This document shows positions 1-64,000 of a stretch of DNA of 64,000 bases, in pieces. The position numbers and the translations under genes were made by a program. Positions within the stretch are counted from its first letter, which is position 1. Each line of letters starts with the position of its first letter. Under the pieces are notes generated by a model, which did no database searches, was not told the DNA's origin, and worked only from the letters and a program-made list of their open reading frames with translations. This DNA is from Candidatus Poribacteria bacterium (GTDB taxonomy: Bacteria; Poribacteria; WGA-4E; PCPOR2b). The stretch lies in the NCBI GenBank assembly GCA_965215015.1, contig OZ244042.1, forward strand, positions 1,856,001-1,920,000, read 5' to 3'.

Positions 1-714
1 CTCCAAAGCCCTGCCGAGACGGATACAGTCCTCAATTCCAATATGGCCAAAGTGGTCGGTCGCAAGCGGGATGTCGTAGCCGATAATTTCCCGCACAGTC
101 CCGACATACTCACATAAAAGCGCAATCCCTTTGTCTGTCAGACGGATGCCGGTGAAGGGATGCATCAGGTTGTTCGTATCGAGATGGCCTGACGGTGCAC
201 AGAGAGTTCCCGGAATATCTCTAATGAGTCCAATACCAACGTCCATCTTCAAGAAGGTAAACCCGTTATCCATCCGTTCTTTGAGTTTCTGCCCCATCTT
301 TTCGGGGTCTTTAAGCGACGGTGTGTCGGCGTAGCAACGGATCTTGTCGCGGAATTTACCCCCCGCGAGTTGGTAACAGGGGACACCGTAAGCTTTACCG
401 GCGAGATCCATCAATGCCATCTCAATGCCGCATACTCCGCCTCCTTGGCGGGCATGGCCCCCAAACTGCTTAATCTGGCGAAAGATTTTATCCACGTTAC
501 AAGGGTTTTCTCCCAATATCCGACTTTTGAGTAGCAGTGCGTATGTTTTGCTCGCTCCGTCGCGGACTTCGCCGAGTCCATAGAGCCCCTGATTCGTGTC
601 CAGTTTGAGGATGGGCCCCCCGGTTCTCGTACTAGCGAGGCGCATGTCGGTAATTTTCAGTTGAGATGGACGAGAATTTGTGTTCACATTTGACGAAATG
701 TCTGTAGATGCCAT
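1..714 (-). CDS. Mandelate racemase/muconate lactonizing enzyme (enolase superfamily), 3' end outside the window
   Basis: Not in the ORF track; my translation from ATG 714 gives MASTDISSNVNTNSRPSQLKITDMRL...GLYGLGEVRDG...GIEMALMDLAGKAYGVPCYQLAGGKFRDKIRCY...FLKMD; GGGAG RBS upstream; frame stays open to the window edge. Confidence 0.9.
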   Translation of the reverse strand, partial: MASTDISSNVNTNSRPSQLKITDMRLASTRTGGPILKLDTNQGLYGLGEVRDGASKTYALLLKSRILGENPCNVDKIFRQIKQFGGHARQGGGVCGIEMALMDLAGKAYGVPCYQLAGGKFRDKIRCYADTPSLKDPEKMGQKLKERMDNGFTFLKMDVGIGLIRDIPGTLCAPSGHLDTNNLMHPFTGIRLTDKGIALLCEYVGTVREIIGYDIPLATDHFGHIGIEDCIRLGRALE

Positions 715-750
715 TAAATCTCCCTAAAATAGATATGGTAAATAATAAGA

Positions 751-860
751 GGATAAGTCGTTACTAGCTTCTAATAAAACGCAAAGATGTAGGGGGACTA
801 AGCCGCAAAAAAAGAACTTATGCCTCCCCCTGCTTGCGGGGGGACTGAGGGGGTAAGGGA
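751..860 (+). repeat. Composite intergenic repeat family C (GATAAGTCGTTAC..TAATAAAACGCA end plus G/C-rich hairpin)
   Basis: Same end motif at about 28296 and 44587; CCCCCTGCTTGCGGGGGGACTGAGGGGG module at 823-853. Confidence 0.75.
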
Positions 861-864
861 GGAC

Positions 865-1000
865 AGGGTTGGGGTTCTTACTGATTCCTTTAGACCTAGA
901 ATTGCTCTATCTTGTCTGTTAGCCGCTGTTAGATTTCACCTAACAGGCAGCCTAACAATCTTGCTTATATCCCAAGTATAAATGCTTGGGCCACGGGCTA
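865..1000 (-). mobile_element. Degenerate IS200/IS605-derived non-autonomous element (PATE-like)
   Basis: Hairpin ATCCCAAGTATAAATGCTTGGG (969-990) resembles the hairpin at 26934-26955; GATTGTTAG..CTAACA segment and AAGAACCCCAACCCT resemble the 26753 and 8238 elements. Confidence 0.45.
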
Positions 1001-1238
1001 AACTCCTATCGGTAAAGAAACCCTACCTCTGCTCACTCCAAAGTATCTGAGAGGTGCTCATCATTATTGTCTGAACCAGGATTCTCAGGATTAGATGATT
1101 CATATTCACATCTAAACGCCGAGATAGGTCTGAGGAAGGGGCCTCCTTCTCACCAATTTGGCAAACTGTTACCATCGGGCAATCCGACGTCAACAGAACT
1201 CGATATTCATATCTCGACACAATACCCGGTGCGTTGTC

Positions 1239-1389
1239 CCCCCCTTAGTCCCTCCCGCAAGCAGGGAGAGACAGGTTCATTGAGCCTGTTTCCCCTCCGC
1301 TTACGGGTTGCGTCCCTACTTGCGCCCCCTTCCCTCCACTTGCAGGTTACGTCCCCCCTTCCCCCCGCTTGCGGGGGGACCGAGGGGGG
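1239..1389. repeat. Cluster of G/C-rich REP-like palindromes (CCCCCCGCTTGCGGGGGGAC.GAGGGGGG family) in both orientations
   Basis: Copies at about 1239-1268 (reverse) and 1353-1389; further copies at 823, 3428, 6540, 28645, 43121, 44627, 44832. Confidence 0.85.
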
Positions 1390-2118
1390 TCAGACTGCCA
1401 GAATATTGAGCGCAGCATCCAGTGCTGCCAAATGAGCCGCTGTCCGTTGATCCAGGGGCCAACTTGTTGGCGTCTCACAAATCATGACATGCTCTGCGTG
1501 AGAGTCGAAGAGATAAGGGGCCAACCCTGCATCCCCCCAAGCGGGATCTACCCGAAAAACACCGTCAGCGATTGGCAGGTCACTTTCCCCTACCTCTCCA
1601 TCAATCCGACCAATCTTTTCGATTTGACGAGTTATTTCGGGACCAATCCATCGCTCATTGCATTGGGCTTCGTAGAGGTATACACCCGCCGCTTCCCAAT
1701 CTTCATGGAAGTCGATGCAAAAATCAAAACGCCTTTCTTTGATCGCTTCCTTTACAATGTCTATCTCAACGATGCCGGTCTCTCCAAATAGGCGATTCAG
1801 GTCTAAGCCTTGCTTGTTGTCCCTCGTGTTGTGGACGTAACCGTAAGGATTGATACACGGTAGAATCAGGAACTTGAAACGCTGCAACAGACGGGTGTTA
1901 TCACGCTCCAAGAAACGCAACACCGACGCCGGCCCGGCAGGCTCGTCCCCGTGAATTCCTCCAGTGATCAGGATGGTTTTGTGCACACCCTGACCCGCCT
2001 CCAGTAAGACGCGATGGATGGGATAGTCGTCCGCAACGCCTACGGTTTCGATTTGCATATAGGACGAGTTTAGGGATGCCAACCGTTCGGTGAAACAGGT
2101 ATAATCTCGGCGGACCAC
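1390..2118 (-). CDS. M14 zinc carboxypeptidase / succinylglutamate desuccinylase-like protein
   Basis: GGIHGDEPAG (HxxE), PCINPYG..RDN..DLNR, DFHED motifs; likely GTG start at 2118 after GGGAGG (ORF-track extension to 2283 overlaps the upstream gene). Confidence 0.85.
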   Translation of the reverse strand: MVRRDYTCFTERLASLNSSYMQIETVGVADDYPIHRVLLEAGQGVHKTILITGGIHGDEPAGPASVLRFLERDNTRLLQRFKFLILPCINPYGYVHNTRDNKQGLDLNRLFGETGIVEIDIVKEAIKERRFDFCIDFHEDWEAAGVYLYEAQCNERWIGPEITRQIEKIGRIDGEVGESDLPIADGVFRVDPAWGDAGLAPYLFDSHAEHVMICETPTSWPLDQRTAAHLAALDAALNILAV

Positions 2119-2134
2119 CTTCTGTGTCCCTCCC

Positions 2135-2944
2135 TTAAAGCTTTTGGGTTTTAACCCATTCTGCAAAGTCCGCGTTAATCTCGTCCGACCATGCCCCATC
2201 AATTTCACCGGGGGTATACTTCCCCTCCTGCAAGCGTTGATGCCCAAAGCGGTCACGCAGGCGGATATCCTCGGAGCGTTCAACGACCTCCTGCGCTAGA
2301 TGCGGTGGAACGAAAATGACACCCTCGCGTCTCCCGAGCACAATATCCCCCGGCAGGACGGTTGTTTCACCGATGCGGACCGGAATATTGATTCCCGTCA
2401 AGGTTACATCGGCGATGGCGGTGGGGTCAACCCCGCGCACAAAGGTTGCAAAGTCCGGGAGTCTATAAATGCCGTCGAGGTCACGGATGCCTCCGTCAAT
2501 TACCATACCAGTTCTGCTGCGTGCAAAAATCGCATTGCCGAGGTTGTCGCCCGCGAAAGTGCCGTTCTTCACCTTGCCAAATAAGTCAACAACGATGGCA
2601 TCATTTTCGAGGAGCGTATCAATCACCCACGAGTTTTGCCCACCGATACGTTTATCTTTCTCTCCCTGTTCCGCGACGACGCTTTGAAAGTCTGGACGCA
2701 GCGGAACAAACATGCACGTCACCGCCCTTCCAACCAAAACGCGGTCTGGATGCAGGTTCATCCAATCCCCGTCAAACTGAAAACGGTACCCCTGTCCTTG
2801 AAGTACGCCCCACGCCTCCTCGATTGTTACCTTTTTCATCCGTTCAACGATGTCGTCCGGCACGCGAGGCCTCCCGTCAGGGAAACGCTCGCCTTCCCAT
2901 TCTCTCGTAATTTCGAGTATACTTTCTTTGTTAATAAGTTGCAC
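2135..2944 (-). CDS. RraA-like / HMG-aldolase family protein
   Basis: LVGRAVT, GDNLGNAI, GMVIDGGIRD, VLPGDIVLGRREGVIFVP motifs; GTG at 2944 with GGAAGGA RBS. Confidence 0.85.
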   Translation of the reverse strand: MQLINKESILEITREWEGERFPDGRPRVPDDIVERMKKVTIEEAWGVLQGQGYRFQFDGDWMNLHPDRVLVGRAVTCMFVPLRPDFQSVVAEQGEKDKRIGGQNSWVIDTLLENDAIVVDLFGKVKNGTFAGDNLGNAIFARSRTGMVIDGGIRDLDGIYRLPDFATFVRGVDPTAIADVTLTGINIPVRIGETTVLPGDIVLGRREGVIFVPPHLAQEVVERSEDIRLRDRFGHQRLQEGKYTPGEIDGAWSDEINADFAEWVKTQKL

Positions 2945-2974
2945 AGTTATTAATTCCTTCCATGTTGAATGAAT

Positions 2975-3075
2975 CCATCTACCTACCCCTTGGGCTTGTG
3001 GGTTAGACTTTCCAACCCGACTTACACGGATTGACAACGACGGACTAGGAAGCCCACCCTACTAGAATTAGGTAG
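2975..3075 (+). mobile_element. Possible IS605/TnpB 3' end (omega-RNA) remnant
   Basis: CTACCTAC..GGCTTGTG...GGACTAGGAAGCCCAC pattern resembles the ends of some IS605 tnpB loci as I recall them; no tnpB ORF is left. Confidence 0.3.
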
Positions 3076-3092
3076 CAACTTGTGTTATTTTA

Positions 3093-3165
3093 TAGGAGTT
3101 ACGCCCTTGAGTTTGTCGTAACGCCATTCAACCCGCGTCACAACGGGTAATTAATCACCCTACTA
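3093..3165 (+). mobile_element. MITE family B left end (TAGGAGTTACGC...)
   Basis: Matches the starts at 12613, 43027, 49808 and the reverse copy at 59520-59556; interrupted by a family A element. Confidence 0.7.
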
Positions 3166-3171
3166 CGTACC

Positions 3172-3355
3172 TGAGGGGTGTTCATAATAATTATCTGAAT
3201 CGCAGATGCAGCAGATTGCACGGATACAGATAGGGTTCTCAGGCGAGAGATGAGGTGAGATGTCTCGCCGCCGGTGTTTGGAATTTAATGGCAGTTGGGT
3301 GTTAGCCCAGCGATATGTGATAACGTTGTGTGGTTTACGGCACGCGAATCGTGCT
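3172..3355 (+). mobile_element. MITE family A copy (TGAGGGGTGYTCAT terminal repeat), right end degenerate
   Basis: Colinear with 51653-51891 and reverse 59659-59873 (GCAGATTGCACGGATACAGATAGGG..., GTGGTTTACGGCAC..ATCGTGC). Confidence 0.8.
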
Positions 3356-3525
3356 GACTCCTTTTTTCAGTTTGTAGTAGCGCAATTCATTGCGCGTCTT
3401 TTAAGGGAGTAGGCATACACCGTATACCCTCCTTCCCTCCGCTTGCGGGGGGCTAGGGGGGTCTTAAGTACCTCACTTTTTGTACAGCACCGATGTACGA
3501 CGGATCTGATGAACCTGTTTCCTGC

Positions 3526-4383
3526 CTACGCCAGACCCGCTTGTGCCCATACCTTATCCAGCGATTCAGCAGCAGCTTTTGCGGCATCTTGCGGCCCCAT
3601 TGCGTTGATCCGCGCGCTGAACGGTTCAACCGTTACGGGCCCATCGTAGCCAATATCGTTAAGAATTTGCATCAATTCGGCGAGTGGGATTACCCCCGTC
3701 TCCGCGGGGAGGCAGCGCACATTGTCAATCTGGTCGTCCGGATCGATTCCCGCAGGGGCATCGTTGATGTGGACGTACACCACGTCTGCTTTGGCAAGTT
3801 TTCTGACATCGTCGAGTGTGGAACGGCAAGTATACCAATGCCACATATCGAACAGTAGTCCGACGTTGCCCGTGCCGATTGCAGCGGCAAGTCCGAGCAC
3901 GGCATCCATCGTATAGGTGAACAGATGTTGGGCTGGTTTACGGCTCGTTGCCGGGCCGATAAACTCAAAACCGAGCGAGTGCCCATAATCCTTCAAGATC
4001 TCTGCAACGGGACGCAGCCGTTTAATGTGAAAATCCCAGTTTTCTTGGAATGAACGGTCATTTGAACTCGGTGATACAACGGTTGTCGTGCGATGGCAGC
4101 CGAGATCTGCAGCAAGTTTTGCTAGGTCGGGCAGCCGCGATAGGCTTTCGTCGTATTCTGCGTCGCTCCCACGATAGTTGACCGGCATCCCCCAACCGCC
4201 CATCTTCAAGCTTGCCTCCGCCCAGAGGTTCTTGACATAATCAACGGAGTGTTCATTTGCCAGCGTATTTGCTTCGCTGATGTTAAGGTCAAGCCCTTCA
4301 AAACCCGATGATTTTGCCAATGCTAACCCTTCTTCAATATTCGCCTGAATGCCAATAGCACCCGGGCTCAGATTTTTGAACAT
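3526..4383 (-). CDS. Sugar phosphate isomerase/epimerase (xylose isomerase-like TIM barrel)
   Basis: GFEFIG, LLFDMWHW, VHIND, RCLP..G.IP, GYDGPVTVE motifs; ATG 4383 with GGAGG. Confidence 0.88.
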   Translation of the reverse strand: MFKNLSPGAIGIQANIEEGLALAKSSGFEGLDLNISEANTLANEHSVDYVKNLWAEASLKMGGWGMPVNYRGSDAEYDESLSRLPDLAKLAADLGCHRTTTVVSPSSNDRSFQENWDFHIKRLRPVAEILKDYGHSLGFEFIGPATSRKPAQHLFTYTMDAVLGLAAAIGTGNVGLLFDMWHWYTCRSTLDDVRKLAKADVVYVHINDAPAGIDPDDQIDNVRCLPAETGVIPLAELMQILNDIGYDGPVTVEPFSARINAMGPQDAAKAAAESLDKVWAQAGLA

Positions 4384-4423
4384 ATTATGCCTCCGTATAC
4401 AGTTTGGTGTACCACCCACTTCT

Positions 4424-4753
4424 CTAAAAAACAGTCATTTCGACATCTGTAATCAAAATCTCTTTTTGGCGGGACAATCCTTTTAACTCCTCCTTCAATT
4501 CCCTGAAGAATTGTGAGTTGCGTGCAGCTACATCAAAGTCAATAACCGTATAAATAATCACATGGTCGTGATAAATTTCACCATGCTCTCGTCAAGAACC
4601 CCGCAACGGGAAGCCGCGCAGGGTGTGCGTTACGCCGCCAAATCTATCAAACAGCCGCTGATGAACATGGTCGTATTTTTCTTTTTCAATCCACGCTCCA
4701 TCGTTATATTGTAGAGGCTAGTAAATCTCGTACTAAATTGCGGCCTGACTCAT
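4424..4753 (-). pseudogene. Small conserved hypothetical protein gene with three in-frame stops
   Basis: MSQAAI*YEIY*PLQYNDGAWIEKEKYDHVHQRLFDRFGGVT...LRGS*REHGEIYHD...LKEELK...QKEILIT; 110 codons, no frameshift; start overlaps the upstream 74-aa ORF. Confidence 0.7.
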
Positions 4754-4928
4754 CAAGCACCTCAAAAGGTAGCTGTTTGTCCTGCAATAATTCGATTTGA
4801 TGCCTCGAAACGATATAAACGTGAGCTTTAGAAATCCGCGTTGTTCCGCCTTCCTGAATCAATAATCGCCACGCTCTTCCCCAATCTGATTCGGGAAGTT
4901 TTATCACTGCCATTTTGTTGATCTCCAT
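4704..4928 (-). CDS. Small hypothetical protein (74 aa), partner of the downstream pseudogene
   Basis: ORF with RBS-like AGGACGG; overlapping two-gene cassette. Confidence 0.55.
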   Translation of the reverse strand: MEINKMAVIKLPESDWGRAWRLLIQEGGTTRISKAHVYIVSRHQIELLQDKQLPFEVLDESGRNLVRDLLASTI

Positions 4929-5019
4929 TCCGTCCTAGCTAAACGAGTCCAAGTTTCGTTGCCCCAATGCCTGGATCGAGATTTACACACTTTCCCCAAG
5001 GAGCGCATATTTACCGTTC

Positions 5020-6153
5020 CTATTTATCCACGCGATACTTCTCCAACGCATCTAGATCCAATTCACAACCTAAGCCGGGCGATTGTGGCACAGGTGTGTA
5101 ACCCTTCTCGAAAGTGAACCCTTCCGTAATCAGATCATCAACACGGGTCCAACTACCAACGAAATCGCTGGCGAGAACGCAATTTGGCGCGATGGCGGCA
5201 GCGTGAAGATAAGACCGCTCCATAATCCCGAGATCGTTCCCAGATCCGTGCCAGACGGGGATGCCCGCTGCCTGTGCAATCGCAGCAGCCTTGGCAAAGT
5301 TGACCATCGAACCGCCGAGGTTGAGATAATCTACCGCGTCAGCGCGAATCGCTTTAATCACATCCGATGCGCCGCCCAAGTGAAGTGCCAACGGAAATGG
5401 CAACTCTCCACGCATGTATCGATATTGGGCTAGCACATCGTCCCGTAAGCCCTTCTTCGGGATGGGGTCTTCAAACACTTCAACGTTCTCAAGTTCCTTT
5501 ATCTGATCGGCAAGCTCAAGGGTTTGTTCAACCGTATAAAAACGCTCATTCGGATCAACCGTCATTTTGAAGTCCGACCCGCCAACTTCCCAGACCGCTC
5601 GTATCCGTTCCGCCATTGGCTCTTGAATCCGGCATTTCGTTTTCAGTCCAGTAAATCCTCTCTCAATGGCTATCTTTGTACTGCGCCCCGTATGCTCCGG
5701 TGTCTGATGCCCAATCCAAAAATCCGCACGCACTTTGTCCCGACAGGCACCGCCCAACAATGTATGAGCAGGTACATCTAACCGTTTGCCGACGAGGTCG
5801 AATACCGCCATTTCAAACGCCTCGTATCCGGTGGGATAGGGCCCCACGTCAATTTCCCAATCTTCTGGTGATTCGGGATTCGGCTTGAGCGGCTCCGTAC
5901 GAAAAACGTTCTGCAAACACATCTTCATCACGTCCCTGCCCTTCAACTGTTCCGCCGCTTGAGCCACCGCTTGTGTGGATTGGCCCCTCCCTGTTTCACC
6001 AATTCCGGTGATACCTTCATCGGTATGCATCCGAATAATCTGCTTAGGCACTCTTGCCCAATCGGGATAACCACCGTATTCCTCGCTATGTACTGCTTCG
6101 GGGAATACCGGAACGACAACCGTCCAAACATCGATCTGTGTGATTTTCATCAT
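5020..6153 (-). CDS. Mandelate racemase/muconate cycloisomerase family enzyme
   Basis: TDEGITGIGE, FEMAVFDLVGKRLDVP, KTK (KxK), VDPNE, FEDP, PGLGCELD. Confidence 0.92.
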   Translation of the reverse strand: MMKITQIDVWTVVVPVFPEAVHSEEYGGYPDWARVPKQIIRMHTDEGITGIGETGRGQSTQAVAQAAEQLKGRDVMKMCLQNVFRTEPLKPNPESPEDWEIDVGPYPTGYEAFEMAVFDLVGKRLDVPAHTLLGGACRDKVRADFWIGHQTPEHTGRSTKIAIERGFTGLKTKCRIQEPMAERIRAVWEVGGSDFKMTVDPNERFYTVEQTLELADQIKELENVEVFEDPIPKKGLRDDVLAQYRYMRGELPFPLALHLGGASDVIKAIRADAVDYLNLGGSMVNFAKAAAIAQAAGIPVWHGSGNDLGIMERSYLHAAAIAPNCVLASDFVGSWTRVDDLITEGFTFEKGYTPVPQSPGLGCELDLDALEKYRVDK

Positions 6154-6407
6154 AGTTCCCTTTCTATTGTGCTATCACTGAGTCCAAAGAATATCCCCAA
6201 CTTCTCTCTTCCTTGTACTGCTGAAGAGCTGAGTGACCAGCGATGGTGCGTTACTCTCTGGTTCATGTTAAGAAACCGTGCAGCAGAAACCGTAGGGATA
6301 CCCCTTGTGGTTACCCTGACAAAAACTCGGTTTCTCTTAGCATTTTGCACATGCTTTGTGTATGAGTCCCGGAGTCGGACTTCTTATTCCAGCTGCACCA
6401 ATGAACT

Positions 6408-6600
6408 AAAACGAGAGAACCGTCTTCCCGTTTTCCCCTTCTTCAGAGAAGGGGGCGTTTCTGCGTCTCTCTCGATAAAACCGTGAATCTACGATACGGT
6501 AAGCATTCCCTTAGGAGGGCAACCGAAACGGAACTTGCGCCCCCCTCCCCCTGCTTGCGGGGGGACCGAGGGGGGTGGAAAAATCCTTATCTACTCATTG
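6408..6600 (+). repeat. Composite repeat family C, internal and right modules
   Basis: CGTGAATCTACGATACGGTAAGCATTCCCT..GAGGGCAAC is shared with 28588 and 44773, followed by the G/C palindrome. Confidence 0.8.
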
Positions 6601-6667
6601 CGAAAAATAATTGTTTTCACGCCTCACGCTCTTTACGTTATTTTCTCCTCACGTGAGTTTCCCATGT

Positions 6668-7723
6668 CTACCAATTCTGCCGCCCGACATAAAGGCCCCG
6701 ATCCTCCAACGGCAGCGAGACCTTCGCGCCGCCATGGCGTTGTGATTCGATAAAGCCGAGAATCATCTCCTGACTGCGGCAGGCGATTTGAATATTGCCT
6801 GCCGTTTCGCGGCCTTCCTCAATCGCGGCAACAATGTCGTTGATCGCTCCGACAGTTCCACTTGTGCGCGGGGGCTCAGGAAAGGGCACCTCTTCGAGGA
6901 TGTTCCACTGATCCTGTATTTTGCGCCATTGACACGCCACACTGTCATTGAAGGTGCGGAGCTTGCCCTTTGAACCGCTGACCTCAAACTCAAAGCCGCT
7001 ACTCGCCAGCAGATAACCGCGGACATCGTTCTTAAAGGTCACATATCCCATGGGAATCCCCGGATCGGCGTCCACACGATTCCCGACAAAGGCCGCTAAA
7101 TCAAGGTTCACGTCGCCCTGCACATACTCGATTTCAGAGTCGCTTGCCAAGTAGAGCAGCATGTCAGAGGTATGGGTGTGTCCCCACTGCGCTGCGCCGA
7201 CGCCGACATGCCCAATCACAGCTTGAATCTCACCTAACTCCCCCTGATCTATCAGTTCCCGCATTTTCTGAAAGAGCGGCATATAGCGACGTTGCGTACC
7301 GTAATTGAATTTGACACCGTGCTTTTCACACGCTGCCAGCATTGCGTCTGCCTCTTCCATTGAGCAGCAGAGCGGCTTCTCGCAGTAGATGCCCTTGACC
7401 CCATTTTCCGCCGCAAAAATCGTGATTTCAGCGTGCGTCGCCGGACGGGTGGCGATACTCACAATATCCGGATTTTCGTTCCGAATCATCTCGCGATAGT
7501 CGGTGTAGCCTTCAGGGACATTGTACCGCTCTTGAATTGCTTTCACCTTTTCCGGGAGGACATCCGAGACAGCAATCAAATCTGTGTGTTCTGAAGCTGT
7601 ATGCCCAGCGGCGTGCGAGTAGGGAATCCATCGAAAACTTTGGGGATGATCTCGCACTTCGTCATCGATCGTCGCCCCCATCCGACCGCAGCCGATGAGG
7701 CAGGCACTGTATCGTTTCGCCAT
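6668..7723 (-). CDS. Gfo/Idh/MocA family oxidoreductase
   Basis: LIGCGRMG Rossmann motif, DIVSIAT...H, CEKP. Confidence 0.92.
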   Translation of the reverse strand: MAKRYSACLIGCGRMGATIDDEVRDHPQSFRWIPYSHAAGHTASEHTDLIAVSDVLPEKVKAIQERYNVPEGYTDYREMIRNENPDIVSIATRPATHAEITIFAAENGVKGIYCEKPLCCSMEEADAMLAACEKHGVKFNYGTQRRYMPLFQKMRELIDQGELGEIQAVIGHVGVGAAQWGHTHTSDMLLYLASDSEIEYVQGDVNLDLAAFVGNRVDADPGIPMGYVTFKNDVRGYLLASSGFEFEVSGSKGKLRTFNDSVACQWRKIQDQWNILEEVPFPEPPRTSGTVGAINDIVAAIEEGRETAGNIQIACRSQEMILGFIESQRHGGAKVSLPLEDRGLYVGRQNW

Positions 7724-8010
7724 GTTTGGGCTCCTTGATCAATCCTAAATATTTCTATGGAACAGTCGAGCGCATTTCCATTTGATTAGCACCCTATTCT
7801 ATTACGCACATAGTATTGATGTCAAGTAGAAATCTGCAAATGCACTTGATGTTTTGGCGCGTTCTGATATAATGTATATCAAGTTGGCTCATGTTAAGAA
7901 ATGGTGAAACAGCAATCGATTGAGTATATTGGTACATTAGTTTTCATGTTTTTATCGTTTTATCAGAATCTTCCGATCTAATCCCCCATCTTTTCAGGTG
8001 GGCATACAGA

Positions 8011-8273
8011 TTCGCAACGAGTAAGACCTGTTCGGCTTGTGGTTTTGTGAATGAAGCGTTGAATCTACGTGACAGGACATGGCAGTGTCCAATTTGCCAT
8101 ACATAGTTAGATAGAGACCGCAACGCCACGGTTAATATCTATCGGGTGGGGCGTCAACCCTTGCCGGAGAAGGGGTAAGCCCATCTGCCGATGGCTCCCC
8201 TCGTTGATTGCACAATTCCACTCCTAAAGGGACAGTGAAGAATCCAAACCCTTTAGGGTTGGGAGTACGTCAA
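8011..8273 (+). mobile_element. tnpB: Truncated tnpB (zinc ribbon and RuvC-III) pseudogene with omega-RNA and IS605 right end
   Basis: Frame from 8011: FATSKTCSACGFVNEALNLRDRTWQCPICHT*LDRDRNATVNI (CxxC..CxxC, DRDxNAxxNI); then hairpin AATCCAAACCCTTTAGGGTTGGGAGT ending in TCAA at 8270-8273. Confidence 0.85.
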
Positions 8274-8300
8274 ATCTACGCTCAGAAGGCGGACCTTTCA

Positions 8301-9419
8301 ATGCAAACATCTATTAAACCGAATCGGCCACGCGCCCGTGAAATTGGCATCCAAATTGGCAATCTACCGCCCGGTGAACTCAACGGAATGACCGATGTTC
8401 CCGGCGTCAAAGTGGGGCATGTTACACGCATAGCAGGAGAAGGCCCCCTTTCCCCCGGCAACGGTCCAATCCGCACAGGCGTGACAGCCATCTTGCCACA
8501 CGATGGCAATATTTTTCGTGAAAAAGTGACAGCAACGGCGCATATCATCAACGCCTTCGGCAAATCAATCGGCTTGCCGCAACTGCTTGAACTGGGAAAT
8601 ATCGAGACCCCAATCCTCCTAACGGGTACACTCAACGTCTGGACTGCTGCCGACGCACTTGTCGATTATGTCTCAGCGCAAAACCCGGGCGTCTATTCAT
8701 TTAATCCAATCGTCGGCGAATGCAACGACAGTTTTCTCAACGATATCCTAGGGCGCCATGTCCAACGGGAGCATGTCTTTGAAGCGTTGGAAACTGCCTC
8801 TCACACGAATATCGAGGAAGGTGTTATTGGTGCCGGCGTAGGTATGAGCGGTTTTGGTTGGAAGGCTGGAATCGGAACCGCTTCACGTGTAGTTCAAATG
8901 GAAGGGACCGCATATACGGTCGGCGTTTTGGTCCTGACCAATACCGGAGGTGCCTCCGATTTGAGGATAGATGGCTTTCCGATTGGACAGTACCTAACGC
9001 CGGAGGAAATCTCGGAAGAGCGACCTGGGTCAATTATGATCATCGTTGCGACGGATGCACCGCTTTCTCATCGACAACTCACTCGCGTTGCCAGACGGGC
9101 GACGTTTGGGCTCGCACGAACCGGGGCGATCGCATCGCACGGCAGCGGTGATTTCGTCCTCGCCTTTTCGACAGCCAAACGCATCGGGACATCCCCGCTT
9201 GAAGGTGGGGGTTCGCCTTCAACCTTTCATGACGAGAGCGCATTAACCGTTCTCTTTCGCGCCGCCATTGAAGCGACCGAAGAATCAATCATTAACTCGC
9301 TGCTCAAAGCGCACACGGTTGTCGGCCGGGACGATAACGTTAGACATGGCATCCCGATCCATCGCATCATCGAAATCTTAGGGATCCATCCACCCGAAAC
9401 ACCGCCTTGGCACGAATAA
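8301..9419 (+). CDS. dmpA: DmpA-like P1 family L-aminopeptidase/D-amidase
   Basis: RPRAREIGI, TDVPGVKVGH, RTGVTAILP, VGECND, GS autocleavage site GSIMIIVATDAP, HGSGDF; start 8301 (upstream ORF-track extension is IS end). Confidence 0.9.
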   Translation: MQTSIKPNRPRAREIGIQIGNLPPGELNGMTDVPGVKVGHVTRIAGEGPLSPGNGPIRTGVTAILPHDGNIFREKVTATAHIINAFGKSIGLPQLLELGNIETPILLTGTLNVWTAADALVDYVSAQNPGVYSFNPIVGECNDSFLNDILGRHVQREHVFEALETASHTNIEEGVIGAGVGMSGFGWKAGIGTASRVVQMEGTAYTVGVLVLTNTGGASDLRIDGFPIGQYLTPEEISEERPGSIMIIVATDAPLSHRQLTRVARRATFGLARTGAIASHGSGDFVLAFSTAKRIGTSPLEGGGSPSTFHDESALTVLFRAAIEATEESIINSLLKAHTVVGRDDNVRHGIPIHRIIEILGIHPPETPPWHE

Positions 9420-9456
9420 TACTATGGACATGCTTTGAGATTGGTGTAAACTTGAG

Positions 9457-9646
9457 TGGGACTGCGAAGGAAGGGCTTCACTGTCTAGGAGAGTCGGCCC
9501 CCGAAGCCGCCCGGCAATTTGAGCGTGAGCACCAAGAACCCCTTAAAAGGACTGAGCCCGAAACAGTTTAGAAGGTAAATCACTGTCTCAAGCAAAAAAA
9601 GCGGGCTCCCAGCCATTTACACACGGTCGGGAGACCGCTTTTTTAT
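9457..9646 (+). ncRNA. Unidentified structured RNA candidate
   Basis: TGGACA-16-TAAACT promoter (9425-9452); long-range pairing GACTG/CAGTT, GGGCTTCA/TGAGCCC, GTC/GAC; no ORF; followed by a strong terminator. Confidence 0.5.
9594..9646. terminator. Bidirectional intrinsic terminator
   Basis: A7-GCGGGCTCCC...GGGAGACCGC-T6. Confidence 0.8.
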
Positions 9647-9869
9647 TCTCACATTTAGGGCTCTACTCCTAAAAATAGATTGCCAGGGGTTAGCTAAACC
9701 CGCATTCTTGCTTGCTCACCTGCATATTTGTATATCGCTAAACTGCCAATTTTCTACGTGACATCGGTGTCGGTTTCTGCTAAAATAGATCAAATTCTTA
9801 TCCAGCCGAACCTCCGAAAGCCAAGATAGCATCTTAGGCACTAGGGACAAAATACAAATAGGAGCGAAT

Positions 9870-11387
9870 ATGGAACAATCCAACACAAATATCAGTGATT
9901 CTTCAGGGGAGAAAGTTGATGGGGGGTGTCTGCCCGATTGGGAAGTCGCAGATCTACCCAAGCCGCCACCCTACCGTTTCAGTCGCGCGTTTCGGGCTGT
10001 TTTAGGTCCTGGAATTATTGCGCTAGGCGGATCAATCGGCAGCGGCGAATGGCTATTGGGTCCGGCGATCACTGCACAGTACGGTGGACGACTCCTTTGG
10101 ATAGCGACAATTGCCATCCTGCTCCAATCCTTCATCAATACGGAGGCAATTCGCTACACGATTTATACCGGAGAACCGATGTTTAGCGGTTATATGCGCT
10201 GCAAACCGGGTTCACGGTTCTGGGCATTTTTTTATTCCGGTATAGATTTCTTCGGAATTTGGCCCGGATGGGCAGCGACCGCCGCCACAGCTATTGCCGC
10301 GGCATGGTTGGGATATATGCCGGGGGAAGCCGACCAAGGTACAGTGCGACTCTTTGCATACTCGGCTTTCTTCTTATGTCTGGGAATTGTTCTCTTTGGC
10401 AAGAAAATATACAACGCTCTTGAAAAAGTCCAATTGGTTATGGTCATCTGGATTATCGGCTATCTTCTCCTGATCGATCTGTTTATGGTGCCCCCCAAGA
10501 TCTGGTGGACTGTAATCAAAGGATTCTTTAGCTTTGGCGCGTTGCCGTCAGCGGAGAGCGGTAATATCGATTGGCTCTTACTCGGTGCGTTTGCTGCCTA
10601 TGCGGGAAGCGGGGGACTGGGCAACGTGGGTATCAGCAATTACGTCCGGGACAAAGGGTGGGGTATGAGCAGCCTTGTCGGCGCAATCCCCTCTCTGATT
10701 GGTGGACAACAGGTAACGCTGACACACATCGGCAAAGTTTTTCGGATAACCCCTGAAAATTTGGAACGCTTCCGCGAATGGTGGAAATATAACCACTTCG
10801 AGCAGTATTACATCTGGGTCATCGGTTGTTTCTTTGGTCTGGCACTGCCCGCCATGTTGACAATTGCCTTTGTTCCTGCAGGACAAGAGATTGACCAATG
10901 GTCAGCGGCAGCATTTCAAGCAGAGGGACTGGCCGAAAAAGGTGGACAAATCTTCTGGTATCTCACGCTGCTCTGTGGATTTTGGGTGCTTTTTTCAACC
11001 CAGTTGGGCGGTGTGGACGGAGTCCCACGTCGCTACACAGACATTATTTGGACCGGATTTTCAAGTGCGCGAAAACTGGAAGAACACAGCGCGAAATGGA
11101 TTTACTATCCAATCCTTGTCATCTACATCCTCTGGGGCATAATTGCGCTCTATCTGGCAAAGCCGTTTTTTATGATCTTGGTTTCCGCAACAATCGGCGG
11201 GTACTTGCTTGTAATCACTGCGCTGCACACCCTTTACGTCAATCGAAAGTTCCTACCGAGAGAGATTCAACCCCCGATTTGGCGGCAGATTGGACTCGTC
11301 GCGTGTGCGGGATTCTACTCAATTTTTGGAACCCTAACGGTCATTCAAACTGTAATTCCTAAATTGGTTTCGCTTATATCAGGATAG
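9870..11387 (+). CDS. Nramp-like / APC-fold secondary transporter
   Basis: About 11 hydrophobic segments; GPGIIALGGSIGSGEWLLGP, EAIRYTIYTGE, FSTQLG motifs. Confidence 0.75.
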   Translation: MEQSNTNISDSSGEKVDGGCLPDWEVADLPKPPPYRFSRAFRAVLGPGIIALGGSIGSGEWLLGPAITAQYGGRLLWIATIAILLQSFINTEAIRYTIYTGEPMFSGYMRCKPGSRFWAFFYSGIDFFGIWPGWAATAATAIAAAWLGYMPGEADQGTVRLFAYSAFFLCLGIVLFGKKIYNALEKVQLVMVIWIIGYLLLIDLFMVPPKIWWTVIKGFFSFGALPSAESGNIDWLLLGAFAAYAGSGGLGNVGISNYVRDKGWGMSSLVGAIPSLIGGQQVTLTHIGKVFRITPENLERFREWWKYNHFEQYYIWVIGCFFGLALPAMLTIAFVPAGQEIDQWSAAAFQAEGLAEKGGQIFWYLTLLCGFWVLFSTQLGGVDGVPRRYTDIIWTGFSSARKLEEHSAKWIYYPILVIYILWGIIALYLAKPFFMILVSATIGGYLLVITALHTLYVNRKFLPREIQPPIWRQIGLVACAGFYSIFGTLTVIQTVIPKLVSLISG

Positions 11388-11398
11388 GAGAAAACGAA

Positions 11399-12169
11399 TT
11401 GAATCTACAACTTAAAGATAAAGTTGTTATCGTCACCGGTGCCAGTCGAGGCATTGGAAAAGCAATCACGCTCGGTTTTGCAGCGGAAGGCGCGAAGTTA
11501 AGTATCTGCGGCAGAACTCCGGACACGCTCGAAGCAGCTGCCAACGAGGTTAAAGCACTTGGAGCGGAGGTATTTGCCAAGACTGCCGATGTCACAAAAG
11601 GCGGGGATACCGAGGCATTTGTACAAGAGACGTTAGGGCGATATGGGCGGGTTGATGTGCTGATTAATAACGTCGGAGGCAGCAAGTGGACGCCGACCCC
11701 TGAGATTTCCGATGAGGAATGGCACGAAATCATCGACCTGAACCTCATTTCCGCCGCCCGCATGAGTCGAGGTGTTATCCCAACAATGCAAGCACAAGGG
11801 AGCGGGGTCATCATCACCATCTCATCAATTTACGGACGGGAGGGCGGCGGACATATCACCTATAATGCAGCGAAAGCGGCAGAAATTAGCATGTCGAAGT
11901 CCCTCGCAGGTGAACTTGCCAAAGATAACATCCGCGTCAACAGTGTTGCCCCCGGTTCGATTCTATTCCCCGGCGGCGGCTGGGAGCGGCGACAGAAGGC
12001 GGACCCGGAAGGAATCGCTGCATTCGTTGAAAGCGATATGCCGTTGGGGCGGTTTGGAAAGCCTGAAGAGGTCGCGGACGTTGTGGTGTTCCTCGCCTCT
12101 GAACGCGCGAGCCTCGTTACTGGGGCGTGTATCAATGTAGATGGTTGTCAGTCAAAGTCAAATATTTAA
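11399..12169 (+). CDS. Short-chain dehydrogenase/reductase (SDR)
   Basis: TGASRGIG, NNVG, YNAAK, RVNSVAPG. Confidence 0.93.
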   Translation: MNLQLKDKVVIVTGASRGIGKAITLGFAAEGAKLSICGRTPDTLEAAANEVKALGAEVFAKTADVTKGGDTEAFVQETLGRYGRVDVLINNVGGSKWTPTPEISDEEWHEIIDLNLISAARMSRGVIPTMQAQGSGVIITISSIYGREGGGHITYNAAKAAEISMSKSLAGELAKDNIRVNSVAPGSILFPGGGWERRQKADPEGIAAFVESDMPLGRFGKPEEVADVVVFLASERASLVTGACINVDGCQSKSNI

Positions 12170-12241
12170 GATTAAGTCCAGTGAACATCTGCTTGCCGAC
12201 GTTCCTACGATTAACCTCCGTGGGCCCGTGGCACGCAGCGT

Positions 12242-12583
12242 TCATGCCGTTGGAATCGCGTCGTATAACAGCGCATTGAACCCGACGAAAAATGTATCTC
12301 CGAACTGTAGCGTGGGTGCTCGTAGGTTGCCGCTTCGCCCCATAATCGCTTTGAGGATGGCATCTTGTGAATCGATATTTGGAGCAAAGACATCGACTTT
12401 TTTGCCCTTAGCGACGTAAATGGATTGAGCACTTTGGATACGTTCCCACACCTCAGTTGAGTTTAACTTCTCCTTACGGGCGTCCGTTCGACTGTCTACC
12501 TGAATGTTGTTTGCGTCAAGAAACTCTTGCGCTTTTCGACAAGAGGTTCAGCTGTTCCTAAAAAACATCCAATTTACTGTCAT
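12242..12583 (-). CDS. ArsC-family thioredoxin-fold selenoprotein (UxxC) with in-frame UGA
   Basis: AAGGAGG RBS, ATG 12583; MTVNWMFFRNS-U(TGA 12550-12548)-TSCRKAQEFL...MGRSGNLRAPTL...FVGFN; 113 aa; hairpin CTCTTG..CAAGAG right after the UGA. Confidence 0.85.
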
Positions 12584-12612
12584 CAACTTCCTCCTTTTTT
12601 ATGTTAGAATTA

Positions 12613-12820
12613 TAGGAGTTACGCACTTGAGTTTGTCCTAACACAATTCAACCCGCGTCGCTTGCGTTCTTGCCCACCCACAAGCAGGGGAAAGGTACGC
12701 GGAGCGTGCCCACTACTTTAGGATGAACTGTCGCCCCGATTCATCGGGCATTCGGAACGGTGTCCAGCGGCGATAAATCGCCGAACTACAAGGTTTGACC
12801 TTCAACTATCTAAATCCTAA
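12613..12820 (+). mobile_element. MITE family B copy with internal REP-like palindromes
   Basis: TAGGAGTTACGCACTTGAGTTTGTC start; internal GGCGATAAATCGCC and CCCGATTCATCGGG; degenerate right end AAATCCTA. Confidence 0.7.
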
Positions 12821-12861
12821 TCTTTGTGTGAGTCAGCAAAAAGGTTCACACACTGCTACCT

Positions 12862-14070
12862 CTAGCTGTTTGATGTGTAGCAGACTTTTCCGCCAACAAC
12901 TGTCAATAGATTCTCAGAAGAGCCATCAAGAATCTGTTCAATAGCAGGACGACCATCGTTTGGAACTTGGACCGCGATGATATCCGCCTGCCAGCCTTTC
13001 TCCAACTGTCCGACCTGCGCTAGACCAAGGGCCGTTGCACCGTTACAGGTCACCATGTCGAACAACATTTCAGGGCGGATACTCGGTTGAGTACGCGCGA
13101 GGAATTTCAACTCATCGAATAGACTTAGGGACCAATTGCTCGCAAGACTATCAGTCCCGATAGCGACATTGATTCCCCTTTCAACCAGTTGCAGGACGGG
13201 GTGGTCGGTATGATAGAAGTAATGGTGGCTCCGCGGGCAGAACACCACAGACGCCCCACTCTCAGCGAGCAGCTCCACATCTACGTTGGTTAGGTAGTTG
13301 CAGTGGACTAAGAGTGAACTCTTTCGCAAAATACCCAACGTTTGCATATACTGTACCGGTGTTATTTGCGGAGGGTGCCACCCGGTTGTTGAAATACCAA
13401 ACGCTTCTAAGTAGTCTAAAAATGCGCCCGTGCTACTGGAGAGAAACTCAAACTCCTCCTCAGTTTCCGCTATATGCGTGCAAATCGACAAGTCGGAGGT
13501 AAGACATTGACGATAAATATTAGCCGAAGTAGAATAGGGAGCATGGGGCGACAACGCAGGTGTCAACAGCGAATCTGGAACAGGGGGAGAAGCTAAATAC
13601 GCCGCAAGTCGAGTGAGTCCCATAGCCGCGCGTTCGCCCGAAAAACCGAGGACCTCGAAGAAAACCACCTTCCGAATCGGAGTATTCCGCAGAATCTGCA
13701 TCGATTCCCCGGTTCCGTCGATATCCCCTACTGTTGTCGCACCCCCAGCTAGACTTTGCTGCACCCCTTCGCGGACAGATGGGGCTATTGTTAAGGGGGT
13801 CCGCTTCCCAACAATTTGGAATATCCAATCCGTAAATTTTGGGGTTCGCTCAATGGAATCGGAACTACTTGTCAGGTCAAGGTGCGTATGGGCATTCACT
13901 AAGCCGGGTATAAGCACCGCTTCGCTAAAGTCGTGTGTCGGAGATGCACCACTGTTCCGAATCGTTGGATAAAGTCCGACATCGATAATCTGTGAACCTT
14001 GAATGGCTATCGCACCATTCTCAATAATCGTGCGACTATTTGGCATTACATACTTTGCGCGTAAAATCAT
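12862..14070 (-). CDS. Amidohydrolase-superfamily deaminase (SAH/MTA or aminodeoxyfutalosine deaminase-like)
   Basis: PGLVNAHTH, SPHAPYS, HIAET, LVHCN, GTDS motifs. Confidence 0.88.
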   Translation of the reverse strand: MILRAKYVMPNSRTIIENGAIAIQGSQIIDVGLYPTIRNSGASPTHDFSEAVLIPGLVNAHTHLDLTSSSDSIERTPKFTDWIFQIVGKRTPLTIAPSVREGVQQSLAGGATTVGDIDGTGESMQILRNTPIRKVVFFEVLGFSGERAAMGLTRLAAYLASPPVPDSLLTPALSPHAPYSTSANIYRQCLTSDLSICTHIAETEEEFEFLSSSTGAFLDYLEAFGISTTGWHPPQITPVQYMQTLGILRKSSLLVHCNYLTNVDVELLAESGASVVFCPRSHHYFYHTDHPVLQLVERGINVAIGTDSLASNWSLSLFDELKFLARTQPSIRPEMLFDMVTCNGATALGLAQVGQLEKGWQADIIAVQVPNDGRPAIEQILDGSSENLLTVVGGKVCYTSNS

Positions 14071-14179
14071 ACGGAACTCTAAAACTAATCCTTCAAATGA
14101 CTTGGATACTTTCTCTACGAGCGGAAATTTAAGCCGCTTGACAACTTACAACTCTTTTGCCAACAAATAAGGAAATTCC

Positions 14180-15766
14180 ATGAATTCCAAGATCGCCGGA
14201 CATGCAACCTCACAAGCGACACAAGCCTTCGCAAATCGGATGAGCTCACACCACCCCTCCTTTGAGGCGAATGCGTATCGCCGGCTCACCGGCACAGATT
14301 TGATAACGTCCAAAATCGGCTACGGCACCTACCGCGTGCATGAACAGAACGAGGCGCACACTGAAACGCTCGAAAAAGCGATCCAAGCGGGGTGTAATCT
14401 GATTGACACATCCAGCAATTACACCGATGGCGGCAGCGAAACCTTAATCGGTAACGGCCTGCAGAAGATGATTTCTGACAGCGAGATTAAGCGAGAAGAA
14501 ATCATCATTGTCTCCAAAGTCGGCTACATGCAGGGGCAAAATCTCGATCAAGCACAACAACGAGAAACAGCAGGTAATCCGTGGAGAGAGGTCGTCAAAT
14601 ATATGGAGGGCTGCTGGCACTGCATCCATCCTGATTTTCTAATAGATCAGTGGACGCGTAGCACAGATCGACTGGGATTGGAAACCATCGATGTTTACCT
14701 GCTACACAACCCGGAATATTTCCTGTCCGACGCCAAAAACCGATCCGCTCAATCTAGCTGGAACGCAATTCGAGATACTTTCTATGACCGAATCTACCGC
14801 GCCTTTGTGCAGATGGAACGGTTCGTGGCCGATGGACAGATTCGCTACTACGGTATTTCGTCAAATACCTTCCCTTCTCCACAAACCGACTTCGAGCATG
14901 TTTCCCTCAATCGCGTTTATGAAGCGGCTGCCAAAGCGGCAGAGACTGTGTATGGAGATCACGCGGTAAACCACTTCAAGGTGATTCAACTTCCGTACAA
15001 TCTGCTTGAATCCGAGGCATTGACAGAAGCGAATAACGAAATTGACGGGAAACGCATCGCTGTCATTGAAGCTGCGAAGGCACTGGGGCTTGGCGTTCTC
15101 GTGAATCGCCCCCTGAACGCTTTCAAGGACAATCAGATGACCCGCTTGGCACAATATGAACACCGTCCCAATGCCGATTATCCTCAGATAATGTCAATAG
15201 CAGAAGGCACATTAATCCAAATCGAAACTAGACTGGGAGATACACTGAAAAGTTGGGGGATTTTCGATTCGGTACAAAATCAGGTGAATGTCCACCTCTT
15301 TTATGATGTTGCCCAACAACTCGGCGGATTTATGTCGCGTATCCAGGATCGCAATCACTGGGAACAGATTTTACAGCAGCACCTGATTCCACAGATTAAT
15401 GCCTACCTGCGACAGACCGGAATCGCTTGCCTGAATCAACACCAAGGGGAGTGGGAAGGCTTACTCGCTCAATATGTAAGGGCACTCAACACGCTGTTCG
15501 TAACCATAACGGAAATATTTAATCGTGTGGATGCGGAGAAGGTTGAACCAATCTCTCAGGCTTTGAACCTATATCTCACCGAGGATCAGGGGGCGTTAAG
15601 TCTCTCTCAACGGGCGTTGAACTTCGTGACTTCATCACCGGGGGTGTCCGTTGTCCTGAACGGGATGAAACGCGAAGAATATGTCGAGGACGCAATGCAG
15701 ATTATGGAAATGCCTGATTTTCCACAGCCACTTGCGCTCGTCGAAAGCATAGCGCGTGAAACATAA
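14180..15766 (+). CDS. Aldo/keto reductase family protein with helical insertion
   Basis: IGYGTYR, IDTSSNYTDGGSE, SKVG, LLHNPE, GISSN, QLPYN, VLNGM. Confidence 0.85.
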   Translation: MNSKIAGHATSQATQAFANRMSSHHPSFEANAYRRLTGTDLITSKIGYGTYRVHEQNEAHTETLEKAIQAGCNLIDTSSNYTDGGSETLIGNGLQKMISDSEIKREEIIIVSKVGYMQGQNLDQAQQRETAGNPWREVVKYMEGCWHCIHPDFLIDQWTRSTDRLGLETIDVYLLHNPEYFLSDAKNRSAQSSWNAIRDTFYDRIYRAFVQMERFVADGQIRYYGISSNTFPSPQTDFEHVSLNRVYEAAAKAAETVYGDHAVNHFKVIQLPYNLLESEALTEANNEIDGKRIAVIEAAKALGLGVLVNRPLNAFKDNQMTRLAQYEHRPNADYPQIMSIAEGTLIQIETRLGDTLKSWGIFDSVQNQVNVHLFYDVAQQLGGFMSRIQDRNHWEQILQQHLIPQINAYLRQTGIACLNQHQGEWEGLLAQYVRALNTLFVTITEIFNRVDAEKVEPISQALNLYLTEDQGALSLSQRALNFVTSSPGVSVVLNGMKREEYVEDAMQIMEMPDFPQPLALVESIARET

Positions 15767-15889
15767 GCATTTTCACATCTCACGCACGTATTAACTAGTG
15801 TAGACATATCCGATCCACACCATCGTAGGGCGGTTATCTTGTCTGACCCGTAGCCCTAGCGCGGGGACATAGTACTAGGCATACTCCGT

Positions 15890-16044
15890 ATGTCTACTAC
15901 CTTCAGATCGAAATCACTGTCGGAGTATCCCCCCTATTGCGTCCGCGAGCCGCACAGGATAATCTGGCGTATCGGTTAATTCGTTTCTGCGAGAATCTGG
16001 GCCTTCAAGAGCAGTGCAACTCGACGTGCTTGTTCGGTAGTCAT
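15890..16044 (-). pseudogene. Minimal nucleotidyltransferase (MNT antitoxin-type) remnant
   Basis: MTTEQARRVALLLKAQILAETN*PIRQIILCGSRTQ*GDT then a frameshift into DSDFDLKVVD (GS..DxD motif); truncated at a repeat. Confidence 0.65.
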
Positions 16045-16067
16045 AATCTTCTCCCAAACAGGCGGAT

Positions 16068-16856
16068 TTACTGAAGAGCGTAAGTCCTATTTGGTTTAAG
16101 TGCCCCTACCTTAATGCTCGCAACCTCAGTCTTTCCGATTTTCGCGTAAGGAGACTTGCTGAATACCTGAATTTCTTCCAATCCTGCCCGACGAATCGAG
16201 TCCAAATATTGGGCTTCAGGTAGTGCCCCAGAAATACAATTCGCCCAATTGCTAATCGTTGATCTCAACCACTTAGGCAAGTGGTCCGCAACGATATCCG
16301 ACACTAATAACTGCCCGCCCGGCTTGAGGACGCGATACGCTTCCCGAAAAACCGAATCTTTGTCCGGCGCAAGATTAATCACACAGTTAGAGATGATCCA
16401 ATCAACGCTTCCATTTTCAACCGGCATTGATTCAATTTCACCTAATCGGAACTCAACATTTTTTACAGCCACCTCCTCTGCATTCTTTCTGGCTTTCTCG
16501 ATCATTTCCGGCGTCATGTCAATGCCTATTGCTCTTCCGCTTTGGCCGACGAGTGATGCCGCAAGTAGCACATCAATGCCTGCCCCTGACCCAAGGTCGA
16601 GCACGACGTCGCCCTCACAAATGTCAGCATACATCAGTGGATTCCCACAGCCGAAGGAATTTTCAACAGCATCAGCAGGGATACTAGAAAGCTGTGCGTC
16701 GGTATATTGGTTCTGATTGGCGAACGTCCCTTTGAGAGAGGCTTCAATATCGCCGCAGCAGTTAGAAGATGAACAACAAGATTCACCACTTTTTACCAAA
16801 CCTGCGTAATGTTCACGGACGGCCGCTCTCAGCTGCTCTGCATTGTGGACTGTCAT
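16068..16856 (-). CDS. arsM: Arsenite S-adenosylmethionine methyltransferase
   Basis: N-terminal CC..CC, SFGCGNP, LDLGSGAGID, SNCVINL, W..CI.GA. Confidence 0.88.
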   Translation of the reverse strand: MTVHNAEQLRAAVREHYAGLVKSGESCCSSSNCCGDIEASLKGTFANQNQYTDAQLSSIPADAVENSFGCGNPLMYADICEGDVVLDLGSGAGIDVLLAASLVGQSGRAIGIDMTPEMIEKARKNAEEVAVKNVEFRLGEIESMPVENGSVDWIISNCVINLAPDKDSVFREAYRVLKPGGQLLVSDIVADHLPKWLRSTISNWANCISGALPEAQYLDSIRRAGLEEIQVFSKSPYAKIGKTEVASIKVGALKPNRTYALQ

Positions 16857-16904
16857 CTCATGCCTCTTTCTATTAAATTAGTGAATATCTCACGTTCATA
16901 GTAA

Positions 16905-17687
16905 TCATTGAGGTGAATCCACGCAAAAATCTAGCAGGTCAATCAGTAGGGAACGCATCTCACTCCGTTGAACAATCCTATCAATCAACCCGTGTTCCAA
17001 CAAAAACTCTGCCTTCTGGAAATTCTCAGGGAGCTGTTGTTTAATACTTGCAGTAGCGAGGGGCCCAGCGAAACCAATCCGGGCCCCCGGTTCCGCGAGA
17101 ATTACATGCGCCAACGAGGCATAGCTCGCAGTTGATCCACCAAAGGTTGGGTCCGCCATCACGGAGATGTAAGGTAATCCCGCCTCTGCGTGCTTAACAC
17201 AGACCGCTGAAGTTTTCGCCATCTGCATCAGCGATAGCGTACCTTCTTGCATTCGCATTCCACCGCTCCGGGAGACAATGATCAAGGGCAATCTGTTTTG
17301 CGTGGCGTGTTCAATATTGCGAGTGACTTTTTCTCCGACGACCGCCCCCATCGTACCGCCTCTGACTCCAAAATCGCTAATCGTAATTGCGACAGGCTGA
17401 CCGCCGATTTTCGCTTCGCCGGTAAGGATCTCCGACCTGAGACCCGTTTTTGCGTAATCCCGGGCGAGTTGTTCTTCGTAGTCTGGGAAATCTAAAGGGT
17501 TAATCGAATACAGACCAGCGTCATGTTCATCAAAACTGCCTCTATCAACTAGAAGGGCGAGCCGCTCATAGGCGGTCATAGGATGGTGATAGCCGCATTC
17601 TGGACAAACCCTATGTGCATTTAAAAATGTCTCCTCAGAAATCTTCGCACTGCAACTTTGACAGATTATTGCCGCTGAAGTCGCCAT
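16905..17687 (-). CDS. accD: Acetyl-CoA carboxylase carboxyltransferase beta subunit
   Basis: CxxC..CxxC zinc finger, GGTMG.VVGEK, SGG.RMQEG.LSLMQMAKTS, FQKAEFLLEHG; start ATG 17687. Confidence 0.95.
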   Translation of the reverse strand: MATSAAIICQSCSAKISEETFLNAHRVCPECGYHHPMTAYERLALLVDRGSFDEHDAGLYSINPLDFPDYEEQLARDYAKTGLRSEILTGEAKIGGQPVAITISDFGVRGGTMGAVVGEKVTRNIEHATQNRLPLIIVSRSGGMRMQEGTLSLMQMAKTSAVCVKHAEAGLPYISVMADPTFGGSTASYASLAHVILAEPGARIGFAGPLATASIKQQLPENFQKAEFLLEHGLIDRIVQRSEMRSLLIDLLDFCVDSPQ

Positions 17688-17747
17688 GTCTGTACGCTCC
17701 ATCTTTGTGTAGGAAATGGTTTTATGGAGTTGCTGATTTATGTGCAC

Positions 17748-17776
17748 ATGATACCTTTGGAGGTAACGTTTGTCAA
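17748..17776 (-). promoter_or_regulatory. sigma70 promoter for accD-arsM
   Basis: TTGACA-17-TATCAT on the minus strand, about 60 nt upstream of the accD ATG. Confidence 0.65.
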
Positions 17777-18087
17777 GCCCAAATACAGAATTCGATTTAT
17801 GTGAACTGCAGCTGCTATCGCATCGTATCCTACTCGAAATAGAACAAAATTCATCCTTGAAGAACACAGCCATTTGTGATATTATTTTACGGTTTTGTTT
17901 TGAAATACGAGAGGAACCGGATTTCGTTGTTGCAGAATTACAACAATCGGGTATCAAAAATAACTCAACTGAACCAGAATAACAGTGTCTGAAGTTTTTT
18001 GAATTCCCTTTCATGAGCACCCCTCACGCTTATTTTATAGGTATGCTTTACGCTTTCTATTATTGACTGATTTTCTCCCTTCTAAAG

Positions 18088-18104
18088 CTGGCACAAAGTT
18101 TGCC
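18088..18104 (+). promoter_or_regulatory. sigma54 (-24/-12) promoter
   Basis: CTGGCAC-AAAGT-TTGC matches TGGCAC-N5-TTGC, 120 nt upstream of the lipoprotein ATG. Confidence 0.6.
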
Positions 18105-18223
18105 ATGGAATCTTGATGTAAATGTTTGTTAATTTCAGCAAACCTCATAATCAGTTCTCCCAAAACGCCTCCTGTCGGGTTGAGCAACTTTGAGAACGAT
18201 TGATAATTGGAAGGAGAAAGCTC

Positions 18224-19046
18224 ATGTTTACGCAAATATACCGACCCATCACCGCATTTCTTGTTGTAATAACACTGTTTGGCTTGATTTTAGGTTGTGA
18301 TTCTAATGATGATAATCCAGTTCACGTGGATACCGAACCGCCAGCAATACCACGGGGCGTGAGGAGCATCACCGACGACAATCGGGTGATAGTTGAATGG
18401 TTCCCGAATGGTGAAATCGATCTCGCCGGGTATAAAATCTGGCGCGACGACAATGGGGACGAAGAATTTGAACTAATTGCGGAGGTTTCATCAGATACCT
18501 CTTCCGAGGTCGATAGGTTTAGCTTTGTGGATGAACATGTCATCAATGGGCTTACCTACTCTTATGCTGTTTCTGCCATTGACTACGATAGCAATGAGAG
18601 CGAATTAAGTCCAGAGCAGGTCTTGGATACGCCCCGTCCATCGGGAAATAACATTACCCTGAATGACTTTAACCTGATTCCCAATCGAAGCGGGTTTGAC
18701 TTCTCGCAGCCAGCTAGGGGGGGCCATTACTTGGAATTTACCGGCTACCGATGTCTATTTTGGGTTTGATACGGAGGTCAATGTCCCGTACCTCTATTCA
18801 GATAACTTGACAGAAATGCAGGACATGGGTTACCATGAATACTTTGACGAAGTAGATGTTTCACCCGTGCGAGGCTTCACAACTGAATTTGTTGAGCTTA
18901 TTGCGGGCCATGTGTATACTTTATTAACGCCCGACGGGAACTTTGCTAAGATTCATGTCATTGTTGTTTCCGAGATCGCAATCACTTTTGATTGGGCATA
19001 CCAACTGGATCCGGATAACCCACAGCTCGCACCTCGCCATCCGTGA
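18224..19046 (+). pseudogene. Lipoprotein with FN3-like domain, frameshifted at a G7 tract
   Basis: Lipobox LILGC; PPAIPRGV..W..DLAGYKIWR..Y.Y.VSAID..NES FN3-like signature; frame continues (AITWNLPATDVYFG...FDWAYQ) if one G is removed from 18717-18723. Confidence 0.75.
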
Positions 19047-19082
19047 AACCAACCAGCTAAGTAGATAAGGAATCTAATAAAA

Positions 19083-19330
19083 GTCAGCTCCCTTGCCCTG
19101 AAGAACAGGGATTGTTGCCCATCCCGGGACTTACAAGGTTTTCTGTCTCGGCTCGTAACTTTACACGCCCGCCACCGACGACTACAGCAGCTGTTTAGAA
19201 GCAGCCACGGCGTGGCGGTAACATCACCGTTTCGGCTGCCGAGCGAAACCTCAGACAAACAACGCCTTCCAACTACCACGTTGGGAGGAGAGCGAAAAAC
19301 GAGCGTTTTTCCTAAGTCATCGAGCGACGA
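19083..19330 (-). mobile_element. IS200/IS605-type end / omega-RNA-like remnant
   Basis: Minus strand ends ACAATCCCTGTTCTTCAGGGCAAGGGAGCTGAC, resembling the ACAAGCCCCGCCCTTCAGGGCGGGGTAGTTGAC IS605-family terminus; internal hairpins. Confidence 0.5.
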
Positions 19331-19489
19331 GAGAATTATATCCTATCAACACCTTTTAATCAACAAAAAGGAGGCACAGTAGAGACCCCACAGAGACCTG
19401 ATACTGTTGCACAACATGCCATGCTGATTGAGCCAGGACTATAGCATAACACGCATGGTATTTACGGGGGCTCCGCTGCGAAGATTCTG

Positions 19490-20152
19490 ATGAAAAAGTA
19501 CCTTGTTGCGCTTGTCGCCTTTCTCGCCTTCACAACAGGTTGGAATATTGGATCGGCAGAATCGACTGCCGATGATACAACTATGATTCAATCAGGGACA
19601 CCAGGACGAGCGAATACCAAAGATTCGCCGACCTCCCCGACCTTGACAGGAAACGTCCTCCCCCACGACCCGAATCGCCAACCAGATTCACCAGATTATC
19701 CTCTCTTCCGGCCACACGCGCCAAAGTACTATCCACAGAAAACCGCTCGGACAGCGATACTTCTGTCAGCGACGTTGCCCGGTTTAGGACAAACCTATTC
19801 CGGTCGTCCTGTGAGAGGGTTGGCTTTTCTCGCTGCTGGGATTGGATTGATAGCGGTGGGGGGATTCAATTTGGACCGTGCGGTCAATTACAATGACCTC
19901 TCAAATCGCTTTAACACGGGATTTTACGACCCGCATGGCGACAGCTTTCTAACAGCGGATCAAGGGCGTGTCAAGGCACGAACTCATGTCCAATTTGGAG
20001 TGCTCTTTCTGACGAGTGGGATTGGTATCTATCTCTGGAACATTTTTGATGCAGCCAAAACAGTCAACCAATATAATGAACGAAGATTTCCCGTGCAGGT
20101 GCAACAAAATGTCCATGGAGATACCTATCTAACAGTCAACCGCCGCTTTTAG
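19490..20152 (+). CDS. Exported/membrane protein (DUF5683-like)
   Basis: Signal peptide; AILLSATLPGLGQTY and YLWNIFDA motifs. Confidence 0.65.
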   Translation: MKKYLVALVAFLAFTTGWNIGSAESTADDTTMIQSGTPGRANTKDSPTSPTLTGNVLPHDPNRQPDSPDYPLFRPHAPKYYPQKTARTAILLSATLPGLGQTYSGRPVRGLAFLAAGIGLIAVGGFNLDRAVNYNDLSNRFNTGFYDPHGDSFLTADQGRVKARTHVQFGVLFLTSGIGIYLWNIFDAAKTVNQYNERRFPVQVQQNVHGDTYLTVNRRF

Positions 20153-20261
20153 CGGGGGTATAAAAGTAGGCAGGTGATAATCCTCGGAGAAGAATCTACC
20201 TGATGATCCGTGATTTTTTTGATGGTAAAACCATCCATCTGTCGCGCATCTCAAACCTCAA

Positions 20262-21056
20262 ATGAACCTTCCGAAGGTTTCATTGAGCAAGGAAGTCTGT
20301 ATTGTGCGAGTTATCCAAATTCTGTTTGTTAGTTGTTTCATCTTTCTGACCTTCTCGCTAGCAATTTCGGCAACCTGCTCGTTGCTTGACACCAAAAATC
20401 TCGATCAGGACCCTATTCAGATTGGCGAGGTACTGACCTACAGCGTCAAGATTAAGGGATTGCCTGCCGGGAGACAGGTGACAAAGGTCGTTGAAAAAAC
20501 GATGCTGGCAAATCAGCCGGTCTATCATTTCAGCTCGGAAAGGCAGACCGGGAGCCTTCTTGGAAAACTTTACCATTTCTACGATCAGACAGAAAGCTAC
20601 GTCACAACCGATCAGCTATACCCACTGAAATATGTTAGAAATTTAGAAGATCAGAAATATCGAGCGCGTGTTGAAATTGAGTTTGACCACGGCGGAGAGA
20701 CCGCGCAATATACCAAAAACCTGAGTAACAAGGCTCTGGACATCCCAATCGGCACACAGGATGATCTGTCAATGGTTTACTTCCTGCGTTCAAAGAAGTT
20801 GCAGGTCGGCCACACCTACAGATTTCCAGTGATAGTCAAGGATAAATGCGAACATGTTACCCTTGAAATCTACCGTCGTGAAATAATAAAAACCAAAGCA
20901 TTGGGACGCGTGGAAACATTGGTACTACGCACCTCGCATGGCTATCTGATGTGGCTCACAAACGATGAACGCCGTATTCCCGTCAGAATTGAAGCCGAGA
21001 CACCCCGTATCGGCAAACTAGTCGGTGTATTGGAGAAAATTGATTTTCTGGATTAG
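20262..21056 (+). CDS. DUF3108-like exported beta protein
   Basis: GEVLTYSV, D.LSMVYFLR, WLTNDERRIPVRI motifs. Confidence 0.7.
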   Translation: MNLPKVSLSKEVCIVRVIQILFVSCFIFLTFSLAISATCSLLDTKNLDQDPIQIGEVLTYSVKIKGLPAGRQVTKVVEKTMLANQPVYHFSSERQTGSLLGKLYHFYDQTESYVTTDQLYPLKYVRNLEDQKYRARVEIEFDHGGETAQYTKNLSNKALDIPIGTQDDLSMVYFLRSKKLQVGHTYRFPVIVKDKCEHVTLEIYRREIIKTKALGRVETLVLRTSHGYLMWLTNDERRIPVRIEAETPRIGKLVGVLEKIDFLD

Positions 21057-21065
21057 AGAAGGAAC

Positions 21066-24000
21066 GTGATAGATCTTCTGCGGCAGTCAAACGCCTATCA
21101 ATCGCTTGTTAAAACCCTGACCGCTCAGTTTTCAGGGGTGGAGTGTGCCCCGATCTCGTCAAATCAACAAATAGATCGCCCAAGACCTTGGTTGCGCGGC
21201 CTGCATGAGGCATCTACCGCTTATCTGCTCAGCGCATTGGCAGCCGATTTTCCCGACAAATCCTTTCTTGTCGTCCTCCCCACCCAGCACGAAGCTGAGA
21301 AAATCATCCAAGACTTACCTGCCTATCATTTTGATGGGGGCAATCTCTTTCCGCAATGGCAGAATTTCCTTTACGACGGTATTTCTCCAACAAAAAATGT
21401 CGTTGCAGAACGACTCATCTGTTTGTACCAATTGTTGAAAGGAGATCGTGCATTCATTGTCACATCGATTCATGCTTTGATGCATAAAATTCTGCCCCAA
21501 TCCCTTGTAGAATCCGCTTTCATGACCCTCCGCATCGGTGATGAAATCGCCCCCGACAAGGTGGTCGAGCAACTGCTACGCAACGGTTATCAACGCGTAG
21601 ACCTCGTAGAGGTTAAGGGAGAGTTAGCCCGTCGCGGGGACATTTTGGATCTTTATCCGTTGACCACTGATGCACCCATCCGAATTGAGTTTTTTGGCGA
21701 CGAGATAGATGCTATTCGAGCGTTCAATCCTGCTTCACAGCGTTCTGTTTCCGACGAAGGTGATGATGAACAAGGAGCAATTACGCTGTGTCCGGTTCGA
21801 GAAATTATCCTGTCCCCTAAAACCCTTGATCACTGGAAAACCCGAGCAGAGATACTGATTCAAAACAACGAATCCCCCAAGTACCGAAACGCGATTAACG
21901 AAATCACACACCGTCTCGAAACAGAAACAAATCCAGAAGGACTGGAAGCCTTGCTGCCAATGTTATATGAAGATACCAGCATCCTCACGGATTATCTAAC
22001 CCCACAGACCGTCGTTCTTCTGATTGAGCCAAATTGGATGGCGCGTGAGGGAAGAAAGCTCATCGAAGATACGAAAGATCTTTATGAACGAAAACTAGCA
22101 TTTGATCAGTTTATGGTGTCACCGGATGAGACATTTGTGTCGTTTGAATCAGTAATCTCTGCCTTGCAGACGTATCCTCTCGTTCGAACGTCGTTGACCC
22201 CGCCCGGACTCAACACGGAGGAACAGGTTGAAGAAATTGCTTTCGGTATGCGGCCGCTCGGTCTGCCGCGGAGTAACTATCGGATGGTTATGGATCAGAT
22301 TAAAGGATGGACCGATGAAGGCTATTTCGTCAATTTCCTCTGTGATAATCCAAAGAGCGCAGACCGGCTACATAACATCTTGGCAGATCGAAACTTACCC
22401 GCAACCCAGACGACGGTGAACATCGGCAGCATCAGTGAAGGATTTATCAGTGAAACTCTCAAGTTTATTACCTTGTCCGAAGATGAGTTGTTTGGGCGTG
22501 AGCATCGCCGACACCGAAAGACCGCCTTCAAGGAAGGCACCCCTATCCTGAGTTTAATTGATCTCAAGGAAAAGGATTATGTGGTGCATGTCTCTCACGG
22601 AATCGGTCGCTACGTAGGGATTCGGCGCCTTGATATTGATGGCAAGCCACAGGACTTTCTCGTAATAGATTATGCAGACGGGGGTAGACTATATGTCCCG
22701 ACCTATCAAATCGATCTCGTCCAGAAGTATATTGGCGGGCAAGAAGACGGAAAGTTACGGCTGGATAAACTCGGTGGAACGTCATGGGAACGGGTCAAAG
22801 CTAAAGTAAAAGCCTCCATAGAGCAGATGGCGACGGAATTACTGGAACTGTATGCAATCCGTGAATCCCGTGAGGGCTATGCTTTTCCAGTAGATACTCC
22901 TTGGCAGAAGGATTTTGAGGTGCTGTTTCCTTATCAGGAAACCCCGGATCAGCAGAAGGCGATTGAGGAGGTCAAGCAGGATATGGAATGCCTTCAGCCC
23001 ATGGATCGGTTGATTTGCGGGGACGTTGGATACGGAAAAACAGAGGTGGCACTTCGTGCGGCGTTCAAGTCAGTAATGGCAGGAAAACAGGTCGCCCTCC
23101 TGGCACCAACCACAATTCTCACGCTACAACACTTTAATACGTTCCAGCAGCGGTTTGACCCTTTTCCCGTTCAGGTCGAAATGCTGAATCGCTTCCGAAC
23201 CGATAAGGAAGCGAAGAGGGTGGTCGAGGGATTGGCAAATGGTACGGTTGATATCGTTATCGGCACCCACGCCTTGCTTTCAAACAACATTAAGTTCCGC
23301 GAACTCGGTTTGCTTGTGGTTGACGAGGAACATCGTTTCGGGGTGAAGCACAAAGAAAAAATTAAACAGATGAAGCAGACGGTTGATGTATTAACCTTGA
23401 CAGCGACACCGATTCCGCGTACACTCCATATGTCTCTCGTCGGCATCCGCGACTTCAGTGTAATCAATACACCCCCGGAAAATCGTCTGCCAATCGAAAC
23501 TTATGTCATGGAGTATAATCCCGATGTGGTTCGAGATGCAATTTTGCGCGAGATGGAACGCGGAGGACAGATCTTCTTTGTTCACAACCGTGTCCAAAGT
23601 ATAGCGAGCATCGCCGCTGCAATCCAAGATCTCGTGCCACTCGCTCGGGTCTGCATGGCACATGGGCAAATGCCTGAACGCCAACTAGAAAAGGTGATGA
23701 TGGAGTTCATCAACCACAAATACGACGTTCTGGTTTGTACCATGATCATCGAGTCCGGGGTGGATATCCCAACCGTCAACACAATTCTGATTAATCGGGC
23801 AGATGCGTTTGGGTTAGCCCAACTTTACCAGTTACGCGGGCGAGTCGGGCGCGATCAGTATCAGGCTTACGGCTACCTTTTCTACCCACCCGGTCGGGCA
23901 ATTACGGAAGGTGCTCAAAAACGGCTGCGGGTCATCGAAGAGTTCACTGACCTCGGCTCTGGGTTCAAGATTGCCCTCCGTGACCTTGAGATTCGGGGCA

Positions 24001-24554
24001 CCGGCAACATTCTTGGTTCCGAGCAGCACGGTCATATCACCGCTGTCGGTTACGACATGTACTGCAAACTCCTTGAGGAAGCGGTACAAAAACTCAAGGG
24101 CGAGGAGGTCGAAGAAAGGGTTGAAACACGGATTAACCTCCCTATTGAAGCCTACCTACCCGATGAATACGTCCCTGACAGCCGGCAAAAGGTGGCACTT
24201 TACAAAAAAATTGCTGCCCTAGAAACAGAAGTAGATCGAAAAGAACTTGAAGAGGAAATCGTTGACCGATACGGAAAAATCCCTGAGCCGGTTGAGATGC
24301 TCCTCGAAATTGCCGACTTGAAACAACTCAGTCAACAGCTAGGGGTTGATAGAATCGTCGCAGGCTTGGAAAGCATCAAAATCACATTTGATGAAGCAAA
24401 AACAAGCGTCGATCCTCGTAAGTTGATTCGACTTATCGAACAGGATCGGCGCGTCTCGCTTACACCCCCTGCACGTATGGCGGTCCGTATGACAGGCTTG
24501 GAGGGAAAAACACTCTTGCTTGCACTCAAGCGTATCCTTGGGAAATTAATGTGA
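21066..24554 (+). CDS. mfd: Transcription-repair coupling factor
   Basis: UvrB-homology region, CarD/RID VVHVSHGIGRY, GDVGYGKTEVA, DEEHRFG, QLRGRVGR, TRCF domain. Confidence 0.98.
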   Translation: MIDLLRQSNAYQSLVKTLTAQFSGVECAPISSNQQIDRPRPWLRGLHEASTAYLLSALAADFPDKSFLVVLPTQHEAEKIIQDLPAYHFDGGNLFPQWQNFLYDGISPTKNVVAERLICLYQLLKGDRAFIVTSIHALMHKILPQSLVESAFMTLRIGDEIAPDKVVEQLLRNGYQRVDLVEVKGELARRGDILDLYPLTTDAPIRIEFFGDEIDAIRAFNPASQRSVSDEGDDEQGAITLCPVREIILSPKTLDHWKTRAEILIQNNESPKYRNAINEITHRLETETNPEGLEALLPMLYEDTSILTDYLTPQTVVLLIEPNWMAREGRKLIEDTKDLYERKLAFDQFMVSPDETFVSFESVISALQTYPLVRTSLTPPGLNTEEQVEEIAFGMRPLGLPRSNYRMVMDQIKGWTDEGYFVNFLCDNPKSADRLHNILADRNLPATQTTVNIGSISEGFISETLKFITLSEDELFGREHRRHRKTAFKEGTPILSLIDLKEKDYVVHVSHGIGRYVGIRRLDIDGKPQDFLVIDYADGGRLYVPTYQIDLVQKYIGGQEDGKLRLDKLGGTSWERVKAKVKASIEQMATELLELYAIRESREGYAFPVDTPWQKDFEVLFPYQETPDQQKAIEEVKQDMECLQPMDRLICGDVGYGKTEVALRAAFKSVMAGKQVALLAPTTILTLQHFNTFQQRFDPFPVQVEMLNRFRTDKEAKRVVEGLANGTVDIVIGTHALLSNNIKFRELGLLVVDEEHRFGVKHKEKIKQMKQTVDVLTLTATPIPRTLHMSLVGIRDFSVINTPPENRLPIETYVMEYNPDVVRDAILREMERGGQIFFVHNRVQSIASIAAAIQDLVPLARVCMAHGQMPERQLEKVMMEFINHKYDVLVCTMIIESGVDIPTVNTILINRADAFGLAQLYQLRGRVGRDQYQAYGYLFYPPGRAITEGAQKRLRVIEEFTDLGSGFKIALRDLEIRGTGNILGSEQHGHITAVGYDMYCKLLEEAVQKLKGEEVEERVETRINLPIEAYLPDEYVPDSRQKVALYKKIAALETEVDRKELEEEIVDRYGKIPEPVEMLLEIADLKQLSQQLGVDRIVAGLESIKITFDEAKTSVDPRKLIRLIEQDRRVSLTPPARMAVRMTGLEGKTLLLALKRILGKLM

Positions 24555-24689
24555 GGTGTGAGTAAAGCCTGATGCGTATTACATAACACTGTTTGTGGGC
24601 ATACATATCTTGTTAACAATATGGGTGTACCACCAACCGCGAAGGCAATGTCTTCGCATTCCATACCAATCAAAAAGGAGCAATACACA

Positions 24690-25652
24690 ATGAAAAAAAT
24701 ATTGATAATTTTCGTCGTTATTATGGCGATCGGTTTAAGCAGCTGGCAGATTGTTCAATCGCAAGACGTTGTTGGGCCAATGGATGAACATCAGATTATT
24801 GTGGCTCAATACGAATGGAACGGCACTCATGAGATTTCGCTTGCAACACTTAATGCGGAAATTGCAGCACTGCCGGCACATAAACAGAAAGGCTACCAGT
24901 CCAAAGCTGGTAAGCTCATATTTCTGGAGGACTTCATCAACCAAAAACTAATGTTCCTCGCAGCTGCTGAGAAAGGGTTCGATAAAAATGAGGAGCTCTT
25001 AAAAAAAGGCGATGACTATAAGGATCAGTTAATGGTCGAACGCTTGACCGAAATTGAAGTCGATGAGAAAATTGTCATCACCGAGGACGCGCTTCGGCAG
25101 TATTATGAGGAAAATAAAGATACGTATGTAGATAAGGAAAAAGTGCGGGCAACTTGCATCACTGTATTCGATAAAGAGCTCGCACAAGCAACGCTAAAGG
25201 AGATTCAAGCCGGCAAAGACATCCTTGATGCGGCGAAAGAACTTGGGGAAAAAAAGGTACTGACTGGACCAGGCTCAAATCCGGGTGATCCGGGTGACAC
25301 CGGCTTCTTTACGCGAGATATTTCTGCACGTGCACAGGCGTTTGTTGACGCGGCCTTTGCTATGGAAGTCGGCGAAATGACCGAGGAGGTTTTTGAGCAG
25401 GAGGTTGAGGATGCTACCTATTATATGATCTTCCGAAAGGAAGAACATCAACCAGAACGCCAGCAGACCTTTGAAGAGGTCAAGCCTCGACTTGAGTATC
25501 CCCTAAAACGTGAGATGAAGCGGACTCGCATCCTAAAATGGTTAGAAGAGCTTACTGCACAAGCTGAACTCAAAACGTATCCAGAACTGCTTCCTCCGCC
25601 CGTGGTACCCGAAGAGGAAGAAGATCCAGAAAATGAAGAATCTGAGCAGTAA
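24690..25652 (+). CDS. PrsA/PpiD-like parvulin-type foldase, paralog 1
   Basis: Signal/TM, SurA-like helical region, YYEENK, VRATCITV..GDTGFF..FAMEVGEM..YYMIFR; AAGGAG RBS. Confidence 0.82.
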   Translation: MKKILIIFVVIMAIGLSSWQIVQSQDVVGPMDEHQIIVAQYEWNGTHEISLATLNAEIAALPAHKQKGYQSKAGKLIFLEDFINQKLMFLAAAEKGFDKNEELLKKGDDYKDQLMVERLTEIEVDEKIVITEDALRQYYEENKDTYVDKEKVRATCITVFDKELAQATLKEIQAGKDILDAAKELGEKKVLTGPGSNPGDPGDTGFFTRDISARAQAFVDAAFAMEVGEMTEEVFEQEVEDATYYMIFRKEEHQPERQQTFEEVKPRLEYPLKREMKRTRILKWLEELTAQAELKTYPELLPPPVVPEEEEDPENEESEQ

Positions 25653-25756
25653 GAGAATACAAAATTGGATAGATCTATCGTGTTCAGAAATTGGTTGACA
25701 AATGGGTGGCGAAGTCGAATAAGTGTATATCACGCAAAATTTAAGGAGGTATAACT

Positions 25757-26749
25757 GTGAAACTATTGGGAATTATTGGTTTTATCTTAATCGGTGTTGT
25801 TGCTGTTAGTATTTCTTTGAACGGGTGTGGCGGAAAAGCCGGAGCTGAAGGCACTGTGATTGCTGAATTTGAATGGAATGGAAAACACTACGTCACGCTC
25901 GAAGAGATGCTACAGGAGATAAGCGAACTTCCTACGTATAAACAACAACAGTACCAAGAAGTAGAAGGCGGGTTTGAGGAATATATGAACCTGATGGCGG
26001 AGAGCCGACTCATACTTTGCCTGGCCAAAGACCGAAAGCTGGATGAGGATGCCGGGGTTCGGAAAAAGGTGCAAGATTATTACCATGAGTTACTCGTTGA
26101 CAGAATTACGGAAATTGAAGTCGATCAGAAACTTAAACTGACCGAGGAAGATTACCGTATTTATTATGAAGAAAATAAAAGTGATTATGTGGTGCCGGAA
26201 CAGGTGCGACTCACCTGTATAACCCTTACAAATGAGGAACGATCGAAGGCGGTCTTTGAACGAATCAAGGGGGGCGAAGACATTGTTGCCATTGCAAAGG
26301 AGCTACAAGGAAACAACGAGTTAGTCGGACCGGGAGCAAATAACGAACTCCCCGGCGACACCGGATTGTTCGATAACAAGGTATATTCTCGACGCGCAAA
26401 GGCGTTTAGCGATGCGGCGTTTGCACTGGAAGTGGGTCAAATGAACGAGGAGATTCTCCATATCGAACTTGATGGCGAGAACTATTACCTAATCTTTCGT
26501 AAGGAGGAGGTCCAGCCGGAACGTCAACAAACACTTGAAGAAAACAGTGTACGACGCAATGTGGAAAGACAAGTAGAGCATCAGAAGCGTGAAGAACTTA
26601 TGACCGATTGGCTGATCCGACTCCATGAACAAGCGGAGGTCAAAACCTTTGCAGAGCGAATCCCCGACACGCCAGAGCCAGAGGAGGAAGTAGAAAGTGA
26701 ATCGTCCGATGAGGGTGAGGCCTCCGCTGAACCTGAAGCCGAACCTTAG
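25757..26749 (+). CDS. PrsA/PpiD-like parvulin-type foldase, paralog 2 (probable lipoprotein)
   Basis: LNGC lipobox; colinear with paralog 1 (EWNG.H, TEIEVD.K, YYEENK, PGDTG.F); AAGGAGG RBS. Confidence 0.82.
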   Translation: MKLLGIIGFILIGVVAVSISLNGCGGKAGAEGTVIAEFEWNGKHYVTLEEMLQEISELPTYKQQQYQEVEGGFEEYMNLMAESRLILCLAKDRKLDEDAGVRKKVQDYYHELLVDRITEIEVDQKLKLTEEDYRIYYEENKSDYVVPEQVRLTCITLTNEERSKAVFERIKGGEDIVAIAKELQGNNELVGPGANNELPGDTGLFDNKVYSRRAKAFSDAAFALEVGQMNEEILHIELDGENYYLIFRKEEVQPERQQTLEENSVRRNVERQVEHQKREELMTDWLIRLHEQAEVKTFAERIPDTPEPEEEVESESSDEGEASAEPEAEP

Positions 26750-26752
26750 AAA

Positions 26753-26960
26753 TTAACGTACTCCCAAACCTAAAGGATTGGGAGTCTAGGATTGTTAGTG
26801 TGCCGCTAACAAGTGTCCCATTGCTATAGGAGTGGAATTAGGGTATCAACGACTCTTGCGAGCCAAAACCCGTTTGACGGTGTCTCCTCCAATGGACAAA
26901 TTCTTAAAAAAAACGCTAAAGCGCATGGGTGTATCCCCAAGATAAATCTTGGGATTTTAC
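26753..26960 (-). mobile_element. Non-autonomous IS605 derivative (PATE) retaining both ends and the omega-RNA scaffold
   Basis: Reverse complement aligns to 8200-8273 (CGTTGAT..AATTCCACTCCTA..GGGACA..CCTTTAGG.TTGGGAGTACGT.AA); other end has hairpin CCCAAGATAAATCTTGGG preceded by TTTAT. Confidence 0.75.
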
Positions 26961-27010
26961 ATAAAGGATTTTTGATAAAACTTTGAATTAGGAAGGAGGC
27001 ATACTCCTAA

Positions 27011-28300
27011 ATGAAAATGTTTCGTTTCTGTACCCTGATTCTATTGACTGTCTATTTTGGAATCAATCCTGCCGCTGCACGAAGATTCGATCAGATTATC
27101 GCTTATGTCAACAATGACGTAATCACCAAATGGGAGCTCGACAGCGTCGTGAGTCAAAAAGCGATGGAGCTCCAGCAAGTTTATCGGTTCAGTGAACGTG
27201 AAGCGATGCAAAAGGCAGAGCAAGAACGAGCTGTGCTCCTCGATCAATTAATTCGCCAGATGCTTCTCGTCGAAGCAGCGTTAACGCTAAAAATCGAGAT
27301 CACAGAGGCTGAAGTGGAGCAATATCTGCAAAACTTCAAAGACCAGTACAAGATCGAGACCGAAGCGGAGCTTGCTCAAGCGTTAAAGAAAGAAGGATAT
27401 ACCCTGATGTCTTTCCGTGAACAAGCTAAACGCAATCTGATGGCAGAACGACTCGTAATGCAACGTATCCTTCCTAGACTCCAAATCCGGGACTCGGATG
27501 TGCAGAAGTTCTTTGAAGAAAACCGCTCGCAATTGCCAACTAAAATAGACAGAGTCCATCTTCGGCACATCTTTGTTGCTTTCAAGCCGAGCGAGACAGA
27601 TCGCAAGCTAGCCCTTGACAAAATCGACACCATTCTTCAGGAATTAAAGGCTGGGAAGGATTTTGAGAGACTCGCGCAACGCTATGCTAGCGATGAAGGA
27701 AGAAAGGCAGGGATTGGACTATTAAACGAACTACCGACTGCGGAGATGGACAACCTCTCCCCTACCTTCCGTGATACACTTGCGGCACTCAATGCCGGTG
27801 AGACCAGCGAGCCAGTTGAAGGTAATGATGGGTTTTATCTTTTTAAAGTTGAGCGTAAAGATGATCAGACCATCGCTTTTCGTCATTTGGTTGTCAGTCT
27901 GAAGCCGAGTGAGGAGGCGATGGAAGCTGCTTATGAACGCACTGATAGTCTCCTCCGACAGCTAAACCAAGGTGAAGACTTCAACATGCTCGCCCGACAA
28001 TACTCCGACGATTCACAGACGAAAGCCAACGGTGGTGATCTCGGGGTCCGTTCACTCAGTGAGCTAAATCCCGACACTCGGGAAATTATCGAAGGGCTTT
28101 CTATCGGAGCGCATAGTGCGCCGGTCAAAACAACGTATGGCACGCATATTTTCAAAATCGATAGCCGTACTGCCCCCGAATTGGGCGATGCTGAAAAAGA
28201 CCAGGTCCGAATAATGCTGCGTCAGCAAAAATTTCAAGAGGAATGGCAACTTTACACGGATCTACTCAAGGAAAATTCCTTCATAAAAATTAGGGAATAA
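27011..28300 (+). CDS. surA: SurA-like periplasmic chaperone/PPIase
   Basis: DQIIAYVNNDVIT SurA N domain, two parvulin domains (LRHIF..FERLAQRY; FRHL..LARQYSDD..GGDLG..YGTHIFK). Confidence 0.88.
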   Translation: MKMFRFCTLILLTVYFGINPAAARRFDQIIAYVNNDVITKWELDSVVSQKAMELQQVYRFSEREAMQKAEQERAVLLDQLIRQMLLVEAALTLKIEITEAEVEQYLQNFKDQYKIETEAELAQALKKEGYTLMSFREQAKRNLMAERLVMQRILPRLQIRDSDVQKFFEENRSQLPTKIDRVHLRHIFVAFKPSETDRKLALDKIDTILQELKAGKDFERLAQRYASDEGRKAGIGLLNELPTAEMDNLSPTFRDTLAALNAGETSEPVEGNDGFYLFKVERKDDQTIAFRHLVVSLKPSEEAMEAAYERTDSLLRQLNQGEDFNMLARQYSDDSQTKANGGDLGVRSLSELNPDTREIIEGLSIGAHSAPVKTTYGTHIFKIDSRTAPELGDAEKDQVRIMLRQQKFQEEWQLYTDLLKENSFIKIRE

Positions 28301-28680
28301 GTCGTTACTGGCCTTTAATAAAACGCAGGAACGCCAGGGGGCTAAGACGCCTGGACGCTCAGAAAATCGAGACAATAAGAAAACGAGCAAACCGGCTTCC
28401 CTGCGTCAGGGAAGGGGGGCTTCATCCCGAATGATTTCAACACCGGCCTGTGAAGCTTTGTCTAACAGGCGTTGTAAAGTCGATCGGAAAGCAGAAAAAA
28501 ATCTTTATTCACTTTTTTTGCTTTGTGTCCTAGCGTCCAAGCGTTAAATTCAGACGCGTGAACCGGCGCAGAAGACTGAAGATCTTCGTGAATCTATGAT
28601 GCGGTAAGCATTCCCTGTGGAGGGCAACCGAATCAGAACTGGCACCCCCGCTTGCGGGGGACTGAGGGGGTAGGTCTTGT
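28296..28680 (+). repeat. Composite repeat family C, long copy
   Basis: Shares ordered modules with 44587-44865, 751-860 and 6408-6600. Confidence 0.75.
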
Positions 28681-28757
28681 GCCTGCTCAAAGCGGACAAC
28701 CACAAAGGTTGCTGCTCTTGAATAGTTGGTTTCACAGCGTAACAGAGGAAAGGTAGG

Positions 28758-31700
28758 ATGGAAAGGAGGGAAGAACAGAAACGACAAAATATAGCGAGAA
28801 AAGGAGGGAAATCAACTTTCCAGTTTTCCACCCCTCTTTCTCCCCAATTGCTTAATCGTTTTTTAAGATGCACGTTTTACCTTCTACGTTTTACGTCCCG
28901 TGTATCACTTTTTATACTTCACATCCTATCACTCGCGATTCTCACGTTCAGCCTAATTTCGCCCACGGGTGAATTGGCCGCCCAAACTGACCCGCCACCT
29001 GCTACCGATGAAGAGGTTTCCGGCATACAGACTGAGACGCCATCAGAAACCTCTCTAGCGACAGAGCCATCTGATCCCGAAGCCCCCGTTGATGAGGAAT
29101 CGTCCGCAATAGCCCCTGAAGAAACATCAGAAACCCCGACAGTCCCAGACGCATCTTCACCTGAAGAACCCGCCCAAACCAGTCGAAAACTCGATCCGGA
29201 GAACATGTCACCCGAACCGGGGGACCTGCTTGCAAAGGGCGATGATCTGACTTTTCACAATAACCTTATCCAAATCCACGGCAATGGACTGATCAAATAC
29301 GACGAAGTTGTGCTCTATGCTGACCATATCTGGGCAGACTTTGAGGAAAATATGATGCGGGCATCGGGAAACGTGCATCTCCTCGTCGGGAACGAAGAAA
29401 CTTTCGCAAACGAACTCCTTTACAACATAAAAACAAAAAAAGGAATTATTCGCGAAGGGTTCACTTTCAGTGATCCATGGTACTACCGCGGTACTGACAT
29501 CTTCAAAGTCGAAGATGATGAATCCTACATCCGTGGTGGAACTTTGACAACATGCTCTCTCAAACACCCCCACTTCTACTTCAGCGCATCTCAGATTATC
29601 GTCAAGATAAACAAAGAGTTGATTGCCAAGAATATCGTTCTGAGGATCGGGGGGGTGCCGCTCTTCTATTTTCCTGCCTACCGCCGTGATCTTCGCAAGG
29701 AAGACAAGGTCGCCAAAATCATCGTCAAAGTTGGAACTGATAGCTATCAGGGGGTATTCCTTAGCGTAATCTTGCCACTGGCGCGTCGCCAGCGATATGA
29801 CGGTGCCCTGCTGTTCGATCACTCGAGCCGTCGAGGAAGTGGAGGGGGTTTTGAAGGGAAATACCGTGTAAACGATGTCCGATTCCAAGAGATTCTCGTG
29901 CCTTTGCATCCCGATGCAACACCGAGCGAGCGAGCGAAACTAGAAGAGAAAGCGCAGGAATTATCAGACCGGCTGGAGGGCGAGTATGACCGGTATCAGC
30001 TGCGCCAACTCTTTCTGGAATATAAAATCTCTGAAGAAGACATCGCCGCTGCTCTCGAAAAGGCGGAGAACATCCAGGCCCAACTACAAGAGGCAGACGC
30101 AGATTTCGCAAAGATTGCACAAGATAAATCAACCGATCAGGAGACGCGCTATCAGGGGGGTGACATGGGGTTTTTGGTGCGAGGGGAACGGGATGAAGAA
30201 GACAAACTGCGGCTAGATCCAATCCTCGAAGAGGCTATCTTTCAACTCGAACCGGGGGAAATTACACCGATTCTCAGGACAGAAGCTGGATTCCATATTT
30301 TAAAGGTCGATCGTGCGCTTGATGTATATGGTCAACGAGAACTCCAGATTAGCCGAATTGATGTAGCAATCGAACCAAGCCAAGAGACCCGCGACACAAT
30401 TCAGATGACCGCAAAAGAAATCCAGGAACGCGCAGATGCAGGAGAGGTACTCGAACAATTAGTTGGACAATATGAGGGAGTTGAAGTTTCTGAAGCTAAT
30501 GAAGGCGCAGGGTTTCTGTTGAATGAAATGGATCGGCGTTGGAAGCACCCCGTAAGCCGACTAGAGACCCCTGGAGAAATAACTTGGCCCATATACACCG
30601 ACCGAGGTGTCTATATCCTTCAGTTAATCGAAAAGGAACCGACCCCGACCTTTGAAGAAATTGCACGTCAATTTGAAGCGGAATGGGAAGCGATTGAAAA
30701 GGAATTGGGGCAAACTGCAACAACAGAAAACGATGAAAGTGAACAACAGGAAGAAGGGATAGAGGGACAGGATAGTCACGAGATAAACACGGATGGGGCG
30801 GGAAGCGAAGAGAAGGCTGATAGAGGGACACCAGAAGATAACCCACAAGGTGCTTTGAAGCCCGATAAAATCGGGGACGATGAGACAACGGATCTGCCGG
30901 AAGAAGATACGGAACCGGAGAAGGTGCAGGTCTACCAGCAATACGATTATCGAGGACGGTGGGAGACGCTGCCCCAAATCTTCTCACAATCACAGCGACT
31001 CTATGCCGGAGATCACAGCTCAATGATCAAGACAGGTACTGGATATCGTCTGATTAAAGTCGATAAAAGGCGTACTTATAGGGGCGACCTCTACTTTTAT
31101 ACCAATGATGAGTTTTCTTTTAATCGCCAAAAGCCATTCAAAACGGGGCGGCGATGGAATCTCCGGTGGGGGCACCGGCACGCTTTCTACACACCGTGGG
31201 ACAGCCGGGCCAGGGGACGACGGCCTGTGAGTTTTGTAGGACGGGTGGCGTGGCGAGCAAAGGATTTTGAAGAGGAGGGATTTGGAATCAGTGAATCTAC
31301 TATCAATTCTTTTGGTATGTTCACATGGGGAACCGCCTTTCATTCGCTGAATTATCAAGATAGAGACGAAGACGGAAACTTAAAATTTTCGCACAAGACA
31401 ATTGGGGAATTCTTGGGACGGCTACAGGTTAATCATACCTTAAACCTTACGGGTGAAGGGACAACAACCTTGCAAAAGCTACCCGCACTCAATCTTTCGC
31501 TTAGACGCATGCGCTTAGATCGGTTGCCTGTTTTCAAAACTATTAATTCAGGGCTAACCGAAGTTGCCGATCGGTTATACACCGAGCTCCCAATCCTTTC
31601 GATGTTTGCCTTTCCGACGCTTGAGAACATCAGTTTTGATCTGGAGACGAACTTCGGTAATTTTTTCCGTGAACGGTTTCGAGACGAAGAAAATGTCTAT

Positions 31701-32741
31701 TTGCAAACAATGGATCTCGGGTTTGATCTTCGTAAGCAATCAGTACTCCAAATAATCCCGAATCGCGAGTTGCGACTCGACGCGGATTTCGACACCAACC
31801 TCATTTGGCATGACAAAGATCGGGAAGGAAATCAGAATATTTTCCGAGGTATATACAGCACCCGGCTCTCTGCCAGCAATCTGCTGTTTCGGATCTATGA
31901 CATCAGCTTCATTCCAGGGGCGCGGCGGATGCGCCATCAAATCAACTCAAGGGTATCATTTGATTACGCACCACCTGTCGACAGAGAAGATGCTCCCCAA
32001 CTCTATCCCTTTGGTCCAAGTGTCTACTTCTTTGAAAGGAAGAACCTCGCCTATAACTTAGATACCAGTATTGAAGTTAAAACCCGCGGCAGCAAATCTG
32101 CGCTTCGAGTGCTTCATTTTAACACACGAGTATCGGTGGATTTTACGAAATTTGAGGCGTTGGGTGAACGGCGATATGTACCGATTGAAAGCACGCTGAC
32201 GATAGTTCCACTGGCGAGCCGAAACCTGAATTTCAGGTTCAGATCGACACACGACCCGAATCAATCGCACCTTGATGGAAAGCGACTGAAACAGATTGGT
32301 TTCCGCTCCAACGTCAGTTATCGCCGCGACACATGGAATATAACGTTTGGAAACGCTTTTACCAAAAGAACGCAACGTGCCTCTCGATTTCTCACCGGTA
32401 GTTTTCGATTTCGCCCCAGCCGATTGCTTGAGTTGAACCTCAGTGTCAATTATGACTGGATCGAAAAACAATTCTACTCACAAAGTATAACACTACGGCG
32501 AAACTTACACGATTGGAATATGACGATTAGATGGAACCGCATCGGGATTAAGCGGGAACCACCCTTCGATAATGTGCGACAAGACTTCACTTTTCAGATT
32601 AATCTGATTGCAGAGCCCGCTGCCTCAGTTGGGCTTGGCTATGACGCTACAACGGATACATGGGGATTCCGTACCCTGCCCGCTGGCGTTCCTTACGACG
32701 CCTTTGGGGTCGGAAACTCACTTGGACGCTCTTACTTCTAA
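28758..32741 (+). CDS. lptD: LptD-like LPS assembly outer-membrane protein with inserted parvulin domains
   Basis: Beta-jellyroll (YADHI..ASGNV..ELLYN), TTC..PHF..A..I..AKN..L..VPLFY.P, SSRRG.G..E.KY, C-terminal amphipathic strands (RNLHDW..FQINL); rotamase motifs at about 29870-31075. Confidence 0.82.
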   Translation: MERREEQKRQNIARKGGKSTFQFSTPLSPQLLNRFLRCTFYLLRFTSRVSLFILHILSLAILTFSLISPTGELAAQTDPPPATDEEVSGIQTETPSETSLATEPSDPEAPVDEESSAIAPEETSETPTVPDASSPEEPAQTSRKLDPENMSPEPGDLLAKGDDLTFHNNLIQIHGNGLIKYDEVVLYADHIWADFEENMMRASGNVHLLVGNEETFANELLYNIKTKKGIIREGFTFSDPWYYRGTDIFKVEDDESYIRGGTLTTCSLKHPHFYFSASQIIVKINKELIAKNIVLRIGGVPLFYFPAYRRDLRKEDKVAKIIVKVGTDSYQGVFLSVILPLARRQRYDGALLFDHSSRRGSGGGFEGKYRVNDVRFQEILVPLHPDATPSERAKLEEKAQELSDRLEGEYDRYQLRQLFLEYKISEEDIAAALEKAENIQAQLQEADADFAKIAQDKSTDQETRYQGGDMGFLVRGERDEEDKLRLDPILEEAIFQLEPGEITPILRTEAGFHILKVDRALDVYGQRELQISRIDVAIEPSQETRDTIQMTAKEIQERADAGEVLEQLVGQYEGVEVSEANEGAGFLLNEMDRRWKHPVSRLETPGEITWPIYTDRGVYILQLIEKEPTPTFEEIARQFEAEWEAIEKELGQTATTENDESEQQEEGIEGQDSHEINTDGAGSEEKADRGTPEDNPQGALKPDKIGDDETTDLPEEDTEPEKVQVYQQYDYRGRWETLPQIFSQSQRLYAGDHSSMIKTGTGYRLIKVDKRRTYRGDLYFYTNDEFSFNRQKPFKTGRRWNLRWGHRHAFYTPWDSRARGRRPVSFVGRVAWRAKDFEEEGFGISESTINSFGMFTWGTAFHSLNYQDRDEDGNLKFSHKTIGEFLGRLQVNHTLNLTGEGTTTLQKLPALNLSLRRMRLDRLPVFKTINSGLTEVADRLYTELPILSMFAFPTLENISFDLETNFGNFFRERFRDEENVYLQTMDLGFDLRKQSVLQIIPNRELRLDADFDTNLIWHDKDREGNQNIFRGIYSTRLSASNLLFRIYDISFIPGARRMRHQINSRVSFDYAPPVDREDAPQLYPFGPSVYFFERKNLAYNLDTSIEVKTRGSKSALRVLHFNTRVSVDFTKFEALGERRYVPIESTLTIVPLASRNLNFRFRSTHDPNQSHLDGKRLKQIGFRSNVSYRRDTWNITFGNAFTKRTQRASRFLTGSFRFRPSRLLELNLSVNYDWIEKQFYSQSITLRRNLHDWNMTIRWNRIGIKREPPFDNVRQDFTFQINLIAEPAASVGLGYDATTDTWGFRTLPAGVPYDAFGVGNSLGRSYF

Positions 32742-32880
32742 TACCAAACCTACAGTGCAAAGAGCAGCTAATTCCCCTGCTTGTGGCGATTCTTTGTGTT
32801 TCTTGAGGGCAGCTCTCTTTTTTTTACGCAGAAATCAGGAATTTGCATAACGCGATCACCAAGATACTCTATAATATAAC

Positions 32881-32915
32881 GCCTTGTCTGGCATAATCAG
32901 GACAAGGCTTTTTTA
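32881..32915 (+). terminator. Intrinsic terminator after the lptD-like gene
   Basis: GCCTTGTCTG..CAGGACAAGGC followed by a T run. Confidence 0.7.
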
Positions 32916-32930
32916 TTTTTTAACTCTCTA

Positions 32931-32990
32931 TTGACTACTTAACAGATATATGCTATATTAAATCCTGTAAAATTATGAGGATATATCCTC
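32931..32990 (+). promoter_or_regulatory. sigma70 promoter of uvrA with downstream 14-bp palindrome
   Basis: TTGACT-17-TATATT with extended TG; GAGGATATATCCTC at 32977-32990. Confidence 0.55.
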
Positions 32991-33141
32991 GAATCCATTC
33001 CATTAGCTCCCTACCTGCCGCAATTAGTCCTTCTTACTGCTGTGAAAAAGTGTGTTGCTGACACCTCAGATCTATGGTAAAATGGAACACATCGGGCACC
33101 CAATTTGAGAATGCATTAAGATACAGAATCTCGCTAAATGA

Positions 33142-36100
33142 ATGGAATCGCCTGTTACTACCGAAAGACCTTCAGTCAAAGGAAAACTTATGCCGGAGGA
33201 ATTTATCGACATCCGCGGCGCACGCGAACATAATCTCAGAAACATCAATCTCAAACTCCCCAAAGATAAGCTCATTGTCTTCACCGGTGTCAGTGGTTCC
33301 GGGAAATCATCGCTGGCATTCGATACAGTCTACGCTGAAGGCCAACGCCGCTATATCGAATCCCTCTCCGCTTATGCCCGTCAATTCCTTGGACAATTGG
33401 AAAAACCCGACGTCGACTTCATCGGCGGCCTTTCTCCATCCATCTCGATTGATCAGAAGTCGGGGGGAAACAACCCTCGCTCAACGGTCGCAACAATCAC
33501 AGAAATCTATGACTACCTACGCGTCCTGTTTGCGCGTGTGGGCACAACGCACTGCCTAGAGTGCGGCGCACCGGTGGGTGCCCAAACCGCAGAGGCAATT
33601 ATTGACCAAATCGTGAACCTACCGCCGCGGACTCGTATCTTAATCTTAGCACCAATCGTCAGTGGACGCCGCGGCGAGTATCGTGAACACCTTGAGGACG
33701 CACTCAAGGCGGGGTTTATTCGCGCACGGATTGATGGACAGGTTTATGACCTGCCGGCTGAAATTCAGCTAGACCGCAATCAGCGGCATAACATTGAAAT
33801 TGTCATTGACCGGATTATTGTCAAACCCGATATCCGCAGCCGCGTTGCAGAAGCGGTCGAAACCGCGCTGCGGATGGGAGAGGGCCGCCTGATTGTAAAC
33901 ATCGTCGAAGGAGAACTAGATGCAGGCGACCTCTTGTTCGGGGTGGACTATACCTGTGTGCACTGCAATATCAGCTATGAACCCCCTGCCCCACGAAATT
34001 TCTCGTTCAATAGCCCTGCGGGGATGTGCCCGACCTGCAAGGGGCTCGGAACGTTAACGAAGATGGACCCCAATCTGGTTGTCCCCGACCCAACGCTATC
34101 GATTGGGAACGGAGCGATTGTCTTTTGGGGGCAGCTTGACACACTACAGACACGACATTACGCCGAGAGTTTGGCAGCACATTTCGGTTTCAGCCTTGAC
34201 ACACCGTGGGAACAGTTGAGCGAGGCGCATCAGCACGCCATCCTTTATGGCACTGGAAAAGAGGAGATTCCTTTCGTCTATCGTTCCCGTCGAAACCGCC
34301 GCTATAAGTACCAAGCCACGTTTGAGGGTGTGATTCCACCCGAAGAACGAAAGTATTTCCAAGCAACCTCAGAGATTGTGAAGCGGCACTACGGAAAATA
34401 TATGGTCTCCGGCACATGTCTCGATTGCAACGGGACGCGACTCAAGCCAGAGATCAAGGCTGTGACGATCGATGGGAAATCCATCCTTGACGTCGTCGAA
34501 ATGGCGGTCGGAGATTGTTTTAGGTTCTTTGAAAAACTCCAGCTGCCTGCGCGTGAGGCGTTCATTGCGACCGATTTGCTGAAAGAGATACAAGGACGCC
34601 TCTGGTTCTTGATGAACGTTGGGTTACACTACCTCACCTTGGATCGCACCGCACCGACGCTTTCCGGGGGCGAGGCACAACGAATTCGGTTAGCCAGCCA
34701 GATTGGGGCAGGTTTGCGAGGCGTAGTTTATGTCCTCGACGAGCCCAGTATCGGCTTGCACCCGCGTGATAATCAGCACCTCCTCACGACGCTAAAGCAT
34801 CTCCGCGATCAGGGCAACACCGTAATCGTTGTGGAACATGACGAAGATACAATGTGGGAGGGAGATATGATCGTTGATTTCGGACCGGGCCCAGGAATCA
34901 AGGGCGGTGAGATTGCCGCAATCGGTACGCCGCAAGAGGTCGCTGAAGGGTCAACCTCTCTGACAGCACAATATCTCCGTGGTAAACAACAGATTGACAT
35001 CCCTACCGAACGCTGTCCAATTGGAAATCAATGGATCGATGTCTGTGGGGCGCGCCACAACAATCTCAAAGACGTTGATGTGCGAATTCCGATCGGGATT
35101 TTCACCTGTGTGACGGGGGTCAGCGGTTCTGGCAAAAGCTCCCTCATCAACGATATTCTATACGAGGGGCTTGCCCGTGATCTGATGAAGGCACATGCAC
35201 AACCGGGAGAGCACGATCTCATCCGGGCAATTACTATAGAGGACGAACCTCCGACCAATCAGGGGCAATGCACATCTGTGTCTCCAATTGACAAGATCAT
35301 TGATAAAGTCATCGATATTGATCAGTCGCCGATTGGGCGGACACCGCGATCGAATCCAGCCACCTACACCAAAGTATTCGATCAGATCCGTGCCCTTTAC
35401 GCCGAGATGTCTGAGTCCAAACTGCGCGGTTACAAACAGGGACGTTTCAGCTTCAATGTCAAAGGCGGGCGATGCGAAGCCTGCGAAGGCAATGGCTCAA
35501 AACGGATCGAAATGCACTTTATCGCCGATGTTTGGGTGAAGTGCAATATTTGTCACGGAAAACGGTATAACGACGAAACGCTACAGGTCGAATATAGAGG
35601 GGCGAACATCTCTGATGTAATCAACATGGACGTGCAAGAGGCTTTAGAGCACTTTGCGAACGTGCCGAAAATTGCAAAGATTCTACAAACCCTGCACGAT
35701 GTCGGTTTAGACTACATCAAGCTTGGGCAGCCAGCACCAACGCTCTCCGGGGGCGAAGCACAACGTATTAAGCTGGCGCGGGAGCTCGCTAAACGCAGCA
35801 CAGGCAAAACCCTCTATATCCTCGATGAACCGACAACTGGCTTGCATTTCGACGATGTCAGGAAACTCCTAAAAGTCTTGCACCAACTCGTTGATAGGGG
35901 CAACACCGTTGTCGTCATTGAGCACAACCTAGAAGTAATAAAAACAGCAGACTATCTTATAGACCTCGGGCCCGAAGGGGGTGAAGAGGGCGGCTATGTC
36001 GTTGCAACGGGGACACCGGAGGAAGTGGCAGCGGTTGAGGAATCGTATACGGGAATAGCGTTGAAGCCGGTACTGGAGTCGAGAAAAATAGAAGAACCTC

Positions 36101-38700
36101 CGACCAATCCTATGCAATATGCAATACACAGTACGCCGCACGTCCTGCAAGAGTCAACAACCTCTTATGAATTGACTAATAATAATGAGCAGAAATACAT
36201 TTCTGTGCATGGGGCGCACGAACACAATCTGAAGAACATCAGTGTAGACATTCCCCATCGGAAGCTCACGACGTTCACCGGCGTGAGCGGGTCAGGGAAA
36301 TCATCCCTGGCGTTGGACACCATCTACGCAGAGGGGCAACGACGCTATATTGAATCCCTTTCAGCGTATGCGCGGCAATTCTTAGGACAATTGGAAAAAC
36401 CGAAGGTTGAGAAGATTGAAGGACTCTCGCCCGCGATTGCCATTGAGCAGAAAGCTCCGAGCAAGAATCCGAGATCCACGGTCGGGACGGTCACAGAAAT
36501 TTACGACTACCTGCGTGTGCTTTATGCACGAGTTGGAATCGCCCACTGCCCGCAGTGTGGGTTGGAAATCAGTGCACAATCCGTGCAGCAGATTGTTGAC
36601 AAAGTTATGGAGTTGCCAACTGCAGCACGGATTTATGTCCTGTCTCCGTTGGTGCTGCGACCGAATGAGGATTATCCCAATGCTTTCCAACGTCTACAGC
36701 GGGACGGCTATGCTCGCGTTGAAATTGACGGACAAATTCACCCAATTGATCAAGCACCGAAAATCGGGAAGAGCATCCGACACGATGTTAAAATTGTTGT
36801 CGATCGTCTCGCCCTCGAACCCGATGAACGCGGGCGCTTGGCAGAAGCTATCGAAACGGCAACGCAGCAGAGTGGTGGAACGGTGACGGTGGGGTTAATA
36901 AACGAGGGAAAGCAGAAGGGTGAAGGTGCGGGAATCACACATCATGTCTTCAGTGAACATTTTGCCTGTGTCCCGTGCGGTTTGAGTTTTCCTGAACTGA
37001 CACCGCGGCACTTCTCATTTAACAGCTCTATCGGTCAATGTCCGACGTGCGAAGGTATTGGGACAATTGGACATCGGTTACACACCTGTCAGGAGTGCGA
37101 GGGCACACGAATTCAGCCCTTGGCAAGAGGTGTGACATTGGGGCAGAAAACTATCGCTAAGTTGACAGCGATGCCAATTGGAAGGACTGCCAGCTTCTTC
37201 GAGCAGCTCAAGCTGCCAACCCATCAGATGGAGATCGGCAGAGAATTGCTCAAAGAGATTCAACAACGCCTTCGATTCCTTGTTGATATTGGTTTACACT
37301 ACCTGACCCTAGATCGACCCGCACCAAGTCTCTCCGGCGGAGAGATGCAGCGTATCCGTCTGGCAAGCCAACTTGGCAGCGGTCTCACAGGAGTGACGTA
37401 CATCCTTGATGAACCGAGTATTGGATTACACCAGCGAGATCAGGAACGCCTCCTGAATGCATTGAAAGGACTCCGGGACCTTGGCAACAGTGTCCTAGTT
37501 GTTGAACACGACTTGGAAACCATGTTGGCATCGGATCACATTCTCGATTTTGGGCCACGCGCTGGAAAGTTCGGGGGTGAGATTGTTGCCGCCGGGGGGG
37601 CGACTCAAATTCAGCAGAGCGAAAATTCACTGACAGGCGGATACCTCACTGGAACGCTCAAGATTGAAGTCCCTCCGCAAAGACGCCAAGGCAAAGGCGA
37701 GAGGCTTGAGATGGTGGGTGTCCAAACCAATAATCTACAGAATATCAATGTCCAGATCCCGTTAGGGACACTGACATGCGTAACAGGAGTTTCCGGCTCA
37801 GGAAAAAGTTCACTGATTGAGGAGACGCTGTATCCTGTGCTCGTTTCTAACCTGAATCGGACGCGGATGCGATCAGGAAAATATCGAATGATTCGTGGAT
37901 TGGAATATCTTGACAAAGTAATCAACATCGATCAGCAGCCAATCGGGGACACCCCACGATCGAATCCAGCCACCTACACCGACCTGTTCACCAAGATTCG
38001 TTATCTCTTTGCCGATCTGCCGGAGTCCAAGGTCTACGGTTTCGATTCTCGTCGATTTAGTTTCAACCAGAAGGCGGGACAATGCGAAACATGTCGCGGG
38101 CACGGCTTCAATAAGGTTGAGATGCACTTTCTCGCAGACGTGTGGGTTAAATGTGAAACATGCAGCGGCACCGGCTACAACCGCGAAACCTTGCAAATCC
38201 GCTACAAGGGCAAAACCATCGCTGATATTCTAGGGATGACAGTCCAAGAAGCACTAAATCATTTCCAAAGCGTACCGACTATCCAAAGACCCCTGCAGAT
38301 GCTATACGATGTCGGCTTGGATTATATCGAACTCGGTCAGGCAGCGACAACGCTTTCTGGGGGCGAATCTCAACGTGTCAAGCTGGCGCGTGAACTCTCA
38401 AAGCGGAGCACCGGCAAAACCATCTACATCATGGACGAACCGACAACAGGTCTGCATTTTGATGATGTACAGAAGCTGTTGATAGTGCTCAACCGCTTGG
38501 TGGACAAAGGTAACACCATTGTCATCATTGAACACAACATGGATGTAATCAAAACCGCCGATTGGATTATTGACCTAGGTCCAGAGGGTGGAGCTGAGGG
38601 GGGCAAGGTTGTCGCTATGGGAACGCCAGAAGAAGTAGTGACCGTCGAGGAATCACATACGGGCAGGTTTTTGCAGAAGGCACTCACGACACCAACCTGA
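33142..38700 (+). CDS. uvrA: Excinuclease ABC subunit A, double-length (four ABC domains)
   Basis: Four GVSGSGKSS Walker A and four LSGGE signatures, two AEGQRRY motifs; alternative start at 33190. Confidence 0.97.
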   Translation: MESPVTTERPSVKGKLMPEEFIDIRGAREHNLRNINLKLPKDKLIVFTGVSGSGKSSLAFDTVYAEGQRRYIESLSAYARQFLGQLEKPDVDFIGGLSPSISIDQKSGGNNPRSTVATITEIYDYLRVLFARVGTTHCLECGAPVGAQTAEAIIDQIVNLPPRTRILILAPIVSGRRGEYREHLEDALKAGFIRARIDGQVYDLPAEIQLDRNQRHNIEIVIDRIIVKPDIRSRVAEAVETALRMGEGRLIVNIVEGELDAGDLLFGVDYTCVHCNISYEPPAPRNFSFNSPAGMCPTCKGLGTLTKMDPNLVVPDPTLSIGNGAIVFWGQLDTLQTRHYAESLAAHFGFSLDTPWEQLSEAHQHAILYGTGKEEIPFVYRSRRNRRYKYQATFEGVIPPEERKYFQATSEIVKRHYGKYMVSGTCLDCNGTRLKPEIKAVTIDGKSILDVVEMAVGDCFRFFEKLQLPAREAFIATDLLKEIQGRLWFLMNVGLHYLTLDRTAPTLSGGEAQRIRLASQIGAGLRGVVYVLDEPSIGLHPRDNQHLLTTLKHLRDQGNTVIVVEHDEDTMWEGDMIVDFGPGPGIKGGEIAAIGTPQEVAEGSTSLTAQYLRGKQQIDIPTERCPIGNQWIDVCGARHNNLKDVDVRIPIGIFTCVTGVSGSGKSSLINDILYEGLARDLMKAHAQPGEHDLIRAITIEDEPPTNQGQCTSVSPIDKIIDKVIDIDQSPIGRTPRSNPATYTKVFDQIRALYAEMSESKLRGYKQGRFSFNVKGGRCEACEGNGSKRIEMHFIADVWVKCNICHGKRYNDETLQVEYRGANISDVINMDVQEALEHFANVPKIAKILQTLHDVGLDYIKLGQPAPTLSGGEAQRIKLARELAKRSTGKTLYILDEPTTGLHFDDVRKLLKVLHQLVDRGNTVVVIEHNLEVIKTADYLIDLGPEGGEEGGYVVATGTPEEVAAVEESYTGIALKPVLESRKIEEPPTNPMQYAIHSTPHVLQESTTSYELTNNNEQKYISVHGAHEHNLKNISVDIPHRKLTTFTGVSGSGKSSLALDTIYAEGQRRYIESLSAYARQFLGQLEKPKVEKIEGLSPAIAIEQKAPSKNPRSTVGTVTEIYDYLRVLYARVGIAHCPQCGLEISAQSVQQIVDKVMELPTAARIYVLSPLVLRPNEDYPNAFQRLQRDGYARVEIDGQIHPIDQAPKIGKSIRHDVKIVVDRLALEPDERGRLAEAIETATQQSGGTVTVGLINEGKQKGEGAGITHHVFSEHFACVPCGLSFPELTPRHFSFNSSIGQCPTCEGIGTIGHRLHTCQECEGTRIQPLARGVTLGQKTIAKLTAMPIGRTASFFEQLKLPTHQMEIGRELLKEIQQRLRFLVDIGLHYLTLDRPAPSLSGGEMQRIRLASQLGSGLTGVTYILDEPSIGLHQRDQERLLNALKGLRDLGNSVLVVEHDLETMLASDHILDFGPRAGKFGGEIVAAGGATQIQQSENSLTGGYLTGTLKIEVPPQRRQGKGERLEMVGVQTNNLQNINVQIPLGTLTCVTGVSGSGKSSLIEETLYPVLVSNLNRTRMRSGKYRMIRGLEYLDKVINIDQQPIGDTPRSNPATYTDLFTKIRYLFADLPESKVYGFDSRRFSFNQKAGQCETCRGHGFNKVEMHFLADVWVKCETCSGTGYNRETLQIRYKGKTIADILGMTVQEALNHFQSVPTIQRPLQMLYDVGLDYIELGQAATTLSGGESQRVKLARELSKRSTGKTIYIMDEPTTGLHFDDVQKLLIVLNRLVDKGNTIVIIEHNMDVIKTADWIIDLGPEGGAEGGKVVAMGTPEEVVTVEESHTGRFLQKALTTPT

Positions 38701-38818
38701 TAACTTGTGATGATTCTTACTGCTGATATTTCGTATGTAAAAATTTCAGAACAAAGGGGAGGTAATGAGACTCGTTGGGCTAGAGTCCTACTGCCCCTGA
38801 ATCAGAAAGGAGCGTGTT

Positions 38819-40024
38819 ATGAAATGGATCGTCGTCCCGACAGTGCTACTTTTCTGTGTGGGTTGCGCCCTGTTTTTGAGATTCGGTGTGGAAGACCCGA
38901 TAGAACAGATCGCGCAGACTGTGTTAGAGGATCCTCATAGTGTCGGAAAGGCACCACCCCCTGATCAAATAACAGCCGATTTAGCAAACTTTCTCGGTTG
39001 GTATCAGTCTATGGTGAAAGATGCTTCGCCAGAAGTCCGCACCGTGATGAAAAGGTTTGACGCCAAGTTCCGAGCGAGCCCGTTAGATAGAAACGAGGAG
39101 ATAGAGCGATTTTTCCCTACCCATTTGTGGATACAGAAGCTATTGGACATGGGGATATCGATTGATGACTTTTCTGATTATTCAGGATATCTCAATTATA
39201 GGTGGACATATTACCATGCTCAAAACGATCCGGAAGCACTTTCTAATCTGAAATATCAATGTAGACTTGACGACGCTGTTTCTTGGGATGAGGTGGTAGA
39301 TGCGGGTATCCGTTTTTATGAAAAGCTGCATACTCTTACCAGCCAAACGATGGAAGCAGATCCGTTAGTCTACGGTGGAGAAATGGGGAGAGACGGTCTA
39401 TTTATCCCAGCCCGTTTAAAGACCGTATATGTGACCCCCAACGGTGGTATTTCGTATGGCACGGGGGTTCCAGAATGGGTTGGATATGAAATCAGCAAGC
39501 GAGAATCGGGGCTTCCTTCATCCAGAGAGCTACCAGACGACATCGACATCATCTACCTCGACGAAAAGGGGCAAGCGATAAAGGATAGGGTGCCCCCCAG
39601 TCGTGGTGATGAAATTGAAGGTTTCTCAAGCCGTGAATCAGACAGGACTTGGGACTCAGCAAGCGAGCAAGTCCCGTTAGATGATGATTTTGATAACTCG
39701 TTTCCTGATGACTTACCACCTTCCGATACAGAACTCCCTCAATTTGAAAAGCCTAATTTCCCCCCCAGCGTGGCAGACCTGGAGAAGCAGTTGGCACCAG
39801 AAAGGATTGAATCGGAACTGGGCGAAGGGTTATCGCCGGCGCGTTTTCGTAAGGGGCAACAGTTGATAGACCTGTATGGCACGGAGGAGGGGCTGCGTCG
39901 TTTGCGAGAGTCTGACCCTGAGGCTGCTCGTCGATTTGAGCAGGAGCGTCGGGGGGCCCCTTCCCGTGATGCGCCAAGAGGTCATACGCGTCGCGATGAT
40001 CAACCGCCTGATGGTTCGCCATAA
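38819..40024 (+). CDS. Hypothetical N-anchored exported protein
   Basis: 401-aa ORF, AAAGGAG RBS, N-terminal hydrophobic helix, C-terminal EEGLRRLRESDPEAARRFE helix. Confidence 0.7.
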   Translation: MKWIVVPTVLLFCVGCALFLRFGVEDPIEQIAQTVLEDPHSVGKAPPPDQITADLANFLGWYQSMVKDASPEVRTVMKRFDAKFRASPLDRNEEIERFFPTHLWIQKLLDMGISIDDFSDYSGYLNYRWTYYHAQNDPEALSNLKYQCRLDDAVSWDEVVDAGIRFYEKLHTLTSQTMEADPLVYGGEMGRDGLFIPARLKTVYVTPNGGISYGTGVPEWVGYEISKRESGLPSSRELPDDIDIIYLDEKGQAIKDRVPPSRGDEIEGFSSRESDRTWDSASEQVPLDDDFDNSFPDDLPPSDTELPQFEKPNFPPSVADLEKQLAPERIESELGEGLSPARFRKGQQLIDLYGTEEGLRRLRESDPEAARRFEQERRGAPSRDAPRGHTRRDDQPPDGSP

Positions 40025-40298
40025 CAATCAATCCCGATAAAATGAAACTGGGGGGCTCTTTGGCTTTGCAGCCGTATGGCTCACAATCTGCCTTGGATAC
40101 CCCTTATGTCTGTTAGACGACTTGAAGCCTTACGGCGACAAGACCCTCACAGTTGACCTGATAAATCCTTCCTTCTATCGAAACTGGCTTCTAGAGAATG
40201 TTATAGATCTTGGCGAAGGTTGTAAATCCTCGTCGATTCGGTTTGAAGCCAATATCAACTATCACAGGCTCTTGGTGTTCGGTCATGGTTGTAAATCC

Positions 40299-40706
40299 TC
40301 ATGACTCATGTTGTGTTAAGTGGTCGATGTGGTTCTGGTTGAGTTTGCTGAGTTCTAATCGGACATCCCTGATTTCGGCTTGCATATCCGATAGCCGTTG
40401 ATTGGTTTCGGCTTGCATATCCGATAGCCGTTGATTGGTTTCGGCTTGCATATCCGATAGCCGTTGATTGGTTTCAGCTTGCATATCCGATAGCCGTTGA
40501 TTGGTTTCGGCTTGCATACCCGATAATCGTTTGTCCATCCGATCTTCGAGGCGTTCAAACGCGTGAAAGAGCGTCTCACTATGTTTTTCTATCTTCTTAT
40601 CGTTCTGCCCAATGCGGTAGAACATAATCGCTACATGCCCAATGAACGCAATGATAGCGAATACCACCAATATCAGGTGGCTTGGGCTCCAGCCTGCAAA
40701 GTCCAT
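40299..40706 (-). CDS. Membrane-anchored coiled-coil protein with 11-aa tandem repeats
   Basis: N-terminal TM, then about 5x DMQAETNQRLS; AAGGAAA RBS. Confidence 0.75.
   Translation of the reverse strand: MDFAGWSPSHLILVVFAIIAFIGHVAIMFYRIGQNDKKIEKHSETLFHAFERLEDRMDKRLSGMQAETNQRLSDMQAETNQRLSDMQAETNQRLSDMQAETNQRLSDMQAEIRDVRLELSKLNQNHIDHLTQHES
40373..40532. repeat. 33-bp coding tandem repeat, about 5 copies
   Basis: TTTCGGCTTGCATATCCGATAGCCGTTGATTGG units, nearly identical. Confidence 0.95.
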
Positions 40707-40765
40707 TTGTTGAGTTTCCTTTCTTTTCTCTGTGTTGAAAAGCCAAGTGGGGCTTAGGTTTGCGT

Positions 40766-40966
40766 CTAATTTTCGATGTTGACTTTCCTGTAGTTTCTCC
40801 GTTTGGTTTCACGCTCTATTAACTTGGGCAGGTCACTCAGTACACAGGTGCGAATGATTTCGGCACGGCTGACTTTAAGACGCCTTGCTGCATCTTCTAT
40901 TTTTTTAGCGTCTTTGTCGGTAAAATTGACAAACATCTGCCGTGTCAAGTTGTCCTTGAGTTGCAT
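40766..40966 (-). CDS. Ribbon-helix-helix (CopG-like) DNA-binding protein
   Basis: QMFVNFTDKDAKKIEDAARRLKVSRAEIIR fits the RHH pattern; AGGTGGTG RBS before ATG 40966. Confidence 0.75.
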   Translation of the reverse strand: MQLKDNLTRQMFVNFTDKDAKKIEDAARRLKVSRAEIIRTCVLSDLPKLIERETKRRNYRKVNIEN

Positions 40967-41048
40967 TGTATCACCACCTTTCAGGGGAGTTGATAAAGGA
41001 TAACACATTTCTAGTAGATTGTCTATTAAAAAACGCTGATAAAAGTGC

Positions 41049-41098
41049 TTGACTTCCGTGTGATTATCGGTTATAATGTACGTAGATAAGAATGTCAA
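41049..41098. promoter_or_regulatory. Overlapping divergent sigma70 promoters
   Basis: Plus: TTGACT(41049)-17-TATAAT(41072); minus: TTGACA(41098)-17-TATAAC(41075). Confidence 0.7.
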
Positions 41099-41341
41099 CT
41101 ATCCGTTTACTTCTCGCTTTAGAAGGAAAATCTTGGCGTGCACTGCTTGACACTGATAAACCTGTTCACTGTTTTAAGTTAAAAGAGAAGGGTAAGTTGT
41201 ACATCATCGCGCACCGTCAGTTCGAGGTTCTTAAAAAACTGTGATTGCCTTTTGAGGAGATTTCCAATTAACTCATAGTTAAATTTTTTTTAATTCGCTT
41301 AACATACCTACTGATACTCGCGATTTTAGAAAGGGGCACAT

Positions 41342-42847
41342 TTGCAATCCAAACTTCAAGAGCTCAAAACACTCTTAATGGAGGTTAACGATTTAGGGGC
41401 AGCAGCTTCGATCCTCCACTGGGACCAGACCACCTACATGCCGCCGGGCGGTGCAGCTGCACGGGGACGTCAACTGGCAACGCTAAGTCGCCTCGCACAC
41501 GAAAAATTTACCGATCCAAAAATTGGAAAACTCCTTAATAATTTACAATCTCACGAAGAGAGTTTACCATACGACTCCGACGATGCCAGCTTGATTCGTG
41601 TCACACGACGTGAATACGAGAAAGCCACAAAAGTACCCCCTGCGTTCATGGCAGAACTCCAGAACCACGCAGCCGAATCGTATCAGGTCTGGACAAAAGC
41701 GCGACCAGAAAACGACTTCGCTACTATGCAACCTTACCTCGAAAAAACGCTAGACCTGAGCCGACAACTCGCCGATTTCTTTCCCAGCTATGAGCACATT
41801 GCTGATCCCCTGATTGACTTTGCCGACCAAGGCATGAAAGCTTCGATCATTCGTCCACTTTTTTCCAAACTCCGCGAACAGCTCGTGCCGATTATAGGTG
41901 CCATCACCGCCCAACCGACCGCTGACGACAGGTGTCTACGCCAAACCTTCCCGGAGGCGCAGCAACTTGAATTCGCCGACGATGTCATCAAACGCTTCGG
42001 CTATGACTTTGAGCGTGGACGCCGCGACAAAACCCACCATCCCTTTATGACAAAATTCTCGATTGGCGATGTCCGAATCACCATCCGTACCAAAGAAAAT
42101 GATTTGAGCGAAGGGCTGTTCAGCATGACGCATGAGGCAGGACATGCACTGTATGAACAGGGCACCTCCACAGACTTTGAAGGGCTTCCTCTCGACGGTG
42201 GAGCGTCATCAGGGGTTCATGAGAGCCAATCGCGGCTCTGGGAAAACGTCGTTGGACGAAGTCGGGGTTTCTGGAACTTTTTCTATCCTAAACTCCAATC
42301 AACCTTTCCGAACCAGCTGGGGCGTGTGCCGATAGATACCTTTTACCGTGCGATTAACAAAGTGGAACGATCACTTATCCGCACAGATGCCGACGAGGTG
42401 ACTTATAACCTCCATGTTATGCTTCGATTTGATTTCGAGCTCGATCTTCTTGAGGGAAAGCTTGGTGTGAAAGATCTCCCCGAAGCATGGCATGAGCGAT
42501 TTCAAGCGGATTTTGGCATTGTTCCGCCGGATGACCGAGATGGGGTGCTGCAGGATGTCCATTGGTATGGGGGCACAATTGGCGGTGGTTTTCAGGGCTA
42601 TACGTTGGGCAACATTCTGGGGGCGCAGTTCTTCGCGACCGCTTTAGAAGCACACCCTGAAATTACGAGGGAGATTGAGACGGGGGAATTTGGCACCCTA
42701 CACAATTGGCTTAAGGAAAATATCTATCAGCAGGGTAGTAAATACACTGCGCCTGAACTCATTGAGCGTGTTACCGGAGGGCCATTACGCATTGAACCGT
42801 ATATCCACTACCTACGCTCAAAGTACGGAACCTTGTATAGCCTATAG
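41342..42847 (+). CDS. Carboxypeptidase M32 (Taq-like)
   Basis: WDQTTYMP, HPF, DVRIT, HEAGHALYEQ, HESQS, IRTDADE, GVLQDVHW. Confidence 0.95.
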   Translation: MQSKLQELKTLLMEVNDLGAAASILHWDQTTYMPPGGAAARGRQLATLSRLAHEKFTDPKIGKLLNNLQSHEESLPYDSDDASLIRVTRREYEKATKVPPAFMAELQNHAAESYQVWTKARPENDFATMQPYLEKTLDLSRQLADFFPSYEHIADPLIDFADQGMKASIIRPLFSKLREQLVPIIGAITAQPTADDRCLRQTFPEAQQLEFADDVIKRFGYDFERGRRDKTHHPFMTKFSIGDVRITIRTKENDLSEGLFSMTHEAGHALYEQGTSTDFEGLPLDGGASSGVHESQSRLWENVVGRSRGFWNFFYPKLQSTFPNQLGRVPIDTFYRAINKVERSLIRTDADEVTYNLHVMLRFDFELDLLEGKLGVKDLPEAWHERFQADFGIVPPDDRDGVLQDVHWYGGTIGGGFQGYTLGNILGAQFFATALEAHPEITREIETGEFGTLHNWLKENIYQQGSKYTAPELIERVTGGPLRIEPYIHYLRSKYGTLYSL

Positions 42848-43026
42848 TAACCCAAGCGACTAGTAATAGGCATATTGCATTGAATCCCAATCCATCGGGA
42901 CGGAGTTGCTGTAATCCGCACACATACCCGTAGGCCGGGCATCTTGCCCAACCCCACCGATTCGGCGGGGTTAATTCGTAGGGAACACAGATCTGCGTTC
43001 TCTTTCTTCTAATCAGCCGATGAACT

Positions 43027-43344
43027 TAGGAGTTACGCACTTCAGTTTGTATGACATTCAACCCACGTCCCGATAGACAATAAATCGCCCGCCAGTAGTC
43101 GGCATATGGCGTATGCCCTACCCCCTTCCCTCCGCTTGCGGGGGGGTAGGAGGTACGGCACGGCGGAGCGTGCCTGCTACTATCGGATTAACTGTCTCTG
43201 CCCGATTCATCGCCGAGGATACCACGACTGTTGCGCCACACGATTGGCTCAATCCGTCCGGATTATTGAGCGAGAGTCCGGGTGTTTTGTTGAGATATGA
43301 ATCTTGACCGCCAAGGCACCGAGAGGGGAACTGCGTAAGTCCTA
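43027..43344 (+). mobile_element. Complete MITE family B (318 bp)
   Basis: Terminal inverted repeats TAGGAGTTACGCA ... TGCGTAAGTCCTA; internal G/C and GTAG REP modules. Confidence 0.8.
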
Positions 43345-43500
43345 TGAACGGATGAACCCATTGAGATTCAATCGTTTAGAAGTTACCCTAACAGAACGCT
43401 CAGTGGCAGCGTGCATTATAATATTTGTGGAGCGCGTTTCAACCTGTCCCACAAAATGGGTGTATCTGGAAGCCCAAATAGTACGATGCAGGAGGACCCA

Positions 43501-44547
43501 ATGATAATCAAGACAGCAGACGAACTTCATGAATTGGTCAAGAACGCTCTATTCGCCGCAGGTGCCGACGAACAAAATGCGGAGGACGTGGCGGAACATT
43601 TGGTTTTAGCAAATCTCAGTGGTGTTGACACACATGGCATCTGGCATTTGCCGCGCTATGTGGATTCCGCTAAATCCGGTGAGATTGTGGCGACTGCCCA
43701 CCCTGAAATCCTAAACGAAACCGCCACAAGTGCCCAAGTTACAGGGAATTGGACCTTCGGTCAAGTCGCTGCCAAATATGCGATACAAGTCGCCATAACA
43801 AAGGCGAAAGAGAATGACATCGCCGTGGTTGGGCTCGTTCAAGCAGACCATATCGGAAGACTAGGGCACTATGTGGAGATGGCTGCATCTGAAAGGCTAA
43901 TCGCTATGGTCTGGGCGGGGGGATACTCTGAAGAAGAGCCGGCAACCGTTCCCTATGGTGGCAGGGAACGGGTTCTCCATACTAATCCATTAGCAATGGG
44001 TTTCCCGTCCGGCGATGCACCCCAAATGATGTTCGACTTTGCAACAGCAGCAGTTTCCGGCGTCAAAGTTCTCAACGCCCAGCGCAGAGGGGAGCCGTTA
44101 CCATCCAACTGTATTGTCGATAAAGATGGAAATCCCAGCACGGATGCGAACGATTTCGTTAATGGAGGCGGGCATGTCCCGTTTGGTGGCCACAAAGGTT
44201 ATGCCTTGATGATGGCGACAGAGTTCCTTGGGCGAATCTTCACAGGAGCGGATGCCTTTGTTGACCCAAAGCATGGTGGCCCGATTATGCGGCACCAAGG
44301 CGTAACAATGATTGCCTTCAAAGCGGACCTGTTCCAGCCCTTCTCGGATTATGCGAACCGAGCTGATGAAATGGGGCATCGAGTCAGAGGGGTTCCACCG
44401 GCCCCCGGCTTCGATGAGGTGCTTATGCCCGGCGATCCAGAAGTTCGGACACGCGCCAGCCGCCAACGCGATGGCATCCCTATTGCTGATGATATTTGGC
44501 AGTCTGTCACTGAAACAGCGACATCACTAGGGGTGGAGGTTCCCTAG
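43501..44547 (+). CDS. Ldh_2 family (malate/L-lactate/sulfolactate-type) oxidoreductase
   Basis: GVDTHG..LPRY, HIGRLG, TNPLA, DFAT, GGHKGY; AGGAGG RBS. Confidence 0.92.
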   Translation: MIIKTADELHELVKNALFAAGADEQNAEDVAEHLVLANLSGVDTHGIWHLPRYVDSAKSGEIVATAHPEILNETATSAQVTGNWTFGQVAAKYAIQVAITKAKENDIAVVGLVQADHIGRLGHYVEMAASERLIAMVWAGGYSEEEPATVPYGGRERVLHTNPLAMGFPSGDAPQMMFDFATAAVSGVKVLNAQRRGEPLPSNCIVDKDGNPSTDANDFVNGGGHVPFGGHKGYALMMATEFLGRIFTGADAFVDPKHGGPIMRHQGVTMIAFKADLFQPFSDYANRADEMGHRVRGVPPAPGFDEVLMPGDPEVRTRASRQRDGIPIADDIWQSVTETATSLGVEVP

Positions 44548-44586
44548 GTAATGCACTACGAAATTTACTTACCTTAAAAGAAAAGG

Positions 44587-44865
44587 GGATAAGTCGTTAC
44601 CGGCTTTTAATAAAACGCAAAGACGCCCCCCCTCAGGCCCCCGCAAGCAGGGGAAGGGGAACGCAAAGAAAAGAAAATGAGAAAATTAGAACACGAGAAA
44701 GCGACAGGACTGGCTTCCCACCTTCCCCTTCGTCAGGGAAAGGGGCGTTTCTTCGTTCTTCTCCCGATGAAACCGTGAATTCCCGATGCGGTAAGCATTC
44801 CCTTGGGAGGGCAACGGCATCGGGCCTTGCGCCTCCCTCTGCTTGCGGGGGGCCTGAGGGGGTAA
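44587..44865 (+). repeat. Composite repeat family C copy
   Basis: GATAAGTCGTTAC..TAATAAAACGCA, CCCCTTCGTCAGGGAAAGGGG, GCGGTAAGCATTCCCT..GAGGGCAAC, G/C palindromes. Confidence 0.8.
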
Positions 44866-45028
44866 AGTACGGGAAAAGATAAGAAGATGAATCAAACCAC
44901 TAACACAGTAGGGCTCACTCTTTGTAAAGCATGACAACATCACATACTGAATCTTATACCGCTGATTACCTGCTACCGGCCCTGATTTTAATGGAAAGTT
45001 CTAAATTCTCAGGTAACTAGGAGGCAAC

Positions 45029-46108
45029 ATGAATAACGCTTCTCGTCTATTGCGCGTTGGTGTCGTCGGCTGCGGCTCTTTTGGACGCCACGCATACTCA
45101 AACAATGTGGTTGATCACCCAGACGCCTATTTAACTGCAGTGTGCGATGTTGATGCGGAACGCGCTGAAATAGTCGCTCGCGAACTGTTTGAGGAACACC
45201 CACAGAGGCCGCGCGCAGCAATCTATACGCACTATCAGGAAATGTTTGACCAAGAATCCCTTGATGTTGTCATGGTTGGAACGATGGCGGATGTCCGCCC
45301 GACCGTGACGATTGCCGCACTTAACAGCGGTGCCCATGTATTAGCAGCCAAGCCGATGGCCCCCTCACTGGTTGAGGCGGAAACGATGCTTCAAGCAGCA
45401 AAGCAGGCGGACAGGATGTTGATGGTTGGTTATAATTTCCGTTTCCGTAAGGACGCACAGGCCGTGCACAGCTTCATCCGTAGCGGCGGATTGGGAACGC
45501 CCCGCTTCGCACGCACTTGGATACACGCGGGCAGCGTACCAGTCTGGGGACCACACTACATCAAGGCCCAGTCCGGGGGTGGCTCACTCGCCAGCACCGG
45601 GGTGCATACACTGGATCTGGGCGTTTGGTTCCTCGGTTGTCCCCCTCTCCTGTCTGTAGAAGGTCGAGCGAGTGCACGTTTTGCCGACCTCTCCACGCTG
45701 CCCCCGGATTTGGAAGCGGTCCGAGATACCTACGATGTAGAGGATCTGGTAACAGGCTATGTCAGTTTTGCCCAGGATGTTACATTGTCGGTTGAGAGTA
45801 TGTGGCTGGCACCCCCGCAAATCGGGGATACCGGCGTTGATGTGTGGGGGACGGAGGGCTACGCTTCGCTGACGCCGTTTCGGTTGTTGACGTGGCAAGA
45901 TGGGGATTATGTAGATGTGACTGAGGAAGTAGCCCCCGGTATCGCCGGCACATTCCAAGATAACCCTAGGGTACGAACCCGCACCGAAGCACTTCATTTT
46001 ATCGACTGTGCACTTGGCAAAAAGTCACCGCTCATCACACCACAGGAGATGTGGACGGATCAGGCAATTGTTGAGGGCATATATGCCGGTGGACGCTCCT
46101 TTTCATGA
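45029..46108 (+). CDS. Gfo/Idh/MocA family oxidoreductase
   Basis: VVGCGSFG, AKP in place of EKP, VGYNFRF, GGG.L...GVHTLD. Confidence 0.9.
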   Translation: MNNASRLLRVGVVGCGSFGRHAYSNNVVDHPDAYLTAVCDVDAERAEIVARELFEEHPQRPRAAIYTHYQEMFDQESLDVVMVGTMADVRPTVTIAALNSGAHVLAAKPMAPSLVEAETMLQAAKQADRMLMVGYNFRFRKDAQAVHSFIRSGGLGTPRFARTWIHAGSVPVWGPHYIKAQSGGGSLASTGVHTLDLGVWFLGCPPLLSVEGRASARFADLSTLPPDLEAVRDTYDVEDLVTGYVSFAQDVTLSVESMWLAPPQIGDTGVDVWGTEGYASLTPFRLLTWQDGDYVDVTEEVAPGIAGTFQDNPRVRTRTEALHFIDCALGKKSPLITPQEMWTDQAIVEGIYAGGRSFS

Positions 46109-46383
46109 GCAGCATGGTTCATGTTAAGAAAGGGAAGATGGCTGCACTTGGATTATTATCATAATCGTAGGAGTCCTCTTTATCATCTTGGCTTCGCAGT
46201 GTTAAGAGTGGGTAAACGGTTGGATGTCCATATCCACCCAAACAAGAAAGGAAGGAGAGCAAAATGCAATGCCTTATCGAACGTTTTATGTCAGACCTGA
46301 CGGGATAATATACTCTTGGCGAACTCAAGGATATTAAAGTTACTTTAATCAACGTAAAAACGATAACCTGAAAGGAGATACTA

Positions 46384-46674
46384 ATGAATCAAATTGTTGG
46401 CACTTGGATTGGTCCTTCAAATGAAAGATACTGTTTTGATAATAGAGGAGTATACGCTCTAATGTACCCTCCCGAACTAGTGAAGAAAGCAGGGTATAGC
46501 ATCTGTGGAAACACGCTAACATTGGTAGCCACATATAGACCTGAGGATAAAGAGAAGATTACCCTCACCTTCAGTGACAACGGAAATAAGGTCAGGTTCG
46601 ACTGGATTGATTGTACCGAGAGGATCAAATATGGTGCCAAGAGCATCTGTCTTAGACGTGAACAAAAACATTAG
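46384..46674 (+). CDS. Small hypothetical beta-rich protein; stop codon supplied by a MITE end
   Basis: AAGGAG RBS; IVGTW lipocalin-like start; TAG at 46672-46674 is the first triplet of the MITE terminal repeat. Confidence 0.45.
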   Translation: MNQIVGTWIGPSNERYCFDNRGVYALMYPPELVKKAGYSICGNTLTLVATYRPEDKEKITLTFSDNGNKVRFDWIDCTERIKYGAKSICLRREQKH

Positions 46675-46831
46675 GACTGACGCTGTTGAACGCTCAAATC
46701 CGTGTCGAGCGGCGATAAATCGCCGCTCAACACCGTGCCCAATGCCCGATGAATCGGACAACTACAGCAGAGGTTCCATAAGGAATGTGGAGGGAACAAC
46801 AATCCTTGTTCCTTGAAATGCGTAAGTCCTA
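46672..46831. mobile_element. Short MITE family B copy (160 bp)
   Basis: TAGGACTGACGC ... TGCGTAAGTCCTA ends; GGCGATAAATCGCC internal palindrome as at 12770. Confidence 0.75.
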
Positions 46832-46864
46832 TTAGAGTAGGAATAATAGCACACTCTGTCAACC

Positions 46865-47983
46865 TCAACTGACCGCAAGGCGTATCCAGCGGATGTTGTA
46901 GACCTCATCCTCATAGCACCAAAACGCAACCAACACCTCGCCATTAGGCAGTAGCGCGAGGTTAGGACAGCCGAGCTTCAGCGAGCGCAGTTCTTCCGTA
47001 GCAGTCGCCTCCCCGAACATTCTCGTGAGTCTGTCTCCCTGCCACAAAACCTGTGGTTCATCGTGCTGCCATCCCTCTCCGTCAAGATGGACGATGGTGC
47101 CACACAAACCGGGTGGGTCAATGCCACGATAAACACAAACAACGCGCCCATCCGGCAACGCCAAAAGTTTACTGGTCTCTCCGCTCAAGCCTGTCGGACG
47201 CGGTGGAGTCGAAAACGCCTTGCCATCGTGACTGACAGCGTAGTTGACTGCTTTAGTCTTACCGCTACGCTCATCGAATGCCCAACCAACGGCGAGTAAA
47301 CGTTCATCTGCCAATTGTACAACCGACTGCTCAAAATGGACAATGCCGTTGGCGGAGTCATCGAGGATGTCAATATACGTTGGCCAGGTCCTGCCCTGGT
47401 CGGCAGAAACCATTGCAATAGCCTTCAAGCCATTGGGGGCCCCACCGTCCCAACACCGCAGGCACGACAGCGGAGCCAGCCATTGACCGTTCGCTAATTC
47501 AACAATGGTGTGACAGACTTCAAAGGGTTGCCCTACCAGAGGCGGTGCAATGTACTGGAGTTGTTGCCATGTCCAGCCGTCATCTGGGCTCTGCGCTAGC
47601 ATCAAATTCATCTCAACTAAGCCCATCGTGTCCGGATTCCATATGCCTTGTTCGGGATTGTCTCGATAAAAGAGGGCGGTGAGTGCAACTAGTTTGCCAT
47701 CTGACATTAGTCTGGGGCGCGCGATGTGCGTCGTGCGCCGTGTCGGATGCCGGAGAAAATAATCAAGGAACATCGGCGAAGGCGCGTCCCAAGTCTGGCC
47801 ACCATCATAGCTGCGGCTGATATAAGTACGGTAATCCAAACTCTCGACTGCTTCACCAATGTCAAACGCGGCAATTAATTCGTTTCGGCTGATGACCACC
47901 AATGTCGGGTGCCACGCATGTCGGGCACGAAGATGGGGCTGAGGGTTGCGGTAGATGTGACCAGTGCCACGAATCTCAATCAT
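46865..47983 (-). CDS. BNR/Asp-box beta-propeller (sialidase-like) protein
   Basis: SYDGGQTW, SPDDGWTW, SADQGRTW, SHDGKAF Asp-boxes. Confidence 0.85.
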   Translation of the reverse strand: MIEIRGTGHIYRNPQPHLRARHAWHPTLVVISRNELIAAFDIGEAVESLDYRTYISRSYDGGQTWDAPSPMFLDYFLRHPTRRTTHIARPRLMSDGKLVALTALFYRDNPEQGIWNPDTMGLVEMNLMLAQSPDDGWTWQQLQYIAPPLVGQPFEVCHTIVELANGQWLAPLSCLRCWDGGAPNGLKAIAMVSADQGRTWPTYIDILDDSANGIVHFEQSVVQLADERLLAVGWAFDERSGKTKAVNYAVSHDGKAFSTPPRPTGLSGETSKLLALPDGRVVCVYRGIDPPGLCGTIVHLDGEGWQHDEPQVLWQGDRLTRMFGEATATEELRSLKLGCPNLALLPNGEVLVAFWCYEDEVYNIRWIRLAVS

Positions 47984-48042
47984 CGATTGTTCACTCCTAT
48001 TTGTTCAGTGATCTGAGTCCCTGACGATAGGTTAGAATCGTC

Positions 48043-49704
48043 TTAAATTAATCCCTTATTTTTTAGATACATCATCAGATTCTTCATTTCCCGGATGACT
48101 TTATCCTCCCTTGTGACCATCATGTTAAACAGGGTGCGCGGCGGGATGCTCCTCTGCCTCGCTGTGCCCCTAGAGGTCTTAGAGATAAAATCTCCGTAAC
48201 GTTCAGGTGCAATTCCCATATATTTGATTGAGAGATAATATTCCGAGGGTTGTCTTGTCACCCTGTCCTCAAGGATATTGCCGGTTTTCCTCCTACCGTA
48301 ACTGACGGTATAGCATCTGCCACTTGCTTTGTTGATAATTGTATATCCCGCCTCATCAATGGACTCATTCCAGCATTTCTCAAATCCATGTGTTGGCATG
48401 CGCTCCCTCAATTCCTGCGCCGACCGCATAACGACCCGTTCACGAACCGGGGCTCTTGTGATGAGCAGATCCGCCTCTTTGACCCTTTGCGGAACTGGTC
48501 CCTGCATCAGATAAACGTTATCCAAAGTATACACCACACCGCTGTTGAGGCCTTTTGCAAGGTTAAGATGTCTTTCAACAATATCCTTATTGAGAGGATG
48601 AAGCTGGTATTGACCATTTGAGTTAAAAACACGCCGCAATTCCCTGCGGCATTCAATGTCTGCATAACGGTCTTTTGGAATGGACGTTTCCACTTTTAGA
48701 TCGTAGTCTACAAACAGGTCATTTGTTGCATTGATTCGCGTTTCCTGCGTGTTTGCTAAGAGGGTTAAACCGGTCTGACTTTTGGACAGGACTCGACCGA
48801 TGAGGTTATCCTGTCGTAACATGCGTATCTTTTGAGAGATCAGATCAAGCGTAGGGGCGTCCATATCCTCAATCATAATTTTATGTTCCCAGCGTGTGCC
48901 TCTTTCATGGGCAAGGATTTGGAGTTGTTGCATCTGACCATTCGAGTGGATATATCCCAATACCGTCCACGGATCAAAAGTGGTGCGGTACCCTGCCGCC
49001 GCTTTGGAAATATCACTTGCTAGCACACAGTCTCGCCTTTCATATCGTGAATAGATGCCAAACTGAAATTCCAACTGATTGAACGGTTCTAACGCCTCTA
49101 GGAGATCCGTGGCGAACGCTGAACCTTGGGGAAAGGCTTCAAAGATGGATCGAGTTTGTGCAGGATAGTTTAGGGCGTCGAGGAATTTTCCGATTGGAAT
49201 CCCCTGTATATTATCACTCTCGCCACCAAAAACCTTGGTTTTGGTCTTAAAAGGGGGATTCCGTAAAAACAGATCGCGTTGAGAGACTAGTTGTAATGCC
49301 GGGTCATCTGACACGCCTTTGAGGGTGGGAGCATCTCCGAAAACTTCTTCTTGAATCGTATTATCTACGTTTTCAGTTGATTCGATACCGCGTTTGACTT
49401 CGGCAAAATCGACGATGTCACTTAAGTTGTAACGGAGGGGCGCACTTGAAGCTTGGTTATCATAGTTAAATCGGCGAAATCGTATCCTTGGCTTAATCCG
49501 AAAAACAGGGATGAGACCGTAATCTTTCAATAACGCATACAGGGTGACTGTATAGGATTCGGCATGTATTTTTCGCTCTAAAATCCCGTTGTGTGTGGAA
49601 CTTCCTTTGCCTAAACCGTCTTCTCGAATTAAGTGTTCTTGGATGGGATCGCTGTCATTGCCAAAAATCATCATTCGGTGCTCTTCTCTGCTATCGTCTA
49701 CCAT
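48043..49704 (-). CDS. Hypothetical protein with VTC/CYTH (triphosphate tunnel)-like domain
   Basis: Ordered motifs REEHR, RIRFRRFNY, FAEVKR, RYERR, YRTTFD, WEHK, LSK; GGGAGGG RBS. Confidence 0.6.
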   Translation of the reverse strand: MVDDSREEHRMMIFGNDSDPIQEHLIREDGLGKGSSTHNGILERKIHAESYTVTLYALLKDYGLIPVFRIKPRIRFRRFNYDNQASSAPLRYNLSDIVDFAEVKRGIESTENVDNTIQEEVFGDAPTLKGVSDDPALQLVSQRDLFLRNPPFKTKTKVFGGESDNIQGIPIGKFLDALNYPAQTRSIFEAFPQGSAFATDLLEALEPFNQLEFQFGIYSRYERRDCVLASDISKAAAGYRTTFDPWTVLGYIHSNGQMQQLQILAHERGTRWEHKIMIEDMDAPTLDLISQKIRMLRQDNLIGRVLSKSQTGLTLLANTQETRINATNDLFVDYDLKVETSIPKDRYADIECRRELRRVFNSNGQYQLHPLNKDIVERHLNLAKGLNSGVVYTLDNVYLMQGPVPQRVKEADLLITRAPVRERVVMRSAQELRERMPTHGFEKCWNESIDEAGYTIINKASGRCYTVSYGRRKTGNILEDRVTRQPSEYYLSIKYMGIAPERYGDFISKTSRGTARQRSIPPRTLFNMMVTREDKVIREMKNLMMYLKNKGLI

Positions 49705-49807
49705 TTATAGTCCCTCCCCTATTGAAGTAATCCGAGACATAATTGGAATTGAAATTATACCATGAACTGATGACAGAATAAGAAAAAAATTAAATATTCA
49801 AATCTCT

Positions 49808-50077
49808 TAGGAGTTACGCAGTTGAGTTTGTCATAACACAATCTATCGCGCCTCTTTAAGATAGTAGGCATACTCCGCGTGCTGCACAAAGATTACTGCT
49901 TACTACTTTGGGATGAACTGTCGCCGCCCGATTCCTCGGGTGTTAAGAGGTCTGTTCACCGGCGATGAATCACCGAGTATACCATGACTCTAGCGCACGA
50001 GTCATGGCTCAACCCACTATGACCATTGCACTCCCTTTTATGGTATTAACTCCGAGGGGACAACGGCGTAAGTCCTA
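49808..50077 (+). mobile_element. Complete MITE family B (270 bp)
   Basis: TAGGAGTTACGCA ... GCGTAAGTCCTA. Confidence 0.78.
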
Positions 50078-50096
50078 TCTCTTTTACCACGATGCA

Positions 50097-51536
50097 CTAG
50101 TCGAATACCTCTACTTGTGGGGTATAGGACATATCTTCATCAAGTGGGTAAATCGGTCGCCGAACGAATTTGTGACCCAACGTCTTAATATTGGGACTTG
50201 CTGCGCCCGGGACATCAATAGTCATGTTGCGGACAGCCCACTCGTCATAGAATTCATAGGGTGTATGCGGCAGCTTCTGGATAATAACATCAAACGTCTT
50301 TGGATCCTGACCAACAGCGGGATACAGCCACCGATCACACAGTATGCCGCCTTGGGGAGCGGCAACGATAGAGATGTTGCCTGTCCTAAGAACGGCTATA
50401 GGTACACTGTCTCTTATAGCGAGGGCTTCCACTGTGACCTCTACATCTATCGGGGTAAAACGGGGGTCTCTCGTGCCGCCGAGCGGTACAGCGATGCTAC
50501 TACCTAAACCCGCCTCCATAGCTTTCTCAACCGCCGGTTCATCTCGGATAGGAAAAAGCACCCGGCCCGTGTAGTCGCTCTCCAAAAACCCTTTTAAGAT
50601 CGCATTGCTGGTTCCCGGTGCCCCAGAGCTTGTGGCATCAGCAGCGTCTGAAAAGACAACCGCTCCGTCCGCTTTCTTCGCATTTTCGATCGCCTGCTCC
50701 ACACTGTACAGGACACACTGCATCCGTTCGCGCATATCCCAAAAGTTCTGACCGATTCGCATCGCTTCCCGTTCAGCCAATTTCCTGTTATTATCGGTGA
50801 CAACAATGATTCGAGATCCCTGCTCCGGGCAGTCCGTAGGTGGGTGCCCCAGCATGATGCCCGCTGCCAAGACATCGTCCCGTTCTTCGAGCCGTTCAAG
50901 GTGCCGGATAAATGTGCCATGTACGCCGGTCGCGGTCTTGAGTTCGTCACCGCGTACCATGGTGGGTGTATACACACTGCCGATAATCGGCTTCGCACCG
51001 TCAAGGATACTCAGTAGCATTGTGGCTGTCCGTTCGCCCAACTGATACCAGTCAATGTGCGGATAGGTGTGCAGAATGGCGGCACCGTCAATAAGCCCCA
51101 ACATGCGTCGAGTGACAGTGCCGTGCATGTCAAGAGAAATGACGATGGGGACATCCGGTCCCAAGATTTTACGGGTTTCTTGAAGGATATAGCCCTCTGG
51201 GTCCTTCTCTACTTCGGCGGCCATTGCCCCGTGCATAGCGAAAAACAGCGCGTCTGCGCCAGTACTGTTTTTCTCAATCGTTTCCAAGCACTCTCCAGTG
51301 ATTCGCTCAAAACATTCGTGAGTGATTGTGCCACCCGCACCCATACTAGCTCCATAAGTCGGCACAACTTCCAAGCCGGACCGTTGAGAAAAAATATTCA
51401 GCGCACCGTTGATATCCGCACGACCGGCATCAAATAAATCCCGGCCGAAGTGGACACTAAAATCCTCATACGTGGTAGGATTGGGGTGGAACGAATTGGT
51501 TTCTTGGAAGTAATTGGCAACGATAATTTTAGGCAT
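50097..51536 (-). CDS. M81 family metallopeptidase (MlrC-like)
   Basis: QETNSF, MHGAM, DPEG, LDMHG, TYPHID, D.ADA..GAPG. Confidence 0.9.
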   Translation of the reverse strand: MPKIIVANYFQETNSFHPNPTTYEDFSVHFGRDLFDAGRADINGALNIFSQRSGLEVVPTYGASMGAGGTITHECFERITGECLETIEKNSTGADALFFAMHGAMAAEVEKDPEGYILQETRKILGPDVPIVISLDMHGTVTRRMLGLIDGAAILHTYPHIDWYQLGERTATMLLSILDGAKPIIGSVYTPTMVRGDELKTATGVHGTFIRHLERLEERDDVLAAGIMLGHPPTDCPEQGSRIIVVTDNNRKLAEREAMRIGQNFWDMRERMQCVLYSVEQAIENAKKADGAVVFSDAADATSSGAPGTSNAILKGFLESDYTGRVLFPIRDEPAVEKAMEAGLGSSIAVPLGGTRDPRFTPIDVEVTVEALAIRDSVPIAVLRTGNISIVAAPQGGILCDRWLYPAVGQDPKTFDVIIQKLPHTPYEFYDEWAVRNMTIDVPGAASPNIKTLGHKFVRRPIYPLDEDMSYTPQVEVFD

Positions 51537-51652
51537 GACATTCCTTTTTGGTTAAACAGTGACTTTATCCCTTACGTCAATATATCCGAATTCTGTTGTC
51601 TCCAAGGGTTCTTTTCTTCAAAGAAGGAAGTTCAACATCCACTCCACATATT

Positions 51653-51891
51653 TGAGGGGTGCTCATCAATATTGTCTGAAGCGCGGATTCAGCAGATGGC
51701 GCAGATTGCACGGATACAGATAGGGGGCTCAGGCAGTAGATGAGGCAAGATGCCCTACCTATGGGGATGGAGATATTTTGTTTTTCCCCATTCGGCGTGC
51801 GAGTTTAGAGGGGTTAGCCAAGCCATAGGCGATAACGGTTATGTGGTTTACGGCACACGGATCGTGCCTACCCCTTTATGAGCACCTATCA
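51653..51891 (+). mobile_element. Complete MITE family A (239 bp)
   Basis: Terminal inverted repeats TGAGGGGTGCTCAT ... ATGAGCACCTATCA. Confidence 0.82.
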
Positions 51892-52189
51892 AATAACTTT
51901 CGATTAACGGGAGGGAAGCCAAACTCATGACCCTCATAGATTTTATCAATTGTTCTGCCGGGTAGATGATAAACTGACAAAACACGACAAAAACCAAAAA
52001 CATACACAAGCCAATCTCTATCCTTCTGAAGTCGTTACTCTAGTGTTTCGCGCCTTCTGTTTGACTGCCACCCTTTTCTATCAATTAAAGGACGCGTGCG
52101 CGTAAATCTGCTGAATGTGCCATAATCTTAACAGGATAGCATACCTTGGAAAAATAGTCTATTTATTTCTTAAATTTACTATAGTTGGA

Positions 52190-52445
52190 CAACCAGAATC
52201 TATCGCTGTTGAGAGCGAACTGTCTGAATTGAAGGAGATTCTTTCAAATGCTGAACCATTTTCTGGTGGATATTGTTCCTCAGAACTATCTGTTGGTAGA
52301 TGGCGGTGTGAAACGTGTCGACTTCGAGTACAGTAGCTTCGGGTGCTCGATTTCACCAATATCCTTGAGCGGGAGTATCAAGGGGAAATTTGAGATGTGT
52401 AGGCGTGAAGAATATGTTTTTCTTGACGAGTACACTCACCACTGA
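52190..52445 (+). pseudogene. Fragment of an APH/choline-kinase-like phosphotransferase
   Basis: AVESELSELKEILSNAEPF then a shifted frame VDIVPQNYLLVDGGVKRVDFEYSSFG (DxxPxN..DFE motifs). Confidence 0.5.
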
Positions 52446-52703
52446 TAAAATACACCTGTTGTTTACATCATTTTTCGGGGCGGGACACCTGTGTTGTCCC
52501 TTAACTTCACTTGTGAAGCAACACCCGTGGTTTATCTGTCTCCTCATTTCCACACAGTCATGCCAGACCAGTGTAAGCACACTAGTCGAGGAATGGCTTC
52601 AATACAGGGGCCAAAATGAAAGAATAGTCGTTAAAATCCAAAACAGAGAACGTATCAGATACATAATTATAGCACTAGAACACCGGAATGAGAGGCAGAA
52701 TAT

Positions 52704-53768
52704 ATGAATAAAGCAGGGCGCGGCTGGTCCCAGGCGAGTCAGATGAAGCCGGCAGCAGAATACGACATTCGATACGGTTCGGAACTGCTCAAAAAGGAAA
52801 GTTCCGGGTGGCCCCCTTACTTAATGGTGTCCACACCGACTGCGTACAGAACGGCACAATCCTATCTGTCCCAACCACCCGCAGGGGTAGCCTATGCAAT
52901 GTGGCTAGATTCTAAACACCAAAAAGAGATAAGCGAAAGTTTGCCCAATCATACAGAGTTGGTCGTTGGGATCGGCGGTGGACGGGCACTCGATGTTTCA
53001 AAGTTTGTCGCGTTGGATAAAGACCTGCCGCTTATCATGGTGCCGACGATTATATCCACGGGAGCGATTATCCATGGGGTTGTGGCAAAGTGGGACGGAC
53101 GAAAAATCGTCGGAGCTCTGGACGATTGGCCATGGGTGGACTGCGACCATGTTTTGGTGGATGACGACCTGATTCTCGAAGCTCCCTACTATCTGAATAC
53201 CGCGGGGCTCGGTGATATACTGTGTGGTTATGCGGCACCCGCAGAATGGCGTTGGCGTTCCAAGAACGGTTTGGTACCGCCCTGCGACGAAGCAGTGATT
53301 ACTGAAGCCCTCAATCACCACGAAGAAATCACGCGAGAATTTGAAGCGACCCTCGATACGAACGGAAAGTTAACGGGGAAAAGTGTACAGCATATTATGA
53401 AAAGTGTGCAAGAACGTGACGCCCGATGGATTCAACGACCAGAGGCGGAGAGCGGAGACCACCCCTTCTGGCTCGCCCTAGAAGAGAAGCATAACACGAG
53501 CTACATCCACGGAGAGATGGTCGCATTCAGCGCAATCATCATCGCTTGGCAATGTGACGAACAACCTGAAATTCTGACGGATCGGCTAGATCGATGCAAG
53601 GTGCGCCGACGACCAAGAGAGGTAGGAATAAGCCGCGAGGAACTTCGTGTGGGACTAGAATTTGCGCCGAGTTACATGGAGAGAAAGGATATCAACACCA
53701 TCCTACGGCATCAGCCCATTACAGGGGCGCAATTTGATCAGCTTTGGGAGTTCTTAGAAACCAGCTAA
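52704..53768 (+). CDS. Glycerol-1-phosphate/glycerol dehydrogenase-like (DHQS/Fe-ADH fold) protein
   Basis: GIGGGRALDVSK, VPT, AGLGD, SGDH, HGEMVA. Confidence 0.75.
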   Translation: MNKAGRGWSQASQMKPAAEYDIRYGSELLKKESSGWPPYLMVSTPTAYRTAQSYLSQPPAGVAYAMWLDSKHQKEISESLPNHTELVVGIGGGRALDVSKFVALDKDLPLIMVPTIISTGAIIHGVVAKWDGRKIVGALDDWPWVDCDHVLVDDDLILEAPYYLNTAGLGDILCGYAAPAEWRWRSKNGLVPPCDEAVITEALNHHEEITREFEATLDTNGKLTGKSVQHIMKSVQERDARWIQRPEAESGDHPFWLALEEKHNTSYIHGEMVAFSAIIIAWQCDEQPEILTDRLDRCKVRRRPREVGISREELRVGLEFAPSYMERKDINTILRHQPITGAQFDQLWEFLETS

Positions 53769-53791
53769 TGAATCACACCGAGAGGAAACTT

Positions 53792-54592
53792 ATGATGAAC
53801 AGATCGCGTGTTCACGATAACGAAAAGGATATATCCACCTCCCAAGGCCTCCACCCTATCCCCGATCGATTGGTTGTATTAACCTTCGATGATGGCAACA
53901 AGTCGGACGCCACCTATGTTGCACCGTTACTGAAACGTTATGGCTTCGGCGCAACCTTTTTTATCACAGAGGGACTCAACTTTCTTAAAAACAAGGCACA
54001 CTATGTGACATGGGAAGAGGTTAAGGAGCTGCACGAAGCCGGTTTTGAAATCGGCAACCACACGCGCCATCACAAAAATGTGAATAACCAATCAAGCGAA
54101 GAACTGTTCGCGGACCTACAACACATCGATCTACGGTGCAAGGAGCACGGCATCCCTGTACCTGAGACATTCTGTTATCCAGGGTATTCTAACGGACCTG
54201 ATGCTGTGAAAGTCCTAACCGAGAGAGGCTTCCTCTTTGCGCGACGCGGCATTGCACCTGAGTTTCCTTACGATTCCGAGGGAGGCAGAGGGGCCGCATA
54301 CAACCCATCGAAACATCATCCGCTGCTCATCCCGACGACAGGGGCCTCAGGACCACGCTGGACGTTTGATGATTTGGTCTGGGCACTTGAGGGAGCAAGA
54401 GATGGACAGATTGCTGTCTTGACCTTCCACGGCGTACCTGCCTTGGAGCACCCTTGGGTCAATACCGAGCCAGAAGCATTTGAAACCTACATGGATTATC
54501 TTCACGACAATGACTGTACTGTCATTTCCCTGCGGGACTTGGCAAAATACGTTGCCCCTGTCCAAGACAGGGATCTTCAATGCTATTACTAA
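53792..54592 (+). CDS. Polysaccharide deacetylase (CE4/NodB)
   Basis: LTFDDG, ATFF, EIGNHTRHH, FCYPG, LTFHG. Confidence 0.9.
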   Translation: MMNRSRVHDNEKDISTSQGLHPIPDRLVVLTFDDGNKSDATYVAPLLKRYGFGATFFITEGLNFLKNKAHYVTWEEVKELHEAGFEIGNHTRHHKNVNNQSSEELFADLQHIDLRCKEHGIPVPETFCYPGYSNGPDAVKVLTERGFLFARRGIAPEFPYDSEGGRGAAYNPSKHHPLLIPTTGASGPRWTFDDLVWALEGARDGQIAVLTFHGVPALEHPWVNTEPEAFETYMDYLHDNDCTVISLRDLAKYVAPVQDRDLQCYY

Positions 54593-54637
54593 ACTACTTG
54601 CATTCCAATAGGAAATTTTTAACCCAACGGAGAGAAT

Positions 54638-55618
54638 ATGATGTTAACAGGACGAATCAAATATTACAACTCAGACAAAGGATATGGGTTCATCGCTCAA
54701 GATACCGGTGAAGGGGATGTTTTTCTGCATGTATCTGCGATTCAGCGTGGATACGACGAAATCCACGTAGGACAGCGTGTTAGCTATGAGGTGGTTGTAG
54801 GCAATAAGGGGCCCGTTGCCCAAAACGTGAAAATCCTGCTGACCCCACTTGATCGGAAACGATTGAGACAAGGAAAAGTAGTGATACCTCGCGACTATAC
54901 TCCACCTCAGCAGCCGAGAGATAGTTCTGGGGAGAGGGTGTTCAGTCCGTCTCAAAGACCTACCCGACCCACACGGGCTGCCGCCTCCGCCCCACAAAAA
55001 CCCAAACAGCAGACAGAGGCTTCAAGTCTTAAAATAGCAACGTCTGAGCCGACTGAGGTCCCCCGAAATCAGAAACCTTCTCCTCCGCACACTCCCAAAC
55101 CGAAATCAGGCTCCACCCTTGATGAAAAACCAACCTTTGGCGATTCCTACATACAGAAGCAGATACGTCTTCAAACACCCATGTTTTTTGGATTATATAA
55201 CCATACACTGCTCCCCGCGACAGTTACCGAATTCACCAAATATGAATTCGTTTTACAAGGAGAAACAGAAAAACAAGAACTACCGAAAACCGATGTCAAA
55301 TACTGTTACAAAGCGGAGGTGGCTACGGATATACAGTCAATTATCCACTATAACGAAGATATTAGAACCCAAAATTTAAAACCCATAATACAACGCAGAA
55401 AACGCTATAGTATCAATACGCGAGCGATCGTACGAGCGCGGCGGGCTCGACACACAATTGAAGTCACGATGCTGGAAGGAGAAGTTTTCCGTGGATTGGT
55501 GGATTGGGTTAGCAGGTACGAAATTAAGATGATTTTAGAGAACGAATCAAAAATCCTTGTCTTTCGACACGCTATCTGCGATTTTAAGGTATTTCCATCG
55601 GAAGGGCAGGTGGAGTAA
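54638..55618 (+). CDS. Cold-shock domain protein fused to two Hfq/Sm-like domains
   Basis: KGYGFI (RNP1), VFLH (RNP2); Pro/Ser-rich linker; DSYI..TPMFFGLYN..ATVTEFTKYEFVL and IEVTMLEGEVFRGLVDWVSRYEIKM..ILVFRHAI. Confidence 0.8.
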   Translation: MMLTGRIKYYNSDKGYGFIAQDTGEGDVFLHVSAIQRGYDEIHVGQRVSYEVVVGNKGPVAQNVKILLTPLDRKRLRQGKVVIPRDYTPPQQPRDSSGERVFSPSQRPTRPTRAAASAPQKPKQQTEASSLKIATSEPTEVPRNQKPSPPHTPKPKSGSTLDEKPTFGDSYIQKQIRLQTPMFFGLYNHTLLPATVTEFTKYEFVLQGETEKQELPKTDVKYCYKAEVATDIQSIIHYNEDIRTQNLKPIIQRRKRYSINTRAIVRARRARHTIEVTMLEGEVFRGLVDWVSRYEIKMILENESKILVFRHAICDFKVFPSEGQVE

Positions 55619-55693
55619 TCATAACCGGAAACGATTGACAAACTACCCATAAAGAAAAAGTAGGAGAGAGAGCCGATTGATCAAAATGATTTA

Positions 55694-56014
55694 TCAACCG
55701 CGCACAGTTTCTGTTGGACTGGGTTGGAGCGAGCGAAGAAATTCAAATGTATAGATGCCTGTTTTGTGTCCGTCGCTCCAGATCAATCGAATCGCGTAAC
55801 GACCAACAAGCTGTATATCAACGATTGTAAGGTCTTTTGTCAACGAAGCGGGTAACAAGCGTAGCGGGTTTTTATCTGATTTCTCTGATTGGCACCGTGC
55901 ACATGGGCACTTTTGACGCAGCAGTTGATAGGAATACAACCCTTGGCGTCCATCGTTCCATTGAACACTTATTCCGTCTGAGAGGCGTTGAATCTGGGTC
56001 GGTTGAGGTGTCAT
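55694..56014 (-). CDS. DUF971 / GBBH-N-like zinc-binding domain protein
   Basis: W.DG, LRQKCPCARC, VGRYAI...WSDGHKTGIY. Confidence 0.88.
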   Translation of the reverse strand: MTPQPTQIQRLSDGISVQWNDGRQGLYSYQLLRQKCPCARCQSEKSDKNPLRLLPASLTKDLTIVDIQLVGRYAIRLIWSDGHKTGIYTFEFLRSLQPSPTETVRG

Positions 56015-56123
56015 TTACAGGCGACTTCGCGATATCTGTAGGGACTAGCAGGGTGGTAGACACCTTAAGATTGAGGCTTTTGCCAAAACACAGGCTCACG
56101 CCTCGACATTTGGTAATATGCTA

Positions 56124-56381
56124 TTATTGGAAGTAGTCAGCGTTTAACTGGATAAAACGCTCCCATTCTTCGGGAACCTCGTCATCTATAAAAATCGCCT
56201 CGACCGGACATTCCGGCTCACACACACCGCAATCAATGCACTCCACTGGATCGATAAAAAGCTGGTTTTGATTCTCAAAGTCGTCTGAGTCTGAGGTTGG
56301 ATGAATGCAGTCAACGGGGCAAACATCGACACAGGCAGTATCCTTGACATCGATGCAAGGTTCGGTGATGACGTAGGTCAT
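56124..56381 (-). CDS. fdxA: 7Fe ([3Fe-4S][4Fe-4S]) ferredoxin, copy 2
   Basis: [18 protein letters not shown] and [12 protein letters not shown]; AGGAGG RBS. Confidence 0.93.
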
Positions 56382-56537
56382 CGGTTTTATCCTCCTGTTT
56401 CATTCGGAAATTACGATATTAAGATGACTGTAAAGAACCAATTAAGAATCGTTATTGAAACAGCATAAGTGCCTATTTCATCTGCGAATCTATAACGTCA
56501 ACCAACCCCCGGACCATTATACTATTTACGGTATCCC

Positions 56538-56600
56538 AAAAACGGGCAGCAATTGGAACTTTGCACTCAAATTCGACTCCAATCGCTACCCGTTTTAAAT
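56538..56600 (-). terminator. Long hairpin between the two ferredoxins
   Basis: AAAACGGG.AGC.ATTGGA ... TCCAAT.GCT.CCCGTTTT. Confidence 0.6.
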
Positions 56601-56614
56601 TTTATAGTGCTTTA

Positions 56615-56872
56615 TTATTGAAAGTAATCAGCGTTTAACTGGGTGAAGTGCTCCCATTCTTCGGGGACATCTTCATCTATGAAAATTGCCTCGACCGGAC
56701 ATTCCGGCTCACACACACCGCAATCAATGCACTCCACTGGATCGATAAACAGCTGGTTTTGATTCTCAAAGTCGTCTGAGTCTGAGGTTGGATGAATGCA
56801 GTCAACAGGGCAAACATCAACACAGGCAGTATCCTTGACATCGATGCAAGGTTCGGTGATGACGTAGGTCAT
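56615..56872 (-). CDS. fdxA: 7Fe ferredoxin, copy 1
   Basis: Differs from copy 2 at only four C-terminal residues. Confidence 0.93.
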   Translation of the reverse strand: MTYVITEPCIDVKDTACVDVCPVDCIHPTSDSDDFENQNQLFIDPVECIDCGVCEPECPVEAIFIDEDVPEEWEHFTQLNADYFQ

Positions 56873-57436
56873 CGGTTTTATCCTCCTGTTTCATTCGGAA
56901 ATGAAGTTATTGAAAATTATATTATTGAAAATTGACGATTAAACCCTCCTAACCTGATGCAAATAATTCAGGCCTTTTATTAAGCTGGGGAATAATCAAA
57001 ACGTCGGTGTTTTCAGTTCAATAAGGTCAGTTAATCATATCATATCTATTAACGTTTGTCAAATAGATCTCACAGCGGTTATCAATAACCTGAATCGCCA
57101 CTTAATGATAGAAGCAAGTAAGTTGAAGTAAGTTGAAGAAATGTGAGACTGAGCGAATAGCTTGGGGGTTCTCTATCATTCTCCTGCGGTGTTAAATCTG
57201 TACAATTTGTGTTGGACCAACATTCTCGAGACCTCTCCTCTCGAATTCCGCTTCCCCCAGACGGTCGATCGGTATTTTGAAATATTGAAACCATCTGAGG
57301 AGTACCTCTCTCACTGCCAATATGTTGCACGACACGCCGAGCTCATTCAACCTGGTACCCTAGCCCAATGCTGTGAGTATCTCCGGGGTTCAAAGCCATC
57401 TGAATCAGGATTTTCAGGATGAAATAACTCACGTTC

Positions 57437-57715
57437 CTCTGCGATTAGCCTGATTAGCCAATGTGAGCCTTCCTCAGATCAATCCCCCTGTTCGTAGTAT
57501 CGCAATTCATTGCGCGTTTTTTGGCATCCGTGTGCTCTGCGCTTAGCCGGATTAGCCAATGTGATTCCTTCTCATATTAATCGCCCTGTCCGTAGTATCG
57601 CAATTCATTGCGCGTTTTTTGGCATCCGTGTGCTCTGCGCTTAGCCGGATTAGCCAATGTGATTCCTTCTCATATTAATCGCCCTGTTCGTAGTAGCGCA
57701 ATTCATTGCGCGTTC
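57437..57715. repeat. 98-bp tandem repeat (about 2.8 copies) carrying a GTAG-type REP
   Basis: TTAGCC starts at 57445, 57543, 57641; each unit contains GTAGTA(T/G)CGCAATTCATTGCGCG, also at 3375. Confidence 0.92.
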
Positions 57716-57800
57716 GTTGCTATCTGTGTCCTCCGCCTAACTATGATGCCTCAGGATTCTGCAGTGGAAAGGTAGAGATTGTTTTTTCATCAGTACCACT

Positions 57801-58502
57801 TTAGTCCCTCCACAAAGCGAGCCCACCCAATAAACCAGCAACGTTGGGCACTATTTTGACATTCGCAGGAAGGTTAAACGTAATCTTCTGAGCATTGCCC
57901 CCACCGATGTAAAGGGTATCGTAGTTAAATAGGTGCTCAAGAGAAGCAATCGCTTGCATCACACGCCGTTGCCATTTTTTTCTGCCGGCTTTTTCTAGCG
58001 CAGCATTTCCTAAATGCTCCTCGTAGGTCTTACCACCACGAAATGAGTGATGTGCAGCTTCGAGGTTGGGAACCAGTTTTCCGTCCAGAAACAGAGCAGA
58101 TCCAAAGCCGGTCCCTAGTGTGACAACCAATTCCACACCCCGGCCGGAAATTGCACCGAACCCCTGAACATCAGCATCGTTCAAGACACGCACGGGTTTG
58201 TCCAGTTTTGTGGATAATGCTTCTTCCAAATTGAACCCAATCCAATCCTTGTGAAGGTTCACTGCTGTTTCAGTCACACCTTTACGGATCACACCGGGAA
58301 AGCCGACCGATACGCGGTCAAAGCCCGACTGTTTCTTGGCTAGCTTGATGATTGCTTTGAGAACGGGACCTGGTTTAGCAGGCCGTGGTGTTGACACGCG
58401 CCTCCGGCTACCTATCGGATCTCCTTTTGCATCCAGAACCATTGCTTTGATACCACTGCCACCTATATCAACTGTCAAAGTTTTCTGATCAGCCATTGTC
58501 AT
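57801..58502 (-). CDS. ppgK: Polyphosphate glucokinase-like ROK family kinase
   Basis: VDIGGSGIK, VGFPG, LNDAD, TLGTGFGSALF..G.LVPNLE, YIGGGNA. Confidence 0.82.
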   Translation of the reverse strand: MTMADQKTLTVDIGGSGIKAMVLDAKGDPIGSRRRVSTPRPAKPGPVLKAIIKLAKKQSGFDRVSVGFPGVIRKGVTETAVNLHKDWIGFNLEEALSTKLDKPVRVLNDADVQGFGAISGRGVELVVTLGTGFGSALFLDGKLVPNLEAAHHSFRGGKTYEEHLGNAALEKAGRKKWQRRVMQAIASLEHLFNYDTLYIGGGNAQKITFNLPANVKIVPNVAGLLGGLALWRD

Positions 58503-58605
58503 CAGGCCTCCCTTTGAGTTTACTAAGCATCTGTGAAAGCATAGGCTACATCAAAAAAGCCTTGCTGTGTATTTGTATTGGTTGTGCCTATCCTCCACCC
58601 AACTG

Positions 58606-59394
58606 TCAAGCGGGGACAATATGTGCTCGGTCAGGACGAAGCCGCTTTTTCAATTCGCGGTCATAATCTCGCTTAGTATCCGCCTGATTCTGGGGCAAAC
58701 CAATCTCCACGCCCGCCGCCGTGAAGGTAATAACCATCGCCTTACGAGGAGCAGTATCCACATTGACTGATGCACCGTGCACCATCCCAGTGGTCAAGAC
58801 ACTCGCTTGTCCGGCTCGTGCCACCACAGGAATTGCATCGGCGTAATCAAGGGCAGGAAGCCCATCCAGTGAAACCCCTGCGACGAGTGGAACGCTGCCT
58901 TTCAATTCCGGTTGATTCTCTCTGTATTTAGCTATCAGCCGATGGCTGCCGGGACGATACATCAACGGTGCTCGCTGTTCCGTCACATCGTCTATCCACA
59001 GAAAATAGGTGCAAACCATGCGTCTGGGAGTGGCGTCGAGATCCGAAAGGCAGTACTGAATATCCACATGTTGGTCGAAACTGAAGGGAGTGCTTAGTGA
59101 TGGGTAAGTCGTTACGATGGCAGTTTGAAAGAAGCGTATTTCATCAGCTCGCAGAACGCGCTTTGCTACCGCTTCAAAAAATGGATGCTGGATAATATCT
59201 AACAATTCCGGCTCGTAGAAGCTACACGTTGTACTGACCCGGTAGCGCGGTTTTTCTCCTACCTCCAGTTCATTGAACGGGAGTAGACGATCAAATACGG
59301 CTGATGCCGCTGCGATCTGCTGTTGCGTCAGCGGCGTATCAATTGTCACGGCTCCCATCTCTGAAAACTGTTGAATTTCTTGCTCGGTAATCAT
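58606..59394 (-). CDS. PhyH-family Fe(II)/2-oxoglutarate dioxygenase
   Basis: HVD, PGSH, distal HG, R motifs. Confidence 0.85.
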   Translation of the reverse strand: MITEQEIQQFSEMGAVTIDTPLTQQQIAAASAVFDRLLPFNELEVGEKPRYRVSTTCSFYEPELLDIIQHPFFEAVAKRVLRADEIRFFQTAIVTTYPSLSTPFSFDQHVDIQYCLSDLDATPRRMVCTYFLWIDDVTEQRAPLMYRPGSHRLIAKYRENQPELKGSVPLVAGVSLDGLPALDYADAIPVVARAGQASVLTTGMVHGASVNVDTAPRKAMVITFTAAGVEIGLPQNQADTKRDYDRELKKRLRPDRAHIVPA

Positions 59395-59642
59395 ATCGCC
59401 TCTGTTTGTCCTTTATTTATTCGGGCGGGGTAATCGCATGTAAAGATTGTGTAGGAATTAGACCGTTAAGCCTCAAAGCCTTGTCGCTCTGCGATTCATC
59501 GCCTATTGTGATGCCGGTTGAATGGCGTTACGACGAACTCAAGTGCCTAACTCCTAAATAGATGCAATTCCCCTAGCTGTTAGGGATAATCTTGTTGAAT
59601 CAAAAGTTAAAACATTATACAATAATATTGTCCTATATTATC

Positions 59643-59873
59643 TGAGGGGTGCTCACTCTGAGGGTTGCTCATAAAGGAGGCGGCACACGGCCCGTGCCGT
59701 AACCCCCACAACCGTTATGGCCTATGGCTTGGCTAACATCCAACTACCATTAAACCCCCAAACCCGTCGGTGCGGCCTCTTGCCCTATCTACTGCCTGAG
59801 CCCCTATCTGTATCCGTGCAATCTGCTGCATCCGTTTAACCTGCGATTCAAACAATAATTATGAGCCTCCTCA
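59643..59873 (-). mobile_element. Complete MITE family A in reverse orientation, with a duplicated end
   Basis: Two tandem terminal motifs at 59643 and 59659; ATGAGCCTCCTCA at 59861-59873; body matches 51653 and 3172. Confidence 0.82.
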
Positions 59874-59937
59874 TATTATCTCACACAATTGCGAAAAAAA
59901 CATATCATATTTTTAACATTTGAAAGGGACATGGACA

Positions 59938-61134
59938 ATGACAGATTCTAAGATGTTTGAAGGCCGTGCCCCGGGAGCGCACGAAGGTATGGCCGAACTA
60001 AAGGATGGACGATGGATGATGGTTTGGTCGGGCCTGAATGTTAGCTATTCTAATGACCGTGGACGAACTTGGTCGGCGAGTGAATCGCTTCAGACCCGGG
60101 ACGAGCCAATCATTGGGACAGGTGCCCCAACCTGCCTCGTACGTTTGCAGTCGAGTAAGCTCGGGCTCCTCTATGGCCGCTTTAGCGGTACAAGCGGTGG
60201 AACATTAGCCGGCTATGCACTCTGTTTTCGCACCTCCAGCAACGAAGGTGAGTCATGGTCAGAAGAAACAACAATCAACCTACCCGGCGAGACTGCGAGT
60301 AACTATCACGACGTACTCTTTCAACTCCGGTCGGGGCGCTTAGTTTTACCCACCCGGTTCTGTCCACCCTGTACATTCCCGGAATTGAAGGACGCCGGTG
60401 CTTACGGCATCTTCCAAGGGAAACGTTTCAAAACAGAGGGCCACGCTCATAGTCCGGAGATTGATACAAGCCAAGTATACTTCTCAGATGACGAGGGCAA
60501 CACCTGGAAACGTGGACCTCAGGACATCGTAATCTGGCACCAAGACGGTTTCGGCGGGATGTGGCCCTGCGATGAGCCCGGCGCAGTCCAACTCCGCGAT
60601 GGCAGACTCCTAATGATGTTCCGAACAACATTGGGACGCCTGTACCAAAGTTTCAGCAATGATGAAGGGCTCACTTGGTCCTTACCGCAGCCAACGGGGC
60701 TAGCTAGCTCATATTCACCGTGCCGACTCCGCGTCATTCCGACCACCGGAGACCTGCTCTGTGTGTGGAATCAGGTGAACGCTGACGAAGTGAGTCGCGG
60801 TTTTCGCCGATCTCGCTTATCGCTCGCCATCTCTACAGATGACGGCGGCAGCTGGGGGCACTTCAAGACACTTGAAGTTGGCGGTCCGGTGGACAGATCC
60901 GACCGCATTGACCCCGACGACGAGATCTGTATGGTTCGCGGCGAAAAAGAACTCGGTGAACTTCCAGCTGATATGATATATGTGTCGTATCCGAACGCGC
61001 ATTTCTTCGGGGAGGAAGTTGTACTGCTCTACGACTTCGGTCCCCAGCTGGATGCGTCCACAGATCCACCCTCCTGGCCCCGCTACCGCAAGATTGTCAT
61101 CCGTCCGATCGCGTGGCTGTATGAGGGTGCATAG
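59938..61134 (+). CDS. BNR/Asp-box sialidase-like protein
   Basis: SNDRGRTW, SSNEGESW, SDDEGNTW, SNDEGLTW, STDDGGSW; SYP motif. Confidence 0.88.
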   Translation: MTDSKMFEGRAPGAHEGMAELKDGRWMMVWSGLNVSYSNDRGRTWSASESLQTRDEPIIGTGAPTCLVRLQSSKLGLLYGRFSGTSGGTLAGYALCFRTSSNEGESWSEETTINLPGETASNYHDVLFQLRSGRLVLPTRFCPPCTFPELKDAGAYGIFQGKRFKTEGHAHSPEIDTSQVYFSDDEGNTWKRGPQDIVIWHQDGFGGMWPCDEPGAVQLRDGRLLMMFRTTLGRLYQSFSNDEGLTWSLPQPTGLASSYSPCRLRVIPTTGDLLCVWNQVNADEVSRGFRRSRLSLAISTDDGGSWGHFKTLEVGGPVDRSDRIDPDDEICMVRGEKELGELPADMIYVSYPNAHFFGEEVVLLYDFGPQLDASTDPPSWPRYRKIVIRPIAWLYEGA

Positions 61135-61170
61135 AAAAATTGTCACTATAAAATATAAAAGGAGTGCAAT

Positions 61171-61899
61171 ATGAAAGGTCTGACTCTAGAACAAAAAGCG
61201 CAGTATGAGCGGGATGGCTATACCATTCTTAAATCAGTCTTTTCCAAGGTGGAATGTGAAGTGTTCGTCGAGCACATGATGGGGCTTCATTCGGGACGAA
61301 AGACACTTGAAGGCTTCACCCCCCGCGAACCAAACGATTGGGGACGTACGCACAATCAGCATTTGTATGATCCGAAAGCACTGACACTGTTGATTGATTC
61401 ACGGCTGCGTCAGCCGCTTGAAGACTGTTTTGAAGATGAAGTTGAGGGTATACAAACCATGTATTTTTACAAAGGTTCTGAAGGACGGCGTCACCAGGAC
61501 CAGTGTCCTCTCCCCGGCTGCATGTCCGCTTGGCTGCCTTTGGTAGAGGTCAACGAAGGCAATGGCACCATCTATGTGCAACCCGGCTCCCATAAAGGGC
61601 AACTGGTGACGTACTGGGAAACATTGGATCAGAACGGGAAGATGGATTACGAGTATCGCCACAAGAAGACCGAAAGAATCTTTGAGGAGAACAACCGCCC
61701 TGAGATTCCCGTGATAGCTAATCAGGGCGATGCGGTGTTATTCCATGGTCGTTTGATTCATCGCGGAGGTCCAATCAAACAACCCGGTGCCCTACGCCAT
61801 GTCATGGCAAACCACTATATACCGTACCAGTTCACGGATTGGCCCCACACAAGCTGGCCCCGAATTTCCTTTAACGGTAAGCAACGCTATACCGATTGA
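61171..61899 (+). CDS. PhyH-family Fe(II)/2-oxoglutarate dioxygenase
   Basis: YERDGY, HQD, W.PL..NG, PGSH, GDAVLFH..LIH. Confidence 0.9.
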   Translation: MKGLTLEQKAQYERDGYTILKSVFSKVECEVFVEHMMGLHSGRKTLEGFTPREPNDWGRTHNQHLYDPKALTLLIDSRLRQPLEDCFEDEVEGIQTMYFYKGSEGRRHQDQCPLPGCMSAWLPLVEVNEGNGTIYVQPGSHKGQLVTYWETLDQNGKMDYEYRHKKTERIFEENNRPEIPVIANQGDAVLFHGRLIHRGGPIKQPGALRHVMANHYIPYQFTDWPHTSWPRISFNGKQRYTD

Positions 61900-62062
61900 A
61901 AAATGTGAAACGTAAGAGATAGTTTCTACCGTGAGGTTTTAAATCGGGGCTCATGGACAAAGAAAGTGCAAAACATGAAGAGCCCCCGAGATTTACGGAG
62001 AAACTCGGGAGCTGTTGCACGATTTCTCAACATGAGCGAGATCGGATACAAAGGTTTCAACA

Positions 62063-63796
62063 CTACAAGGGCTTGTCCCCAAACTGCGCTTTGTAAAGCC
62101 GCGCGTATAGTCCATCCTGTGACAGCAGCTCGAAGTGTCTGCCAAGTTCGACAATTCGATTGTCAGCCAATACAGCAATTCGATCTGCAAATCTGATGGT
62201 CGCAAGTCGATGGGCGATAATCAGCGTGGTACGCCCGTGCAGTAGATTTATTAAACTCTGCTGGATCAGCTGTTCTGATTCTGTATCGACAGAAGAGGTT
62301 GCTTCATCAAGGATGAGGATGGGCGGATCTTTCAGAACGGCACGCGCAATTGAGACCCGTTGTTTTTGCCCACCGGAGAGACGCATGCCGCGCTCCCCAA
62401 CAACGCTGTCAAAGCGGTCCGGTAGACCCATAATGAAGTCGTAGATGTTGGCGGATTTCGCCGCCATTTCAATTTCCGTTTGTGTTGCGTTCAATTTGCC
62501 GTAGGCGATATTCTCTCCGATTGTTCCGTTAAATAAGAACGTCTCTTGGGGCACAAGACCGATTTGACGCCGTAATGCCTGCACTTGCCAATCTCCCACA
62601 CTCACACCATCTACCTTCACCTGCCCGCCGGTTGCATCGTAGAACCTCGGCACAAGACCGACCAAGGTAGTTTTGCCGACACCACTGGGACCGACGAAAG
62701 CGATTGTCTCCCCCGGTCGAATTTTGAGGTCCACGGCTGTCAGAACAGCCTCGTCCGTATACTTGAACGAAACATTTTCAAACAGGAGCTCCCCTTTAAC
62801 CTTACCCGCCCAAGCGTTCGGGACATCTTTAATTTCAGGGGCTGTATCTAAAAGTTCCATCATCCGATCCCCGGCGGCCAGGGCCTTCTGCAACCGTTCA
62901 TTCTCGTGACTTGCCATCTCAATCGGAATGAACAATCGCCACAGAAATCCAAGAAAAATAAACAGTTGCCCGACTGTCATATCGCTTGATCCGCTGATCA
63001 TCTGCCAACCGCCGTACCACAGAATCGCTGTCCAACTCGCGCCAAGCAAAAATTGAACGGTAGGATTCAGGCGCGCCCACAGACGCACCCCCCGAATAAT
63101 TGCGTTTCGGTAATCGGCACATCGGGCGGTGAATCGCTTCTCTTCGTAGGGCTCGCGGGCAAAAGCTTGGATCTCGAAGATGCCCGAAAGGTTATCTTGC
63201 AAACGAGCGTTGACCTCCGCGAGCTCTGCACGCACATCGCGGGAAATAAGCCGCAGCTTTACACCGAAGTGAACAATCAGGGGACCCAAAATCAGAATCG
63301 GTAGGATAGTCAGGCACGCCATTTTGAAGTTGATGCTGTATAGCAAAATCGCTATTCCGATAAAAGTCAACGCCTGCACAGTAACGATATGTACCGTATG
63401 AGCGAGCATATCCCGCATCGCGTCGATGTCATTCACTACGCGCGACATCAGGTCACCGGTAGTGCTATCCTTGTGAAAACGGAACGACAGTTTCTGCAAG
63501 TGGCTATAAATCTGGGTCCGCATATCGTAAATAATCTTTTCAGCGATTTCGTGGGACAGCCATTCTGCCAACATTACCCCGATGCTCTTCACGAAATAGA
63601 TTCCAAGCAGCAGCAGCGCGATCCAGTGCAAGCGGCTGATATCTCGCTGTACAATCACCTCGTCAATAACAATCCTTCCGCTAATCCATGTTGGGACAAG
63701 ATTGCCGATGGATACAACCAACATGGCTATCAGCGAGACAACTGTGCTTTTCCAATAAGGCTTCACGTAATTCAGTAGACGGAGGTATAAATTCAT
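62063..63796 (-). CDS. ABC exporter, fused permease and ATPase (MsbA-like)
   Basis: Six TM segments, TGDLMSR, GPSGVGKTT, LSGGQKQR, ILDEATS, IAHRL. Confidence 0.95.
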   Translation of the reverse strand: MNLYLRLLNYVKPYWKSTVVSLIAMLVVSIGNLVPTWISGRIVIDEVIVQRDISRLHWIALLLLGIYFVKSIGVMLAEWLSHEIAEKIIYDMRTQIYSHLQKLSFRFHKDSTTGDLMSRVVNDIDAMRDMLAHTVHIVTVQALTFIGIAILLYSINFKMACLTILPILILGPLIVHFGVKLRLISRDVRAELAEVNARLQDNLSGIFEIQAFAREPYEEKRFTARCADYRNAIIRGVRLWARLNPTVQFLLGASWTAILWYGGWQMISGSSDMTVGQLFIFLGFLWRLFIPIEMASHENERLQKALAAGDRMMELLDTAPEIKDVPNAWAGKVKGELLFENVSFKYTDEAVLTAVDLKIRPGETIAFVGPSGVGKTTLVGLVPRFYDATGGQVKVDGVSVGDWQVQALRRQIGLVPQETFLFNGTIGENIAYGKLNATQTEIEMAAKSANIYDFIMGLPDRFDSVVGERGMRLSGGQKQRVSIARAVLKDPPILILDEATSSVDTESEQLIQQSLINLLHGRTTLIIAHRLATIRFADRIAVLADNRIVELGRHFELLSQDGLYARLYKAQFGDKPL

Positions 63797-63802
63797 TGGC
63801 GA

Positions 63803-64000
63803 TTATCCTTGCAAGAGGGGAACTTGAGACACCCTAAACTGCAATGACTCGCTGATGGCCAACCTTATCTTTTGCCGGTGGCGAATCTCGACGTTACGGT
63901 TGAGACGGTTGAGAAGTGTAAACAATAGTTCTAGGGTCTGTAGGTCTATATTCATATCTCCACACCGAAACGCTGATTTCAGCGAGGGCAGGCTCTGCAC
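63803..64000 (-). CDS. Possible 3' end of an unidentified gene upstream of the ABC exporter
   Basis: Open frame from the window edge to TAA 6 nt before the ABC start; no recognisable motif. Confidence 0.3.
   Translation of the reverse strand: MQSLPSLKSAFRCGDMNIDLQTLELLFTLLNRLNRNVEIRHRQKIRLAISESLQFRVSQVPLLQG

Follow-up and report, generated by a model that had tools for sequence, protein, structure and literature searches.

A predicted LptD from Candidatus Poribacteria with a nested three-parvulin module in a periplasmic turn of its barrel

What is the protein encoded at positions 28758..32741 (+) of the window (the whole 64,000-nucleotide stretch of Candidatus Poribacteria DNA that was analysed), in which a Pfam search of the full length finds Rotamase only? 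Its gene is a single open reading frame of 1327 codons plus stop with no internal stop in the translation (product P0001). An earlier sequence-only reading proposed an LptD jellyroll and LptD-type barrel, interrupted after the first barrel strands by nested SurA-like parvulins. The layout that we obtain is a signal region, an acidic linker, the LptD jellyroll, barrel strands b1–b4, a 401-residue module and strands b5–b26.

The Pfam LptD models PF04453 and PF19838 do not match P0001 at E <= 0.1 in a single-sequence search and match 0 of the 176 genomes of the phylum, so membership of the LptD family rests on profile and fold evidence. The family profile matches solved LptD sequences with E values of 4e-37 to 1e-14 (HMMER), from the jellyroll to the C-terminus in full-length chains, and the alignment reaches their C-terminal strands, including the ..CW motif region. 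The NCBIfam LptD model PRK04423 matches aa 160-377 (E 2.5e-6). Proteins of ~650-800 aa match both the N-terminal and the C-terminal parts of P0001 (phmmer, E ~1e-30); four of the five tested carry PF04453 and/or PF19838, and precomputed PF19838 hits are present on 4 of the 120 homologues listed. When the AlphaFold model (pLDDT 80.5, pTM 0.64) was searched with Foldseek, every one of ranks 1-15 was a full-length LptD chain (E 2e-19 to 1e-14). VIA-align placed 595-621 residues of the model on full-length LptD chains at Z 16.2-21.1, compared with Z <= 13.9 for the best non-LptD barrel. The closed 5.94-Mb genome of this organism has no PF04453 or PF19838 hit, and its sole match to P0001 is P0001 itself; the same genome carries an LptA-like gene, LptC, two LptF/G genes, LptE and LpxC. 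P0001 is thus the only LptD homologue of an LPS-making genome. Judged by profile and model, it is the LptD of this organism, which forms the terminus of the lipopolysaccharide export (Lpt) bridge in the outer membrane, and it has a predicted periplasmic jellyroll and 26-strand barrel. The silent Pfam models and a missing barrel-side disulfide cysteine (see below) would fit some other large outer-membrane barrel with an OstA-like N-terminus. However, the alignment into the last strands of solved LptDs, the lead of LptD chains over every other barrel, the PF19838-bearing homologues and an otherwise present Lpt machinery with no other LptD candidate make this very improbable.

The N-terminal region (28758..29222, +) comprises aa 1-75, which include a hydrophobic signal-like stretch ending in ..ELAAQ, and a Pro/Glu/Ser/Thr-rich acidic linker, aa 76-155, as judged from translation and composition. 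It is variable, and alignment to other genera begins only at ~aa 95-120. The model starts after it (model residue number +155 = protein residue number). The jellyroll occupies aa 157-311 (29226..29690, +), defined by PRK04423, profile hits on solved LptD and LptA chains, the model strands and a VIA-align range that begins at model residue 1; in the profile alignment its C266 (29553-29555, +) corresponds to E. coli C173. Strands b1-b4 follow at aa 322-372 (29721..29873, +; DSSP elements E167-173, E177-188, E192-201 and E205-227, and residue mapping to E. coli LptD). P341 in b2 aligns with E. coli P246, and barrel-only LptD chains begin at model 162-168, corresponding to E. coli 223-231 (VIA-align). 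Strands b5-b26 span aa 774-1283 (31077..32606, +), as indicated by DSSP, Foldseek, VIA-align and a profile alignment that reaches the C-terminus of solved LptDs. They include a helix-bearing periplasmic turn, b10-b11 (aa 920-957, 31515..31628, +; model H769-784, H790-793), and, in the b24-b25 turn, the HDW residue D1252 (32511..32513, +). D1252 occupies the position of E. coli C725, so that the barrel-side half of the interdomain disulfide is lost. DSSP gives 28 elements, not 26; the last two (E1135-1141, E1146-1152) are short and of low confidence, and we read them as part of a C-terminal tail in the model (aa 1284-1327, 32607..32738, +), where pLDDT is <50 from model 1154.

Where does the module enter the barrel? 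Against 36 insert-less LptD relatives, aa ~373-796 of P0001 are unmatched (MAFFT); HMMER alignments to solved LptDs and motif positions narrow the module to aa 373-773 (29874..31076, +), a refinement of the ~400 aa at about 29870-31075 first proposed. The last residues before it are GFEGKYRVN (aa 364-372) and the barrel restarts with YRGDLYFYTNDE (aa 774-785). Residue mapping places the module at E. coli S280-G283, between b4 and b5, and one VIA-align row pairs model 620 with E. coli 285; the same printed alignment reproduces the published numbering of E. coli P231, P246, C173, C724 and C725. In the model the C725 equivalent falls between strands 24 and 25. Since the b24-b25 turn of LptD is periplasmic, according to a preprint (bioRxiv 10.1101/2025.04.10.648201), the b4-b5 turn, also even-to-odd, should be periplasmic as well. 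By strand parity the module is therefore predicted to sit in a periplasmic turn, as the sequence-only reading had guessed. That reading had also placed the module inside the LPS translocon; by this prediction it is not inside, but is suspended from the barrel rim on the periplasmic side. We are confident that it is carried on a long β-hairpin stalk below the rim, with the b1/b26 lateral gate four strands away, and predict that the jellyroll lies next to it.

In the comparison with proteobacterial LptD (E. coli, Shigella, Klebsiella, Pseudomonas, Neisseria; PDB 4q35, 5iv9, 8h1r, 7omm, 9ia0), jellyroll and 26-strand barrel can be aligned up to the last strands, the b2 proline and the jellyroll cysteine are shared, and the partners LptA, LptC, LptE and LptF/G are encoded in this genome. 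In contrast, the b4-b5 turn has 3-4 residues there and a 401-aa module of three parvulins here, an 80-aa acidic linker precedes the jellyroll, the C725 equivalent is lost and the Pfam LptD barrel models fail.

The module very probably consists of one parvulin split by two others: b4 runs into β1 of an outer parvulin, parvulins A and B follow its α1, and the outer parvulin then completes, its last strand running into b5. The N-terminal piece, β1 (continuing b4) and α1, covers aa 374-411 (29877..29990, +; hhalign, model E205-227 and H234-251), and an HMM built for this piece detects it in all relatives. Inner parvulin A, aa 412-524 (29991..30329, +), is recognized by Pfam Rotamase at aa 424-518 (segment E 6.4e-20) and also hits parvulin and PrsA structures in the PDB. 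Inner parvulin B, aa 525-628 (30330..30641, +), is recognized by Rotamase at aa 540-624 (E 1.3e-5) and matches A at 97.3% in hhalign. The closing part of the outer parvulin is predicted, again with high confidence, to run in the order α2, disordered acidic loop, β2, α4, β3 and the last strand joining b5. Helix α2 (aa 629-652; model H477-500) and the loop (aa 653-721; pLDDT <50 for model 498-566) lie at 30642..30920 (+), and the C-terminal piece, aa 722-773 (30921..31076, +), comprises β2, α4, β3 and β4 (into b5; hhalign, model E571-577, H584-592, E607-631).

The outer parvulin is the least obvious of the three. Pfam finds 0 families in aa 620-790 and in aa 720-790, and only a weak DUF6381 match in aa 373-420. 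In hhalign, aa 739-770 match parvulin positions 79-110 at 95.6%, the N-terminal piece matches positions 5-37 at 31% (against A) and 63% (against B), and the helix after domain B matches positions 40-51 at 25%; controls for these comparisons gave 0.1-1.0%. The acidic loop is missing from P0122, P0124 and P0125 (MAFFT), and in relatives that lack it the part of the parvulin HMM that matches the stretch after B is confined to positions ~35-110 (E 9e-11 to 4e-5). The end of the outer parvulin, ..LYAGDHSSMIKTGTGYRLIKVDKR, matches the end of SurA P2 (E 0.003, BLASTP). The order of elements in two independent AlphaFold models (P0001 and G001) fits a split parvulin; the G001 model, which has no acidic loop, reads β1-α1-[A,B]-α2-α3-β2-α4-β3-β4. 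These data support the nesting that was first read from the letters. The loop is 27% conserved, versus 56-66% for the remaining module.

Could the protein be an artefact, produced by chimeric assembly or by misreading two or three genes as one? The fact that Pfam detects Rotamase alone could suggest a mis-joined isomerase gene. We consider such an artefact extremely improbable. Contigs from three studies cross 29600-31400, and with it both junctions, unbroken and with no indel or joint (X2 identical, and possibly the source itself; X5 with 8 differences; X9 with 66), and the strands on either side of the module form one LptD barrel. The long open frame recurs across the phylum, in many genomes closed as a single contig and in the deepest lineages; together with the spanning contigs this refutes a chimera. 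A homologue is present in 174 of the 176 genomes, including 133/133 of high quality. Full-length homologues are 51-86% identical to P0001, and 139 of the 140 proteins retrieved have the same segment order (segment HMMs built from 45 of them), the exception being a 665-aa fragment. Across 44 relatives the module is 56-66% identical to P0001, versus 64% for the barrel, which with its near-universal presence indicates that the module is under selection. Public names of the homologues are only 'hypothetical protein' or 'parvulin-like peptidyl-prolyl isomerase', and literature searches found no description of an LptD with nested parvulins. An LptD of this architecture is common to nearly the whole phylum and masked by current annotation.

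Directly upstream lies a stand-alone SurA of 429 aa (27011..28300, +; SurA_N domain and two parvulins in Pfam and NCBIfam); a two-parvulin ORF is also found upstream in G001, G003 and G017. With two Rotamase_2 proteins, SurA and P0001, four consecutive genes encode parvulin domains. BLASTP aligns the inner pair A-B colinearly with P1-P2 of this SurA, at 25% identity over 220 aa (E 1e-13), in line with the motif resemblance noted before (KISEE/EPSQE versus KPSET/KPSEE). In a tree of single units the B units form one clade (93/92), and LptD units never nest with the SurA of their own genome; judged by this tree, the units are ancient and orthologous throughout the phylum, and were not copied recently from the adjacent SurA. 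The term 'SurA-like' holds for the tandem pair (compare SurA, PDB 1m5y) and fails for the rest: Pfam finds no SurA N-terminal chaperone core in the module, which likewise has no SurA C-terminal tail. The pair sits within a third parvulin instead of the SurA core, and is covalently joined to an outer-membrane barrel.

Catalytic positions were counted in 45 proteins. At the two histidine positions domain A has Q417 (38/45) and H513 (41/45), domain B has R533 (42/45) and Y619 (38/45), and the outer domain has E/R. Most canonical catalytic histidines are therefore replaced and the module is likely non-catalytic, although domain A, which in the P0001 sequence retains the Asp of the S-x-D motif as well as the second His, may keep some residual isomerase activity. 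P1 of E. coli SurA is itself inactive as an isomerase, and most of the chaperone activity of SurA resides in its core domain.

What, then, does the module do? LptD is the E. coli outer-membrane protein most dependent on SurA. Three features guide our reading: the replacement of most histidines, the lack of a SurA core and a unit number that differs between lineages (three or four). From these we tentatively take the module to be a non-enzymatic chaperone or assembly arm of parvulin type, permanently tethered, rather than an isomerase or a segment of the LPS route. It would act in LptD's own assembly, either by holding unfolded barrel segments or by docking nascent LptD and its partners at the assembly machinery. 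The whole explanation, LptD identity with triple-parvulin anatomy and an assembly arm, seems to us somewhat better than an even bet. A free SurA is kept next door, so that a built-in chaperone is not obviously needed, and the rigid run of b4 and b5 into the outer parvulin would fit a structural role as well.

Such a role is the main rival, if an unlikely one: a rigid buttress that sets the jellyroll against the barrel or stabilizes the LptA-LptD junction, with no chaperone function. In E. coli, two interdomain disulfides (C31-C724, C173-C725) do this work together with LptM and LptY, which are accessory lipoproteins. The C725 equivalent is absent in 21/21 three-parvulin rows, the source lineage included, and kept in 31/32 insert-less rows (35/36 in another count). 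With the barrel-side cysteine gone this interdomain disulfide is impossible in three-parvulin LptDs, and the jellyroll needs another hold. The long strands that continue the b4-b5 hairpin into the outer parvulin and the loss of most histidines also suit a brace. However, deep lineages that carry a fourth parvulin in the b10-b11 turn (seen in G001, G003, P0125 and P0126) retain both cysteines, the C173 and C725 equivalents, in 7/7 four-parvulin rows, so at its origin the module was not a substitute for the disulfide. The cysteine was probably lost in one event or very few, which leaves its correlation with the module almost no statistical weight, and a brace does not obviously require three or four domains, in variable number, with a second site six strands away. 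According to the preprint, E. coli LptM touches the periplasmic side of b1-b4 and, with LptY, stabilizes the jellyroll (bioRxiv 10.1101/2025.04.10.648201), which speaks for a brace. LptM and LptY add mass in the neighbourhood of our module and aid LptD maturation, but that text describes separate small lipoproteins of unrelated folds, restricted to Enterobacterales.

Alternatively, LptD could be a mere anchor whose parvulins serve other outer-membrane proteins or lipoproteins in trans. Colinearity with SurA P1-P2, the variable unit number and the run of parvulin genes, which suggests a shared envelope-folding function, point this way. We regard such a general chaperone as improbable: it has no known client, the SurA core domain is missing, and E. 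coli LptD is of low abundance, according to PMC3747590, hence a poor anchor.

The architecture has partial parallels. The best non-LptD structural match is 8hm3_B (Z 16.2, 206 residues aligned, model 255-473, VIA-align); like PrsA and PpiD, this Bacteroides PPIase (PDB 8hm3/8hm4) uses a parvulin as a module of a larger envelope-folding protein. Those scaffolds are helical chaperones, soluble or anchored in the inner membrane, whereas here the scaffold is itself a parvulin on an outer-membrane barrel. The PapC/FimD ushers likewise insert a folded domain between two consecutive barrel strands, but their plug is one small domain in the lumen, compared with three domains at two levels of nesting on the periplasmic side here.

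The ORF at 28758..32741 (+) translates as one uninterrupted frame of 1327 codons and lies in a closed single-contig genome of 5.94 Mb that is 98% complete. Pfam matches of its product (P0001) are limited to two Rotamase stretches and a sub-threshold OstA_2 match, and the single-sequence Pfam models PF04453 and PF19838 found nothing in P0001 or its genome. PF04453 matched none of 176 genomes of the phylum, and a precomputed PF19838 match is present in 4 of the best 120 homologues. The LptD N-terminal part is matched weakly by NCBIfam PRK04423 (aa 160–377 against profile positions 63–282, E 2.5e-6), a match confined to the N-terminal part and far under the profile cut-off. Used as a phmmer query against 1.84 billion representative proteins, aa 156–1327 gave two tiers: a handful of clusters sharing the N-terminal and parvulin parts, and many proteins of ∼ 650–800 aa that match both ends of the query (E ∼ 1e-30 to 1e-17). 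Of five second-tier proteins tested, four have LptD_N plus PF04453 and/or PF19838, and one has weak jellyroll families only. A family profile (81 aligned sequences) matches 14 distinct solved LptD sequences with E 4e-37 to 1e-14, reaching from the jellyroll through the last strands in the full-length structures, and matches LptA chains through the jellyroll (profile positions 47–103).

The AlphaFold2 model of aa 156–1327 (mean pLDDT 80.5, pTM 0.64) contains a predicted jellyroll (strands within model residues 2–156; VIA-align starts at model residue 1, equivalent to E. coli residue 51) and a 26-strand LptD-type barrel, whose strand count fits the E. coli numbering up to the Cys site at b24–b25. 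Full-length LptD chains fill Foldseek ranks 1–15 (E 2e-19 to 1e-14). The sequence-only reading had suggested that barrel strands resume after a long insertion, and the C-terminal part does form an LptD-type barrel: VIA-align gives Z 16.2–21.1 over 595–621 aligned residues for full-length LptDs vs Z ≤ 13.9 for the best non-LptD barrel. A barrel other than LptD is therefore excluded for practical purposes. The fold is reproduced in a second AlphaFold model, that of the ∼ 35%-identical orthologue from the deep-lineage genome G001 (pLDDT 83.7, pTM 0.64). Past b26 the C-terminal ∼ 44 aa (window 32607–32738) form two more short strands of low confidence, likewise in the G001 model, which we read as a putative C-terminal tail.

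Searching the genome with P0001 returned only the protein itself and no other LptD candidate. The same genome encodes LpxC (290.3 bits), two LptF/G proteins (281.5 and 257.3 bits), an LptA-like protein (54.5 bits) whose gene adjoins that of LptC (35.6 bits), and LptE (32.3 bits). Given the homology and modelled fold, and as the sole candidate in a genome with LpxC and other Lpt parts, the ORF is assigned as the LptD of an LPS-making diderm, with a predicted role in LPS translocation together with LptE. The LpxC match (L004, G000:C1:4178393-4179193) sits in a 430-aa frame that extends ∼ 160 aa beyond the LpxC domain and may be a fusion.

In a MAFFT alignment with 36 insert-less relatives, aa ∼ 373–796 are unmatched; one strand is misplaced there, as HMMER alignments to canonical LptDs show. 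In the latter, the equivalent of the GFEGKYRVN strand (aa 364–372) is joined by a turn of 2–4 residues directly to the equivalent of the YRGDLYFYTNDE strand (aa 774–785). The module is therefore aa 373–773 (window 29874–31076), which refines the borders first placed at ∼ 29870–31075. Counting along the E. coli row of the alignment locates the site at S280–G283. The same row has P231 on the first strand and P246 on the second, as described in the available part of PMC6164715, and numbers C173, C724 and C725 as published (excerpts of bioRxiv 10.1101/2025.04.10.648201). Four model strands (aa 322–328, 332–343, 347–356 and 360–382) lie between the jellyroll and the module, and the barrel restarts straight after it, model residue 620 aligning with E. 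coli residue 285 (VIA-align), so the module takes the place of the b4–b5 turn. Both the jellyroll, which leads into b1, and the b24–b25 turn are periplasmic (bioRxiv 10.1101/2025.04.10.648201, in the part available), thus even-to-odd turns such as b4–b5 face the periplasm; this strand parity bears out the suggestion that the insertion occupies a periplasmic turn. As an internal check, the C725-equivalent position falls between model strands 24 and 25. The b4–b5 hairpin is extended, partly as shown and partly as predicted, into the periplasm with three parvulin folds, near the jellyroll–barrel hinge and the b1/b26 gate.

Within the module two whole parvulins, A and B, are held inside a split outer one. 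In the model the first outer strand (from aa 374) is an unbroken continuation of b4 and is followed by a helix (aa 389–406), the full parvulin A (aa 412–523) and the full parvulin B (aa 526–626). The outer unit then continues with a helix (aa 632–655), a disordered acidic loop (aa 653–721, pLDDT ∼ 25), a strand (aa 726–732), a second helix (aa 739–747) and a long strand that turns into b5 (aa 762–786). A and B match PF00639 (96.9 bits, in two stretches with segment E 6.4e-20 and 1.3e-5) as well as parvulin, PrsA and SurA entries of the PDB. Pfam gave no Rotamase match for the outer-parvulin pieces alone. We compared them by profile–profile alignment, using sub-alignments of 45 insert-bearing sequences. 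The positive control, A against B, aligned over most of the domain at 97.3% probability; four control segments from the jellyroll and barrel aligned at no positions (0.1–1.0%). The C-terminal outer piece matched A at parvulin positions 79–110 (95.6%, E 1.2e-8) and B at positions 67–103 (81.8%), the N-terminal piece matched A at positions 5–37 (31%) and B at positions 7–37 (63%), and the helix after B matched B at positions 40–51 (25%). Taken together, the three hhalign matches run colinearly and complement one another.

Relatives that lack the acidic loop give the same picture: the parvulin-A HMM matches the region that directly follows B, at positions ∼ 35–110 only, with E 8.8e-11 in P0126, 4.7e-8 in G001 and 9.6e-7 in P0122. 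In the G001 model the outer unit has its elements in full canonical order, β1, α1, [A, B], α2, α3, β2, α4, β3, β4. Thus hhalign, the HMM and the G001 model all support the split outer unit as a parvulin despite the Pfam miss, and the nesting of two parvulins inside a third, proposed on inspection of P0001, holds. The four module segments occur in the same order in 139 of the 140 retrieved proteins, a count that is partly circular because the HMMs were made from 45 of those proteins; the remaining protein is a fragment of 665 aa. The composition profile has no shift at the module borders (GC 0.45–0.53), and purine-rich composition is confined to the acidic-loop region. P0001 has two acidic low-complexity stretches, a Pro/Glu/Ser/Thr-rich linker ahead of the jellyroll (aa 76–155, window 28983–29222) and the Glu/Asp-rich loop within the outer parvulin (window 30714–30920), the latter absent in several lineages.

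The resemblance of the inner pair to P1–P2 of the adjacent SurA, noticed by eye in the sequence-only reading, is substantiated: the two pairs are colinear with 25% identity over 220 aa (E 1e-13). The likeness ends there, since the N-terminal chaperone domain and the C-terminal tail of SurA are missing from the module; none of the SurA_N families PF09312, PF13624 and PF13623 matches P0001 at E ≤ 0.1, whereas the adjacent SurA matches all three. A tree computed from 37 parvulin-unit rows over 108 columns recovers unit B as a single clade (93/92) and does the same for a unit found at a fourth site in some relatives (99/98). Unit A falls into two groups, the SurA units are not monophyletic and the deeper branching is not settled, so that the tree gives no verdict on descent of A from P1 and of B from P2. 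HMM cross-scores favour B–P2 in all four SurAs and A–P1 in three, with the remaining one tied, which is weak evidence. Because B forms one clade and no LptD unit clusters with its genome's own SurA, the LptD–parvulin fusion is, by this branching, old and did not arise by recent copying of the adjacent gene.

The two canonical parvulin His positions, which we take from Pin1 and Par10, are occupied by Q417 (38 of 45 sequences) and H513 (41/45) in unit A, by R533 (42/45) and Y619 (38/45) in unit B, and by E378 (conserved in all 45) and R764 (37/45) in the outer unit. The full His pair is present in none of the three; P2 of the adjacent SurA has both histidines. We infer that the parvulin units are binding modules, not enzymes.

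The module is not a product of assembly. Contigs from three studies span 29600–31400 unbroken, with no indel or joint, which answers the concern about a chimera at the module junctions and excludes an artefact for practical purposes; one contig (X2) is identical to the window and may be its source, the others have 8 (X5) and 66 (X9) differences, and a further run (X7) gave short pieces only. At E ≤ 0.001 a word-indexed search returned 376 proteins, of which the best 120 all have Rotamase families, at 51–100% identity over 82–100% of the query, and some are named Candidatus Poribacteria. A homologue is present in 174 of 176 species genomes of the phylum and in all 133 high-quality ones; the two exceptions have a completeness of 90% and 81% and consist of 730 and 600 contigs, respectively. 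In the five deepest lineages examined, each homologue is one long frame of 1120–1319 codons with all parts, the frame in G003 reaching the contig end. Averaged over 44 relatives, identity to P0001 is 56–66% for the module, 64% for the barrel and 27% for the acidic loop.

Outside the family the architecture was not met among LptD relatives. Parvulin-segment HMMs matched none of 115 representatives of at least 600 aa (P0129–P0269, among the best 150 representatives), and Rotamase was found in 0 of 7 long LptD relatives of other lineages. In P0170, P0197, P0220, P0225, P0243, P0249 and P0252 (1014–1294 aa) an N-terminal extension of ∼ 330–500 aa consists of extra OstA/LptD_N jellyroll units, and amounts to a built-in LptA-like bridge. 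A partial 789-aa copy, P0127, is labelled Candidatus Gottesmanbacteria in the public record. To our knowledge LPS synthesis is not expected in this group, which makes a binning error the probable source of the label. Public names among the retrieved examples are 'hypothetical protein', 'peptidylprolyl isomerase' and 'parvulin-like peptidyl-prolyl isomerase'. The first impression that no description existed agrees with our full-text search of main articles outside subscription journals, which found none of an LptD–parvulin fusion. The families themselves are known. New to the searches made are the two-level nesting of parvulins in a periplasmic LptD turn across the phylum and a four-unit variant that bears the disulfide cysteines.

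In this variant the strands equivalent to b10 and b11 are separated by a fourth parvulin, once more in an even-to-odd turn on the periplasmic side. It occurs in 14 of the 140 proteins, namely in G001, in G003 and in the clusters P0125 and P0126. The fourth parvulin of the G001 model is a continuation of b10; the b10–b11 turn of P0001 (aa 920–957) is modelled as a helix only. The deep-branching orthologues L017 (G001:C5, ORF 899–4855 (−)), L018 (G003) and those of the P0125 and P0126 clusters have, after the fourth parvulin, a further β1–α1-like fragment (HMM B positions 5–40; E760–772 and H780–796 in the G001 model).

An interdomain disulfide is a conserved functional feature of the LptDs studied so far, though not a formal family criterion. 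The closest insert-less LptDs conserve the equivalents of C173 and C725 (35 of 36 each in alignment A1, 31 of 32 each in A2), and both cysteines are present in all seven four-parvulin rows. The barrel-side cysteine is absent from all 21 three-parvulin rows, three of which have neither cysteine. P0001 has HDW where its relatives have HCW, with D1252 in the place of C725 and C266 as the C173 equivalent. Neither the C173–C725 nor the C31–C724 disulfide of E. coli has a counterpart; with only one cysteine in the mature protein, the interdomain disulfide required by studied LptDs cannot form. As the deep lineages have the module and both cysteines, the module is, judged from these rows, older than the cysteine loss, and the idea that it took over the place of the disulfide at its origin is rejected. 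The loss was probably one event or a few, and its correlation with the module for that reason carries little statistical weight. LptD with wrong disulfides is not bound by LptA, according to the available part of PMC6164715.

What the module does is less certain. Our preferred reading, held tentatively and at rather less than even confidence, is that it is a tethered assembly aid for LptD itself. The parvulin units would be binding modules tethered to the barrel and would act on the assembly of their own LptD; PPIase activity of the units is predicted to be absent, or weak in unit A. We favour this reading because LptD is the outer-membrane protein that depends most on SurA (PMC3747590, in the part available), because the inner pair is SurA-like and because the number of units varies. 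Its main rival, possible if unlikely, is a brace that positions the jellyroll. The rigid mounting of the module and the later loss of the disulfide speak for a brace, as does the analogy with LptM and LptY, both of which stabilize the same region in E. coli (excerpts of bioRxiv 10.1101/2025.04.10.648201). A complex prediction of the jellyroll (aa 156–320) with the module (aa 373–773), run without controls, gave no verdict (score 0.00) and weighs neither for nor against a contact. An outer-membrane-anchored chaperone that works in trans, on other clients than its own barrel, we consider possible but improbable.

In E. coli, jellyroll positioning and assembly quality control rely on oxidative folding, LptM and free SurA. 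A wider reading, unlikely when taken as one whole, is that the LPS translocon of the phylum has its own chaperone or scaffold, which would alter LptD maturation. Ancestrally, LptD would have had the disulfide link as well as parvulins at two periplasmic turns (b4–b5 and b10–b11). Both the fourth parvulin and the link between the domains would have been lost in the main radiation, and the covalent triple-parvulin module would then take over jellyroll positioning and assembly quality control.

Among outer-membrane proteins, LptD is the classic case of SurA dependence, slow folding and disulfide checking, and it is also a target for antibiotics. To find three domains inserted at two levels of nesting in a periplasmic turn is very unusual for an outer-membrane barrel, and the barrel-assembly machinery has to cope with a folded periplasmic module of 400 aa in the middle of its substrate barrel. 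A natural fusion of SurA-type parvulins to LptD offers a comparative handle on the role of parvulins in barrel assembly and on how the jellyroll is held, and the lineage series, four parvulins with the disulfide vs three without, is useful for both questions. Given the public names and the failure of PF04453 in all 176 genomes, envelope reconstructions of these sponge-associated bacteria would wrongly score LptD as missing.

The gene lies in a run of parvulin genes. Upstream, a DUF3108 protein (20262–21056) and Mfd (21066–24554) precede two Rotamase_2 proteins of 343 aa (24621–25652 (+)) and 330 aa (25757–26749 (+)) and a complete SurA (27011–28300 (+)), so that parvulin domains are encoded in four successive genes at 24621–32741 (+). 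The surA–lptD spacer (28301–28757) is unusually long at 457 bp. An Rfam scan of the spacer and gene start (28200–28900) gave miRNA matches at chance level only (E 0.16–0.51, far under the gathering scores), and a scan of 26700–33200 for promoters and terminators was at chance level (9 vs 7.3 ± 2.5 and 10 vs 7.8 ± 2.6, respectively), with none convincing in the spacer. A terminator-like site follows the lptD stop codon at 32805–32817. Directly downstream, the ORF at 33142–38700 (+) encodes a tandem UvrA–UvrA fusion of 1852 aa, two complete UvrA proteins in one frame, with two UvrA_inter stretches and with the ABC and DNA-binding domains also present.
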